Below, one piece after another: positions 1 to 64,000 of a DNA stretch of 64,000 bases. How positions within the stretch are numbered: position 1 is the first letter of the stretch; each line of letters starts with the position of its first letter. The DNA is from Octopus sinensis (taxonomy: Eukaryota). The notes beneath the pieces are model-generated. The model made no database searches. It had not been told where the DNA came from and saw only the letters and a list, made by a program, of their open reading frames with translations. The position numbers and the translations under genes were made by a program. Where the stretch lies: positions 18,476,001-18,540,000 of the forward strand of contig NC_043020.1 in assembly GCF_006345805.1 (NCBI RefSeq), in the 5' to 3' direction.

Positions 1-1000
1 CCACTATGTAGCATTGCTGCTTGTACACAAGCATCATACAATCTGCCTTTCTCTCTGAGAGTGAGACCTTTTGTTATCAACTGAGGCAATAGCTCTCTGA
101 ACTTTCTCCATCCGGTTCTTACTCTGTTGACTCTACTTTCAGAACATCCTCCCCCACTGATATTTAGGTTACCTACTTAACAGAAACTAATCTTTTATCT
201 CCAGGGAACCTCTTGAGAAACTGTATTTCCTATGTATTCTTAGTATTTATTGCGTCTGCTTATCTTCTACATATAAAGTCTATTTTTCTCTGTTAATCCT
301 CCTGTGATTCCACTGCACCTCTTGTGTGTCTATAGTTTGCACTGGGTTGACCATATGGAATTTCTACTTACACCTTACATATTGAGCAGGGTTTTTTCCT
401 GATGGGAATGGACTCCTCTCTATTTTCCTGCTTATTAGAACTTTCTTTACTAAATTAATTTTAATTCCAGGTTTTGCTTCCGCACCTGAAATTTCTTTTC
501 TGGTTCTACTACAAGTTCCACAATAAGAATGAAGTCATCTGCATGTAGTAGTTCCCAAGGGGAACTGGTCTTAAATACCTCTGTTATGGCTTTGAGGACC
601 ACAATGAAATGAAGGGGAATGAGTACCAAACCTTGGTAAACTCATTACTGTACTTATTAATCCTCACCTGGCTGACAACTTCTTCGTACCTGGCTTGTAT
701 GGCTCTAACAAGCCATTTATCTGCTCCTAGCTTCTTTGGCAACCACCAGATCACAGAGTAAGGGACCCTATCGAAGGCTTTCTTTAGGTCAATGAATGCT
801 AATTATAGCAGTTAATTTTAGCTAAATACCTCTCCTGCATGCCTTACTAGGAAGAAAGTATTGGTAGTGCTTCTCTCTGGCACATAAGCAAACTGCATCT
901 CATCTAAGCTGATTCTTTTCCTAATTTATTGAGCTATAACTTTCATGACCTAGTCCAGCAATTTGATACCTATGTAATTACCTCTCTGTCAAAATTCTCC
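1..1000 (-). mobile_element. Degenerate RTE-clade LINE fragment (RT region), runs off left edge
   Basis: Bases 1-210 align by eye with the RTE copy at about 37858-38070. The minus strand at about 530-800 gives decayed motifs (VLKAITEVFKTSSPWELLHADDFILI, DLKKAFDRVP) matching the 37467-38879 element; many stops and indels. Confidence 0.75.
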
Positions 1001-4000
1001 TTTAGTCTGTGTGTTTTAACTAGTGATGCATGACTAACATTTTTTATATCAACCTACTTGTGACTACTCTTGGTCCTGTCATACAAATTTCCTGTTTAAA
1101 GTGATTTAAACTAAAACCTACTTTCAAAACTTCATATTAATTTATATTCCAAACACTAGCTCAATAACAACAAAGTTATTTTGCTAAATTCTTTATTATT
1201 TCTAAGATTAATTGAAACAAATGCATCTCAATATAAATTTGGTATCAAGAGTTAAAATTTCAGATGCTGATGTCTGTAGCATATTTTTTGAAGATTAGTG
1301 TGTGTGTGTGTGTGTGTGTGTGCATTGTGCAGTCATGCATGCATATCTCTCTTAGTGGAAACCTGTACATGAAACAAAATATATTTATTATGGACTTGAA
1401 ATAGATTGTCTGAAAAGCTATCAGATATCAGACACACCATGTTTGTTACAGTTTTTGCTCAAGTTCAGGCCTATATTCATTTTCCTTTTTTCCTTTTTCC
1501 TGGGTTTTATTGTCTGACCCGATATTCCAATATTTTATCTGTAGAATTTTTCAAGCATCTCATAAATGATTAAATTAGGTTTCCTGCTTTTTCTTTATCA
1601 CTTTATGCTTTGTACTGTTAATGCTCTTAATATGTAGGTTATATCTATTTTAAACTATGCTTGGTCATGAAAAATAGATATGATTAAAAACAAACAAAAT
1701 TGAAGGAAAATATGTAGAAACAGCATAAATGAGAACAAAATATATTCTTTGATATTTAACCATTTATATTGAATCTCAGTAATATTTGTTTTCTCTTTCC
1801 ATTGATGTTTTTGGGAAGATTAAACCGTTTCAGATTCTGGAATAGTTTTAATGTATAATGAGTACAAAACCATTTAAGTTAAATTAGTAAGCACAGAAGA
1901 CTTTTTCAAACTATCACCTACTTTTTGGTTCTTCAGTACTCCTTTCTTCCTTGTTTTGATTGGATCACGCAACACTTTAGATTAGAATGGTTTCTAACAT
2001 TGATACAAAATCAGAAATCTAACGGACCAGTTGATTAGTCTAGTACTTGGTTGGTCCTGTATTTTATTGATCTCTCAAGGATAAAAAGTTGAGACCTTGG
2101 TGGGATTTAAACTCAAGAATGTAAAGAGCAGGAACAAATAATATCACAAGGCATTTTGTCCCACTCTATGGCAATTCTGCCAATCCATGACACAAAGCCA
2201 CACACTTTGGAGAAAAGAATATTTGTTTAAATTGATCCTCATGACAGCACTGGTACTTATTTTTTATTGATCTCAGAAAGCTATAAGACAAAGTTAGCTC
2301 TGGCTGCATTTGAACTCTGAATATCAAGAGATGCCCTCAAAAACTGCAAAGCTTACAATTCTGCCACATTTATAGAATACCAAGTGAAGTTGTTTCCATA
2401 GCATTTTTGCTATTTGTATAACTCTGTTTTTTCTTCCCATCTTTTCTACTCCTCTCTGTCCTGGGCTTTCTTTATGAATCTGCACCCCAGAATGAAATTA
2501 AATGTTGGAATAACTTCAATTCAGATGTTTCACTGGACTTTGTAATAATCCTGGTGGGACCTGGGTGCTTTTGGTTCTCAGGGGTTTGACAGGTTTTGTA
2601 TTTTTGTTTAATCCTGTTTGATGCCCACATACCCCACTCACTGGGCAAACCCAGTAGGAAGCCAGTTCTGACACCAACTGACCACCCAACCATGAGCAGG
2701 TAGTCTTAGATTACATGGTTAACAGCAGCTTGATTCTGTAATATAATAAATACAATTAATTTCAATATCTAAGGCACAATAGGGCACTCTGGATGTAATG
2801 GGTTGATGGCAAGTCATTTTCTTGGGTCTGTCTTTCAGCAAGTAAAGGTACCGCCAGTTCTTACAATTTTCAGAACACCTGTTACACAGAACTCCTACAT
2901 CGTGCTTCAGTAAGTTCTAATATTCTATTTAGCTATTTACAGCCAGTTCAACTGAATTATTGAAGAGTTAATTGTCTTGGCCATGTGCACAGTAAACAGC
3001 AGAGTGCCAGTTGAAGAATGATTATAAACCACAAACCTTTTAGTTGGCAGCCTGATATTCTTGCAAATACAACCAGCTGCAGTTAATTATGACATGAAAC
3101 ACTCTTAACAACATTGTATTGTAAAATAGATGTTGTACAACCCTGACAACTGAATTGATAAATTTTGTACTGATCAATAGCTATTTCAGACAAATCTATT
3201 GACAGCATTTTGGTCACTTATTCCCTAAAGAATAGTGATAGATATGAAATATCTTTTATCTTTGTATAATGTACCTATCTATTATGTATGTCTATGTGTG
3301 TGTGTATGATTTATTTATCAATAATATATACTCACAGCACATCAAAATATATATGGAAATGAGCCAACAAGATAGCCTGGACATAGTTACTCAGTCTACT
3401 AGTAATAGTAGCCAAATTTTTTTCTAAATCAATCTTATTCTAAGAAATGAAAGGTGAAGGCATGGGTGTATGGTTAAGTTTGCTTCGCAACCATGTAGTT
3501 TCAGGTTCAGTCTCACTGCATGGTGCCTTGGGCAAGTGTCTTGTGATGATTGAATTTGATAGATGTGAACTGAATGAAACCCATCAAGTGTGTGTGTATA
3601 CATGTGTGTGCATCTTCTAAATAAATGGCAATTTCTTTCTGTCTGTTACCATCTTACTACCTAAACCAGTAAACCAGTATTCACCAGACTGCATACATGT
3701 TATACTAACATTCAGTTCAATAATAGGCTAATTCGATTTCAATAAAAATCTATGTGCCCCCCAGTGGGGTTGGGTGAATTATATGATAAAATGAGAAGGG
3801 TGCAAAAAGTATTAGTCAGAGGGAAACGTAGTAGCAGAGTGAGTGTGATTGATATCAGGGAAGGTGAGTACAGCATTCTGTCAGCAACAAATATGGAATG
3901 CAAAGGTATGGTAATGTTTATATAGCTGTCATATACACACGATACTGCATACTTTCATAAGTACATAGATACACATATACAACTTTTAAAATGCCAATGA

Positions 4001-4076
4001 TGGGAGAGAAAGGTGGGTGTGAGGAATACATACCTTTAAGGAGAGAGAGGGTAGGTGGCTTTTCTACATACATACA

Positions 4077-4149
<73 letters not shown>

Positions 4150-4791
4150 TATATATATACATACATACATACATATGTCTACACCATTTTCATCTTGTGA
4201 TTACCTGTGTGTGTGTGGCATCCTATAATTGTCTGTCTCTCTACTTTCGTAGGGTCTTTCCTGTTGCTGTCATATAGTGTGAGATTTTAAAATTACATCA
4301 AAATTTTCAAATTTGCCATATTCAAATAACTTTCCACATTAAATCTGATTTTGCTATTTATTTGTTCCAGAAAAATTGCAGAAAAATGTTACTGTGCTTT
4401 AAAGTTTATTCAGTTTTACCTAATGAGAGAACAGTATATGGAAGCTGGCATTTTCTGGCATGATAGCTGTCTATCACAAAAGGAAAGCAAAATCATTATG
4501 AGGAGGAATTTTTATTAAACAAATGAAAGCAAAGCATTATGATGACCAAAGTTGTAAGAGCTTCTCAAGTTTTAATAAGTTTCAATGAATAAAGTCATGT
4601 GAAACAGTCGAACAGACATGTTAATAATTTAAAAAGGAAAAAAAATCCTCAAAAGTTTTTTGCACAAAATTGCACAAATGTCTCTTGATCAAGAGGCCTA
4701 TTTGTCAGAGAAAGCAACCTCTGACATGGAATAAACAAAACTATATGACATTCTACTGTAAAAATTGCCTGGCAACGATGGGCTATTCAGC

Positions 4792-4843
<52 letters not shown>

Positions 4844-4933
4844 GTTCGTGTGTGTGTGTGTGTGTGTGTGTATATATTCATGTGTGTGTATATATATATA
4901 TATATTCATGTGTATGTATGTATATATATGTGT

Positions 4934-5298
4934 CGCAGGAGTGGCTGTGTGACAAGTAGCTTGCCTACCAACTAACATGGTTCCAGGTTCAGTCCCACTG
5001 TGTGGCAACTTGGGCAAGTGTCTTCTGTAGCCTCAGGCCAGCCAAAGCCTTGTCACTGGATTTGGTAGACGGAAACTGAAAGAAGCTTGTCATATATATG
5101 TGTGTGTGTTTGTGACCCCACCATCGCGTGACAACTGATGTTGGTGTGTTTACATCCCCCGTAACTTAGTGGTTTGGTAAAAGAGACTGATAGAATAAGT
5201 ACTAGGCCTACAAAGAACAAGTCCCAGGGTTGGTTTGTTCAACTAAAAGGCGGTGCTCCAGCATGGCCACAGTCAAATGACTGAAACAAATAAAAGAA
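4934..5298 (+). mobile_element. tRNA-derived SINE, family 1 (octopus-type, internal (TA)/(TG) tract)
   Basis: Head GGAGTGGCTGTGTG..GGTTCAGTCCCACTG (pol III A/B box-like), body GGCAAGTGTCTTCT...GGAAACTGAAAGAAGC, tail CAGCATGGCCACAGTCAAATGACTGAAAC. More than 10 copies in the window. Confidence 0.85.
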
Positions 5299-5299
5299 A

Positions 5300-5352
<53 letters not shown>

Positions 5353-5364
5353 GTATAAGGATGT

Positions 5365-5577
5365 TTAATCCCCTTTTGCATTTAAACTGGCCATATCCTG
5401 CCAAAATACTCTATGTTCAAACTGGCCAGACTTCTCATACTTACTGTGCAATGTCATTCTAAAAATAAACAATCTCATCAAAATCTCAAAGCTACAGGAT
5501 AGTGCATGATTAATTGAAAACAGTGTGAATGAATAAACATTACATTTGACAGAGTAATCTGAGTGCTGAAGTGTTAA
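5365..5577. mobile_element. piggyBac-like MITE (TTAA-CCCTTT...AAAGGG-TTAA family), decayed copy
   Basis: Homologous to 9539-9765; TTAA at both ends. Confidence 0.6.
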
Positions 5578-6599
5578 ACAAAAATAGATTGACACCAAGT
5601 AAGTGCCCTTATTAGTTCTAAATCTTAAAATCTAATTTCTCATCGGAGTAGGTATTCTAGAAGCAAATGAGTTGACTAGAAGAAAGAAAAAAATTTGAGT
5701 GAATATCAATAGAGAGGGACAAACAATCGTAGGAGTATGAATATATTTACTTAAGTTTTTACAAATTGTTACAAGATATGACATCTTTACAGCTGTTTCG
5801 ATGCATCCTATAAATTGTAGATATTCTCTTGCATCTTATGCAATTAGGTGTAACAAAAGCATTGAAGGAGTTATATCAATAAGCATAAGCCATGATACAT
5901 AAGTATATTCATATTTCTATATACAAAGTGTCCTTTTCAGAAGTTTAGGTGGCAAATCCATTTGCCACCTACCCCTCTGAAGATGATGTACTGTATATAG
6001 ATGTCTGAAGATAATTTACGTATTATGGCTGATATGTATGAATTTTATTTTATGTCTCCATGCATACATATGCATATTTGTGTTACCTTGTTTTGACATC
6101 AAACGCTAACTATAAACAAATGTCATCATCATACAAGCAGTGTTGTTTGATTGCAATTGTAATGATCTTGACTGAAGGATTAGGGGAAGGATTAAGTTGT
6201 TTGGAAATAGGTGTGAGTTGACATCAGGAAGAGCATTTGACTGTAGAAACTCTGCCTGATTAAATTTTGCCTGTGGAAAAATGGATATTAAGATGATAAT
6301 GATGATAGTATGGAATTATTGTCATTGGTTATTGATGTCCTTATTTTTGTTGTTGCTGTTTTGGTAATGTTGTTCTTCAGTTTTGTGTTCACCTTGATTG
6401 AGCAGAATTATGATGAAAGGCATTCTAACCATGTCTGTACCATTTCAGGTTTTCAGATATGGTGTACTTTGGAGTATATTGTCCAATTTTTCAATTTATT
6501 TATGTGCCCTTTTCAAGCCTAGCCAGGCTCATGGGCCTGGATTCTGTGGCGTATGTGTTCCCCCCCAGCTGGACGAGATGTCAGTCCATCACAGCGTTA

Positions 6600-6800
6600 C
6601 TCAAGAAACAGGAAGAAAGAGTGAGAGAAAGTTGGGGCAAAAGAGTACAACAGGTGTCACCACTACCCACTGCTGGAGCCTCGTGGAGCTTTAGGTGTTT
6701 TCGCTCAATAAACACACACAACACCTGGTCTGGCAATCGAAACTGCAATCCTCTGACCACGAATCCGCTGCCCTAACTACTGGGCCATTGCACCTCCACG
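6600..6800 (-). mobile_element. tRNA-derived SINE, family 3, decayed copy
   Basis: Reverse complement resembles the 26793-26970 element (GAGCGAAAACACCTAAAGCTCCACGAGGCTCC). Confidence 0.65.
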
Positions 6801-6921
6801 TTGTCCAATGTATAGTCTCTTTTTGTTTTTAAAGATAATTGGGTGTGTTTTGAGTGTTAGGGTTAGCAGATGTTTCTAGTGGGATGACCAGGCATGTGAA
6901 GCTTCTTTGGTGTCCTTTCTT

Positions 6922-7146
6922 TTAAACCCTTTAGCATTGAAACCGGCCATATCCGGCTAAATATTCTACTTGTTTTATGTTTAAACAGGCCACATCTGGT
7001 CTCTCACACCTACCCTACAATGTCATTTTAAAATAAATAATTACATCATTGAAATCTCAAAGCTATGAGGTAAGCCATGATTAATTCAAAACAATGTGAA
7101 TAAATAAGAATTAATAATGGCACAGTAATCTGAATACTAGTGTTAA
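6922..7146. mobile_element. piggyBac-like MITE, same family as 9539-9765
   Basis: AACCCTTTAGCATTGAAACCGGCCATATCCGGC...CTCTCACACCTACCCTACAATGTCA...GTTAA. Confidence 0.65.
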
Positions 7147-9538
7147 AATAGGTTATGGTTTGAGGGATGTATGGCTGCTATTTCTAGCAGGTTGAGTGGC
7201 CCTGTTAGCTTGACTTTTGTAACACAGCAAAAGACAAAATAATGAAGTGATCCGACATTCAGATATTAGTCACTTCTGCTCTCCTCTAACACTAGGCTAC
7301 ATTGAATAAGCCAAAGACAAAACCTTTACATGCAAGAAATGGCAGCCAAATCTCACTCAAATCACACCATATGATATGTAGTCTTTCATACAATATGTCT
7401 GGAAAAAATGGACAGGCTGATTATAGCTAGAATACTTTTGATTATGAATTTGCTTAATATTGGCTGACCTGGGCTAACTAACAATACTGAACAACATTAT
7501 GAGCTAACAGGGGAACCTCTTCCAAGTATTTCAACTTGCTAGAAATAGCCCACATTTTTCTGAAATTACACCCTAGTTGCTTAAATAATGAAGCCTATTT
7601 TGGACAAGATAGTCTTCTATATACAAAAAAAAGAGGGATGGTTATGGTTGGAACACCTTTGACCAATTGGGGCTAATCTGATTCAGCAACACTCCACTTT
7701 GTTAATATCAAGTTAATATCAAGTTCCTTCTATCATTTTTACTTTTTTTCTATCCTTGTTCTATATGTATCTGTGTCTCTTCATAGCTGTCTGTCTCTCA
7801 GTCTCAATCTGTTAATTGAGTTGTCTGTGTCTTGATCTATTCTTGTAGCTGTTGATCTACCTGTACCTCTATTTGTCTATCAGTCCAGCTCTCTGTCTAT
7901 CTGTCTCATGCATTATCTATATTTCCTTCTCTCTCTCTCTCTCTTTCTTTCACTGAACCTGTTTCCTTATTCAGTCTTGGGGTGAAAAATCTCCACCCAA
8001 CCTTCACTTAATGAAGAGATGTAACTGGAAACACAGGTGTAAATCAAACGCCAAGTGGAGGTATTCACTCTCTCTCCTATTCCTCCTCTCTCATATTTTA
8101 TGCAAAGACACTTCACTCTTTTTCTCACAAATATGACTGTCTCTCCCCTAAAACTTTCTCTCCCTTGTTTCTCTTACAAAAATAGCAGTTATGCTTATAC
8201 CTATACATTTATTATGTATCTATGTCTCTTCATAGCTGTCTGTCTATCAGTCTCAATCTGTTAATTGAGCTATTTGTGTCTTGATCTATTCTTGTAGCTG
8301 TTGATCTTTCTGTACCTCTATTTGTCTGTCTATGAGAGTATTAACTATATTATTATTCAATTTTGTTAATTAATATTTTTTTGTTTGATTTAATTAACAC
8401 CTATGATATTACATTTAATTTTCAGTGTTTTTTTTTGTTTATTTTGTTTTTTGTTTATTTTTTTTTTACCAAATTGCTAAACTTCTCAATCAATTCTATT
8501 GCTCAAAGTTCTCTTGAAATGCAATTTGTTTCCCTTTCACTGAAAATAAATTAACTGTAATTTCTGAGTGACAACAGAAAGAGCAGCCAAAATTTTCTCA
8601 ACTTGCACCATACTGTCTTAGACAAGGAAAGGGGACCTCAGATCATATGGCCCTAGACACATCTAAAACGATGGGATGGTCACAGCTGGAGTGCCTTTGA
8701 TCATAGGTCTGCTCAATCAGGGCTGGTCTTGGACTAAGCATAGTAGTCACAGCAATAATGAAATATTCTTTGAGCTGGCCTATAAAGCTTCTTTTGTCTT
8801 CTCTCTGTTGGTGTTTTTGGTGTGGAGAAATAAAAAAATTTGTTCAAAGTGTTGTGTCTGTGTCTACCATGCCTGTTGCAGTGACTTTCCTACAATTCTC
8901 CTCAGATTAAACAGTACCATTCTGCTGGACATTGCTGTATCGGATGACTGAATTTTCTAGCATTGCTTGCTTTGCTGCCACGCTAACTGATGGAACCGAC
9001 TCGGACACGGTAAGATTCACTCTCTCCACTCCTTAATAAAAATAAAATTAAAAAAAAAAAGAAATTAAACATAGATATTCACCCACCCACTTGAAGTACA
9101 AGTGTACAGAAGGATGTTTTTTTTCTTCTTTTTTCATGCAGTGTTTGTACAAATATGTATTTGATTTTGAGCTAAATATATTTTCATTATTGACTAACTT
9201 TATTGTATAACTTCGGTTTATCTTACTGGTGACTTCTGAAGTGCTGTTTGTCAGATCTTTCACAGTAGCTTTGTCATGTAAGATATGTCTTTGTGTACTC
9301 TATCTAGAGCAAGTCAGTACATGTAGTAGGTCAGCCAAGTTGATATTTTTTACTACTGGTCAATCAGTTGAGAGCTGGTCAGTTTGATTGTTTCTATCTT
9401 GTCACCAGTGGTTTCTGTTTGTATTCAGTATGTGGTCAAAACACCTTGAATTAACAACTCAGTCTCTACTTGTAAACAGTACTTTGGATTAAGAAGTGTT
9501 GAGCTTTGTGAGGATGTGCTTTGTCAAGGTTACTTGCC

Positions 9539-9765
9539 TTAACCCTTTAATGTTTAAATCGGCTGTATCCGGCCCAAATATTCTACACATTTTATGCTCA
9601 AACTGGCCAGAACATGCATCTCACACCTACCCTGCAATGTCACTCTAAAAATAAGCAATTACATCTTTCCTATCTTGAAGGTACAAAATAATATCAGATA
9701 AATTTTTTAAATGTGAATATATAAGGATTACTTTTGACAAATTAATCTGAACGCTAAAGGGTTAA
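9539..9765. mobile_element. piggyBac-like MITE
   Basis: TTAA|CCCTTTA at the left end and TAAAGGG|TTAA at the right end (short TIRs, TTAA target site). Related partial copies at about 46620-46803 and 54020-54165. Confidence 0.7.
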
Positions 9766-10437
9766 ACAATCCTGTGTAAAGATGTAGTTAGCAGTGTCCT
9801 TACAAACCAAGTGGATTATAGAGCTCTTTATAATTTAGAGCAGTCACAAGTAAACTGTGGCCTGAGGAACTTTCTGAATGGCGCACCTGATGAAGAATAA
9901 TGTTGAGGTTTTTTAGTAGTGTGGCCCACCTGAAGATGAGCCAAATCTCATGCAGCTTGCTTCTCATAAAAGATTACCTGACTAGAGCTAGTTAACCTGG
10001 CAGAATCTACCATTCTCTCCCTTCCCCTCCCTCCCTCTCTGTCTAGCTCTCTTCCTTCCCTCCTCTGTCTGTCTCTCTTCCTTGCTCCTCTCTCTAAGAG
10101 AGAATTCAAATTCAGTACTGCCAAGAAATGAATCACCAGTTATACATTGCTGTGTTGTATCTTCTTCAGTTTTCTATCAAAATCCACTAAGACTTCACCA
10201 ATAGCTTTGGTATATCTTGGTTATGGCCACAAAGTAGTACTGATCATAGGAGGGCAAGTTGTTGGTTCTTGAGCAAGGAAACTGGCAGCCAGTTAACTTC
10301 AGTCCATGGTAAATCTTAGTTCCAAGACAATAGATTAATGTTTATATGTTATGTATAAGACCCAAGTCTTGGGTTCATATTTTTTAGTCTTGCTAGTTTT
10401 TTTTTTTTGTTTTGTGGAACTGTGATATCATTTAGAG

Positions 10438-10683
10438 TAGTGGTTCTCAACTGGGGTCTATATGGTCCTTGGGGATCCATATAAAAGTTTGTTGTTAAAA
10501 TTTATCTGCAATAAATTAGTTATACTTCTACAATTCACAAAGTATTTAAATTTTTTTTATACAATTCCTAAAAACATTTAATTTTTGAAGTATAATAGGA
10601 TTTTTAAACATGAGGATCCACCAGAGTAAAATAGGGATCAAAGGGGTTTATGGGCAAAAAAAAAAAATGGTTGAGAACCACTG
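10438..10683. mobile_element. hAT-like MITE
   Basis: TIRs (T)AGTGGTTCTCAAC ... GGTTGAGAACCACTG; related copies at 12507-12754, 17005-17865 and about 27811-28390. Confidence 0.75.
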
Positions 10684-11958
10684 ATTTTACTTTCCATTTG
10701 TTACATCCTGACAAAGCACTGAGCAAATTATTGTTGCTATGCAGCAGAATCATAAGTGATGGCTGGATAGTTTGGAAGAGTAACACAAGGATCAAGGTTA
10801 GATCTTAAAGCATCTAATCCACACCCCAACACATACACCTAAGAAACTTTATTTTTTTTCTCAGCAAAGCTTAATGTTTAATGAAAACATCTGGTGCTCA
10901 GTAGCCAACAATTTTAGCCCACGTGTATTGTGTTAGATTAACAGTGATAACCCATGGTTTTGACTTATCCTTCTCCCCTTTAGATCTCTCATTGGCATGA
11001 AGTACATTTGCCTCACAAAACAGTTTGTAGTAGCTAGCAGACATCAGCCTGAAGCTTTTTTTTTTTTTTTTACACATGGATCTCAAGTGCTTAGCCTCAT
11101 TGCACTAGCTATGGGATGGACAAGTTCATTCACTGCCACACAGTACTTCAGGATCTGTAGCAGATGGAAAGGATTGATAAGGATGGGTACTCTGTTATTG
11201 GTGTACTCTGTTATTAGGAGCAGGTGGATAATAGATAAAGGAGCTGCTTAAAAGGATCTGAACTTGTCATATCAAGATGATGTTACTTAGGCAGTAGTTG
11301 TAGTCATTGCCTAACAATGACTACAAAAATACCAGCTTAGTGGCTGTCCCTTTGGAGCAGAGAGCCACAAATAAGAAAACTGCCTAGTCTGTTCTTTTAA
11401 CTGTGGTTCACCAAATGTCCTGTTACTATGGCTCAACAAAAGCGGGAACTACTAATAAGAATAACAGAGTGATGCTTCAAAACACCACCAGACGCAGTTT
11501 TTAATATCCAACAATTGAGATTTTGCTGAAGCCTCAAGAGTCATTGAATCTGAAGATTGCTGAATCCATTTAGGGAGCTAATGCTGACTGTGGGAGATAG
11601 GGAAGAGATAGGCTGGGGGTAAAAGTACAGGGTTATGTGTCCAACATTCACAACTTTCAGTTGTCAATATTGACTTAGCATACCAGTCTATCTGAAAAGG
11701 AAATGTAATTCAAAAGTGCTTGCTCTATAAGGTTTTATAATTTATAAAGCTAGCAACAAGAATATTCACATTGTTAACTCATTTGTTTGCTTCTTCTACA
11801 TTGTTTTTTTAAGTGACAAATAATTTGCTTATAAGTGGTTTGAACCATCTGCGTTTGGCATACGGCATCAACCCACAATGCAATATTTACACACACACAC
11901 ACACACACGTGTAAATAAAATCATACATACATATCTGTGTGTGTACATAATGCATATA

Positions 11959-12009
<51 letters not shown>

Positions 12010-12013
<4 letters not shown>

Positions 12014-12170
12014 AGAGATTACGAAAAAAAAGCAAAAGACGAAGACAGGTGGTATACAAAACAAACAGATGTATTAGTATAACGCTCAGGAATAGAAAAA
12101 GTCTTTTACGTTTCGAGCTACACTCTTCTACAGAAAGGGACACAGAAAACAAGGAGAGAAAAAACATGTA
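12010..12170 (-). mobile_element. Penelope-like element remnant flanked by (TA)n
   Basis: Minus strand TTTCTGTAGAAGAGTGTAGCTCGAAACGTAAAAGAC has the hammerhead-like layout typical of Penelope pseudo-LTR ends; embedded in TA microsatellite. Confidence 0.45.
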
Positions 12171-12506
12171 TATATATATATATATATTTTTTTTTGTGTG
12201 TATGTTAGTGACATGGTTGCAAATGAGCATCTGGCCATTTGAGATCTGTCACAATAAATTCCATCTGACCCATGCAAGCATGGACAAGTGGCTGTTAAAG
12301 GAAGGTGATATAGACTCGCATGTGTGTGCGCACACACAGTCCTGGTGTTTAAGTTGATGCTGTCTCTGAGTCTTTGCCTGCATCAAAATATGTTGCCATC
12401 AACAGCTCTTGCATTGTGAAGAGGCAGAACCCTGTAAATGGTAGATGTTTGTTTGAGCTAATAAAGTAGCTGGGGCACAGACGAAAGTATGTGGCGTTGC
12501 TTAGAC

Positions 12507-12754
12507 CAGTGGTTCTCAACCGGGGTCCATATGGCTCTTTGGGGTCCTCATAAAATTTTGTTAAAATTTATCTGCAATAAATTGCTTATACTTTTACAAT
12601 GCCCAACATTTTTTTTTTTGTAATACAATTTCCAATAATAGTTAATTATAAAAATTCAGAAGGATTTTTTTAAACAGTGAATGGCTAGGAATGTCCATCC
12701 AAATAAAATAGGAATCAGAGGGGTCCATAGGCAAAAAATGGTTATGAACCCCAG
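12507..12754. mobile_element. hAT-like MITE (same family as 10438-10683)
   Basis: CAGTGGTTCTCAACCGGGGTCC ... GGTTATGAACCCCAG. Confidence 0.7.
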
Positions 12755-14616
12755 GCTTAGAGCAAAAGAATTCTAAATTTGTACAACCGTACTCCTTATT
12801 GTAGTTATCATTGCTGTTATAATATTGTACAGTCAGCCTTTACTAGTGGATGAGTATAACTTCGTAATTTGTGCAATGCTTTTGCTAAATACTTTTAGTA
12901 TCAGTGTAGTTGCTAACTGACATAGACACCGTCTCAGCCTTCCCATTTTTGACCCAGCAGCACATCCAGAGAATGGCATATGGGAATAGTGAGAGCTACA
13001 TCAGCATTCAACTGCTATTCATTTATAACTGTGTTGATTGAAGCAGCATGTAAAATGAAGTACCCTGCTCAAGATCACAGCACACCATCTTGTCCAGGAA
13101 ATGAACCTACAACTTTATAATTGCAAGACCTTAATGACAAAAGAAGAAAAAAAAAAGTTGTTCTTAGTTTTAGAAATTTTGCAGGTCTGTAGCAATATTG
13201 AATAGTTTTAAGTTTTGTTGTAGCACAAGGTTACCATAGTTTACTAGTTTGTACCTAGTTTTGAAAATGGTTATCCCCAATCCCCAAAAAGTTGCTTTGA
13301 GTTAATCACTAATGTGTTCAATATTATAGAAATTTTTTCTAAAAACAACAAAATCATAAATCAAAATATCCTTGTTCTACAATGTTTTTTTTTACAAACC
13401 TTATTTAAAAAAAAAATTGTATTGTTTCAAATGTAAAATGTGGAAAATATCAATTCTCTCTGTCTGAAATTTATTTGATGAACTCCTGGATCTGTATTTA
13501 CCTAAAACCCACTTTTTGAAGTCCTCTGCCTTATTCCATGTCTCCCTTGTTGTAAATCCGCTTAATCTCTACTACTAACAACTTTGGTTCAAGGGTGTTG
13601 CTTTCTCTTCATATTACTACTACTACTACTACTAATAATAATACTTTAGGTTGTTGCATTTTTGGCGATTTTATTATTCTTATTAATCTTATTTAGTTAA
13701 TTAAAAGTTAATTTTGTTTATTATTACTGACAATGAAATTTATACAACGATGGAGCAGTTGGTCTTCTGTTCTTTTGTATTCTTTTGATAACATTTTGTT
13801 GTAGTGTTGCTTTATTATGATGGTACAGTTCAGTCAAGCTTACACTTTCACACAAATATAAAGCTGTAATGTTTTATAGAAGCCATGTGCATGTATCTAT
13901 GTGTATGTATGTATTTATGTAAGTGTAAGTATGTATTGTGTGTATGTGTGTGTGTATTTATATTGTTATTCTTTTGTTGGTTTCAGTCATTTGACTGGGA
14001 CCACCCTGGTGCACTGCCTTTCCAAGGAGGTTCTTTCCTCCCTCAATACTTATTTCAGTCTGATGCATGGTTTTATAGGTCAGTGTTTATTGAATCGGCA
14101 ATTTGTTTTGCTTGACACAAACGAATAAATATTGCTTTACATGAGTAGACATGAATGGATGCACTTATACACACACGCACACACATATATATATAGGATG
14201 AGTTTTTTTTACAGGTTTCCTTCCACGAAATTTCACTGTCAAGGCATTGTGTCTCTGTGTATAATGCTCAATGTAGACTGAAAACTGAAGTCCACTTTGT
14301 TTTGAAAACTTAAGACATATCCCTGTAGATATAAAGATATTTGCAGTGATATTTCTAGGCCATTCAACAGAATTCCTGCATGCCATTAACATTACATGTA
14401 TTGTGTGGGTGTTTTAGTTATGGTACAAGTTGTTCCTGCTAAACTGTTCAGAGAATAGCAATGAATTATTTGTGAATTAAAAATAGCAATGAATTTGTAA
14501 AAGAAAACCCATTAAAATCTATAAAACTTATGTGGTGAAGGTTTATTGTTTTTGTTTCAAACACACACACATTCATATGTGCTCTCTCTCTCTCTCACAC
14601 ACACACACATGCTTGT

Positions 14617-14653
<37 letters not shown>

Positions 14654-15559
14654 TTCACACATGCTTGTTCTCTCTCTCTCTCTCTCTCTCGCATGCACAC
14701 AGTCACGCACATGCAAAAACACCACATTGTCTTGACTTGGGAATAGATATCAGATTTTGGGAATTTTTCCTTTAGTTGATTATTGCCAGATAAATAGATA
14801 AATAGATAATTGAATAGGTGGGTGGGTGGGTGGATGGATGAATTGATTGACAGCTAGACAGACATTGATGTATAGATGGGAAGAGAAACTTATTATTCTC
14901 TCTTCCTTCCTTAATCTGGATTGAACCTTAAGTTTCACGATCCTCTGTAGTTCATGAAAAGTAGGTAACATTTCACACACACACACACACACGCTGAATA
15001 GTTGTGGAGTTTCATATTGCATGTTACCAAAGTTTGGGCTGATTTCTTGGTTTCTGGTTCTGTGTTGAAAATACAACTCCAAAATGGTGTTGACATCCGA
15101 TGTTTGTGACTGGTTTTACTGACATCTTTTTACAGGAGTTTATTTTTAGAAAATCTCCAACAGTGTTAAACGGTCACACTTAAAATGGTGAAAAACTCTA
15201 CAGATATGAAAGATAGATGAAGTTGTGATTAGAGGTCGACAGTTGATGTTGTGTGTGTGTCGCTTTGTGCTTGTAAGATGTGTTTGTGTGTAGGGCATGT
15301 TATGGCAAATTTCTGTGTTTTAGATGTTCTCCTACATCATTAAATATGTGGTGTCTCTATATATAATCATTAGCATAATAATCACTATCGTTATATAGTA
15401 GTACTATCATGTGTTCCTCAAGCTAGCACATTTGCCGACCAAAATTAAAACCATGTTCTAAAAAGAAAAAAAAAAGCATGTGGGAGCTTGTACACGATTG
15501 CTCAGTCTGTTAGAAATAGCAGTCAAATTTCCCTCAATTCTCACTGTCTTGCCTGTTAT

Positions 15560-15768
15560 CTTTCACTTCTTTCAGTCATTGGACTGCAGCCATTATGGGG
15601 CACCACCTTGAAGGGTTTAGTTTGAACAAATCAACACTTGTTCTTAGGTTTTAAATCTGATACTTATGCTATCAGTTTCTTTTGTTGAAACTTCTAAGTT
15701 ACTGGGATGTAAACAAATTGACACCACTTGTCAAGCAGAGGACGGTAAACACACACACACACACACAC

Positions 15769-15811
<43 letters not shown>

Positions 15812-15963
15812 CAGACTTACAGTTTCCATCTACTAAATCCACTTACAAGGCTTTGGTTGGCCTGGGGCTATAGTAACAGACACTTGCCCAAGGTACAGTG
15901 CAGTGGGACTGAACCCAAAACCACATGGTTACAAAGTGAGCTTCTTAATCACACAACCATATG
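15560..15963 (-). mobile_element. SINE family 1
   Basis: Reverse complement of the 4934-5298 family, with an internal (CA)/(TA) tract. Confidence 0.8.
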
Positions 15964-17004
15964 TGTAAAATAACATAAGATAAAATATAAAAGTTGGGGA
16001 GAGCACATTGGATAATGTAATCCTAGATGCACTAGGTGACAGTGATTCTCAGTGGGATGCTTTTGATCACAGTTCTGTTGAACCAGAACTGACCTGAAAT
16101 TTTTAAAAAACTACTATTATATATAAAAAAACAACTACAATAAAAAATAAGAAAATGTCTGTTTTTATCAGTTTGGTTGGTTGACTTCCCTTGTTACCAC
16201 CATAGTCTCTCAGAAGCTTCTACAAGCCAAGAAACTGAAGTTTCTTTTATCAGTGACAGCTTACCAAAATAGAATTTCTTCTTGCTTTTTTAAATTTTGT
16301 TTTAAAGTTTTCCCTTTTTTTTTGCCACAAGTTATTGAGATATATAATAGTGAAGCGACTGGTTGTACAAGAAATAAAATCAGTTAACCATTAAATGAAA
16401 TGCAACAGAAACAGGTTCATACTCAAATGTTGTCAGCAACACAATTTATTTTCAGATATTGGTGCTTATAATAACTGCAAAATACATTGAACTACCAACC
16501 ACCCATGTAGAAAAATATGTTGATGTTCATAGATGTATATAACAAGAATTTTTTTGTTTCAGATATTGGTGAATAATAGAAGTACTCGAAATACATTCAA
16601 ATACTGATCACATATGTATGAAAAGTTAATAGTGTTGAAATACGTTAAAATATTGACTATATATGTGTATATTGTTAGTAGTACCCCACAAAACATTTAA
16701 ATACTAACCACATAGCCTCAAACTATTTAAAATTGTGGGCATAGCAAGTTCTCCAAGAATTGAGGTCTTGTGCCTAATTGAGAAACTGTTGTCACGAACA
16801 TCAAGCAACATGCTTTGTAGTATTTATTCTGGTGCTCTTCATTCCAAGTTCAAACCCCACTGTGATTGACTTTGCCTATCATCCTTCATGGTCCATTAAA
16901 ATAAGTATTTGAGGTCAATTTAATTTTTTCTCTACTCCAAAATTTATGGCCTTTTGCCTGTGTTAGGAAGTAGTGATGACAACACTGATGACACCCATTA
17001 TCAT

Positions 17005-17865
17005 CAGTGATTCTCAAACATTTTTCCACCTGTGGACCCCTTTTGATTCCCATTTTACTCCTGTGGACCCCCATAGCCATTCAATGTTTTAAAGAATCTT
17101 ACAATATTTTTTATAATTAGATGGTTTTAGGAATTGTCTCATTTTTTTATAATTTACTTATTTCAATCATTTGACTGCAGCCATGCTGGAGCGCTACCTT
17201 GAAGGGTTTTAGCCAAACAAATCGACCCCAGAATTTTTTTTTTAAAGCTAGTACTTATGCTTTTGGTCTCTTTTTTCTGAACTGCTCAGTTACAGGGATG
17301 TAAACAAACCAACACCAGTTGTCAAACCATGTTGGGGGACAAACACACACACACACACACGTATATTTATTCTAAATGATTGGTACAGAAGACAGTGTAA
17401 CTGGAAGCTTAATTTAGCACAATTGTTTTGGCTACTACTGCACTACTTCTCAGTGATTGGGGAACGATGTAATTGCATCAGATGCATCTCACGGTGCAAA
17501 GGAGCATCATCAGGTGATGTAATAGACTTTGAAGTGATAAGATTTACATTTCACTGTAAGCTAGATGATGTTGTTATTATGATGTGTTGTTAGTAGTTCA
17601 CACACACACACACACATACATGATGGGCTTCTTTCAGTTTCTGTTTACCAAATCCACTCACAAGGCTTTGGTGAGCCTGGGGCTATTGTAGAAGATACTT
17701 GCCTGAGGTGCCATGCAGTGGAACTGAACCTGGAGCCACATGGTTGGGAGACAAACTTCTTAACATACAGCCATGCCTGTTTTGTGCATTGTAGAAGTAT
17801 AACCAATTTATTGCACATGGAGTTTAATTACAAAATCTTGTCTGGACCCCTGTTGAGAAGCACTG
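17005..17865. mobile_element. hAT-like MITE interrupted by SINE family 1 fragments
   Basis: CAGTGATTCTCAA at 17005 and TTGAGAAGCACTG ending at 17865. Flanks ATTATCAT/ATCATCAT form a 7/8-matching 8-bp TSD. SINE pieces at about 17155-17345 and 17620-17780. Confidence 0.6.
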
Positions 17866-18119
17866 ATCATCATCATCATCAAAGTGAAGGGCGTTAAATG
17901 AGATTGAGATAATTTCAAGTTGTTGGAGAAGGTGTAGCTTGTAAAGCCTGCTTGATAATCCTTCTCTGCCTAGTTTCTTTATTTTCTCTGTGGTATTGAA
18001 AAATAATTCAACTCTAATTGGAAATTTTAATTGTCATAACTTCTGTTTGCTGAAAAATCTACTTGCATCATATATACCATACAACATCAGCACTCGTCTA
18101 AAACCAGTACAGTGGGATA

Positions 18120-18500
18120 TCTTTTATCTTTTCCTTGTTTCAGTCATTAGACTGTGGCCATGCTGGGGGCACCACCTTGAGGAATTTTAGTTGAACTAAT
18201 CAACCCCATTACTTGTTTTCTTTTTAAGCCTGGTACTTATTCCATTGGTGTCTTTGCTGAACCGCTTAGTTATGGGGATGTAATCACACCAACACTGGTT
18301 GTCAAGCAGTGGTGGGGGAAAAACACACTCACACGCACATATATTTGATGGTCTTCTTTCAGTTTTTGTTAACAAATCCACTCATGTTTTGGTTGGCCTG
18401 AGGCTATAATAGAAGACACTTGCTCAAGTTGCCATGCAGTGGGAGTGAACCCAGAACTATGTGGTTGGGAAGCAAACTTCTTACTACACAGCCATGCCCA
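18120..18500 (-). mobile_element. SINE family 1
   Basis: Near full-length reverse copy. Confidence 0.8.
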
Positions 18501-19663
18501 CTGAGAGGAAAAATTCAACTAAACTAGCATCAACCCACCGTGTTTCATTTGACTGACCAAAGCCTTCTTTATAAAGTAATTTCTATAACAATCTTAATCC
18601 TCTTTGAAACTACAATGATTATATTGTGTCTCGGGTATAACTATTTTGGCAAATGAATTCATTGAATCAATGGGGAATATCACCAGATGCTGACAACAAA
18701 CAACTGTCAATGGCCAGGACCAACCAGTTTAGTTAGAAAACTACTTCTATTATCTGTAGTCATGGCATGTGCAAGTGTTTCAGCCAGTGAAAGACCAATG
18801 TAACTAAAAGCCAGGCTAGACAATCATGCCACATCATACTCATTGGGACATGTGTAAATATATTTAATCATATTTTCACCTCATTGAAATCAAAGGTTCC
18901 TTCCTATGGTTTTCCTTCCCATTGGCGTATATGTTACTTTATTTTACCCAATTAATTTCTGGACAATTTACTAAATTTCATTTGCTTTAAACTTTTTACA
19001 TTGAAAACAGTCGTCCTTCTTTTGAAAGCCAGTTTATGACCTTATTTTGTGGATCTATTTATTTCTTTCTCTGATGCCCTTCAGAAAGGTATGGCAGCCT
19101 CTTGGTTTACCATTCTCCTGCATAGCAAAGCTAACTCTTGATCACGCTTTCAAAAATCATTGTTATTTGGAAATTGAAAAACATAGCAGATTCCTAGCTG
19201 ATGGACAGCAATTTTATTTTATTTTTTCTACTACAGGTATTAAACTATTGTCTTAAAAATAACCCACCTCACCCTTTTATGCTAAATCAAGATGGTACAG
19301 ATTAAAGTGTATTGTTTTAGGGGTGCTATCACTTGGAAAGGCTGAAGTAATCAAAAGCTTATATTAAACTGCAGCTTCATAGCAGTTGGTTATTGGAACA
19401 ACATCTTCAAAATACAGGATCAAGAATCCAATTAAGCTTTGAAACTTTACCTGACTTTCAACCTTGTTTTCCTGCTCTAACACCACCCAGGCTTATTTAC
19501 TAACACCTTATATCTCTTTTCTCTACAAAACAAACACGTTGGTCATGTAAATATAAATAATAAATATAGTTTGAACATTTTTATTGTGAAATTGTTAAAT
19601 GGGATTTATTGCTGAACACTGAGTTATAAATTATTGAAATTTTTCCTTCTCTCTCTTTTTTAG

Positions 19664-19717
19664 TATCAAGCCAGTTTATGGCGCACAACACCCACCACGT
19701 ATTGAACGACCTATCAG
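19664..19717 (+). CDS. TBC1D22: TBC1 domain family member 22 (Rab-GAP), exon 2: (S)IKPVYGAQHPPRIERPI(S)
   Basis: Pyrimidine tract + TAG acceptor, GTATGT donor, 54 nt, phase 2-2. IKPVYGAQHPP matches the conserved N-terminal motif of TBC1D22A/B (IQPVYGAQHPP). Confidence 0.9.
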
Positions 19718-20504
19718 GTATGTATACAAATTGAGTTGTTTATTTTCACGAGAAGCTGATTTGTTTTTATAATGAATGACATTACTGCCTTTTCTTTTTT
19801 TTTTTAAATCTTTTCAAAGAAAATACTTTAGTTGCATATGAATAGGGTCCAAATAAATTGGTTTTTAGAAAACCTTTGATAGTATATATCCTTTGATATT
19901 TACTTTATCACCATCATCATTCTTTAACATCTGTTTTCCATGCTGACAATGTTTGACCAGAACTAGTAAGCAAGAGTGCTTCACCAGGCTCCAGTCTGAT
20001 TTAGCTTGGGTTCTACGACTGGATGCCCTTCCTTACACCAACCACTTAAGTGTGTGCTGGGTGCTTTTAACATGGCACTGGTACTTAACTTCATTTGAAA
20101 ACATGTCTTTACCAGGACAGGATGTATTCGTATGAGATTACAGGTATACTGTTCTATCAAAGGATTTCTAAAAAGCGATGGAGAAAGTCAATTACATTTA
20201 CCCCAGTGTGTAACTAGTACTTTTTTTATTGACCCCAAAAGGATGAAGGCAAAGTCGACTCTGGCAGAATTTGAACTCAGAATGTAAGGATGGACGAAAT
20301 GCCGCTAAGCATGTTGCCTGGCATGCTAACGACTCTGCTAGCTCACTACCTTAATAGTAATAATAATGATGATGGTTTCAATTTTGGCACAAATTTATTG
20401 ATCCCCATAGGATGAAAGGCTAAGTTGATTCTGGTAGCATTTGAACAGACAAAATGCCACCAAGCATTTTGCCCTACACACAATTCTGCCATCTCACTGC
20501 TTTA

Positions 20505-21050
20505 AGATGATAATAATCAGACAGTGACTCTCATGGCTTTTGATCTTAATTGATTGGAAGTGTTATCATGTACATTGTTTTGTCTTGGTATGAAAGATGG
20601 ACTACAGCAAACATTCTGCTCAATACCACTAGTTTGTCAGTTGTTTGACCGTAACCAGTTGAGCATGTCCCTTGGTGGCTGATGATATGTGCATCTCTGA
20701 TCATGAGCAGATGTAGTGGGGGAGCATCATAGCCATGTATTGAGAGGAATTCTTTGGGATTTGGAGAAAACACTTCTGGAAACATTGGTGTTTTGTTCGA
20801 CATCCTTAACTCTTATTCAGAGACCTTTTGAGCGGGATGGGCTACTCGAGCTGAAGAAAATTTTGAGCTACACCTGCAAGGTCATGCACTTGAAATGAGA
20901 TCACCATGTCATGCACACATGGTTGTGATGCATGTTCCTGGTGTACTCTTATCAGAGGGGTAGTCATGATGGGTATACTGGGCTTCATATATTTTACCCC
21001 AGTGTCACTTCGATGACATACACTGCCCTCTCACTCAGTAGTAGTAATAA
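20505..21050 (-). repeat. Unclassified ~520-bp interspersed repeat
   Basis: Opposite-orientation copy at about 41787-42250 and partial copy at 43062-43270 (GATCAGAGATGCACATATC..CAGCCACTAAGGGACAT..CAAATCTGTGGTATTGAGCAGAAT). Confidence 0.7.
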
Positions 21051-22911
21051 TAATGATGCTTTCAAATTTTGGCACAAGGCCAGCAATGTCAGGGGAGGGA
21101 TAGGTTGATTATTTTCACTGGTTTCTGTTATTGGGGAATAGTCATGTTGGGCAAGGAATTCAGGGGTTTAGATGATCATACAAACCCATTATTTATTTTT
21201 AAGGAGGGTACATCTTCTATGGCCTCTTTATAAAATTGCTAAGTTATGAAACATATGTGTAAACACACATGTGGCTGAGAATCTGCTTTTCAATCACATG
21301 GTCTCCAGTTCAGTCCCATCACATAACACCTTGGTTGAGTGTCTTTTATTGTAGCCCCAGGCTGGTCAGTGCCTGGTAAGCATATTTGTTAGTTGGAAAC
21401 TGTAGAAAGCATGTGTGTGTGTATTTACGCACCTATGGAAACAACGCTGAATGACAAAGAGTGAACTTTTTTTTAAATTCCGTGTCAGTGAACTGCCTCC
21501 TAATTCTGCTCTTTTGAAGATGTGTGGAATAATCTTGGGGAAAAAATCACTTTGAAGTTGGTACCCCAGCATGGCCATAGTCTAATGCCTGAAACAAATA
21601 AAGATACTTCTGGGCTAGACAATACAAGATCACATCAGAAGTGACTGTTAGATTGACAGATATGTATTTCACTGTTTTTGCAGCTTTGCAGTGTATTTTT
21701 ATCACTTCCAAAACATCAGATCAACTAGTCTGGAGTATAAAGGGAGAAGCATAGAGTTTTTTTCATTCTAGATCTGCTTCCATTGTATAATTCAAATTTT
21801 GTACAAACCACAACTATTTAAGTAAAGAGCCAAAATAATTACAAGAAGTGCAAAGTTTCAAAATAATCCTTTCCGCTATAGACACAAGGCCTGCAATTTT
21901 GGGTGGGGGCAGGCTAGTTGATTACATTGACCTCAGTGCTTGACTGGTCCTCACTTCATTGACTCTGAAAGGATAAAAGGCAAAGTTGACCTCAGCAGAA
22001 TTTGAACCCAGAATGTAAAGATAGGAAATGCCTCTAAACATTTTGTCTGGCGTGCTAACGATTCATAGCAATCAGTGATAAAATTTGTATGTTCTGGCTT
22101 CTTTAATCTTGAATGGTGAGAAACATTTGAGAACCATGTACTTTATATAATTAAATGAAAGCTTCTTAATTGTGAAAGTTTTGGTTAAATAATAAACTAT
22201 CAGTACTAACTCAATATGTTAATAGTAACTTAACTATCGTGTTTTTGTACAGATGGAGTCTCTGAGTAATTTACCTCAGCAATTTGTTGCTTATGTTTAG
22301 TTTGTCCACTAAGTTGATTTATTGATTCAGTCTCCCCCTGCCCCACTACACACGTATGATCTTTTATCCGGATAATAAACCAGTAACTGAATTGTTTAAA
22401 TTACAGTATTGATAGATAAATATCTACAACTGAAAGGTTCTCAAGAAGTTTTGATTTAATTATACAAAGTTAATGTTTTTCATTATTCTCGGCTGATGAA
22501 ACCAGAATGTACAAGTTCTGTCACTGATTACTAAGCAAATTAGAAAATACTCTTTTTATGGTTATTTTGAAATTTTTGCTCTTCCCGTAATTATGTTGAT
22601 TGTTTATATGGACAGTTATGGTTTATACAAAATCATGTACAATAATACATTATATATTACTCAGTAGAAATACAGGTTGTATGCAAAATGAAATTAGTTA
22701 TACATCCATTGCAAATATGTTTATATTGTGTAGTTACATAGCAACAAGATTTGTTTGAGGTGTTGGTGACTATAACAGCTTATAGTGGAAAATGCAATTA
22801 ATATATGTGCACACGAGCAAAGCTACATAGTAACGGGAATTTCTTTCTAATATTAGTGGTTATGGTTGTTAAGTAGTGCAAAAATATATCCAAATACTCA
22901 CCATACCTGTT

Positions 22912-23128
22912 CTATATTTAAGAGATGAGGAATTATGTACATTATTTACATTAGACAGATATTTGTCCTCATCTTGTTTGTTGTTAACACAATGTTTCGG
23001 CTGATATACCCTCAAGCCTTCATCTGGTGTCTTGGGGAAATTTCGAACCTGGGTTCTCATTCCTAAGCTGAAACATTGTGTTAACAACGAATAAAATGAG
23101 GACAAATATCCGTCAAATGTAAATAATG
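22912..23128 (-). mobile_element. 217-bp Penelope-like insertion with 63-bp inverted repeat and 15-bp TSD
   Basis: TSD CTCACCATACCTGTT at 22897-22911 and 23129-23143; inverted arms 22940-23002 and 23066-23128. The minus strand encodes PDEG..PKH-like text typical of GIY-YIG element ends. Confidence 0.6.
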
Positions 23129-23257
23129 CTCACCATACCTGTTGGTATTGTAGTTAATTGTACAAAATGTATTCAAGTACTTGACCACATCATCAATATC
23201 ATTGTTGTATTAACATAGACTTTTTCATGCATAAGGAGTAGACAACCATCCTATATA

Positions 23258-23620
23258 TAGGAGTGGCTGTGTGGTAAGTAGCTTGCTTACCAACCACATG
23301 GTTCCGGGTTCAGTCCCACTGCGTGGCACCTTAGGCAAGTGTCTTCTACTATAGCCTTGGGTCGACCAAAGCCATGTTAGTGGATTTGGTAGATGGAAAC
23401 TGAAAGAAGCCTGTATTATATGTTATGTATGTTTGTGTGTGTGTTTGTCCCCCCAACATCGCTTGACAACTAATGCTTGTGCGTTTATGTCCCTGTAACT
23501 TAGTGGTTTGGCAAAAGAGACCGATAGAATAAGTACTAGGCTTACAAAGAATAAGTTCTGGGGCCGATTTGCTCGACTAAAGGCGGTGCCACAGTCAAAT
23601 GACTGAAACAAGTAAAAGAA
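23258..23620 (+). mobile_element. SINE family 1
   Basis: Full head, body and tail. Confidence 0.85.
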
Positions 23621-23636
23621 AAAATGAAAGTAAAAG

Positions 23637-23676
<40 letters not shown>

Positions 23677-25329
23677 GATATATTAGTAGTGCAAAATACA
23701 TCCAAATACTACCCCATATGTGTATTTATTAGTTGTACAAAATGTACTCAGATTCTCACCATGTACATAATTATTATAGTTGGGGTTATAAAATACATTC
23801 AGCTCCCATATAGGTATAGAAAATTTTTATTCTAGTTATTCATTTGTTAACCATTTGGTGGATATTCAGTTAAATAATTCTACCAGTTATATAACTGAAT
23901 GAGTGTTGGGATAAGCCTCAAATTTCATACGTGTCTCTTCTATATAATATTTCAATGTGTATTGCCATCTGTTTCAAAAGTGATGTCTTTGTTTTGGTTT
24001 TTTTGTCTTTATTTTTCTCCAAATAAAACTTATTGATTGACATGATAGAGATCAATATTTACACAGGTGAAAAAGAATTAGTATTTTGTATCTAACAGCA
24101 TTATGTAACTGTTTTGATTACTAGTTGCCTAAGACTGCCCCTGGTTCCGTGATTTTAAACTTACTGTTTTAAAAGTAATCTGAAACTTTCCATTGAAATT
24201 TCTGTGTTAATTTATGGTTCATACTCAGTTTGATAATGACAATGTTCTTTTACCAAAATTCTTCATTATTTTCAAAATTAATTGTAACAAAAGCATGGAA
24301 GACAGACATTAAACGATGATGATGAAAAGCTATGCATTTCAGTAGAAATTTAGTAACAAAAAAAGGGTTAATGTAATTCCGACATTATATACACAAGAAA
24401 TTTAACATGTGTATGTCTCAAAGGAGAGAGTGTCGTGGAGTTCAGTTACATCCAACAAACACTAAAGTTTTTCCCAAAATCCAGGGTTTTTATAACTGCT
24501 CAACTTGACTTAAAAGAATCGAAATCCATTACAAATATTCTTTACGTATCTTTTTAGAATCCTTATTTGAGCAGTTATATTAACCAATGGAAAAAACGAA
24601 AATAATTACTCTTCGGCAATACGATATTACGTCATATTGCCGATTCGCACTTTATTTCAAAAATGGCTACTTGTTACATGTATGACAAAAAGAGAGTTTT
24701 CTATATGGTTGCTTGACCTGCTTGTAATAAGTTGAAGCTCTATCAAATGACACTTAGAAAATGAAGCTACACAATGTTGTCATGGGTCCATAAAAAGGAA
24801 TATCAGATGTTTTAGCTCTGCCTATTTAGTGTCACTGATTCAATGCTGACTTATTTGTCATTAGCCATTTTAATGTTTCTCTCCCATCCATTCTCCCTGC
24901 TTATGTGTATGAACATATTTCTTTTTTATCTGTATGTGTACATTTTTATGCATGCACACCTGTGTGTTTGTGTGAATGCATATGCTTGCCTCCAGTACCA
25001 GAAAGTAGTCACCAAATCAGGTTCTGTGTCCAGTCAGCCATGCCAAATCACCAGCAGCCAAACAGCCATGCCCAATTGTCTCGTTCTGTACAAAAATGAC
25101 AGGATGGTTATGGCTGGAACGTCTTTAACAATAGTTCTAACCAGTCAATGCCTACTTGTATCAGATGAAATGCTTATTCACTAAAGAGACTTGAAAAAAC
25201 TTGTGTCATTGTTATTGCAGTTGAATTCTTCTTCTTCAAATGTTTACAACAGAGACGCTGTTCACAATTTTGTGGCAGGAAACTCTGGTTCTTTTTAGTT
25301 TTGGTAGCTCATCAATTTCTTGATATGTG

Positions 25330-26060
25330 TCTCTGCCAGTAACATCAATATAACTGAGTGGTTGTCTTTCTCTATTAGACATCTCCAAGATAAGACATCT
25401 AAGGTCTTGTAGTTCACTACAATAGCAGTCAGTAGCCAGTAAAGCCTAGCTTGTATTGAGCAATAGTAGTAGAGGTAGATTGAGTAAGTCCCATAAATCT
25501 CTGCATTGGTCTTATATTTATGCCATGAGATGTTTTGGGGTCTTCATGAGAAACCTTGTACCTGCACCAGTTGAATTAGTTCAACTGCAATGAGAGTCAC
25601 CAATAATGAAAAGTAGACATTCAGTTGTTAAATCATAACTGCTTGGTGTGTCCATGTCTCCTTCAATCTGAATCACTTGTTAGACCTTCAGACAGCACGC
25701 AGAAGAGGACCAGCCAACTGATTGGTGTAAAGTCACTCACAGACACATTCAAGCTTCTGGTTCATGGCCCACAGCCATGTTGTTTTTTTGTCTCTCTGAC
25801 TTTTCTTCTGATTATAAATGGGTTTGTTTGCTCCTTGGGGGTTGTCTTGGCTTATGCTACCTTGTCTCAAGTACTTCCATCCCACTTATTTCTTCATTTA
25901 CCTATCATCCTTAAGTTGTACACCCACCCCAGCTTTGTACTAACCATTAGGTTTTAGTCCTCCCTTCACAGAACATCAGCTCTCTGGAATTCCTTTCTCA
26001 TTCATGCCTTTCCTGCAGGTGTTGATCTACAATGGTTCAAGAGGTTTAAAGATGGTTTGC
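25330..26060 (+). mobile_element. Highly decayed L2/Crack-like LINE 3' end
   Basis: Residual peptides QKRTSQLIGVKSLTD and RTSALWNS..HAFP..DLQWFK resemble the C-terminus of L2/Crack-type ORF2; many disablements. Confidence 0.45.
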
Positions 26061-26792
26061 AAAAGCCCTTCTTACAGACCCAGCAAATCATAAGATAGAA
26101 GCTTAATTCTGCTCCACTATCTAGATTTTTCTTTTCCTTTTTTTTTTTTTTTTTGGTTTTATATTTTTATTTCTGCTGTGATCAGTTTTATCAATATTTC
26201 CATGTTTGAAAAATAAACACCAGTAAATTTGTCCTTCTCTCCAACATCCTTCCCACCTTCCTTGGTATCCCCCCCCTCTTCTATGATTGGTCAAGTACTT
26301 TAGTAAGAAATTATTATCGAACAAAAATGTCTTGCAGTATTGACTTATAAGCCTTTACATTTTGTGTTCAAATCCTGCGAAGGTCAACTCAGACTTTCAT
26401 CCTTCTGAGGTTTATGAGACAGAGTAGCAGCCAAGTACTGGGGTTGATGTGATAAGCTAGACCCCTCCCTATCTTAATTGCTGTCCTTATGCCTCCTAAA
26501 TGAGAAACAATTACTAATATAATTAACTCCCTCCCACTAAATTTGTAGCCTATGTTAGAAAATATTATTATTTAATAGCAGATACTAAGGTGATGAGCTG
26601 ACAGAATCGTTACTAGCTTAGCGGCATTTCGTCCATCTTTAAATTCTGAGTTCAAATTCTGCTGAAGTCGACTTTACTTTTCATCCTTTTGGGGTCAGTG
26701 AAATAAATATTACTTGAGTACTGGGCTTTATGTAATCGATTTCTCTCTCTCCGAAATTGCTGGCCTTGTGCCAAAATTTGATATCATTTGAT

Positions 26793-26970
26793 AGCATGGC
26801 CTAGTGGTTAGAGCAGCGGACTCGCGGTCGAGGGATCGCGGGTTCGAATCTCAGACCGGGCAATGTGTGTGTTTATGAGCGAAACACCTAAACTCCACGC
26901 GGCTCTGGCAGAAGGTAATGGCAAACTTCTGCTAACTCTTTTGTCACAACTTTCTCCCACTCTTTCCTCC
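26793..26970 (+). mobile_element. tRNA-derived SINE, family 3 (young, CpG-rich)
   Basis: A box TGGCCTAGTGG and B box GGTTCGAATC followed by a non-tRNA body; related copy at 6600-6800. Confidence 0.75.
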
Positions 26971-27166
26971 TTCAAACTTTGCTTTTCATACATTTATTCA
27001 AACCCAAAAGAATTCCTCTGAGCACACTGCAAATCTGTGGTCCTTAGCAGAGTACTTGCTGAATCTGTCTGAAATGTGATGGCAAACAGGTCAGTTTCAA
27101 AACATTGATGTCCACATCACAAAAGCAATGTTTGAAGGGAATAGTAGTCATTTGATTTCTAGATAG

Positions 27167-27568
27167 GTGCAGGAGTGGCTGTGTGGTAAGTAGCTTGCTA
27201 ACCAACCACATGGTTCCAGGTTCAGTCCCACTGCGTGGCATCTTGGGCAATGTCTTTTGCTATAGCCCCGGGCCGACCAATGCCTTGTGAGTGGATTTGG
27301 TAGACAGAAACTGAAAGAAGCCTGTCGTATATATGTATATTTATATATATATGTATGTGTGTGTATGTTTGTGTGTCTGTGTTTGTCCCCCTAGCATTGC
27401 TTGGCAACCGATGCTAGTGTGTTTACGTCCCCGTCAATTAGCGGTTCGGCAAAAGAGACCGATAGAATAAGTACTGGGCTTACAAAGAATAAGTCCTGGG
27501 GTCGATTTGCTCGACTAAAGGCGGTGCTCCAGCATGGCCGCAGTCAAATGACTGAAACAAGTAAAAGT
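27167..27568 (+). mobile_element. SINE family 1 (young, CpGs retained)
   Basis: Full-length copy. Confidence 0.85.
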
Positions 27569-27947
27569 AAGTAATAGAAGTAAATAGGAAATAACACTTA
27601 AAAATACACAAAAAGTAATGGGAAGTAAATAAAATAATAAATTAGTTTAACTAATTACACCATATGAAACAAGCATAATTTATTATCAGCCAATATATCA
27701 CCCTACTTTCCATAGTCTAGATTGCATTTGAAGCAGTCAACTTGTCAGCTGTCAGTGATTCTGAAGTTTGATATTTTGTCAACGGTTCTTTGTAACAAGG
27801 TGTTCTTCATATCAGTGGTTCTCAACTGGAGTCCTTATGGCCCTTGGGGGTCTGTATGGTGCTTGGGGGTCCACATAAGATTTTGTCATTAAAATATGAA
27901 TTTTAATAATTGGCTATACTTCTACAATACACAAAATATTTTTTTTT

Positions 27948-28295
27948 ATCTTTTACTTGTTTCAGTCCTTAGACTGTGGACATGCTGGGGCACTGCCTTG
28001 AAGAATTTTTAGTCGAATGAATCAACCCCAGTACTTATTTTTTTTATAGCCTGATACTTATTCTGTTGGTTTCTTTTGCTGAACTGCTAAAGGGATATAA
28101 ACACACCAGCACCTGTTAAGTGGAAGTGGGGGTACAAATACTGACACACACACATGCACACGAGAGGCTTCTTTCAGTTTCCGTTTACCAAATCTACTCA
28201 TAAGGCTTTGGTCAGCTTGAGGCTGTAGTAGAACACTTGCCCAAGGTGCCACACGAGGGACTGAAACTGGCACTATGTGATTGGGAAGCAAACTT
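27948..28295 (-). mobile_element. SINE family 1 nested in a hAT-like MITE
   Basis: Reverse copy; MITE sequence precedes it (from about 27811) and resumes at about 28297. Confidence 0.7.
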
Positions 28296-28756
28296 AATTC
28301 CTAACAATATTTAATTATAAAAGTATAATAGGATTTTTTAAACATGGAATGACCATGAGGGCCCACCTGAGTTAAAGAGGAATCAGAGGGGTCCACTCAC
28401 AAGGCTTTGGTTGGCTTGAGGCTGTAGTTGAAGGCACTTGCGTAAGGTGCCATGCAATGAGAATGAACCTGGAACCATGTGGTTGGGAAGCAAGCTTCTT
28501 ACCACCCAGCCATGCCTGCACCTGTAACTTTGCATTTTTATAGGTTGGTATGTTGCCCCTATATAAATGCTTTTCTACCTCTGGGAAGAAGTGATCCCTT
28601 TTAGTCTGGCCTCTATGTTTTGACCTGTCCATCACGGGAGGCCCTACAAGGAGTTTGTGATCTGCTGGCATAGTTCTTAGGGACAGTGAGGCACACAAGC
28701 CACCATGCTACAACAAGGACTGGAATTTATGATGGAACTGCTTATACTATATTGAC

Positions 28757-29310
28757 AGGGCTGGTGTTAGGAAGTGCAGGTCCCAATTAGAGAATTGTAG
28801 TTGGAGCCCTCTACTCTACAAAAGCTGAAGATTGATGTTTTAAGCTTCATGTAGTATACCAGTCCCAGCCAAAGAATGTTGAGGGCTTGAGGCTCAACCA
28901 TTAGCCACAATGATATATTAAAAATTCATCATAGCATCCTTCAGTTGTGTGTGTGGGGCCCTCTCTTGATGCAGGGCCCAGTTTAAACGTGTCTATCTAA
29001 TTGGTTTAATTGTTTGTGTGTGCAGGGCCAGCACTAGGAAGTGCTGGGCCCAATTAGAGAATTGTCAGTAGGGCCTTCTTCTCTACAAAAGCTAAAGATT
29101 GATGTTTTATGCTTCATGTAGTACACCAGTCCCAGCAAAAAAGTGTTGAAATTTTGAAGCTCTACCATTAGCCACAATGATGTACTAAAAGTTTATCATA
29201 GCATCCTCTTCTTGAGCGTGTGCATGAGACCTTCACTTGGCTCTCTCTTGTGCATGAGGTCCTCTACTTTGAACAAATTTAATTGGCTTATAACCAGCTC
29301 TGACTATGTA
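28757..29310. repeat. Two tandem ~270-bp copies of a MITE-like element
   Basis: Units start CAGGGCTGGTGTTAGGAAGTGC (28757) and CAGGGCCAGCACTAGGAAGTGC (29023) and share CCAATTAGAGAATTGT..CTCTACAAAAGCT..CCATTAGCCACAATGAT. Confidence 0.7.
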
Positions 29311-30112
29311 CCAATTAGTACTACTCAAAGTTTATGTCACTAAAATTACTGGTACCTTATTGTATTCAGCAGTCAAGTTCTTTAACAGAACATCAATGAA
29401 GTTACTCTGCTTGGAGAATGTAAATAGTGAAAAGGGAACTCTTCTAGTATCTCATAGTAAGAAGAAATAGTCAGCATTTTAGGAAGGACTCTTAGTTCTC
29501 AATTATACTATATTCTTACTGGTTTCAGTCTTTTTACTATGACCTTGCTGGTACACTGTCTTCTGGGATTTTAGTTTATATTGATCTTTGTGATTAATTT
29601 GATGTTTGTTTTATTGGTCTTTATTGGTTGGTATAAAGTGGCCTAACTTGGCGCTTATGCACCACATTAGTATTTTCATCAGATACAACTACACACATAC
29701 ACACACACACATGCATGTGCACATGCATCTGAAAAGTGTTTTACAGTTTCTGTTTTCAAAATTTCATTCACAAAGCACAGGTTTTTCAACCACATGGTCC
29801 CAGACCAACCAAAACCTTACAAGTGAATTTGGTAGACAGAAATGTAATGTCTGTTTTCCATGCAGGCCTGGGTTGGATGGCTTGGCAGGAACTGGCAGGG
29901 CCAGGGTCCACACCAGGTTCCATAGTCTGTCTTGTCTTGGTTTCCATAGCTGGATGCCCCTCCTAACACCAACAACTTCACAGAGTGTACTGGGTGCTTT
30001 TTATGTGTCACCAGTACCCACATCAATGCTTTTTATGTAGCATCTTGGTTTTAGGATCTCAATTGTAGTGGGCAGGTCTTCTTGCTATAGCAATGTGCCT
30101 CATATCTCTTTC

Positions 30113-30500
30113 TCTCTTACTTGTTTCAGTCATTTGACTGGCCATGCTGGAGCACTGTTTTTAATCGAGCAACTCGACCCAGGACTTATTCTTTGTAAGC
30201 CCAGTACTTATTCTGTCGGTCTCTTTTGCCGAACTGCTAAGTGATGGGGACATAAACACACCAGCATCAGTTGTCAAGCGATGTTGGATGGGACAAACAT
30301 ACACGCACACACACATATATATATATATACATATATACAACGGGCTTCTTTCAGTTTCCGTCTACCAAATCCACTCATAAGGCTTTGGTTGGCCCAAGGC
30401 TATAGTAGAAGACACTTGCCCAAGGTGCCACACTATGGGAATGAACCCGGAACCATGTGGTTGGTAAACAAGCTACTTACCACACAGCCACTCCTGCGCC
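30113..30500 (-). mobile_element. SINE family 1
   Basis: Full-length reverse copy. Confidence 0.85.
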
Positions 30501-31638
30501 TATGTCATACATATGTGTCATATATATGTATATGTACACCGTTCCAACTTCTCTTTCATCAGCTTTATTGTGTCTCATTTTCCACTTGTCAAATCACACC
30601 AGACATTACCCAATTCTGCTTTTCTAGAACTGTAACTCTCAGCAAGTCTCTCTTTTCCCCACATTCCCCCTACTGGTAGTAATCTGTATAAGATCAAGTT
30701 ATCAGTCTGGGATGTCTTCTATGGATATCTGACACTCCCTCTTTAACCTGGTTTAAATTTTATAAAACAAATGCACTTTTTTGAAAATTGGCTCTGATAT
30801 ATTTGGATATGGAATAAAAATGAATCAAAGTAGACACTGAATTTATAAATCCTTCTCCCTGCATATATATATCCATACACCTGCACATCATATGAATGCC
30901 TCTATATACATATACATGAAACATAATTTCTGCAATATACTTAAAACTACTCTAATTTTACTTATTTTATTTTCTATATGTTTCCAACCTTTTCCAATAT
31001 TGGTTTCAAATTTAGGCACAAGGCCAGCAATTTTGGGGAAGGAGCTAAGTCAATTAGATCAACTCCAGTGCTCAGCTGGTACTTATTTTATTGATCCTAA
31101 AAGGATAAGAGATGAAGTCGACCATGGCTGAATTTGAACTCAGAACATAGACAGACAAAATGCCACTAAGAATTTTGCCCAGCTTGCTAATCATTCTGTC
31201 AGCTTGCTGCCCTAACCTTTCCCAATATTATTGTTTGTCCTAAGTTGTTTTGTCTTTAGTATTTATATTCCTCCCCCGCTCTCTCTCACACTATCTGTGA
31301 GTGTGTGTTTTTGTGTGTGTGTCACTGAGCTGACTGTTATTACAAGGGAGATAATAATGTCTTCATGATAGGTGTGATTTGGATTTGAAATTAAGGAAAG
31401 GAAGATTCATAGAATATAAACATTCCGTTTTTCTTTATTGTTTTTTTTAGTTTGTTTATTAAAAATTTCATAAAATTTCTGGTCAGTGGTAATCATGTAT
31501 AACACTATTTAATTTTTTTGTCATTTTTATTTTATCAGAAACCTTTTTTTTTTTTAGAAACACACACACACCCATCCATCCATGCCTACTTCTTGTTAAT
31601 ACTTTTTATATTTTGCCTCTCTTGTTTTCCTAATTTAG

Positions 31639-31883
31639 TAACCCAGGAACACCAAAGAAAGATGACAAGCTAAAAAACAAGACGAAGGACTCCTTCCGGG
31701 ACTTTGAAAATGAGACATCAGATGCTTGGGACGATGGCGATGATGATCTAATATTGATGGCCACTGTTCAAATGTCCTTAAAGGATGTCCAGTCGACTGC
31801 ACGTGCTGTACTTGACAATCACAGTAAACAGTTTCAAGCTCTTAACGGTACCTCACAGGGATCTCCAGTCAAATCCCCATCAG
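31639..31883 (+). CDS. TBC1D22: TBC1D22 exon 3: NPGTPKK...SFRDFENETSDAWDDGDDDLILMA...ARAVLDNHSKQ...SPS
   Basis: TAG acceptor, GTTGGT donor, 245 nt, phase 2-1. F.DFE.ETSDAWD.GDDD and VL.NHS match TBC1D22A/B. Confidence 0.92.
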
Positions 31884-31972
31884 GTTGGTGCTTCTGCACA
31901 ATTTTTGCTTTTAGACCAATTTTATTTATAGTTTTAGACTAATTTTATTAATAGATCAATTATGTGTATGTA

Positions 31973-32625
31973 TCAGGTCATCCCATAAGTTCTGTCCGAT
32001 TTTACCTTTTTTAAAATTGAATGGAATTTAATAGTATTTTAGAATGTCTAATGGAATTAAAAATTATTTTTATGCATTTGTGTACATTTAAACTAATTAA
32101 ATATTATTTTACAGAATAAGGGAATTAAAATTTCTTTGATTAAAACCCTTTCTAACATGGAAGTATCCAAAGTGCATTTGAGGCACATAATGCTTTATGA
32201 GTACAAAAAAAGGAAACTCTGCAGCCGAAGCGACTCGAAACATACACTCAGTTTATGGGAAAGAATGCTTGAATGAAAGAACTTGCAGAAGATGGTTTGC
32301 AAAATTCAGAAATGGAGATTTCAGCCTTGAAGATGAAGATCGAACAGGACGTCCAGTTGAGTTTGATGATAAGCTCCTTGAGGGATTACTTGAAGAAAAT
32401 CCTGCATTATCAGTTGAAAAATTAGCAATAAAGCTTAGTTCAAACCATACAATTGTTCATCGTCATCTTCAACAACTTGGAAAGGTTCCTAAACTTTGAA
32501 AATGGGTGCCTCATGAATTGTCTGAAAGCAACCACAAATCCCAAGTTGACATCTGCTCTTCTCTCCATTCTCGCGAACTCATTTCACCCTTTTTGGATAG
32601 ACTTGTGACTGGTGACAAAAAATGC
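31973..32625 (+). mobile_element. Mariner transposon, 5' half (left TIR + N-terminal transposase), disabled
   Basis: TA|TCAGGTCATCCCATAAG left end. ATG at 32157 MEVSKVHLRHIMLYEYKK, frameshift, GNSAAEATRNI...WFAKFRNGDFSLEDEDRTGRP, in-frame TGA, then the WVPHEL motif and LVTGD, then truncation. Confidence 0.9.
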
Positions 32626-32778
32626 TGATAGGAAATGTTTTCATTTATTAACTTGATCAGCTCAGGCTGGGAATGAACTCATGTCTTTATTTTTGGCTTT
32701 TGTTTAGATTTCTGTATCTTTCTTAAATAATTTTGTTTCTTTCATTTGATTTGATTTCTCTTCTTTTCTTTCCCACAG

Positions 32779-32979
32779 GATGTCACATGACTGCAATTCC
32801 GTCAGCCATTTCTTTAGGTGCTGGACCGGGTGTAGGTGTGCGTCTCAACAGTCACTGGCAGCCTCCTAGAATTACGCCTTTGCGGTTTGGTCAGCCATCA
32901 GTGCCAGATCGAGAATCTGCTAAATTAGAAAAATTTCACACTTTACTAACATCACTAACATCATCAAATGCAGGTTTAG
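32779..32979 (+). CDS. TBC1D22: TBC1D22 exon 4: GCHMTAIPSA...PDRESAKLEKFHTLLTSLTSSNAGL
   Basis: CAG acceptor, GTGAGA donor, 201 nt, phase 1-1. RE..KLEKF..LL matches TBC1D22B (REKTRLEKFRQLL). Confidence 0.88.
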
Positions 32980-33144
32980 GTGAGAAGGATTCTCAAATTA
33001 ATATTCACTTTATTATTATCATTGCTGTTTTTATTATTTTGTTTTGTTTTTCTGCAGTTTGATGTTAACCCCAGGTTATCCCTGATAGGGCAGATCTGTC
33101 TATGATTAAAAAATGTTCTATTTATCACAATCTGGTCTTTCTTT

Positions 33145-33320
33145 TGAGATACAGTGTATGTCTATGATTACATTATCCAGTGTGTCTTTTTCAGACAGTG
33201 TGTATTGTTTGATTACATTAACTAGTGTCTTTCAGACACAGTGTGTATGCTATGATTACATTAACCAGTGAGCCCTTTGAGTCATTCTGTATGTCTATGA
33301 TTACATTAACCTGTGAGCCC
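33145..33320. repeat. ~40-bp minisatellite, about 5 degenerate units
   Basis: Recurring core (TA)TGATTACATTA(A/T)CCAGTG. Confidence 0.75.
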
Positions 33321-33339
33321 AATGGTTTCCCTTCATGGC

Positions 33340-33786
33340 AGAATTAATAGTCAAGACTATTTAAGCATTGTATCTGATCAAATGCATCTTGTGGTTGTGG
33401 AACTGTTTCCGGAGGGAACCACAATCTTTCAGGATGACAATGCACCAATTCACACAGCTAAAGTTTGTTACTGGATGGCATGAGGAACATTCTAGTGAAG
33501 TTTATCTGGCCACCACAGTCCCCAGATCTCAATATTATTGAACATTTATGGTGCATTTTAGAAAAACAAGTAAGGTGTTGATATCCTCCACCATCATCAC
33601 TATAAGAACTGGAGACTGTTTTAGCTGAAGAATGGACAAAAATTCCTTTGGAAACAATTCAAACTTTCTGAGTCCATACTTCGTAGAATTCAAGCTGTAA
33701 TTTCTGCCAAAGGCAGCCCTATCCCATATTAAAATAAATTTATTTAAAATTTTAAGGCATTTCCATTATTTTGTCCAACCCCTGTA
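33340..33786 (+). mobile_element. Tc1-family transposon, 3' remnant
   Basis: Decayed peptides IFQDDNAPIHTAK, WPPQSPDLNIIEHLW and RRIQAVISAKG; ends TTTTGTCCAACCCCTG|TA. Confidence 0.85.
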
Positions 33787-34549
33787 TATATATATTAAAG
33801 GGTATCTAAGAGATAGTACCATGCTATTTCTAGCATGGTGGTATCTCTTAGATACTCTTATTTATAATTTTGATAATTATTATAACCTATAAGATTTTTT
33901 CTTTCCATGCTGCCACTTCATTTGATTGCTATTTAAAATAAAGCTCTTATCCTTATTTATATAGAAATTATATATATATATATATATATCAGGCTCCAGT
34001 CTGATTTGGCAGTGCTGTAGAAACACTGCCAGATCAGACTGGAGCCTGGTGCAGCCTTCTGGCTTCCCAGATCCCCGGTCGAACCGTCCAACCCATGCTA
34101 GCATGGAGAACGGATGTTAAACGACGATGATGATGATATATATATATATATATACACATACACACCCACACATGAGCATTTTTTTTTAGTTTCTGTTTAC
34201 CAAATTTCCCCCTTGTTGAAAAGCGTTCTTCTAAATTACACAACTAGGAATGTAATCAGTGTTTTGTAAAGTGGTTTGTAACTGGAAGCCAAACATAGAA
34301 TCCAAGCCAGAAGTGAAATGCGACTAAGATGTGGTTCTCCAGCCCAGCTAGTGACCACTACCTCCTGAATAAGTGCCAACTCCAACCTTGGCAACCCATC
34401 CAACCCAGTACCTGTATGGAAAATGGATATGAAATGACTAAGATGAGTGATATACCTTATGTGTGTGTGTATATATCTTGACTTTGTGCCTGTGATATAA
34501 ATCACTCTGATTCTGACTGTACATATATATTTTTTCTTTTGTTACTTAG

Positions 34550-34620
34550 AAAAATTACGTAAACTCAGTTGGTCTGGCATCCCAAAATCAGTGAGACCCA
34601 CAGCATGGAAAATTTTATCT
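34550..34620 (+). CDS. TBC1D22: TBC1D22 exon 5: EKLRKLSWSGIPKSVRPTAWKILS
   Basis: TAG acceptor, GTAAGT donor, 71 nt, phase 1-0; start of the TBC domain. Confidence 0.95.
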
Positions 34621-35091
34621 GTAAGTGAAACTTTGCATTCTTTTTCTTTATAAAGCATTATTAATATGAGGTGATGACAAGTGACTGAGACTTTTGGTGA
34701 GTTGCTCTGCTTGAGAAGATACATCAAGCTAAGTGAAATTGTAGTCAGGGTCAGTGCCAGTGACACACGAAAGGTACCCATGCTGGTGAGACATAAAAGG
34801 CACTCAGTACACTCTATGGAGTGGCTGGCATTAGGGAGAGCATCCAGCTATAGAAACCAAGTCAAAACAGACTGGAACCTGGTGCAGCTCTCTGGTTTGC
34901 CAGTTCCAGTCAAACTGTCTAACCCATGCTAGCATGGAAAATGGATGCTCAATGATGATGGTGATGATGTGTGGCTTGCTTCCCAATCATGTGAGAGGTG
35001 GATCTGGTCAGTTTTAACATAAAACAAGAATATATAAATATATGTGTACATAAAACAAATAGAATATTTGGGCCAGATATGGATGGATTAA

Positions 35092-36661
35092 TAATAATAA
35101 TAATAATAATAATAATTGTGTACAGTGCTCAGGTGCACTACAACTCATCGAAAGTGTATATATAATCAGGTGTAGTTTCGACGGATTTCGGAAAGCATGA
35201 GGGCCTTAAAGGATGCAGTGTCATGGCAGTCAACAACTGACGCAGGCAGTTTATTCCATGCTTCAGCAACTCTGAGTGTGAAGAAATGTTTCCGAAAGTC
35301 ATGGGAGCTGTGTTGTTTTCTGACTTTGTGGGCATGTCCACGTGTGTTAGACACATGGAGATCAAAAAGGTGTTCAGTGTTGTTATTGGTGAGGTGGTTG
35401 ACAACTTTGTGGGTGCTTACCAAGTCCGTCGCCAGACGCCGGAGCTTCAGTGAATCCATGCCCAGGGAAACAAGGCGCTCAGAATATGGTAGGTGTCTGA
35501 TGGAGGGTATGCGTTTGGTTGCACGTCTCTGAACAGATTCCAGGAGGTCAATGTTCTGAGCAAGATAGGGGTTCCAAACTGATGATGCGAATTCCAAGTG
35601 TGGTCGTACCATAGCTGTATACAGTTTTAAATAGATGGCTGGAGAGCGGCTAACAAAAGTCTTGCTGAGTGATGCCAAGACACCCTCGGCCTTCTTGACA
35701 ATTTTAGAGATATGCTTTGTCCAACGCAAATCACTGCTGACAGTGATGCCTAGGTCACGCTCGCAAGAGGATTTCTTGATATCAGTGTTGTGGAGGGAGT
35801 ATGTGGACGCAGGTTTTTTTCTCCCAAAATGCATGGTGGTACACTTGTCCACAGCCAGTTTCAGTTGCCAGTCTGTGATCCATTGCTGCATTGTGTCCAG
35901 GTCTGATTGCAGGAAAGAGCTGTAGACAACAGGATCTGTCCTCTTGATTTCAAGGTACAGCTTGATGTTGTCTGCATATTTTAATACTGTGGCATTCTTT
36001 AAATTTGCATCTATGTCATTAATGTATGCCACAAACAAGAGGGGACCAAGGACAGATCCCTGTGGTACACCCGATGACATCTCATATGGTGTAGAATGCT
36101 GTCCTAGAACTGTGACTACCTCCTTTCGGTTGAGAATGAAGGACTTCAACCAGTTAAAAAGGTCATCCCTCACACCCATTGCAGAGAGTTTCACCATAAG
36201 CCTTTTGTGTGGCACAGAGTTGAAAGCCTTAGCAAAGTCAAGGTAGACAACATCCACCCATGAGCCACTGTCAGTGATCTGAGTAATGTCCTCAAGGAAC
36301 TCGACAAGCTGATCACTGCAGCTGGAGTTAGGGACAAATCCATATTGTGAGGGTCGGATGAGACTGTGTGAGCTCCAGAAGTTCCAAAGTGTTTCTCTGA
36401 CACACGATTCCATCAGTTTTGCAATACAGCTAGTGAGACTGACTGGGCGATAGTTGACAGGTGATGTGCGGTCGCCCTTCTTGAACAGAGGAATGACACT
36501 GGCAGTTTTCCACTGTTCCGGAGTAGCACCATTGTTGAGACAGTACTGGAAGAAAGTAGAGAGCTGGTGTAAAAGGAAGTACCTGCCACGTTTGAGAAGC
36601 AGGTATGTAACTCCATCAAGACCAGGGGAGGCATAGTTGCGCTTATTTTGAAGGTGACGTC
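35092..36661 (-). mobile_element. CR1-clade LINE, 5'-truncated, RT frame open for about 490 codons
   Basis: ORF 35166-36413 extends in frame to about 36642 (NYRPVSLTS, QYGF, YLDFAKAFNSVPH, GVPQGSVLGP, YADN, VQRRATK). (ATT)n tail at 35092-35116; possible GATTAA TSD at 35086-35091 and 36662-36667. Confidence 0.92.
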
Positions 36662-36857
36662 GATTAAATGGTTAAGAGTACATGTGTCTGTAAAATACCC
36701 AGTCACTTATATGTTAGTTCAGGGGCAGAATTAAGTTGATTAAACAACTGAATCCTCAATGTTGAAACCATCTTCAACTAAAGTTGAAATAAAAATGTCT
36801 TAATACTTGAGAAGAGTTGTTGTTAATAAGATAATTTTCCAACTTACAGTGCATCAT

Positions 36858-38879
36858 ATCATCATCATCATCATCATTTAGCGTCCGTTTTCCATGCTAG
36901 CATGGGTTGGACGGTTCTACTGGGGTCTGTGAAGCCAGAAGGCTTCATGAGGCCCAGTCAAATCTGGCAGTGTTTCTACGGCTGGATGCCCTTCCTAACG
37001 CCAACCACTCCGTGAGTGTAGTGGGTGCTTTTTATGTGCCACCCGCACTGGTGCCAGACAGAGCTGGCAAACGGCCACGAACGGATGGTGCTTTTTATGT
37101 GCCACCGGCACGAGGGCCAGGCGAGGCTGGCAACGGACACGAAACGGGGCGGTGCTGGCAACGGTCGTGAAACGGAAAGTTCTCTTACATGCCACCGGCA
37201 CTGGTAACACATCTGCAATTTCCATTGATCGATTTCCATTGATCGATTTCGATTCTGATCCTCACTTGCCTCAATGGGTCTTCACAAGCAGAGTTTCGAC
37301 ATGCCACCGGCACTGGTAGCACATCCGCAATTTCCATTGATCGATTTCGATTCTGATCCTCACTTGCCTCAACACGTCTTCACAAGTAGAGTTTTGTGTC
37401 CCAAGAAGGGAAGGTATGCATACGTAGGCTGGCTCCATCCCATGTAGAAGGCCACGGGTTGTGGACTCACTTGTCCTGCCGGGTCTTCTCGCGCACAGCA
37501 CACTTCCAGAGGTCTCGGTCTCTAGTCATTTCCTCAGTGAGACCTAAAGTTCGAAGGTCGTGCTTCACCACCTCGTCCCAGGTTTTCCTGGGTCTGCCTC
37601 TTCCACAGGTTCCCTCAACCGCTAGGGTGTGGCACTTTTTCACACAACTATCTTCATCCATTCTCACCACATGACCATACCAGCGCAAACGTCTCTCTTG
37701 CACACCACAACTGATGCTTCTTAGGTCCAGCTTTTCTCTCAAGGTACTTACACTCTGCCGAGTGTGAGTACCGGCATTACACATCCATCGGAGCATACTG
37801 GCTTCATTTCTAGCGAGCTTACGCATATCCTCAGCAGTCACGGCCCATGTTTCACTGCCATGTAGCATGGCTGTTCGTACACACGCATCATACAGTCTGC
37901 CTTTCACTCTGTGCGAGAGGCCTTTTGTCACCAGCAGAGGTAAGAGCTCTCTGAACTTTGCCCAAGCTATTCTTACTCTAGCAGTTACACTTTCAGCACA
38001 CCCGCCCCCGCTGCTGACTTGGTCACCTAGGTAACGGAAACTATCAACTATTTCTAGTTTTTCTCCCTGGAAAGTGACGGAAGTTGGTCTCAGAGCATTT
38101 TCAGTGTTTATTGTTCCTGAGCATCTGCCACATACAAAAGCCATCTTCCTAGTTAGCCTTCCTTTGACATTGCTGCATCTCTTATGTGTCCATAGCTTAC
38201 ACTTGGTGCATCTTATAGAGTTTCTACCTACATCTTTTCTACAGATCGAGCAGGGCCATCTACCTGAAGGTGTTTGTGATTTGTCTACCTTCCTACTGAT
38301 TACGACTTTGGTTTTAGCTAGATTGACTCTGAGGCCCTTCGATTCTAATCCTTGTTTCCACACCTGAAACTTCTCCTCCAGTTCTGATAGCGACTCAGCA
38401 ATTAGAGCAAGGTCATCAGCATAGAGGAGCTCCCAAGGGCATCCTGTCTTGAATTCCTCCGTTATTGCCTGGAGGACTATGATAAATAGGAGGGGGCTGA
38501 GTACTGAGCCTTGGTGGACCCCTACCTCTACCCGGAATTCTTCACTGTACTCATTTCCAACCCTCACCCTACTAGCGGCGTCCCTATACATGGCCCGCAC
38601 AGCTCTCACTACCATTCATCTATCCCTAGTTTTCTCATTGCCCACCAGATAAGGGATCGGGGGACCCTGTCGAAGGCTTTCTCCATGTCAACAAAAGCCA
38701 GGTACAGGGGCTTATCTTTGGCTAGTATTTCTCCTGCAGCTGCCTTACCAGGAATATAGCATCAGTAGTACTTTTCCCTGGCACAAACCCAAACTGCATC
38801 TCATCTAAACTAACTCTCTCTCTAATTAGTTGGGCTATGACCCTCTCCGTAACCTTCATCACCTGGTCCAACAGCTTGA
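36858..38879 (-). mobile_element. RTE-clade LINE, 5'-truncated, with ~600-bp 3' UTR and (GAT)n tail
   Basis: QFGFVPGKSTTDAIF, DMEKAFDRVP, GVHQGSVLSPLLF, LLYADD, LRWYGHV, GRGRPRKTW. Two 1-bp frameshifts near 38725 and 38613; tail (ATC)n at 36858-36877. Confidence 0.93.
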
Positions 38880-39138
38880 CAATATTTATGTCTACACTGT
38901 TTCTAGCAATTTCATCAGAAATTGTCAATTTCTAACTGTCTTCTTTATACTTCTAGTGGATAAAGAACCTCAGTATCGATGAAAACTGTAAAGAAGCTCG
39001 TGTGTGTCTGTGGATGGATATGTGTGTTTTTTGCCTCGATACCACCTCAGTAATGGTGACATTATATCCCACGTAAACACATGCAAACTGCCCTTCCTCT
39101 TGATCATATATGCATGATTTTCTTTTTTTGTTCTTCAG

Positions 39139-39267
39139 GGTTATCTTCCTGTAGACTGTGATCGGAGGCAACCCACTTTAGAACGTAAGCGGAAGGAATA
39201 TTTCAGTTTTGTTGAACAGTATTATGGGACACGACATCAAGTTGAACATCAAGATACATTTCGACAG
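39139..39267 (+). CDS. TBC1D22: TBC1D22 exon 6: GYLPVDCDRRQPTLERKRKEYFSFVEQYYGTRHQVEHQDTFRQ
   Basis: CAG acceptor, GTCAGT donor, 129 nt, phase 0-0; GYLP..TL.RKR.EY..HQDT.RQ is conserved. Confidence 0.96.
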
Positions 39268-39422
39268 GTCAGTTTCAGTTTACAAAATAAACTCCACAAA
39301 GAAAGGAAAGCTTGAAAATTATATAGTTATATGTTTTAGTGAAAAATGTGTGTAAAATAGTGGCTTTTCTGTATTGAACAGTCACAATCATATCTCTAGC
39401 ACTACAGATATGTGATTAGATT

Positions 39423-39905
39423 AAGGTGGCGAGCTGGCAGAAACTTTAACACACCGGGCGAAATGCTTAGCAGTATTTCGTCTGCCGCTATGTTTTGAGT
39501 TCAAATTCCGCTGAGGTTGACTTTGCCTTTCATCCTTTCGGGGTCGATTAAATAAGTACCTATTTCTTTATTACCCATAAGGGGCTAAACATAGAGGAGA
39601 CAAACAAGGACAGATATAGGTATTAAGTCGATTACATCGACCCCAGTGCGTAACTGGTGCTTAATTTATCAACCCCGAAAGGATGAAAAGCAAAGTCGAC
39701 CTCAGCAGAATTTGAACTCACAATGAAACGGCAGACGAAAAACCGCTAAGCATTTTGCCCGGTGTGCTAATGGTTCTGCCAGCTCACCACCTTTAAATAA
39801 GTACCAGTTACACACTGGGGGCAATATAATCGACTTAATCCATTTGTCTGTTCTTGTTTGTCCCCTCTGTGTGTGGCCCCTTGTGGACAATAAAGAAATA
39901 AGATA
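39423..39905. mobile_element. SINE family 2: antisense copy (39561-39792) nested in a sense copy
   Basis: 13-bp TSD TTAAATAAGTACC at 39548-39560 and 39793-39805; core GTCGACTTTGCCTTTCATCCTTTCGGGGTCGAT..AAGTACC. Confidence 0.85.
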
Positions 39906-40329
39906 TGTGATTAGAATGTCACAAGAAAGAATTGCCAAAATGGATTCTTCAAACTTAGCTAACCAGCAAGAGACCTGAGGGTAGACCAAGATTGAAATGG
40001 CTGGTTAACGTCCATAGTCACAGTTGGTCATCTTTGGGATTCCAGCCAGAGAGTGTAATGATGGTTACTCCTGATAGGATCTTAAGGAGGAAGTGCCTGA
40101 AGACTCTACCCTCTCAAGAGCAGTGGGTGAAGATGGATAGAGAGTAATAGAACAATGGTTAACTGAGTTATTTCATTGAGGAAAATTTTACATGATTTTC
40201 CAGAAATTGCAGAACCCACACCATAAATTTTATAGACTGCTTCCCACCATAATTTTGGTATGACATTAAATGCAACAAAACTGTTTCAGATATAGAATTT
40301 ATATGTATATGTATGTATGTATGTCATTA

Positions 40330-41300
40330 TTATTATTAAAGTGGGTAGCTTGCAGAATTGTTAGTATACCAGACAGAATGTTTAGCAGTATTTCATGACT
40401 TTACATTTTGAGTTCAAATTCCACTGAGGTTGACTTTGCCTTTCATCCTTTCAGGGTTGATAAATTAAGTACCAGTGAAATACTGGTTTTCAAGTAATCC
40501 ACTAGTCCCTTCCCCCAAATTTCAGGCATTGTGCCTATAGTAGAAAGGATTATTATTAAGGCAGCAAGTTGGCAGAATCATTGGCATGCTGGGCAAAATG
40601 TTTAACATTTTGTCTATCCTTACGTTCTGAGTTCAAATTCTGCTGGGGTCAACTTTGTCTTTCATCCTTTTGAGGTCAATAAAAAAAGTACCAGTGAAAC
40701 ACAGGGATCAATGTAATCAGTTAGTCCCCCTCCCCACAAATTTCAGGCCTTGTGCCTATAGCAGAAAGGATTATTATTTTGAGCAAATTTCACCAATATC
40801 AACTTTGCCATTTATCCTTTTGAGGTTGAGAAAATAACTATCAGATGAACGCTGGGGTTGATGTAATTGACTTAACCCCACCCCCAACATTGCTGGCCTT
40901 GTGCCAGAATTTAAAACCATTATTACTTATTTTGAAAATAGTGATTAAATTTTAATAAAAGACACTTTTGTCTTGCAGAACTCCAGAATTTTTTTTTATA
41001 GAAATCTGGTGTTTCGCCTAACCTACTTAGGATACCACTGTCTTTTAGTTATCACCAAAATATACTATGGAATTCTATACTAGTATTTACAGTATTCTAG
41101 TTGTGAAATAGTATAATGACAATGTGTAACTGTCAGTTTTATTTGGAGAAATATTTTAATTAATTGATATTGTTAATTACACTGCTTTACAAGATTGTTG
41201 TGGATGTTGTAGCTGTTTGTATTTGCTTTCAATGAGTCTTGTTTTTTTAATTGTTGTCACTATGATGTTTTTAGCATTATTTCCATTATTATTTATGTTG

Positions 41301-41336
<36 letters not shown>

Positions 41337-41430
41337 TTCTTTATTTTTCTTCTTTCTTAAACTTTTCTTGATTTTCTCGCTGAGTGTTTTCCGTACACCT
41401 GGGTCAGAGAAGCTCATTGTATGCATTCCC

Positions 41431-41461
<31 letters not shown>

Positions 41462-43060
41462 GCAGCAAGCTGGCAGAATCCTTAGCACAGAAGGCAAAAT
41501 GCTTAGTGGCATTTCATCTGCCCTTATGTTCAAATTGCCCCAAGGTCAGCTTTGTCTTTCATCCTTTTGGGGTTGATGAATTAAGTACCAGTGAAATACT
41601 GGGGTCGATGTAATCAACTAGTTCCTTCCCACTAAATTTCAGGTCTTGTGCCTATAGTAGAAAGGATTATTATTAAGGCAGCAAGTTGGCAGAATTGGTA
41701 GCACTGAAGGCAAAATGCTGAACAGTTTTTCGTCTCTCCTTATGTTTTAAGTTCAAATTCCACCAATTGGTAGAAAGGGTTATTGGGTGAGAGAGCAGTG
41801 CATTCCATCAAAGTGACACTGGGATACGAACATATGAAGCCTAATATACCCATCATGACTACCTGTCTGATTAAGGATACATCAAGTACCTGCATCACAG
41901 CCATACATGCATGCAACATAGTGATCACATTATTGAGATAAACAGTGCATGGCTTTGCAGGTGGGGCCCAGTTCGAATTGTCTTCAGGTTGAGTAGCCTA
42001 TCCCATTCAAAAGGTCCCTGAATAAGAGTTGTTTAAGGTGATGAATGATACACCCATGTTTCTAGAGGTGAATTATTCAAACCTCAATCCCTATCAACAC
42101 ATGGCTATAATGACCCCACCTGTTTGTGATCAGAGATGCACATTTTGTTAGCCACTAAGAAACATGCTCAACTATTTAAGGTGAAACAGCTGACAAATAA
42201 ATCTGTGGTATTGAGCAAAGTGTTTGCTATAGCCCATCATTTACACCAAGAGGAAACATATTATTATAAAGCTTTAGAGGCATTTCTTCTGTGTCTATGT
42301 TCTTAGTCCAAATTCCACCAAAGTCTGCTTTGCCTTTCATCATTTCAGGGTTGGTGTAGTGTCCCTTCCCTTTAACTATCAGGCCTTGTGCTTTTAGTAG
42401 AAAGGATTATTACTACTGAGGCGGTGAGCTGACAGAATCCTTCCCTTCCAAAATTGTAGACCTTGTACCTGAATTAGGAACAATGAGCTGGCAGAATCAT
42501 GCTCACACCAGACCAAATGCTTTGTAGCATTTCTCTTGACTCTTTACATTCTGAGTTCAAATTCCTCTGAGATTGACTTTAATTTTCATCCTTTTGAGGT
42601 TGATAGAATGAGTACCTGTTGAGCATTGAGTCCATTGAAATAAACTAGCTTCTTCCCACAAAATTTCGGGCCTTGTGTCTATAATAGAAAGAATTATTAT
42701 TATTAAGGTTGTGAGCTGGCAGAATTGTTAGCAGGCTGGGCAAAATGCTTAGCGATATTTCGTCCATTGCTATGTTAGTTCAAATTCCGCTGAGGTCAAA
42801 TTTGCCTTTCATCCTTTTGGGGTCGATGAAATAAGTACCAGTTATGCACTGGGGTTGATGTAATCGACTAGTCCCCTCACCCCAAAATTCAGGCCTTGTA
42901 TCTTTAGTAGAAAAGATTATTATTATTATTAAGGCAGTATGCTAGTAGAATTATTTGCATGCTGGGCAAAAATGCTTAGCGGCATTTCAACCATGTTCTA
43001 GATTCAAATCAACCAAGGTTGAATCTGCGTTTCATCCTTTTGGTGTCAATGAAATAAGAA
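40330..43060 (+). mobile_element. Cluster of about 10 same-orientation SINE family 2 units
   Basis: Repeated ~210-bp unit ATTATTAAGGC..GAGCTGGCAGAAT..GAGTTCAAATTC..CTTTCATCCTTT..AAGTACCAG..GGCCTTGTGCCTATAGTAGAAAGG, interspersed with other repeats. Confidence 0.8.
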
Positions 43061-43490
43061 TTCCTTTCAACACATGGCTATGATGCTCCCCCACTACTTC
43101 TGCTCATGATCAGAGATGCACATATCATCAGCCACTAAGGGACATTGTCAGCTGGTTAAGGTCAAACAAGTGACAAGTAAATCTGTGGTATTGAGCAGAA
43201 TATTTGGTGTAGCCCATCTTTTATACCAAGACAAAACAATGTACATGATAACACTTCCAATCAGTTAAGATATTATTATTATTATTATTATTATTATTAT
43301 CATTATTATTATTATTATTATTATTATTGCTTGTATATGTTAAGTATGTAAGTTTTATTTTATGTTGAAATTTAAAATACTTTTACATCTGTCTATATTT
43401 GCACCATTTTTGATGTGCTGCATCTTTGGAAGTAAAGTCTTTATTTTGTTTTTGTTTTGTTTTCTTTCTCTTCAATGTTCCTGATTTTAG

Positions 43491-43556
43491 ATTCACATAG
43501 ACATTCCCCGAATGAACCCTTTAGTCCCTCTGTTTCAACTGAAGGTAGTTCAGGAA
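43491..43556 (+). CDS. TBC1D22: TBC1D22 exon 7A (arginine-finger exon, ancestral-like): IHIDIPRMNPLVPLFQLKVVQE
   Basis: Long pyrimidine tract + TAG acceptor, GTAAGT donor, 66 nt, phase 0-0; closely matches TBC1D22B IHIDIPRTNPLIPLFQQPLVQE. Confidence 0.95.
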
Positions 43557-43982
43557 GTAAGTATGCCCCCAACAAAGAGCCAGTTCAACAAAATGCAGCA
43601 ATTTGGGGCCTTTCAATCATATTTTCACCAGGTCTGTAGACAAGCAAGTTCAATAGTTTAGTAAAAGTCTAATAAAAAAGCAGCTAAATATTTACACAGC
43701 AAGCTTGAATTTCCAGTTTCTTTGTTACTGAAATATTGAAGTTTCAGGGCTTTTTGTTATGCTACACACACACACACACACACACACAAGGTTAGACGTA
43801 CAACAGCTGCATGTGTATTTACGGTTCCACATAGACTATCAGCCCCCAGTCAACTGCCAGAAATGCGACATGGTTGCTACTGAACTTAGTGGTATTATTA
43901 GTTATGATATACAGAGGAAATATTAGAAAAAGTATGGTAAACTGCATCATGTGTGTTTATCATACTTTTTTCTTCCTCTCTT

Positions 43983-44019
<37 letters not shown>

Positions 44020-44058
44020 TATATATATATACTTTATTTCAAAGCAGCAGAAATTCAA

Positions 44059-44107
44059 CAAAACCTGTTACTCGGAGTTTCACGTTCCCGTTCGTCGGAC
44101 AGTTTTG
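44059..44107 (-). ncRNA. Minimal type I hammerhead ribozyme motif (Penelope-associated type)
   Basis: Minus strand CAAAACTGT-CCGACGA-ACG(GGAA)CGT-GAAA-CT(CCG)AG-TA-ACAGGTTTTG: stems I, II and III and a GUA cleavage triplet are present; the core has U4C. Confidence 0.6.
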
Positions 44108-46068
44108 TTAAAATTCCACCTTTTTTCCACCTTGTTTCACATTTATGTGTTTACTCCGGTATTATATATACTACTAATATAGGATGAAGTTTTTTTACAG
44201 AAAAAAATTTCATCAAAAAGTGGCAGCGTATTAGAATACCTTTAAAGTTTAAAATTATAAACAACTTATAAACAAGGGCAAAAGAAAATTAGTTCCATGC
44301 CAATATGCTGATAACAGACTTTTAAATCGTCCCACTACAGAAATACATTGTGCTGAAATCGAGGAAAGCTAGTCAACAGAATTTTAAAAAAAGTTTGTTA
44401 TTTCTATATTGAATCAATTTCGGAATTAATCTCATGGAATGATGTTGAGGTGAATATAGGTGTAGATATTTATGAATATACTCAGAAAGAATTCCTGGAG
44501 TAATTTAGCTACAGGGAAGAACGTTGCCCTTCTCACTTTTAAAAAAAATATATCTTAATATATCTCTTAGTCATTTTGTACCATATTAGCTATACTGAAA
44601 ATAGTTTTAGAACATTTTTATTTTTAACTAAAGTGTTACATGCTGGCATCACATAAAAAGCACCCATGCTGGGGCCATATAAAGCACCCAACACACTCTG
44701 TAAAGTGATTGATGTTAGGAAGGGCCATCCAGCTGTAGAAACCATGCCAAAATGGACAACTGGGACCTGGTGCAGCTCTAGCCTGCCAGCTTCTGTCAAA
44801 CTGTCCAACACATGCCAGCATGGAAAATGGATGTTAAACGATGATGTTGTGACAGCTATTCACTGGAAATTCACTTACAAAAATATTTTAAGTAAAATAA
44901 TAAAAACATTAATTTTGATCAACTAAATTCCTGTTTGATTTTAGCTTTTAATTTTAATGTGTATTTTTTTTTTTCAAGTTGATATGAAACTGTGTATAAA
45001 TGAAAACCCAGTTAAGATGTTACTTTGGTAGAATTTGGTTGAAGGGAAAGACACAAGTTGCTGCATTTTGCTGTCTAACTAGCTAAATATTTTTCTGCTG
45101 TACCCCTTGATCCCTACCCAGCATGCTGCACTATGGATGTCTTAGCACCCTGCCCTTGCTAGTTCAGATGCTACATTTGAATCAAGGTGGCTGTGCAATT
45201 TCTTTTGACATTTTAACATTTATATTTGGGTGTATTTTGTTGGCTTTTTCTGTTGTTTTAATTTTTGTTTTTCATTGCTGGGGCTTTGTTTTATCTTCTC
45301 TCTTAATAACTAACATGTGTTTGTCTTTTTTTCAGGCCATATGAGAAAAGTTAACATTTTCGAGAAACCAGACGGGCTTTGTCTAAACTTAGAATCAGAT
45401 TTTGGTTTTTAAAAAAATTATCTGTTACCCCTGATATTGTTAGTAACACCTTTCCATCTTTTGGTATTGATTAACAGAGCTGTAAATATTTTACAGTTTA
45501 TGTATGTTGTTACAGCTAGCATAATACTGGAAATTGAATGTAGCTGTTTAGCACTGGTGATTTATATATGCTTATGATTAATTAATCATTCGTCAAGACT
45601 AATAATTGGTCCTTAAATTTGTTGATGTAAACTTTTAAAAACACATTGTTATAAATCAATACGCTGATACTTCTTCAGCTTGTACATCATTCCATGTCAT
45701 GCTCTATAATTTTATCTGTGGCTACTCGTTTCAAAGAGCAGGCTTCCACTGTAATTTGTGCAGATGTGTGGATTTTTAGATTTATCTAACCTATGTTGAT
45801 ATACAAATGAGGAATGAATTGTTTTTTAAAATGTTCGTAAAAAAAGAAATTCTTAAAAAAAATTCTTTAAAAAAAAACAGCAAGCAAACAAACCTTTCTT
45901 TCCCAAATAAATAATAATAAAATATTTTCTAATTTTGTAAGTTTTAGTCTGGTTTGTCGTTTCCATGTTGACTTCACTCCTACTCAACGAGTGTAACACC
46001 GTAGCTCTTTGATGGTTAGTAGTAGATTACTGTCTTCTTCAAAAACACCCTGCTCCCTGTTTTTGCAG

Positions 46069-46134
46069 ATTCTTAAAGATATCCCTCGAATGACTTCTGT
46101 TGCACACTTGTTCCAGCAGAATGCCGTGCAGGAA
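46069..46134 (+). CDS. TBC1D22: TBC1D22 exon 7B (duplicated, divergent arginine-finger exon): ILKDIPRMTSVAHLFQQNAVQE
   Basis: TTTTTGCAG acceptor, GTGAGT donor, 66 nt, phase 0-0, open frame; 12/22 aa identical to 7A including D-x-x-R. Confidence 0.88.
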
Positions 46135-47569
46135 GTGAGTATCAGTTAGTCAACTTTACAGCTGCCATCTCTTATTCATCTTTTTTTAAATATATTTTCT
46201 TACCTGTTTCTTTCACTTGACTTCACATCCAGCTCTGCAAACGGACCAGAAAATTTTCACCTGTTTCTGTCTGTCTATCTCACCTGTTTCTGTCTGTCTA
46301 TCTCACCCTTTCTTTCCACCTGTTTCTTTTTTGGTTGTTCTTTAATATACTCATTCAATGGAGACAGTTGTTTAGAAGGAAAACCAGCAACTCTGTCATG
46401 CTGCCAATATATATCATTATTTATCCCTAGAACTGATGGAAAGGTTAAGGAAAGCCAACCTTTCATTATCTCTTTATTTCTCTTAACATCTTAAATAATC
46501 TAAGAAATTTAGCTGTTTATTTTTTTTTTAAATCAATGTTCTTTATTTTCTGATTGCATCATCTCTTTTAAAGACAGTTTTATAATAAAAAAAACCCATA
46601 ATAATCAGCATAAGTTTAATCATTCAGATTACCCTGTCAAATGTAATGTTTGTTTATTCACATGGTTTTGAATTAATCCTGCATTATTTCTTAGCTTTGA
46701 GATTTTGATGATGTGACTGTAGAGTAAGTGTGAGGCCAGATCTGGTTGGTTTGACCATAAGATTTGGACTGGATATGGCTGGTTTAAATGTTAAATGGTT
46801 AAATCTCATTTTGCATTACCTTGTGGCTCTTGACAAATTACTTATCCTTTGACTAACCTAGTTTAAATATAGGGAGTCACTCTCGCTTCATGGTTGAATG
46901 CTTAATGTTAAGAACAAGCAACTGAGTCTATAAAAGGATCTAAAGAAAGGCCAGTCTTTTGATTATATGACTACAGTCACTGAAACTTCAGGCCACAAAG
47001 TCTGGTAAAAATATTTCTTGGGCACACACACACACACACACACCAGTCTGTCACTGTGGTTGATAATAGGAAGAGTTTCTGGTTTTGTCCTCAGTCAAAG
47101 CAGTCTAGCTAGAAACACTGGCAAAAGTGACTTCAGTGCCTACAAAGTGAACGTTTGTTCTGTAAGAGCAAACCTGTGCAAAAGCCAGTTGAAGCCTGCA
47201 AAAACTGATGTAAATTGTATTGATGATGAATTATTGAGTAATTTCCAGTAATTAAATTAGGCTGAAATGAAATTATTTTGATTAACATTTGAAGGGATTC
47301 CAGCCATGACCATCCTTATTGTTCCAGCTATTATTCCTATGATTAGATTGTCCAATGTGTCCCTTTGTTCTAGCTATTGTTCTAGTTGAGAGAAATTTAG
47401 TTGCTATTCCCAGCTTGTTGAATGGCCCTGCAGAGTCTCCTTTATTGGTTCAACTGCCATGTTTTATTCTGTTTCTGACAGTATTTAGCCTTTAAACAGA
47501 AGGAAAGGGATGCATGAAAGGGATGGGGATGCATGAAAAAAACCCTAAGCAAGCAAAAAAAACCCAAAA

Positions 47570-47888
47570 TCTACTGGTGGCACGTAAAAAGCACCATCCA
47601 AATGTTGTGGATGCCCCCCCTTCCCCCGACTGGCTCCTGTGCCAGTGGCACATAAAAAAACCCCACTTAAATGTGGTTGATGCAAGTGCCGCCTGACTGG
47701 TCTCTGTGCTGGTGGCATGTAAAAAGCACCCACTACACTCTTGGAGTGGTTGGCGTTAGGAAGGGCATCCAGCTGTAGAAACCTTGCCAGATCAGATTGG
47801 AGCCTGGTGCAGCCTTCTGGCTTGCCAGTCCCCAGTCAAACTGTCCAACCTATGTCAGTATGGAAAATGGATGTTAAATGATGATGAT
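47570..47888 (+). mobile_element. Isolated RTE LINE 3'-UTR fragment with (GAT)n tail
   Basis: Homologous to 36858-37200. Other copies at about 19910-20080, 29855-30020, 34000-34135, 34780-34970, 44640-44845, 54380-54690 and 59400-59520. Confidence 0.8.
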
Positions 47889-48374
47889 AAATTTTTAGTC
47901 TCTTGCACAATAAAATTGACAATCTCATTGAAAAGTGCTGTTAAATATTCACTTTCCTTTGCATCTGGCATTGAGCATAAAATTCATTTGAAACTCCTGC
48001 ATTCTACAAATATATATCAGTTGATGATATCCAGTGTTCTATAATGAAGCAACAATCGATGATGTTTGCTGTTTAAGAGTGATGGGGGAGTTTGTAGAAG
48101 AATTCAACAAGTTGACTTCTAGTGAGTAGTGAAGGAGTCTAACATTTTGAAAAGTTGCCCTTTTTTGAATAGAGATAATATATGAACCTGTTATTGGCTT
48201 AGATTACAAAATCGATTCCTTTAGAATGGCATCAGGGTCAGAGTTACAATTAGTTTTGTTTTTTATACTCTTTGCACTATTTCTTTTCTCTCTCCTTCCT
48301 TGACTCCTTCTGTCTCAATATTACTTGGCTTTTATCTAATCTATTTCATTCATTCTATCAACATATTTATCTAA

Positions 48375-50030
48375 TCTAAGGTGGTGAGCTGGCAGAATCA
48401 TTAAAACACCAGGCAAAATGCTTAGCAGCATTTTGTCTGTCTTTACATTTTGAGTTCAAATTCCACCAAAGTCAACTTTGCCTTTCATCCTTGCAAGTTT
48501 AATAAAACAACTACCAGTCAAGCACTGGGGTTGATGTAATCAACTTAATCCCTTCCCTGGAATTGCTGACCTTTTACCAAAATTTGAAACCTATGTTATT
48601 TGGCTTTTAACCTATTTCATAAGATCATTCAATATATTTATCCAATCTAAGGCAGTGAGCTGGCAGAATCATTAGCATGCTGGACAAAATGCTTAATGCT
48701 TAGCAGCATTTTGTCCTGAGTTCAAATTGCACTGAGGTTGACTTTGCCTTTCATCCTTGTGGGGTTGATAAAATAAGCACCAATTGAGCACTGGGAAGTT
48801 TGATGTAATTGACTTCCACGTCTGCCCTTGAAATTACTGGCCTTGTGCCAAAATATTTATCTAATATGTCAACCAGTTTTGTTTGTTTAATCATCTTTTT
48901 TCACAATAACTTCTGGCAGGTAAGTTAAAGAATTCTTCATTGTATTGTGTTACACAAAGGAAGCTTTGAAATCCTATTACTATTCATATTTATATATTTT
49001 GGTTTAAGGTAAACTTTTTTTTTATTGTCATCAAATATGTTAGCAAAAAAATAAAAAAGAAAATCAATGTTTCATAAAGTACGATAATTAGGCTGATTTG
49101 TTTTATTTTCCTATTTTCATGTGTTAATTAAAAGTGGGTCACTATTTCCTTTTACCTTAATTGGAGGACAGTGGTGGGATAGAGATGTCCATTTTGTAGG
49201 TTAGATAGAAGGGTGTAGCTTTTCAGTGCTTCTTTCCTGATCATGTGGTGGTGGTGGTGACAGTGACCGTTGTGGCCAATGAGAAAATGGTTGCCAATCA
49301 TACCTTGCATCCTCTGACTACAATGGTGAATTGTATCACCTTTCCTCACAGCTGAAAGGATTGGCTCTGAGAGATTTTAGGATCTCCATTAATACAGTAC
49401 AACTCATAAGCCTTTAATCAGTGTAAAACATGAGAGCTAAGTCCTAGTGGCTAATCTTAAGTACCAGATTGCATCTCTCTGCCTGACTCCACCTCTTTCA
49501 CCAGTGATGAAACCAATATTGTATCCTGGAAAGATGATTTACCAATCAGAAACATGCCCTGGCTCTGTTTCAGGTATTATTATTCTTCTGGCAGTGAGCT
49601 GGCAGAAATGCTACCATGCTTAGCAGCATTTTGTCTGTCTTCATGTTCTGAGTTCAAATTACTAGGTTGACTTTGCCTTTCATCCTTTCAGGGTTGATAA
49701 ATTAGGCACCAGTGAGGGTCAATGTAATCGACTAGTCCCCTCCTCCAAAATTTCAAGCCTTGTGCCTTTAGCAGAAAGGATTATTTTTATTATTATTAAG
49801 GCAATGAGCTGGCAGAATCGTTAGCATACCGGGGAAAAAAAATTCTTAGCTGCATTTCTTCTGAGCCTGAACATTCTGAGTTCAAATGTGGCCATGATCA
49901 ACTTTACCTTTCATCCTTTTGAGGCCGATAAAATAAGTACCAGTTGAACACTGGGGTGGATGTAATCAACTTACCCACTCCTCGAAAATTGTTGGCCTTG
50001 TGCCAAAATTTGTAACCATTATTATTAAAT
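48375..50030 (+). mobile_element. Two head-to-tail pairs of SINE family 2 (about 48375-48860 and 49585-50030)
   Basis: Same unit as in 40330-43060. Confidence 0.75.
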
Positions 50031-51948
50031 CTTGATGCCAACTCATTTCTTTCTGCCTTTCATTTTTCTCTTAGATACCTGTAATATACTGAGGGACAGT
50101 CAATTATGTCCATAAACAATAAATGAAAGACTTTGTTTCTTTGTAAGAATAGTAGGAAGAGTGTGATCAAGATGAAACAATCCGTGGTTTCCAGTTTCAT
50201 AATGTTTCTGAGTTAAAGCCTTACCAGATTCGTTAATCACAACTATTTAGCGCTTAGGGACTTAGCTGCCATTTTGTACTTTGGTAAATAGGTAACAAAA
50301 GCATCATTTTGAATTCTTGTCTGTTTAACCTTTTTATTGTCATATTTCTGTTGAAATGCATTGTTTTTCTTTCAATTAATTTTGAAAACATGATGAAGAA
50401 TTTGGTAAAATAACTTTGTCATTGTTTGGATCATAAATTAACATGAAATTTCAGTGGGAAGTTTTAAATATAAATAATTTTAAAACAGGAAAATAGTGTC
50501 ATATTATGAAGAACAGTTTTGCCTGAAAAGGCTTAACGAATATAAAAGAATTAGACGAAATAGTCTTTGTGGTAAAACAAGAAACCAATGATTATGATTG
50601 TTGGAAAGGAAATGGTTGGAGACTGAGTCTTGCATCTTGTTGGAAAGTTTTCTGTTTTTTTTAGACAGTTGTGAAGCCTAATGTGGATGCATGTTTATTT
50701 GGTTGAAATAACTGCATGGTTTGAGCATCCTTGTTTTGTGGAGGTGGGGTGGGTAGGTGGGTGTCCATCCTGCGATTAAACTAACCTTAATCTTGGTCAA
50801 GCCGAAATGCATCATGGAATTACATATAAATATGTATATATTTTTACTAACTTCCTTTGTTTTAAATTAGTCCAGAAACCTGCCACTAACTTTGAAGCTT
50901 AAAAGCATAATGTCTGAATGCATGGAAATATATTGCAGGTATGGTCCTATGATTGAGAAGTTTTGTTTTGCAACCATGTAGTTCTAGAGTTGATTTATAC
51001 TGCATGGCTCTTTGAGCTACTGTTCTTTGTTGTAGCCTTAGGGTAACCAAATGCATCATGAATAGAAATTTGATTGAAACTTCGAAGAAGCCCATCATGT
51101 AAATATGTATGTTCAGCAATGGAAATCGGTGTCCCAAAAACATAATAGTTAAAATAGGAATGCATTTGAAAATATTCTATGAGCCCTCACCCCTACATGC
51201 AGCAAAGAGATTCCATCTTTCTCTGAATAAACTAACTGCAGCTCATAGAATGCATGTGCACGTGTGATATTGTACATTAGCAGTTTGCAGTTGGCTCTGA
51301 CATACCAGCAAGATAAAATGAAGTATTTTGACCCTTGTGCGGAGTTGAGCATTGAAGGGTTGATGCAGAAGCGGGTGGCAGTAGATGACTTCATGCAGCA
51401 AAGTTGGTTGCACGTATGTGTAACCGGGGCATGAATGCTTGACCCAGGAAGCTGCAGCCTGCAGTGCAGGGACATCATCATCATCATAATTATCACTTTA
51501 GCGAGAGGTAATTTTTATCCCCACTTAGATATGTATGTTCTGTTAGAACTAACTATACTGCGGGTAGATACCATGAGAGAAACTCACATATTGGCTTTTG
51601 GTGTAAGATGCACTCTTGTTTATGTCACTAGAGGGGAGATTAATCCTTGCCACCCCCAGTGCTGAGACCACCAGATTACAGGATTTTGATCTTCTTTGGT
51701 TTTATCAATGATGGATGCTCGACTGCTGGAGATAGCAGTGACTCATCTCCCTGCTAGCGAGATATATATATATATATATATATATACATGCAATTGTAGC
51801 ATGGAAGATGTTTATAAGCCATTTAAGAACTCTCACACACATAAAAAAACAAAAAAACTTTAGATTCACTTCAACATTTAAATTTAATTTGGTTCAAAAT
51901 ATTTTTGTTGCTTTGAAACTGTGACCTGTTCACTGATAAAACTTTGTG

Positions 51949-51997
<49 letters not shown>

Positions 51998-52109
51998 TTC
52001 CCCTGTCGCTTTCACTTTAAGAATTGCAGTGACTCAGTAACTGGTCTGTTTGAAACTCCTGCAGCTAACAGTGGTTATTGTTCATCTAAGATAGAAACTG
52101 AAATACCCC

Positions 52110-52144
<35 letters not shown>

Positions 52145-53465
52145 GGCATAATGCACTGATTGTATGAACAGTTACTGTTCATACAAAGATGGGGTCATCT
52201 GTTTGCAGTTTTCCTTAAAGCTTGTCTGGCCATTGATCTGTATGTATTGAAAGGACTTGGTGGGAGAGGAAGCATTAACTTGCTTGGAAACGGGTGAGAG
52301 CTGACCTGAAGAGCATTCAGCAGCAGAAACTCTGTTGCAGTGAAATTTGTCTGACCTGTGCCAGCATGCAAAAATGAATGTTAAAATGAGGGTAATGATG
52401 GTCTAATTGACACATACATACAAAATTGAGTATTATCCTTATTATGTTGCCAAGTGTGAGGGGTGAAGTTATGGCCAGTGTTATTTAATGGTAGATTGTA
52501 ATCCTGTCTTGTGTGAAGACTTGTCTCTTCTTTTAGTTTAACTTGTAAGCTCTGAAAAAATGGAGAGCCAGAACTAAGATGCAAAGATCCTTGGAGTTGG
52601 TAGAAAGATTCATTCTCCTCCACCAATTAGTTATAGTTTAGCTCCAGGACCAGTGCCAATTAAGAAGAACTAAGATCAAAGGTATTTCTTTAGTGACTCT
52701 CTTGTATTTTTTAGGGTTAAATAATCTAGTGTATCCTTCACTTTATTTTAAGATGGTGATGGTGTGATTTGCAGATTTGGTTACATTTTCTAGCAAGTTA
52801 TGCAACCCCACAGAATATTTTTGATTGGTTGAAAAAAAAAAATCTCTATTCATCATTGATTTTTTAAAAGTTTCACTTGAAAATGAAGGTGACGATGGAG
52901 AGGGAGGTGTAGACTGCTAATATTTATTGAAAGGTGGATGAGGGTAGTGGAGTGGATCAGACCATGCCTGTAAATTGGAGCAGAGCAAGTGGAGAGGGCA
53001 ATTGTTCTTAGCATTTGTCAAAATGTTTAATGATGTGATTTCTCGATTGATCCTAGATGTCCTCCTGTATTTGGAGGATTGCAGTTTCTTCATCTTTTTT
53101 AATGCCATTTACCATGTATTCTTATGTTTTATGTAAACTTTATGCCTGTTTTTGTATTGTCCCTTTCATCATTTTCCCTTGTGGCAAACAACCTCGTTAT
53201 TATTAAGGCAATGAATTGGCAGAATCAGAAGAGTATCAAAAAAAATACATTCTTGGACTTTGTTTTAAATTCAAATTCTGCCATGGTCAACTTTGCCTCC
53301 AAGATTGATAAAATGAAATACCAGTCATGTACTGGGATTCTCAGTAGTGACTTACCCACTTCCCTTCAAAATTGATGTCTTTGTGTCTATATGGAAAATT
53401 ATTATTTTGGTTATTTTTTTTAAACATGCTAAATTTTTTTATTTTTATTTTCTTCATTCTTTTAG

Positions 53466-53586
53466 ATATTTGAAAGAATCCTGTATATATGGGCCATCCG
53501 CCATCCAGCCAGTGGTTATGTACAAGGAATTAATGATCTTGTGACGCCGTTTTTTGTTGTCTATCTTTCTGAGTACATTAGCAATG
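53466..53586 (+). CDS. TBC1D22: TBC1D22 exon 8 (glutamine-finger exon): IFERILYIWAIRHPASGYVQGINDLVTPFFVVYLSEYISN
   Basis: TAG acceptor, GTATGT donor, 121 nt, phase 0-1; YxQ motif GYVQG. Confidence 0.97.
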
Positions 53587-53606
53587 GTATGTATTACTCT
53601 TTACTC

Positions 53607-53965
53607 TTTTACTTGTTTCAGTCATTTGACTGTGGCCATGCTGGAGCACCGTCTTTAGTCGAACAAATCGACCCCAGGACTTATTCTTTGTAAACCTAGT
53701 ACTTATTCTATCGGTCTCTTTTGCCGAACTGCTAAGTTACGGGGACATAAACACACCAGCATCGGTTGTCAAACGATGTTGGGGGGACAAACACAGACAT
53801 AGAAACATATACACACACATACATATATACATATATATATACATGCATAGGACGGGCTTCTTTCAGTTTCCATCTACCAAATCCACTCACAATGATTTGA
53901 TCAGCCCGAGGCTATAGTAGAAGACACTTGCCCAAGGTGCCACGCAGTGGGACTGAACCCGGAAC
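53607..53965 (-). mobile_element. SINE family 1, about 20 nt downstream of the exon 8 donor
   Basis: Full-length reverse copy. Confidence 0.85.
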
Positions 53966-54264
53966 TACGCCCACTTTTCTGATTTCACTGATGTCAGTCG
54001 TGTATCAGTCACTTTTTTTCAACCCTTTAGCATTTCAACCAGCCATATCTGGTCCAAGCACATCATTGAAATCTCGACACAAAAAGATAATGCATGGTTA
54101 ATTCAAAACAGTGTTTATAAATAAACATTATATTTGACAGAAAAATCTGAATGCTAAAGGGTTCATGTATTTGTAACAGGATGAGAGATTCCTGCACTGG
54201 ATGAGTGCAGCTCGCGTCCTTTACATTAAATATTAATCGAAGAAAGCGTCAAGGTTTCCGATTA

Positions 54265-54690
54265 ACTTCAAAAGCCAGGTACAGAGCTTTATCTTTGGCT
54301 CGGTATTTCTCCCGCAGCTGTCTTACCAGAAATATAGCATCAGTGGTGCTTTTCCCTGGAACAAACTCAAACTGCATATCATCATCATCATCGTTTAATG
54401 TCCGTTTTCCGTGCTAGCACAGGTTGGCCGGTTCAACTGGGGTCTGGGAAGCCAGGGGCTGCACCAGGCTCCAGTCTGATCTGGCAGTGTTTCTACAGCT
54501 GGATGCCCTTCCTAACGCCAACCACTCCGCGAGTGTAGTGGATGCTTTTTACGTGCCAGGGGAGTTTGGCATCGGCCACGATCAGTTGGTGCTTTTAACG
54601 TGCCACCGGCACGGAAGCCACGTTTGGACGGTGCTTTTTATGTGCCACCGGCACAGAAGCCAGTCGAGGCGGCGCTGGCATCATCTTCTT
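54265..54690 (-). mobile_element. RTE LINE RT fragment (54265-54378) abutting an RTE 3'-UTR fragment (54380-54690)
   Basis: The minus strand reads MQFEFVPGKSTTDAIFLVRQLREKYRAKDKALYLAF; the adjacent (ATC)n tail and UTR match 36858-37150. Confidence 0.8.
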
Positions 54691-55632
54691 TTAATAAACT
54701 TATCCATTTTAGTCTGTTAATATGAATCCTCTTGCACAAAGAACACAGATTACTAACAGTCAGACTGAGACAAGTGACCAATGAGCTGTGAAAAGTGGCT
54801 TTGTGTTACATATTATCGGACTCATTTGAGAAGCCTTTCAAAATTAATTGAAAAGGCAAACATTCTTGCTGCTATATGAATGAAAAGCATTGAAATTCAG
54901 TCACAATATGTGAGAATGTATTAAAAAGATTTAACTCAACATCGTATATTGTAGTTCAGTAGTTTGTTTTTTACGCTTATTATTGAAATGAAAACTGGTG
55001 AGGCTGCGACCGAAATAAACTAAAACATAGTCGTGCTCTGAATACGTTCATAAGATGTCAATTTCAAGGATAGATTGATGCTAATTTTGTTCTTATCTTT
55101 ATGAAATTTCAAATTCAAAATTGAATAACACTGTCATACCATAATTAGCCTAAATGAATTGAATGACACAACCACCTCTCATTCTTAGTTTAGAACTTAG
55201 TATTTAGTTTTTTGCCTGTTAGTCACTTATATATGAACTTTCTAGTGAATTATTTTGGAATATAATCGTACTTTTTTTGAGGTGCACCTAAGTCACATCT
55301 TGCAGCGCATGGTTTTGGGAACCACTGGTCTAACTTCTGAGTACAATGTTGAGAGTAAGTGTTGATAAAAATAAAATACTAATCAAGCAGTAAGGCTGAT
55401 TCAATCTTATATTACAAAAGAGAAGCTGATTTTCATCATTTTTGCCCATAACAACATCTGTACAGAGAGAGGGAAGAAGGGGAGGAGAAAAAGTTGTTGA
55501 GAGAGAGAGAGTGTGGAAGATAAATAGGTGGTGTTGTTGCTTTAGTAACTAACAGGTTTTGATTAAAAACTCGGAAATTGAAGTGCAAATCTGTGAACAC
55601 AATGCTACATAGACTTAAGAAAAAAAGCAGAC

Positions 55633-55679
<47 letters not shown>

Positions 55680-56206
55680 GTTTGTATGTATAAATTCATA
55701 TAGTTATTTTTTTCAGTTGTTTTTGGATGGGGTCGGGGGTTCTCTTTGTCTTTCAACACATAAACAACAGACAATGCAACTTGGATTTCAAAAAAAAAAA
55801 ATTACTTTGAAAAGTTTATGAAGGTACACGCATGGTTAATAAATGTTTTTACTGACAGTATAGCAATGGATAATGACCTAGTTAATTATAACCCCCCCCA
55901 CACACACAAATTGTTTGTAGTTGTGTTAGTACTGGAAATTATTATTTTATTTTACAAAGATGTGTTATGTACATTTACAACCTAGTCACTGATGTTACAA
56001 TCTACAGAGCAATACAGTTGAACCAGATGGTGCTGTGTGACAAAAGACTCCTCCTTTACATTGCATCTCACCAATTTGATTATAACTGTATGATGGTAGA
56101 TTGATATTTAATATAGACAGATGAGTTGTTCAACTGACCTATTTTACTACTATACTGCACAGCTCTATGTCAATGCTGATTAAGCATACCTATCATCACA
56201 ATCGTG

Positions 56207-56540
56207 AAGGCACATGGCTCAGTGGTTAGAGCATCGAGCTTACGATCGTGAGGTTGTGAGTTTGATTTCCGGACCGGGCTGCGTGTTGTGTTCTTGAGCA
56301 AGACACTTTATTTTATGTTGCTCCAGTTCACTCAGCTGTAGAAATGAGTTGTGACATCACAGGTGCCAAACTGTATCGACCTTTGCCTTTCCCTTGGATA
56401 ACATCAGTGGTTTGGAGAGGGGAGGCTGGTATGCATGGGCGACTGCTGGCCTTCCATAAACAACCTTGCCTGGACTTGTTCCTCGGAGGGTAACTTTCTA
56501 GGTGCAATCCCATGGTCAGTCATGACCGAAGGGGTCTCCC
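56207..56540 (+). mobile_element. tRNA-derived SINE, family 4
   Basis: TGGCTCAGTGGTTAGAGC A box, B-box-like GAGTTTGATTTCC, then TTGTGTTCTTGAGCAAGACACTT..CTCCAGTTCACTCAGCTG core. Confidence 0.7.
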
Positions 56541-56872
56541 ATCATCACAATCAGTCCCACTGCGTGGGACCATGGGCAGGTGTTCTACTATAACCCCAAG
56601 CTGAGCAAAGCTTTGTGAATGGATTTGGTTGATGGAAACTGAAAGAACTCCTTGTGTGTGTAATTGTAATTGTTCAGCCAATGATTTGTCTGAGTCTGTG
56701 TTTTTACACCGAAGCAATTAACATGGTAGATGAGTAAATTAGTAATAAAACACAAAGTTGTTTTAATTCACTTCAAATTTATTTCGTGGGGTGTTAACAT
56801 TTTGGCACACAACTGCAACCTGGTCTTTGACACTGCAAATTGGTATTATTGTTTCTTTTTTTTTTTCTTCAG

Positions 56873-57055
56873 ATATAGAAGTGGAGAACTGTGACTTAAG
56901 CAAACTCTCAATTGACACATTAAACATCATCGAAGCCGACAGTTTCTGGTGTACAACGAGATTACTGGATGGTATCCAAGACAACTACACATTTGCTCAA
57001 CCTGGTATTCAGATGAAAGTGAATGCTTTGAAAGAGTTAGTGAAACGGATAGATG
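56873..57055 (+). CDS. TBC1D22: TBC1D22 exon 9: DIEVENCDLSKL...IIEADSFWCTTRLLDGIQDNYTFAQPGIQMKVNALKELVKRID
   Basis: CAG acceptor, GTAAGT donor, 183 nt, phase 1-1; EADSFWC..LLDGIQDNYTFAQPGIQ is conserved. Confidence 0.97.
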
Positions 57056-57993
57056 GTAAGTACATTAGTGAAGTATTGCTGACCAGGATTGAATTTAGAT
57101 TATAAATAAACTGACCACACCTATTCTTTTCATTCAATGGACTGCAGCCATGCATTGAAATATCTTTTTTATAAATCATAGCAATACATAGAGGACATAG
57201 AAACTAAAACTCAGAGAAATTTTCATATTGACATCCTAAATAAGTTCCTTATACCACACATATATAATTTAATCTGACAGAATTTAAGTTATTTCATCTC
57301 ATTTAGTACCCAGCTGTTGTACAAAACACTGAGAAATAAACCTTGACCTACTTTATGGTCTTGGGCTCACAGTTTTGTCCTTTTAACCCTAAGGTTGTGA
57401 TGAAGTCAAATATGAAGTAATTTTTATAGCCATATCAAGTTTCTAAATCCCCCCCTCCACTTTCTTTCTTCTATCTAAAACCAAAGTAACCTAGTAAAAT
57501 GTGTTAGCCACACATAAATAAACTCAGTTTGCTTTGAACCACTTATATAGACAGACCTTGAATAAAGGTACATAGTTGAAAGCAGTTGGCTTCAAATACA
57601 ACTACTAATTATATATGCAATAGAAACATGTTGGTCATATCTAAAACAATTATGCTGTCTAATTAACTGTAAAAATAAAAATTTTTAAAAATAGGCAGCT
57701 GTACCAGGCTCTGTATTTGTTGTGATTGTTTTTGATTTACACACCCGAAAATATTCATAATCCAGTGAAGCAAAACCAGGATTTACTCATTGGATGAAAT
57801 ACAGTGGTATTGCTTGCCCTAGGTAATCTTAGGTGCTCATTACTACTTGGTGCAGTTGGCCTGAACCCAGACTATACCTGATTGCTCGTATGGTACTTGT
57901 CTGGATGATTTATCCCTCTATTCTCATCACATATATTATATGTGTGTATATATATAGTCCAACCTATACCAGCATGGGCAATGGATGTTTATC

Positions 57994-58030
<37 letters not shown>

Positions 58031-58254
58031 CTGTTTCCTATGTAGAAAAGGTTTGAAATAATTGATTGTATTGTCCCTAGTATTTGATTTTATAGGTGGG
58101 ATTTGAACATAAAATATTGTATGTGTGTATATATATATATATTGGGGTCATCCCATAAACAATGCGGTTCTTTTATACTTCTTTTATTTTTCAAAATTAA
58201 GATAAAATCCTTTTAATCTAAAATATATTGTCTTTCATTTTCTACAATGCTCTT

Positions 58255-58700
58255 CTATCTATCTGGCAGACGGTGGCGGCTGCTGCTGCTGCATTTCATC
58301 CATCTTCATGTTCGGAGTTCAAATTCTGCCAAAATTAACTTTAGCATTCATTCCTTCGAGGTCGATAAAATGAGTACCAGTTGAGTACCGGGGTTAATGT
58401 AATCAACTTACCCTGCTACCCCTGAACTTGCCGGCCTTGTGCCAAAATTTGAAACTATTATTATTACTATTATTATTAAAGTGGTGAACTGGCAGAATCG
58501 TTAGTGTGAAATGCTTAGCAGTATTTCGCCCATCTCTATGTTCCAATTTCAAATGCTGCCAAGGTCAACTTTGCCTTTCATCCTTTCGGGGTTGATAAAT
58601 TAAGCACCAGTTGAATACTGGGGTCGATGTAATTGACTCATCCCCTCCCCAAAAAAGCTGCCCTAGTGGCAACATTTAAAACCATTATTATCATTATTTC
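58255..58700 (+). mobile_element. Head-to-tail pair of SINE family 2
   Basis: Same core and ATT linker as the other clusters. Confidence 0.7.
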
Positions 58701-59066
58701 ATATATGCACAACAGATTAGACTGTTGTAAATAGAAAAATTATAACATTGGGCTACAACAAGCAACCTTAGATGCCAAGAACCTTCCTAAATATCCTAGT
58801 TGTCCCTAATAATACTCTTTTCTGAATCTACCTTAGACTAGGTTTTTTGTTTATTTCTGCTATCCATTTGTTCAAATCTTTAGGAATAGTTCCCTAATGC
58901 ACCTATGACTACAGGGATTCATTTTACCAGCACACTGTCATGTAACCCCATATCATATTGTTTTGTTTTGTACTGTCCTCGATATGTTTGTAAACCCTTA
59001 GTGGTTAATAAAGAAATCATCATTATTATTGTTTACAGTAAACGTATGTACTACTCTGCCTTTCAG

Positions 59067-59194
59067 TTCCATTATATAAACATTTAGAAAAACATAATGT
59101 AGAATTTCTCCAATTTGCCTTCCGATGGATGAACAACTTGCTGATGAGAGAAATTCCTTTGCGCTGTACCATTCGTTTGTGGGACACTTATCAG
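59067..59194 (+). CDS. TBC1D22: TBC1D22 exon 10: VPLYKHLEKHNVEFLQFAFRWMNNLLMREIPLRCTIRLWDTYQ
   Basis: CAG acceptor, GTAAGC donor, 128 nt, phase 1-0. Confidence 0.97.
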
Positions 59195-59659
59195 GTAAGC
59201 TAGGAGACTCCGTGAAATCTCTGACCATTTCACCTCGTATTACAGTCATGGAATTCCATTGATGTAGCCAAGCCATATTAATTCTACTTGTGACACACCA
59301 ACATGAAAACCTATCTCTATGTGGTTATTTTACATACCAGAAATAGTAACCGCATCTCTCTCTCAAATTTTTCTCTCTCAGTTGTTTTAACTCTTTCAGT
59401 CATTATCATCATTGTTTTAGTGTCCACTTTTCCATGCTTGCATGGGTCAGACAGATGTTGTTGAGGCAGATTTTCGATGGCTGGATGCTTTTCCTGTCAC
59501 CAACTCTTAGTTATTTCTAAGCAAGATTCTAAGCATTCTCCCCTGACCAGACAAATTTTTCATGAAAGATTGGAAATGAACATTATCACTTTCATTGAGA
59601 GTGATGCTCATTCACAGCTGTCACATGATGTCAAGACAAGAGTGCACTATAACATCATC

Positions 59660-60485
59660 TTTGACAGCCTTCTGGCGACTCCAGTTTAGGTGGAGCTCTT
59701 CAGCTCTGTGAACTAGTTAACATAAGAGACTCCAATGTAAAACCTACAGCATTCTAGTCACTACAGCCATCCTCTCCCTCTGTATCACTGAGGTCATACC
59801 TTCAAATCTGAAGAGTAGGACTGGGTTGCTATGTCTTAATTAGCATATTATGAAAGAAACTCCAAGCACAAACCCTCACTGCCTTGTCAGTAGTCCATTG
59901 GGAATGAAAAAGGCAAGTGAGGTCAACCATGAAAGCAAGTCAAGGATTGGAGTCCCTGAGGTAGTCCAGTGCCCACTTTGACAGCCTTCCAGCAACTCCA
60001 GGGTAAGTAGAGCTCTTCAGCTCCATAAACCAATGAAACATAGGAGAAAGCTACTCTGATATAAAATCTACAGCCTGTTGGTCACCACAGCCATCGTAGC
60101 CCTCTGAGCCTCTGAGGTCAGACCTCCAAGTGTGAAAAGTGGGATTGGATTGCTATGGGTTAATTAGCATGTTATTGAAGAAACTACAAGCATAAACCCT
60201 CAGTCTTGTCAGTGCCATGGGAACGAAAATGTTGAGGGGAGTCAACCTTGACAGCGAATCAAGGAATGAAGTCTTTCAGGTTGCTCAGTACCCACTTTGA
60301 CACCATTCTATCAATTCCAGGGTAGGTGAAGCTCCCCAGCCCCTTGAGGCAATTCACCTAGGAGAAAGCTACTACCGATTTAAAACCCACAGTTTGCTGG
60401 TCACCACAGTCATCTTAGTCCTCTGAGCCACTGAGGTCAGACCTCCAAGTCTAAAAAGTGGGATTGGGTTTTGTGGATTGATTCT
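59660..60485. repeat. Degenerate tandem repeat, ~320-bp unit x 2.6
   Basis: Units start TTTGACA at about 59660, 59976 and 60296 and share GAGCTC..CAGC, GTCACCACAG..CATC, CTGAGGTCAGACCTCCAAG and TAATTAGCAT. Confidence 0.8.
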
Positions 60486-60763
60486 CACTTTACAACTACT
60501 GGGAACAGGAAGGAAGAAAAACCCTGCAGCATCAAGGATTGGTTTAGTCACGTGAGGGCATGCTGCTCTTCCTTGTGATCTTCAGTCATGAAGAAACTGT
60601 TGTCATCATAGTCAAGACAATTATGAAATCATTGTATGTCTGAAGATGATAAGAGACTAGTGATTATTAGTGAAATCTTGTAACTTTTTTTTTTTTTGAC
60701 CAAGACACATATTCTGTTTGTTTGAATTCATCTCACTTTTTCTTTTTATGTCTAAATTTCTAG

Positions 60764-60859
60764 GCAGAAATAAATGGTTTTGCAAATTTCCACCTTTATC
60801 TCTGTGCTGCATTTCTTACACGATTTTCCATTGATATTCAACGAGAAAAAGATTTTCAG
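60764..60859 (+). CDS. TBC1D22: TBC1D22 exon 11: AEINGFANFHLYLCAAFLTRFSIDIQREKDFQ
   Basis: TAG acceptor, GTTTGT donor, 96 nt, phase 0-0; FHLY.CAAFL is conserved. Confidence 0.95.
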
Positions 60860-61509
60860 GTTTGTTTATATAATTTACTTCCTTCTCTAGGTGCTAACTA
60901 TTATCTGTTGTGTGTGTGTGTGTGTATACACTGAAGTGCCATATTTTGTATTATTCATTTTTACCAGATTTGTATATATTTTAATACAGACTATTCTGCC
61001 ACATTGATTGTGTTAGTGCTCACTTTACTGTTTTTGATGGTAAAGTAAGTACTAATACATTCAATGTGGCAAGTGCATTAATTACATTAACAAAAGGTTG
61101 TCTTTTAACTGTGTATACATTTAGTATGATACACAGGTGGCAATTTTAACTTAAGGCTCTTTCAGTTGCATGCACCAAGTTTTGTTTTCAATAACTCAGC
61201 AGGGCATGTAGTCTGATTCAGAGACAGTGATTTTGATTTAAGACTGTTTCAAGTGTGTTCACTGTTTTTCTGCACATATGTGTCTGTCTGTCTCTGTCTC
61301 TTTGTTATTGTTATTTAGTTTCCAGGCCAACCCTAATTGAAGGTCAGGTATTCCAGACATGATCACCTGTTTATTCACGAGTGCCTAGAACTATGTCATC
61401 TTAATGCCCTTTCCAGTTTTAAGACAGTAGGGTGTGATTTGATGAGGATTTGGCTGCTATTTCTAGCAGCTCAGCAACTTATATATTATGTTTGTATACA
61501 TATACATAG

Positions 61510-61883
61510 GCGTAGGAGTGGCTGTGTGGTAAGTAGCTTGCTTACCAACCACATGGTTCCGGGTTCAGTCCCACTGCATGGCACCTTGGGCAAGTGCTTT
61601 CTACTATAGCCTTGGGCTGACCAGAGCCTTGTGAGTGGATTTGGTAGACGTAAACTGAAAGAAGCCCATCGTATATATGTATATATGTATATATGTGTGT
61701 GTATGTTTGTGTGTCTGTCCTCCCAACATCGCTTGTTTACGTCTCTGTAACTTAGTGGTTTGGCAAAAGAGACTGATAGAATAAGCACTAGGCTTACAAA
61801 GTATAAGTCCTGGGGTCGATTTGCTCGACTAAAAGGCGGTGCTCCAGCATGGCCACAGTCAAATGACTGAAACAAGAGTAAAA
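61510..61883 (+). mobile_element. SINE family 1
   Basis: Full-length copy in the last intron. Confidence 0.85.
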
Positions 61884-61984
61884 GAGTATGTGTGTGTGAT
61901 TTATATATATATAAACACCTGTTTGTAGTGTTCAAATGTCTCTTGATAATTGATTATTATTCTTATTATTATCTCTCTTTTTAG

Positions 61985-62119
61985 GGTATACTGATGTTTC
62001 TCCAAAACCTTCCCACTCACCACTGGCAGAACGAAGAAATTGGCGAGTTATTGGCTGAGGCATTTAAGCTGAAGTATATGTTTGCTGATGCTCCCAACCA
62101 TTTAGTTCAGAAGTCATGA
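61985..62119 (+). CDS. TBC1D22: TBC1D22 exon 12 (last coding): GILMFLQNLPTHHWQNEEIGELLAEAFKLKYMFADAPNHLVQKS*
   Basis: TAG acceptor; TGA at 62117-62119; LQNLPT.HW..EEI..LLAEA..LKYMFADAPNH matches the TBC1D22B C-terminus. Confidence 0.97.
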   Translation, partial: GILMFLQNLPTHHWQNEEIGELLAEAFKLKYMFADAPNHLVQKS

Positions 62120-62689
62120 TGTCCTCACTACTGTTGAAAAACTGCTAAGCTGACTGTTGAAAATATATTTAAAAGAAAAGCAGAACAAATGAACAAAATA
62201 ATAATACCACTACAGCAACAACAACACCATGAACAATAATAGAATCAAGCTTTCGACTTTAATTTTGCTTCATTTTGGTCAAGCACTTGTCGAAAATTTT
62301 GACCAGATGTCTTTATCGCAACCTCCTTATCTCTCTCTCTTTGCTTCTCTCTCTCTCTCTTCCCCCCCCCTCTCTCTCCATTCCCCGTTCATGCGCTGCT
62401 CACATTTGCAGTTGTGTTTATCTGCAGGGTTTGCCCCTAATCAAAAGACTTTTCCAAGTGAGAAGGCTTTTTATTGGTACCACAGAAAGATTGTTTTTAC
62501 CTGTGTAAAGAACTGAACTGGTTTCATCGTTACCTTCTGTGATACTGTACAGGTTGATGCTGTGTGGGTGTGTGTTCACACAGGTACTTGTATTCACTCA
62601 GGCATTCTCATATAGATGATTGCACATGTGTATGCATAATCAGATGTGCACACAGATTTGTACACAATGTACACATATGTACACAATGC

Positions 62690-63300
62690 ACATTTATACC
62701 TATATATATCTATCTATCTATCTATCTATATATATATCCATATATATATTTATACATATATATATATATATGTACTTATACATAGACATATATATATATA
62801 TTTATACATACATATATAAATATTCATACATATATATCCATAATATATATATATATAATACATATCCATCCATACATATATATCCATATATATATACCAT
62901 ATATATATATATATATACACATATATATATATATATATATATACATACACATATATATATACATACCATATATATATATATATACACATATATACATACA
63001 CATATATACATACACATATATATCCATATATATATATATATCCACACATGCACACACACATATATATATCCATAAATATACATGTGTGCACAACATACAC
63101 GTATTTCATATGAATATGCATACAGTCATATGCACAAGTACACACACTTAATATAGATAGGCATGCTCACAGACATTCATCTGTGCAGATAATGCATACA
63201 CATACACACATATACTTAATATATGAATGTATGTGAGGCATACTTACAGATATTTATATGCACACACACACACACACACACACACAAATATGCACATATG
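62690..63300. repeat. Long imperfect (TA)n/(CA)n compound microsatellite
   Basis: Directly visible; source of the spurious Y/I/H-rich ORFs. Confidence 0.9.
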
Positions 63301-64000
63301 CATAGACATCTTCCACAAACCTGAGATGCATCATTACTGTTCCTGTGGAAATGCATCTGACTTCTGCTGCTATCGTTGCATGTCTGTCCTGATGATGATA
63401 CACCAACACTCCCTCTCTTGCTCACACATTCTGTAAATGGTCATCACAGACAGTCAGAATTGAGATCTTCACGGCACCAGTGTTTCTGCTGTGCAAGTTC
63501 TTTTGTGCAGTTGGCTCCCTCAATACAGGTCCAGTGTTTTGCCATCTATTGGATGTCCGAATTAATGAGTGAGGTCTCTTCACTGAAATCATCCGCTTTG
63601 AGTTAACGTTCAGAAGAAGCACTCCTGCCGAGGTCAACTTTGCCTTTCATCTCTCCAGGGCCAATAAAATAAAGAACCAGTCAGTTACTGGCATTGATGA
63701 TAGCAAGTGTAACCTCCCCGCTGTTACCTCAGAATTGCTGGCCTTGTGCCTAAATTAGAAACTGTTATAATTGTATATTTATTATTATAATAATGATGAT
63801 GTTGATGATGATAACCTTTGTCTGTGTGTATGAGTGTGTGTATGTAAATGCGTATATAAAAACTTTGTTTTTATATATATTTTTGTAAATGACACTGGAT
63901 TGTTATAGATCCTCATGGACTTCAAGGGGTGTGTGCAAAAAAAAATTTAAATGTCACATCAAAATCAACATTATAATAAAATGAATGATAATAATGGTTA

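What the first reader, a model, noticed from the sequence alone, without database searches (positions are those of the whole stretch)
43491..46134. Catalytic arginine-finger exon of TBC1D22 is tandemly duplicated: candidate mutually exclusive exons 7A/7B
Seen: two 66-nt, phase 0-0 exons 2.5 kb apart, each with canonical splice sites, encoding IHIDIPRMNPLVPLFQLKVVQE and ILKDIPRMTSVAHLFQQNAVQE. They share 12/22 residues, and 7 of those 12 codons differ synonymously, which points to an old duplicate kept under purifying selection rather than a decaying copy. Known: in TBC Rab-GAPs (Gyp1p paradigm) IxxDxxR supplies the arginine finger and YxQ (exon 8) the glutamine finger. Inference: including both exons keeps frame but would duplicate an active-site helix, so they are probably alternatives. 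One gene would then make two GAPs with the catalytic D/R intact but different neighbouring residues (HI to LK, NPLVP to TSVAH), possibly changing Rab specificity or kinetics by tissue. I know of no description of this for TBC1D22, but cannot search.
Basis: partly seen in the sequence, partly recalled or inferred. Interest (0 to 1): 0.9.

Follow-up and report, generated by a model that had tools for sequence, protein, structure and literature searches.

The report
Alternative catalytic exons in octopus TBC1D22
An octopus Rab-GTPase-switching enzyme (TBC1D22) carries two old copies of the small exon that encodes its catalytic arginine and normally uses one or the other, a choice kept across several invertebrate phyla; a similar exon pair exists in fish, lamprey and amphioxus but seems never to have been described in a paper.

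Summary
Exons 7A (43491-43556) and 7B (46069-46134) are both 66 nt, phase 0-0 and AG/GT-flanked. They share 12/22 residues, far above any other six-frame match in the window. The gene is the Octopus sinensis/vulgaris TBC1D22 orthologue.

The mutually-exclusive reading is supported:
- Public isoforms carry 7A only or 7B only in three Octopus species.
- RNA-seq-assembled transcripts from cuttlefish, a second probably cephalopod group and mussels carry one or the other, never both.
- Both exons and about 70 nt upstream are 100% identical between O. sinensis and O. bimaculoides, where deep introns are 91% identical.

7B is not a relic. Its type (ILKDIPRMTSLAHLFQ..) is nearly invariant in bivalves, gastropods and cephalopods. 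Related I-x-K-D-x-x-R-M exons occur in a brachiopod, nemerteans and annelids.

Amphioxus, lampreys and fish TBC1D22A have their own pair for the same exon, in the opposite order.

Caveats: some genome-derived models include both exons or neither. Because each exon is 66 nt, nonsense-mediated decay cannot remove such products. I found no RNA structure that would enforce exclusivity. A functional difference between the isoforms is inferred, not shown. The isoforms are in RefSeq/ENA; I found no paper describing them.

The parts
34550..34620 (+). TBC1D22 exon 5. Starts with 2 nt that complete a codon and encodes KLRKLSWSGIPKSVRPTAWKILS, which contains the RxxxW TBC motif (RPTAW).
   Evidence: 100% match to O. 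sinensis XP_029650354
39139..39267 (+). Exon 6, constitutive, 129 nt, phase 0-0 (GYLPVDCDRRQ...HQDTFRQ). Its donor at 39267 serves either 7A or 7B.
43415..43490 (+). Intronic flank upstream of 7A, including the long U-rich tract. 100% identical to O. bimaculoides.
   Evidence: perfect block 43415-43572; upstream 100 nt is 99/100 identical against 0.912 in deep introns
43491..43556 (+). Exon 7A, the canonical (ancestral-type) arginine-finger exon: IHIDIPRMNPLVPLFQLKVVQE. The Arg-finger codon CGA is at 43509-43511.
   Evidence: identical peptide in cuttlefish and in a second, probably cephalopod, transcript cluster
45997..46068 (+). Intronic flank upstream of 7B. 100% identical to O. bimaculoides.
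   Evidence: perfect block 45997-46178; upstream 100 nt is 98/100 identical
46069..46134 (+). Exon 7B, the lophotrochozoan B-type arginine-finger exon: ILKDIPRMTSVAHLFQQNAVQE. The Arg-finger codon CGA is at 46087-46089.
53466..53586 (+). Exon 8, constitutive, 121 nt (IFERILYIWAIRHPASGYVQGINDLVTPFF...). The YxQ glutamine finger is at 53517-53525. Its acceptor at 53466 receives either 7A or 7B.
56873..57055 (+). Exon 9
59067..59194 (+). Exon 10
60764..60859 (+). Exon 11
61985..62119 (+). Exon 12, the last coding exon; stop codon TGA at 62117-62119.
19665..32978 (+). Span holding upstream coding exons found only as tblastn matches: about 19665-19715, about 31634-31900 and about 32772-32978. Exact boundaries were not determined. 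The first coding exon was not found in the window.

Best explanation
7A and 7B are an old tandem duplicate of the exon encoding the IxxDxxR arginine-finger motif of the Rab-GAP TBC1D22, together with the roughly 15 residues after it. The gene splices exon 6 to one of the two and then to exon 8.

This yields two GAP isoforms of equal length. They keep the catalytic Asp/Arg and the C-terminal ..LFQ..VQE. They differ at type-specific positions: H2>L, I3>K, N9>T, P10>S, I/V12>A, P13>H.

7A is the ancestral bilaterian form. 7B is a derived form maintained at least across cephalopods, gastropods and bivalves. It is probably related to the I-x-K-D-x-x-R-M alternative exons of brachiopods, nemerteans and annelids.

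Shown here: the exons, their homology, their conservation, and single-inclusion isoforms in annotation and in transcript assemblies.

Inferred: (1) the choice is regulated, most likely at the two 3' splice sites, whose upstream flanks are the most conserved intronic flanks measured in the gene; (2) the two isoforms differ in catalytic-site geometry or Rab recognition, hence in substrate preference or rate.

How exclusivity is enforced is unknown. Steric hindrance, U2/U12 incompatibility and nonsense-mediated decay are excluded by the anatomy. I found no competing RNA structure.
For: Homology and anatomy.

Gene identity. PF00566 scores 153.4 bits for the A isoform and 154.2 bits for the B isoform.

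Single-inclusion isoforms:
- Three Octopus species have A-only and B-only pairs.
- Transcript-derived ORFs in the cuttlefish cluster: P0303/P0304 A-only, P0305/P0306 B-only, with paired lengths 489/489 and 536/536 aa.
- A second, probably cephalopod, cluster: P0123 A-only, P0307/P0308 B-only.
- Mytilus: P0325/P0326 B-only.
- No transcript-derived ORF has both or neither.

Conservation of the B type: 52 proteins and 23 distinct exon peptides start ILKD. Positions 1-4, 7, 8, 12-14 and 21 are invariant.

Selection between octopuses: 66/66 nt identical in each exon. Perfect blocks of 158 and 182 nt compare with 0.912 deep-intron identity (P about 5e-7 and 5e-8). Upstream flanks are 99/100 and 98/100, against 85-96 for the ten other exons measured.

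Same arrangement (canonical exon, then derived exon) elsewhere: Lingula L008, Capitella L003, and in-tandem gene models from Tubulanus, Nucella, Candidula and Mytilus coruscus.
Against: RefSeq O. sinensis X1/X4, the cuttlefish model CAE1321148 and several other genome-derived models contain both exons. O. vulgaris CAI9740082 contains neither. I could not count reads, so the frequency of these forms is unknown.

No docking/selector pairing was found. The best duplex (-38.9 kcal/mol) lies within the dinucleotide-shuffle null (mean -34.2, sd 2.9, min -43.5). The longest complements between introns are only microsatellites and SINEs.

No direct evidence exists that the isoforms differ in activity. 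Pfam scores are equal. The AlphaFold2 comparison was inconclusive (B model pLDDT 57.6).

The chiton genome lacks a B exon, so the pair is not universal in molluscs.
Confidence: 0.8

Rival explanations
1. 7A and 7B are two independently regulated, in-frame cassette exons rather than a strictly exclusive pair. All four combinations (A, B, A+B, none) would be made at appreciable levels, and exclusivity would be only apparent.
For: Both exons are 66 nt, so A+B and skipped transcripts stay in frame and escape nonsense-mediated decay. Annotated models with both (O. sinensis X1/X4, 559 and 504 aa) and with neither (O. vulgaris CAI9740082, 460 aa; amphioxus CAH1264617) exist. No enforcing mechanism was found.
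Against: Every double-exon protein seen comes from a genome annotation. None comes from a transcript assembly, where only A-only or B-only ORFs of equal length occur. A+B would place two catalytic motifs in tandem inside a compact helical domain. Skipping both removes the arginine finger.
Confidence: 0.13
2. 7B is a non-functional relic or pseudo-exon that annotation pipelines include by homology.
For: None beyond its divergence from 7A (10/22 residues differ).
Against: The B-type peptide is near-invariant across three molluscan classes. B-only ORFs occur in RNA-seq assemblies of cuttlefish, mussels, oysters and snails. 7B and its flank show 182 nt of perfect identity between two octopus species. 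The reading frame, splice sites and catalytic D/R are intact.
Confidence: 0.02
3. Both exons are constitutively included, so the real protein carries a tandem duplication of the finger segment.
For: Both-included gene models exist in O. sinensis, cuttlefish, Nucella, Candidula, Mytilus coruscus, Tubulanus and Owenia.
Against: Equal-length single-inclusion isoform pairs occur in at least eight genera. Transcript assemblies show single inclusion only.
Confidence: 0.03

Closest known systems
Mutually exclusive exons that arose by tandem exon duplication (for example Dscam1, 14-3-3 zeta, tropomyosin, FGFR2 IIIb/IIIc, CaV1.2 8/8a, ATE1 7a/7b; reviewed in PMC5740500 and PMC9741552)
   Same: Adjacent homologous exons of equal length and phase. 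Single inclusion gives isoforms of equal length that differ in one structural segment. The pair is ancient and its flanking introns are strongly conserved.
   Different: No competing RNA structure, steric constraint, U12 site or frame-dependent nonsense-mediated decay could be shown. The exon length is a multiple of 3, so aberrant combinations are not cleared by decay. The swapped segment carries a catalytic residue of a Rab GAP; I found no description of such a case.
Chordate TBC1D22 / TBC1D22A alternative exon pair (found here in public annotation: catfish L007, teleost X1/X2 pairs, lamprey X1/X2, amphioxus X1/X2)
   Same: The same exon of the same gene family is tandemly duplicated. Both copies are AG/GT-flanked and phase 0-0. 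Isoform pairs use one or the other, including in transcript assemblies.
   Different: The order is reversed: derived copy upstream, canonical copy downstream. The derived copy is 21 aa in vertebrates and keeps H-I-D and Pro10 (IHIDIPRMSPE.L.LQPKVTE). It lacks the Lys3 signature of the lophotrochozoan B type, so an independent origin is likely.
Gyp1p / TBC1D22A / TBC1D22B TBC-domain Rab GAPs (PDB 1FKM, 2G77, 2QFZ, 6D0S; dual-finger mechanism, Pan et al. 2006 as summarised in PMC5902227)
   Same: RxxxW, IxxDxxR and YxQ motifs are all present. The TBC domain aligns end to end at E=3e-145. Both isoforms score alike against PF00566.
   Different: The solved proteins come from genes that have, or are shown with, a single version of the finger segment. 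Here one gene encodes two.

Membership tests
TBC-domain Rab GAP, TBC1D22/Gyp1 subfamily | RabGAP-TBC domain (Pfam PF00566) above the curated cut-off | tested here: met
   153.4 bits (7A isoform) and 154.2 bits (7B isoform), against a cut-off of 25.2.
TBC-domain Rab GAP, TBC1D22/Gyp1 subfamily | IxxDxxR arginine-finger motif | tested here: met
   I-H-I-D-I-P-R in 7A and I-L-K-D-I-P-R in 7B.
TBC-domain Rab GAP, TBC1D22/Gyp1 subfamily | YxQ glutamine finger and RxxxW motif | tested here: met
   YVQ in exon 8 (53517-53525) and RPTAW in exon 5.
TBC-domain Rab GAP, TBC1D22/Gyp1 subfamily | Closest solved relatives are TBC1D22A/B and Gyp1p | tested here: met
   6D0S 3e-145, 2QFZ 1.6e-139, 1FKM 7e-87, 2G77 2.7e-86. 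The next family (TBC1D15) reaches only 2.8e-20.
TBC-domain Rab GAP, TBC1D22/Gyp1 subfamily | GAP activity on a Rab substrate, for each isoform | not testable with these tools
   Needs recombinant protein and GTPase assays.
Mutually exclusive exon pair from tandem exon duplication | Adjacent exons, homologous, same length and phase, canonical splice sites | tested here: met
Mutually exclusive exon pair from tandem exon duplication | Mature transcripts contain exactly one of the two | tested here: inconclusive
   A-only and B-only isoforms occur in three Octopus species. Transcript assemblies of other cephalopods and mussels show one exon only. Genome-derived models with both or neither also exist, and no read counts were available.
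Mutually exclusive exon pair from tandem exon duplication | Both copies maintained by selection | tested here: met
Mutually exclusive exon pair from tandem exon duplication | A known enforcing mechanism: steric hindrance (very short intron) | tested here: not met
   The 7A-7B intron is 2512 nt in the window and 118 nt in Capitella.
Mutually exclusive exon pair from tandem exon duplication | A known enforcing mechanism: U2/U12 splice-site incompatibility, or frame-shift plus nonsense-mediated decay | tested here: not met
   All sites are GT-AG with gtaagt/gtgagt donors. Both exons are 66 nt, so all combinations stay in frame.
Mutually exclusive exon pair from tandem exon duplication | A known enforcing mechanism: competing docking/selector RNA pairings | tested here: inconclusive
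   nothing above the shuffle null. Only two closely related genomes were available for covariation.

The most novel reading that the evidence does not exclude
The arginine-finger exon of TBC1D22 is a recurrent, or very ancient, hot-spot for mutually exclusive splicing across Bilateria. One pair (canonical, then I-x-K-D type) occurs in molluscs, brachiopods, nemerteans and annelids. Another pair (derived, then canonical) occurs in amphioxus, lampreys and fish TBC1D22A.

The two versions would give the GAP two catalytic-site flavours with different Rab preference or rate. In the tetrapod 22A proteins seen here, mostly amniotes, the two flavours appear to have been divided between the paralogues: 22A keeps the derived exon and 22B keeps the canonical one.
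Probability: 0.35. Interest if true: 0.75.

Novelty: new member of a known kind. Interest (0 to 1): 0.55.

Why it matters
TBC-domain GAPs are usually described as having one fixed dual-finger active site. Their specificity is attributed mostly to localisation (PMC5902227). Here a single gene offers two long-conserved versions of the segment around the catalytic arginine. Chordates show the same solution for the same exon.

This points to the residues next to the finger as a tuned functional determinant of TBC1D22, a Golgi Rab1/Rab33-type GAP. It also gives a natural pair of variants for testing how that segment sets Rab preference or rate.

It is a further example of alternative exons in one lineage paralleling paralogue divergence in another.

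On the practical side, several genome annotations join both exons into one protein (Nucella, Candidula, M. coruscus, cuttlefish, O. sinensis X1/X4), and the Capitella model omits a candidate B-like exon. The double-exon models probably need correcting.

Tried and rejected
1. First protein search with exon 6+7B+8 (105 aa). It returned only proteins of 184 aa or less and no exact match, because the tool seems to list hits only up to about 1.75x the query length. A 308-aa query found the full-length isoforms.

2. Docking/selector RNA pairing:
- A duplex scan of exon flanks against all three introns gave a best hit of 43577-43630 with 45027-45076 (-39.7 kcal/mol). Both arms are conserved.
- A dinucleotide-shuffle null (mean -34.2, sd 2.9, min -43.5) shows this is not unusual.
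- The longest perfect complements between introns in six loci are microsatellites or SINEs.
- A heavier duplex scan of the compact loci timed out.

3. Known splicing-factor motifs in the flanks: no UGCAUG. There are only generic pyrimidine-rich elements and a shared 11-mer of borderline significance.

4. AlphaFold2 of both isoforms. The A model is usable (pLDDT 79.8). The B model is poor (57.6, shallow alignment). The apparent helix extension through the B finger is therefore not trustworthy.

5. Idea that the B type is closer to the generic TBC consensus. Pfam scores are equal for A and B in five species pairs, so this is not supported.

6. Short-peptide searches of the PDB with B-type exons: no hits.

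7. Literature: TBC1D22 with 'mutually exclusive', MXE or alternative splicing, plus the held supplements of two human MXE catalogues. No description was found. A TCGA SpliceSeq 'ME' event in human TBC1D22A exists, but its exons are not given.

8. Three genomic look-ups failed because only the longest isoform of a gene is indexed.

9. Search for an annelid protein using the Capitella B-like exon: none found, so that exon remains a genomic candidate.
Full report
**1. The observation**

- 43491-43556 reads IHIDIPRMNPLVPLFQLKVVQE.
- 46069-46134 reads ILKDIPRMTSVAHLFQQNAVQE.
- Each is preceded by a pyrimidine tract ending in AG and followed by GTAAGT or GTGAGT.

They share 12/22 residues and 43/66 bases. 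Seven of the twelve shared residues use different synonymous codons.

The ungapped BLOSUM62 score between them is 50. The best unrelated 22-mer among 127,870 six-frame positions scores 23 against 7A and 33 against 7B. The similarity is therefore not chance, and there is no third copy.

**2. The gene**

I rebuilt the downstream gene model from homologue matches and splice sites.

| Exon | Coordinates |
|---|---|
| 5 | 34550-34620 |
| 6 | 39139-39267 |
| 7A | 43491-43556 |
| 7B | 46069-46134 |
| 8 | 53466-53586 |
| 9 | 56873-57055 |
| 10 | 59067-59194 |
| 11 | 60764-60859 |
| 12 | 61985-62119 (TGA stop) |

All boundaries are GT-AG. Exon 6 ends and exon 8 begins on codon boundaries. Either exon 7, both, or neither therefore keeps the reading frame.

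Upstream exons were seen only as tblastn matches.

The translation carries RxxxW (exon 5), IxxDxxR (each exon 7) and YxQ (exon 8). It hits human TBC1D22B (6D0S, 3e-145), TBC1D22A (2QFZ) and Gyp1p (1FKM, 2G77).

It is identical to the O. sinensis/O. vulgaris proteins. It differs at a few residues from O. bimaculoides. The window is therefore from O. sinensis or O. vulgaris.

**3. Are the exons alternatives?**

Public isoforms say yes.

| Species | 7A only | 7B only | Both | Neither |
|---|---|---|---|---|
| O. bimaculoides | XP_014783421 (528 aa) | XP_014783420 (528 aa) | - | - |
| O. sinensis | XP_029650355 (537 aa) | XP_029650354 (537 aa) | X1, X4 | - |
| O. vulgaris | CAI9740083 (482 aa) | CAI9740081 (482 aa) | - | CAI9740082 (460 aa) |

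These are annotation products whose read support I cannot see.

Independent support comes from ORFs on RNA-seq assemblies (Logan).
- The cuttlefish cluster has A-only ORFs (P0303, 489 aa, on 19 contigs; P0304, 536 aa).
- The same cluster has B-only ORFs of the same lengths (P0306, P0305).
- A second cluster, probably also a cephalopod, has P0123 (A) and P0307/P0308 (B).
- Mytilus has B-only transcripts, plus X1/X2 pairs of 489 aa.

Across all proteins collected, every true double-exon sequence comes from a genome annotation. None comes from a transcript assembly.

**4. Selection**

The O. bimaculoides gene (L001) aligns colinearly with the window. Deep-intron identity is 0.912.
- Both exons 7 are 66/66 identical.
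- They sit in perfect blocks of 158 nt (43415-43572) and 182 nt (45997-46178).
- At 0.912 per base, a perfect block of that length at a given site has probability about 5e-7 and 5e-8.
- The 100 nt upstream of 7A and 7B are 99/100 and 98/100 identical. These are the highest values among the 12 exons measured; the others range from 85 to 96.
- Downstream flanks are ordinary (about 90%).

Strong conservation of upstream intronic flanks is the usual mark of a regulated alternative 3' splice site. That reading is inference.

**5. 7B is a conserved exon type, not a decaying copy**

Among homologues, 52 proteins (23 distinct exon peptides) start ILKD.
- Positions 1-4, 7, 8, 12-14 and 21 are invariant. 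The consensus is ILKDIPRMTSLAHLFQQKVVQE.
- They come from bivalves (Magallana, Pecten, Ostrea, Pinctada, Mytilus, Mercenaria, Dreissena, Mya, Potamilus).
- They come from gastropods (Aplysia, Biomphalaria, Haliotis, Patella, Pomacea, Littorina and others).
- They come from cephalopods.
- Many come from transcript assemblies.

The A type (IHIDIPRMNPLIPIFQQ..) is found in the same genera as equal-length partner isoforms. An example is Magallana XP_034305274 (A) and XP_034305273 (B), both 488 aa.

The type-specific positions are 2, 3, 9, 10, 12 and 13: H, I, N, P, I/V, P in A against L, K, T, S, A, H in B.

**6. Beyond molluscs**

| Group | Finding |
|---|---|
| Lingula (brachiopod) | X1 and X2, both 497 aa, carry IHIDIPRMNPLIPLFQQTVVQE or IQKDCNRMVNVLELTREKTVQE. 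Genomic order is canonical then derived (L008). |
| Nemerteans | Lineus X2 has the canonical exon; X3 has IQKDLCRMSVLTNRRPIEE. Tubulanus X2 has the derived exon only; X1 has both. |
| Capitella (annelid) | An unannotated, AG/GT-flanked, 63-nt phase-0 exon (IGKDVPRMSQIPILHQPIVQS) lies 118 nt after the canonical exon (L003:3383-3445). No protein using it was found. |
| Owenia (annelid) | A 20-aa IEKDINRM.. exon is used alone (CAH1784402). It sits upstream of the canonical one in a both-exon model (CAH1784400). |
| Chiton, bryozoan, hemichordate, scorpion | Only the canonical exon. |

All lophotrochozoan derived exons share Lys3 and the loss of Pro10. One origin with later losses is the simplest reading. 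The Owenia order and the very short sequences leave independent duplications open.

**7. Chordates have their own pair**

- A catfish TBC1D22A locus (L007) has IHIDIPRMSPETLVLQPRVTE (63 nt) followed 2 kb later by IHIDIPRTNPLIPLFQQASVQE (66 nt). Both have AG/GT boundaries.
- Teleost X1/X2 pairs differ by exactly one residue in length and use one exon or the other. Transcript assemblies exist for both.
- Lampreys show the same 22/21-aa pair.
- Amphioxus X1/X2 (both 555 aa) use IQVDIPRMNSQLPFFRQSSIQE or the canonical exon. Genomic order is derived then canonical (L009).
- The amniote 22A proteins seen here carry only the derived exon. 22B carries the canonical one.

The reversed order and the different signature suggest a separate origin from the lophotrochozoan pair.

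**8. How exclusivity is achieved**

| Mechanism | Result |
|---|---|
| Steric hindrance | Excluded; the intron between the exons is 2.5 kb. |
| U12 incompatibility | Excluded; all sites are U2-type GT-AG. |
| Frame-shift plus nonsense-mediated decay | Excluded; both exons are 66 nt. |
| Competing RNA structures | Nothing above a dinucleotide-shuffle null; only SINE and microsatellite complements. |

Exclusivity may depend on trans-acting factors at the two conserved 3' splice-site regions. It may also be imperfect.

**9. What the swap does**

In the usable AlphaFold2 model of the A isoform (pLDDT 79.8), exon 7 forms three elements:
- a coil carrying IxxDxxR and the next four residues;
- a short helical turn;
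- the first turn of the following helix.

The B model was too poor to compare. Both isoforms score equally as TBC domains.

The arginine finger reaches the Rab gamma-phosphate, and the N-terminal subdomain that carries it contacts switch I, switch II and the P-loop (PMC5902227). Changing the residues on both sides of the finger, including the loss of two prolines, could therefore alter finger placement or Rab recognition. This is inference and nothing here tests it.

**10. Verdict**

It belongs to a well-known kind, mutually exclusive homologous exons. Its isoforms are already in public protein databases, but I found no published description.

Its interest lies in the target (the catalytic segment of a Rab GAP), the depth of conservation, and the parallel pair in chordates.

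Noticed in passing
L007:8991-9053 and L007:11124-11189 (catfish TBC1D22A); proteins P0276/P0291, P0282/P0283, P0345/P0346: Vertebrate TBC1D22A has its own tandem pair of the arginine-finger exon: 21 aa IHIDIPRMSPE.L.LQPKVTE, then 22 aa IHIDIPRTNPLIPLFQQASVQE. It is used alternatively in teleosts and lampreys. The amniote 22A proteins seen here carry only the first.
   Followed up: partly
L009:4308-4373 and L009:4941-5006 (Branchiostoma lanceolatum): Amphioxus also has two alternative versions of this exon: IQVDIPRMNSQLPFFRQSSIQE, then the canonical one. They are annotated as X1/X2 of equal length (555 aa). A third model skips both.
   Followed up: partly
L003:3383-3445 (Capitella teleta): An unannotated, AG/GT-flanked, 63-nt in-phase exon (IGKDVPRMSQIPILHQPIVQS) lies 118 nt downstream of the annotated arginine-finger exon. 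No database protein uses it.
   Followed up: partly
window 39416-39900, with partners at about 40396-42869 and 48378-49973: A SINE-like repeat lies in antisense orientation just after exon 6. It is absent at this site in O. bimaculoides. It is 75-92% complementary to sense copies in the same intron and in the 7B-8 intron. Pairing with the latter would loop out both exons 7. It could also be a double-stranded RNA editing substrate.
   Followed up: partly
window 43764-43788 and 52112-52143: An (AC)n tract 200 nt downstream of 7A is perfectly complementary to a (TG)n tract in the 7B-8 intron (25 bp). The catfish locus has a similar (TG)25/(CA)25 pair bracketing both of its exons. This is probably coincidence.
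   Followed up: no
window 43347-43357 and 45937-45947: The 11-mer TGTAAGTTTTA, which resembles a 5' splice site, occurs about 144 and about 132 nt upstream of 7A and 7B respectively. The core TGTAAGTT is conserved in O. bimaculoides at both sites. Statistical significance is borderline.
   Followed up: partly
window 35166-36413 (-) and 37467-38615 (-): Two open reading frames on the minus strand inside intron 5 carry reverse-transcriptase-like motifs (LINE fragments). They account for the GC-rich stretch at 34-40 kb.
   Followed up: no
L004:1-175 (Watersipora) and L005:1-52 (Saccoglossus): A ceramide-kinase gene (PH_CERK, DAGK_cat) lies head-to-head immediately upstream of TBC1D22 in both a bryozoan and a hemichordate. 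From memory, CERK is also the neighbour of human TBC1D22A, which would make this very old microsynteny.
   Followed up: no
proteins P0143, P0160, P0321, P0301, P0247, P0244, P0251, P0310: Several genome annotations join both alternative exons into one protein, duplicating the catalytic motif. These models probably need correction.
   Followed up: partly
proteins P0103 and P0201: Two sequences of unidentified origin carry Lys3-type finger segments: ILKDLPRTSPSVHMFQQKHIQD (6-kb NCBI/JGI contig) and IQKDIPRMNPLMPIFQQSVVQE (a transcript resembling the bdelloid-rotifer proteins). Their source organisms and gene structures are unknown.
   Followed up: no
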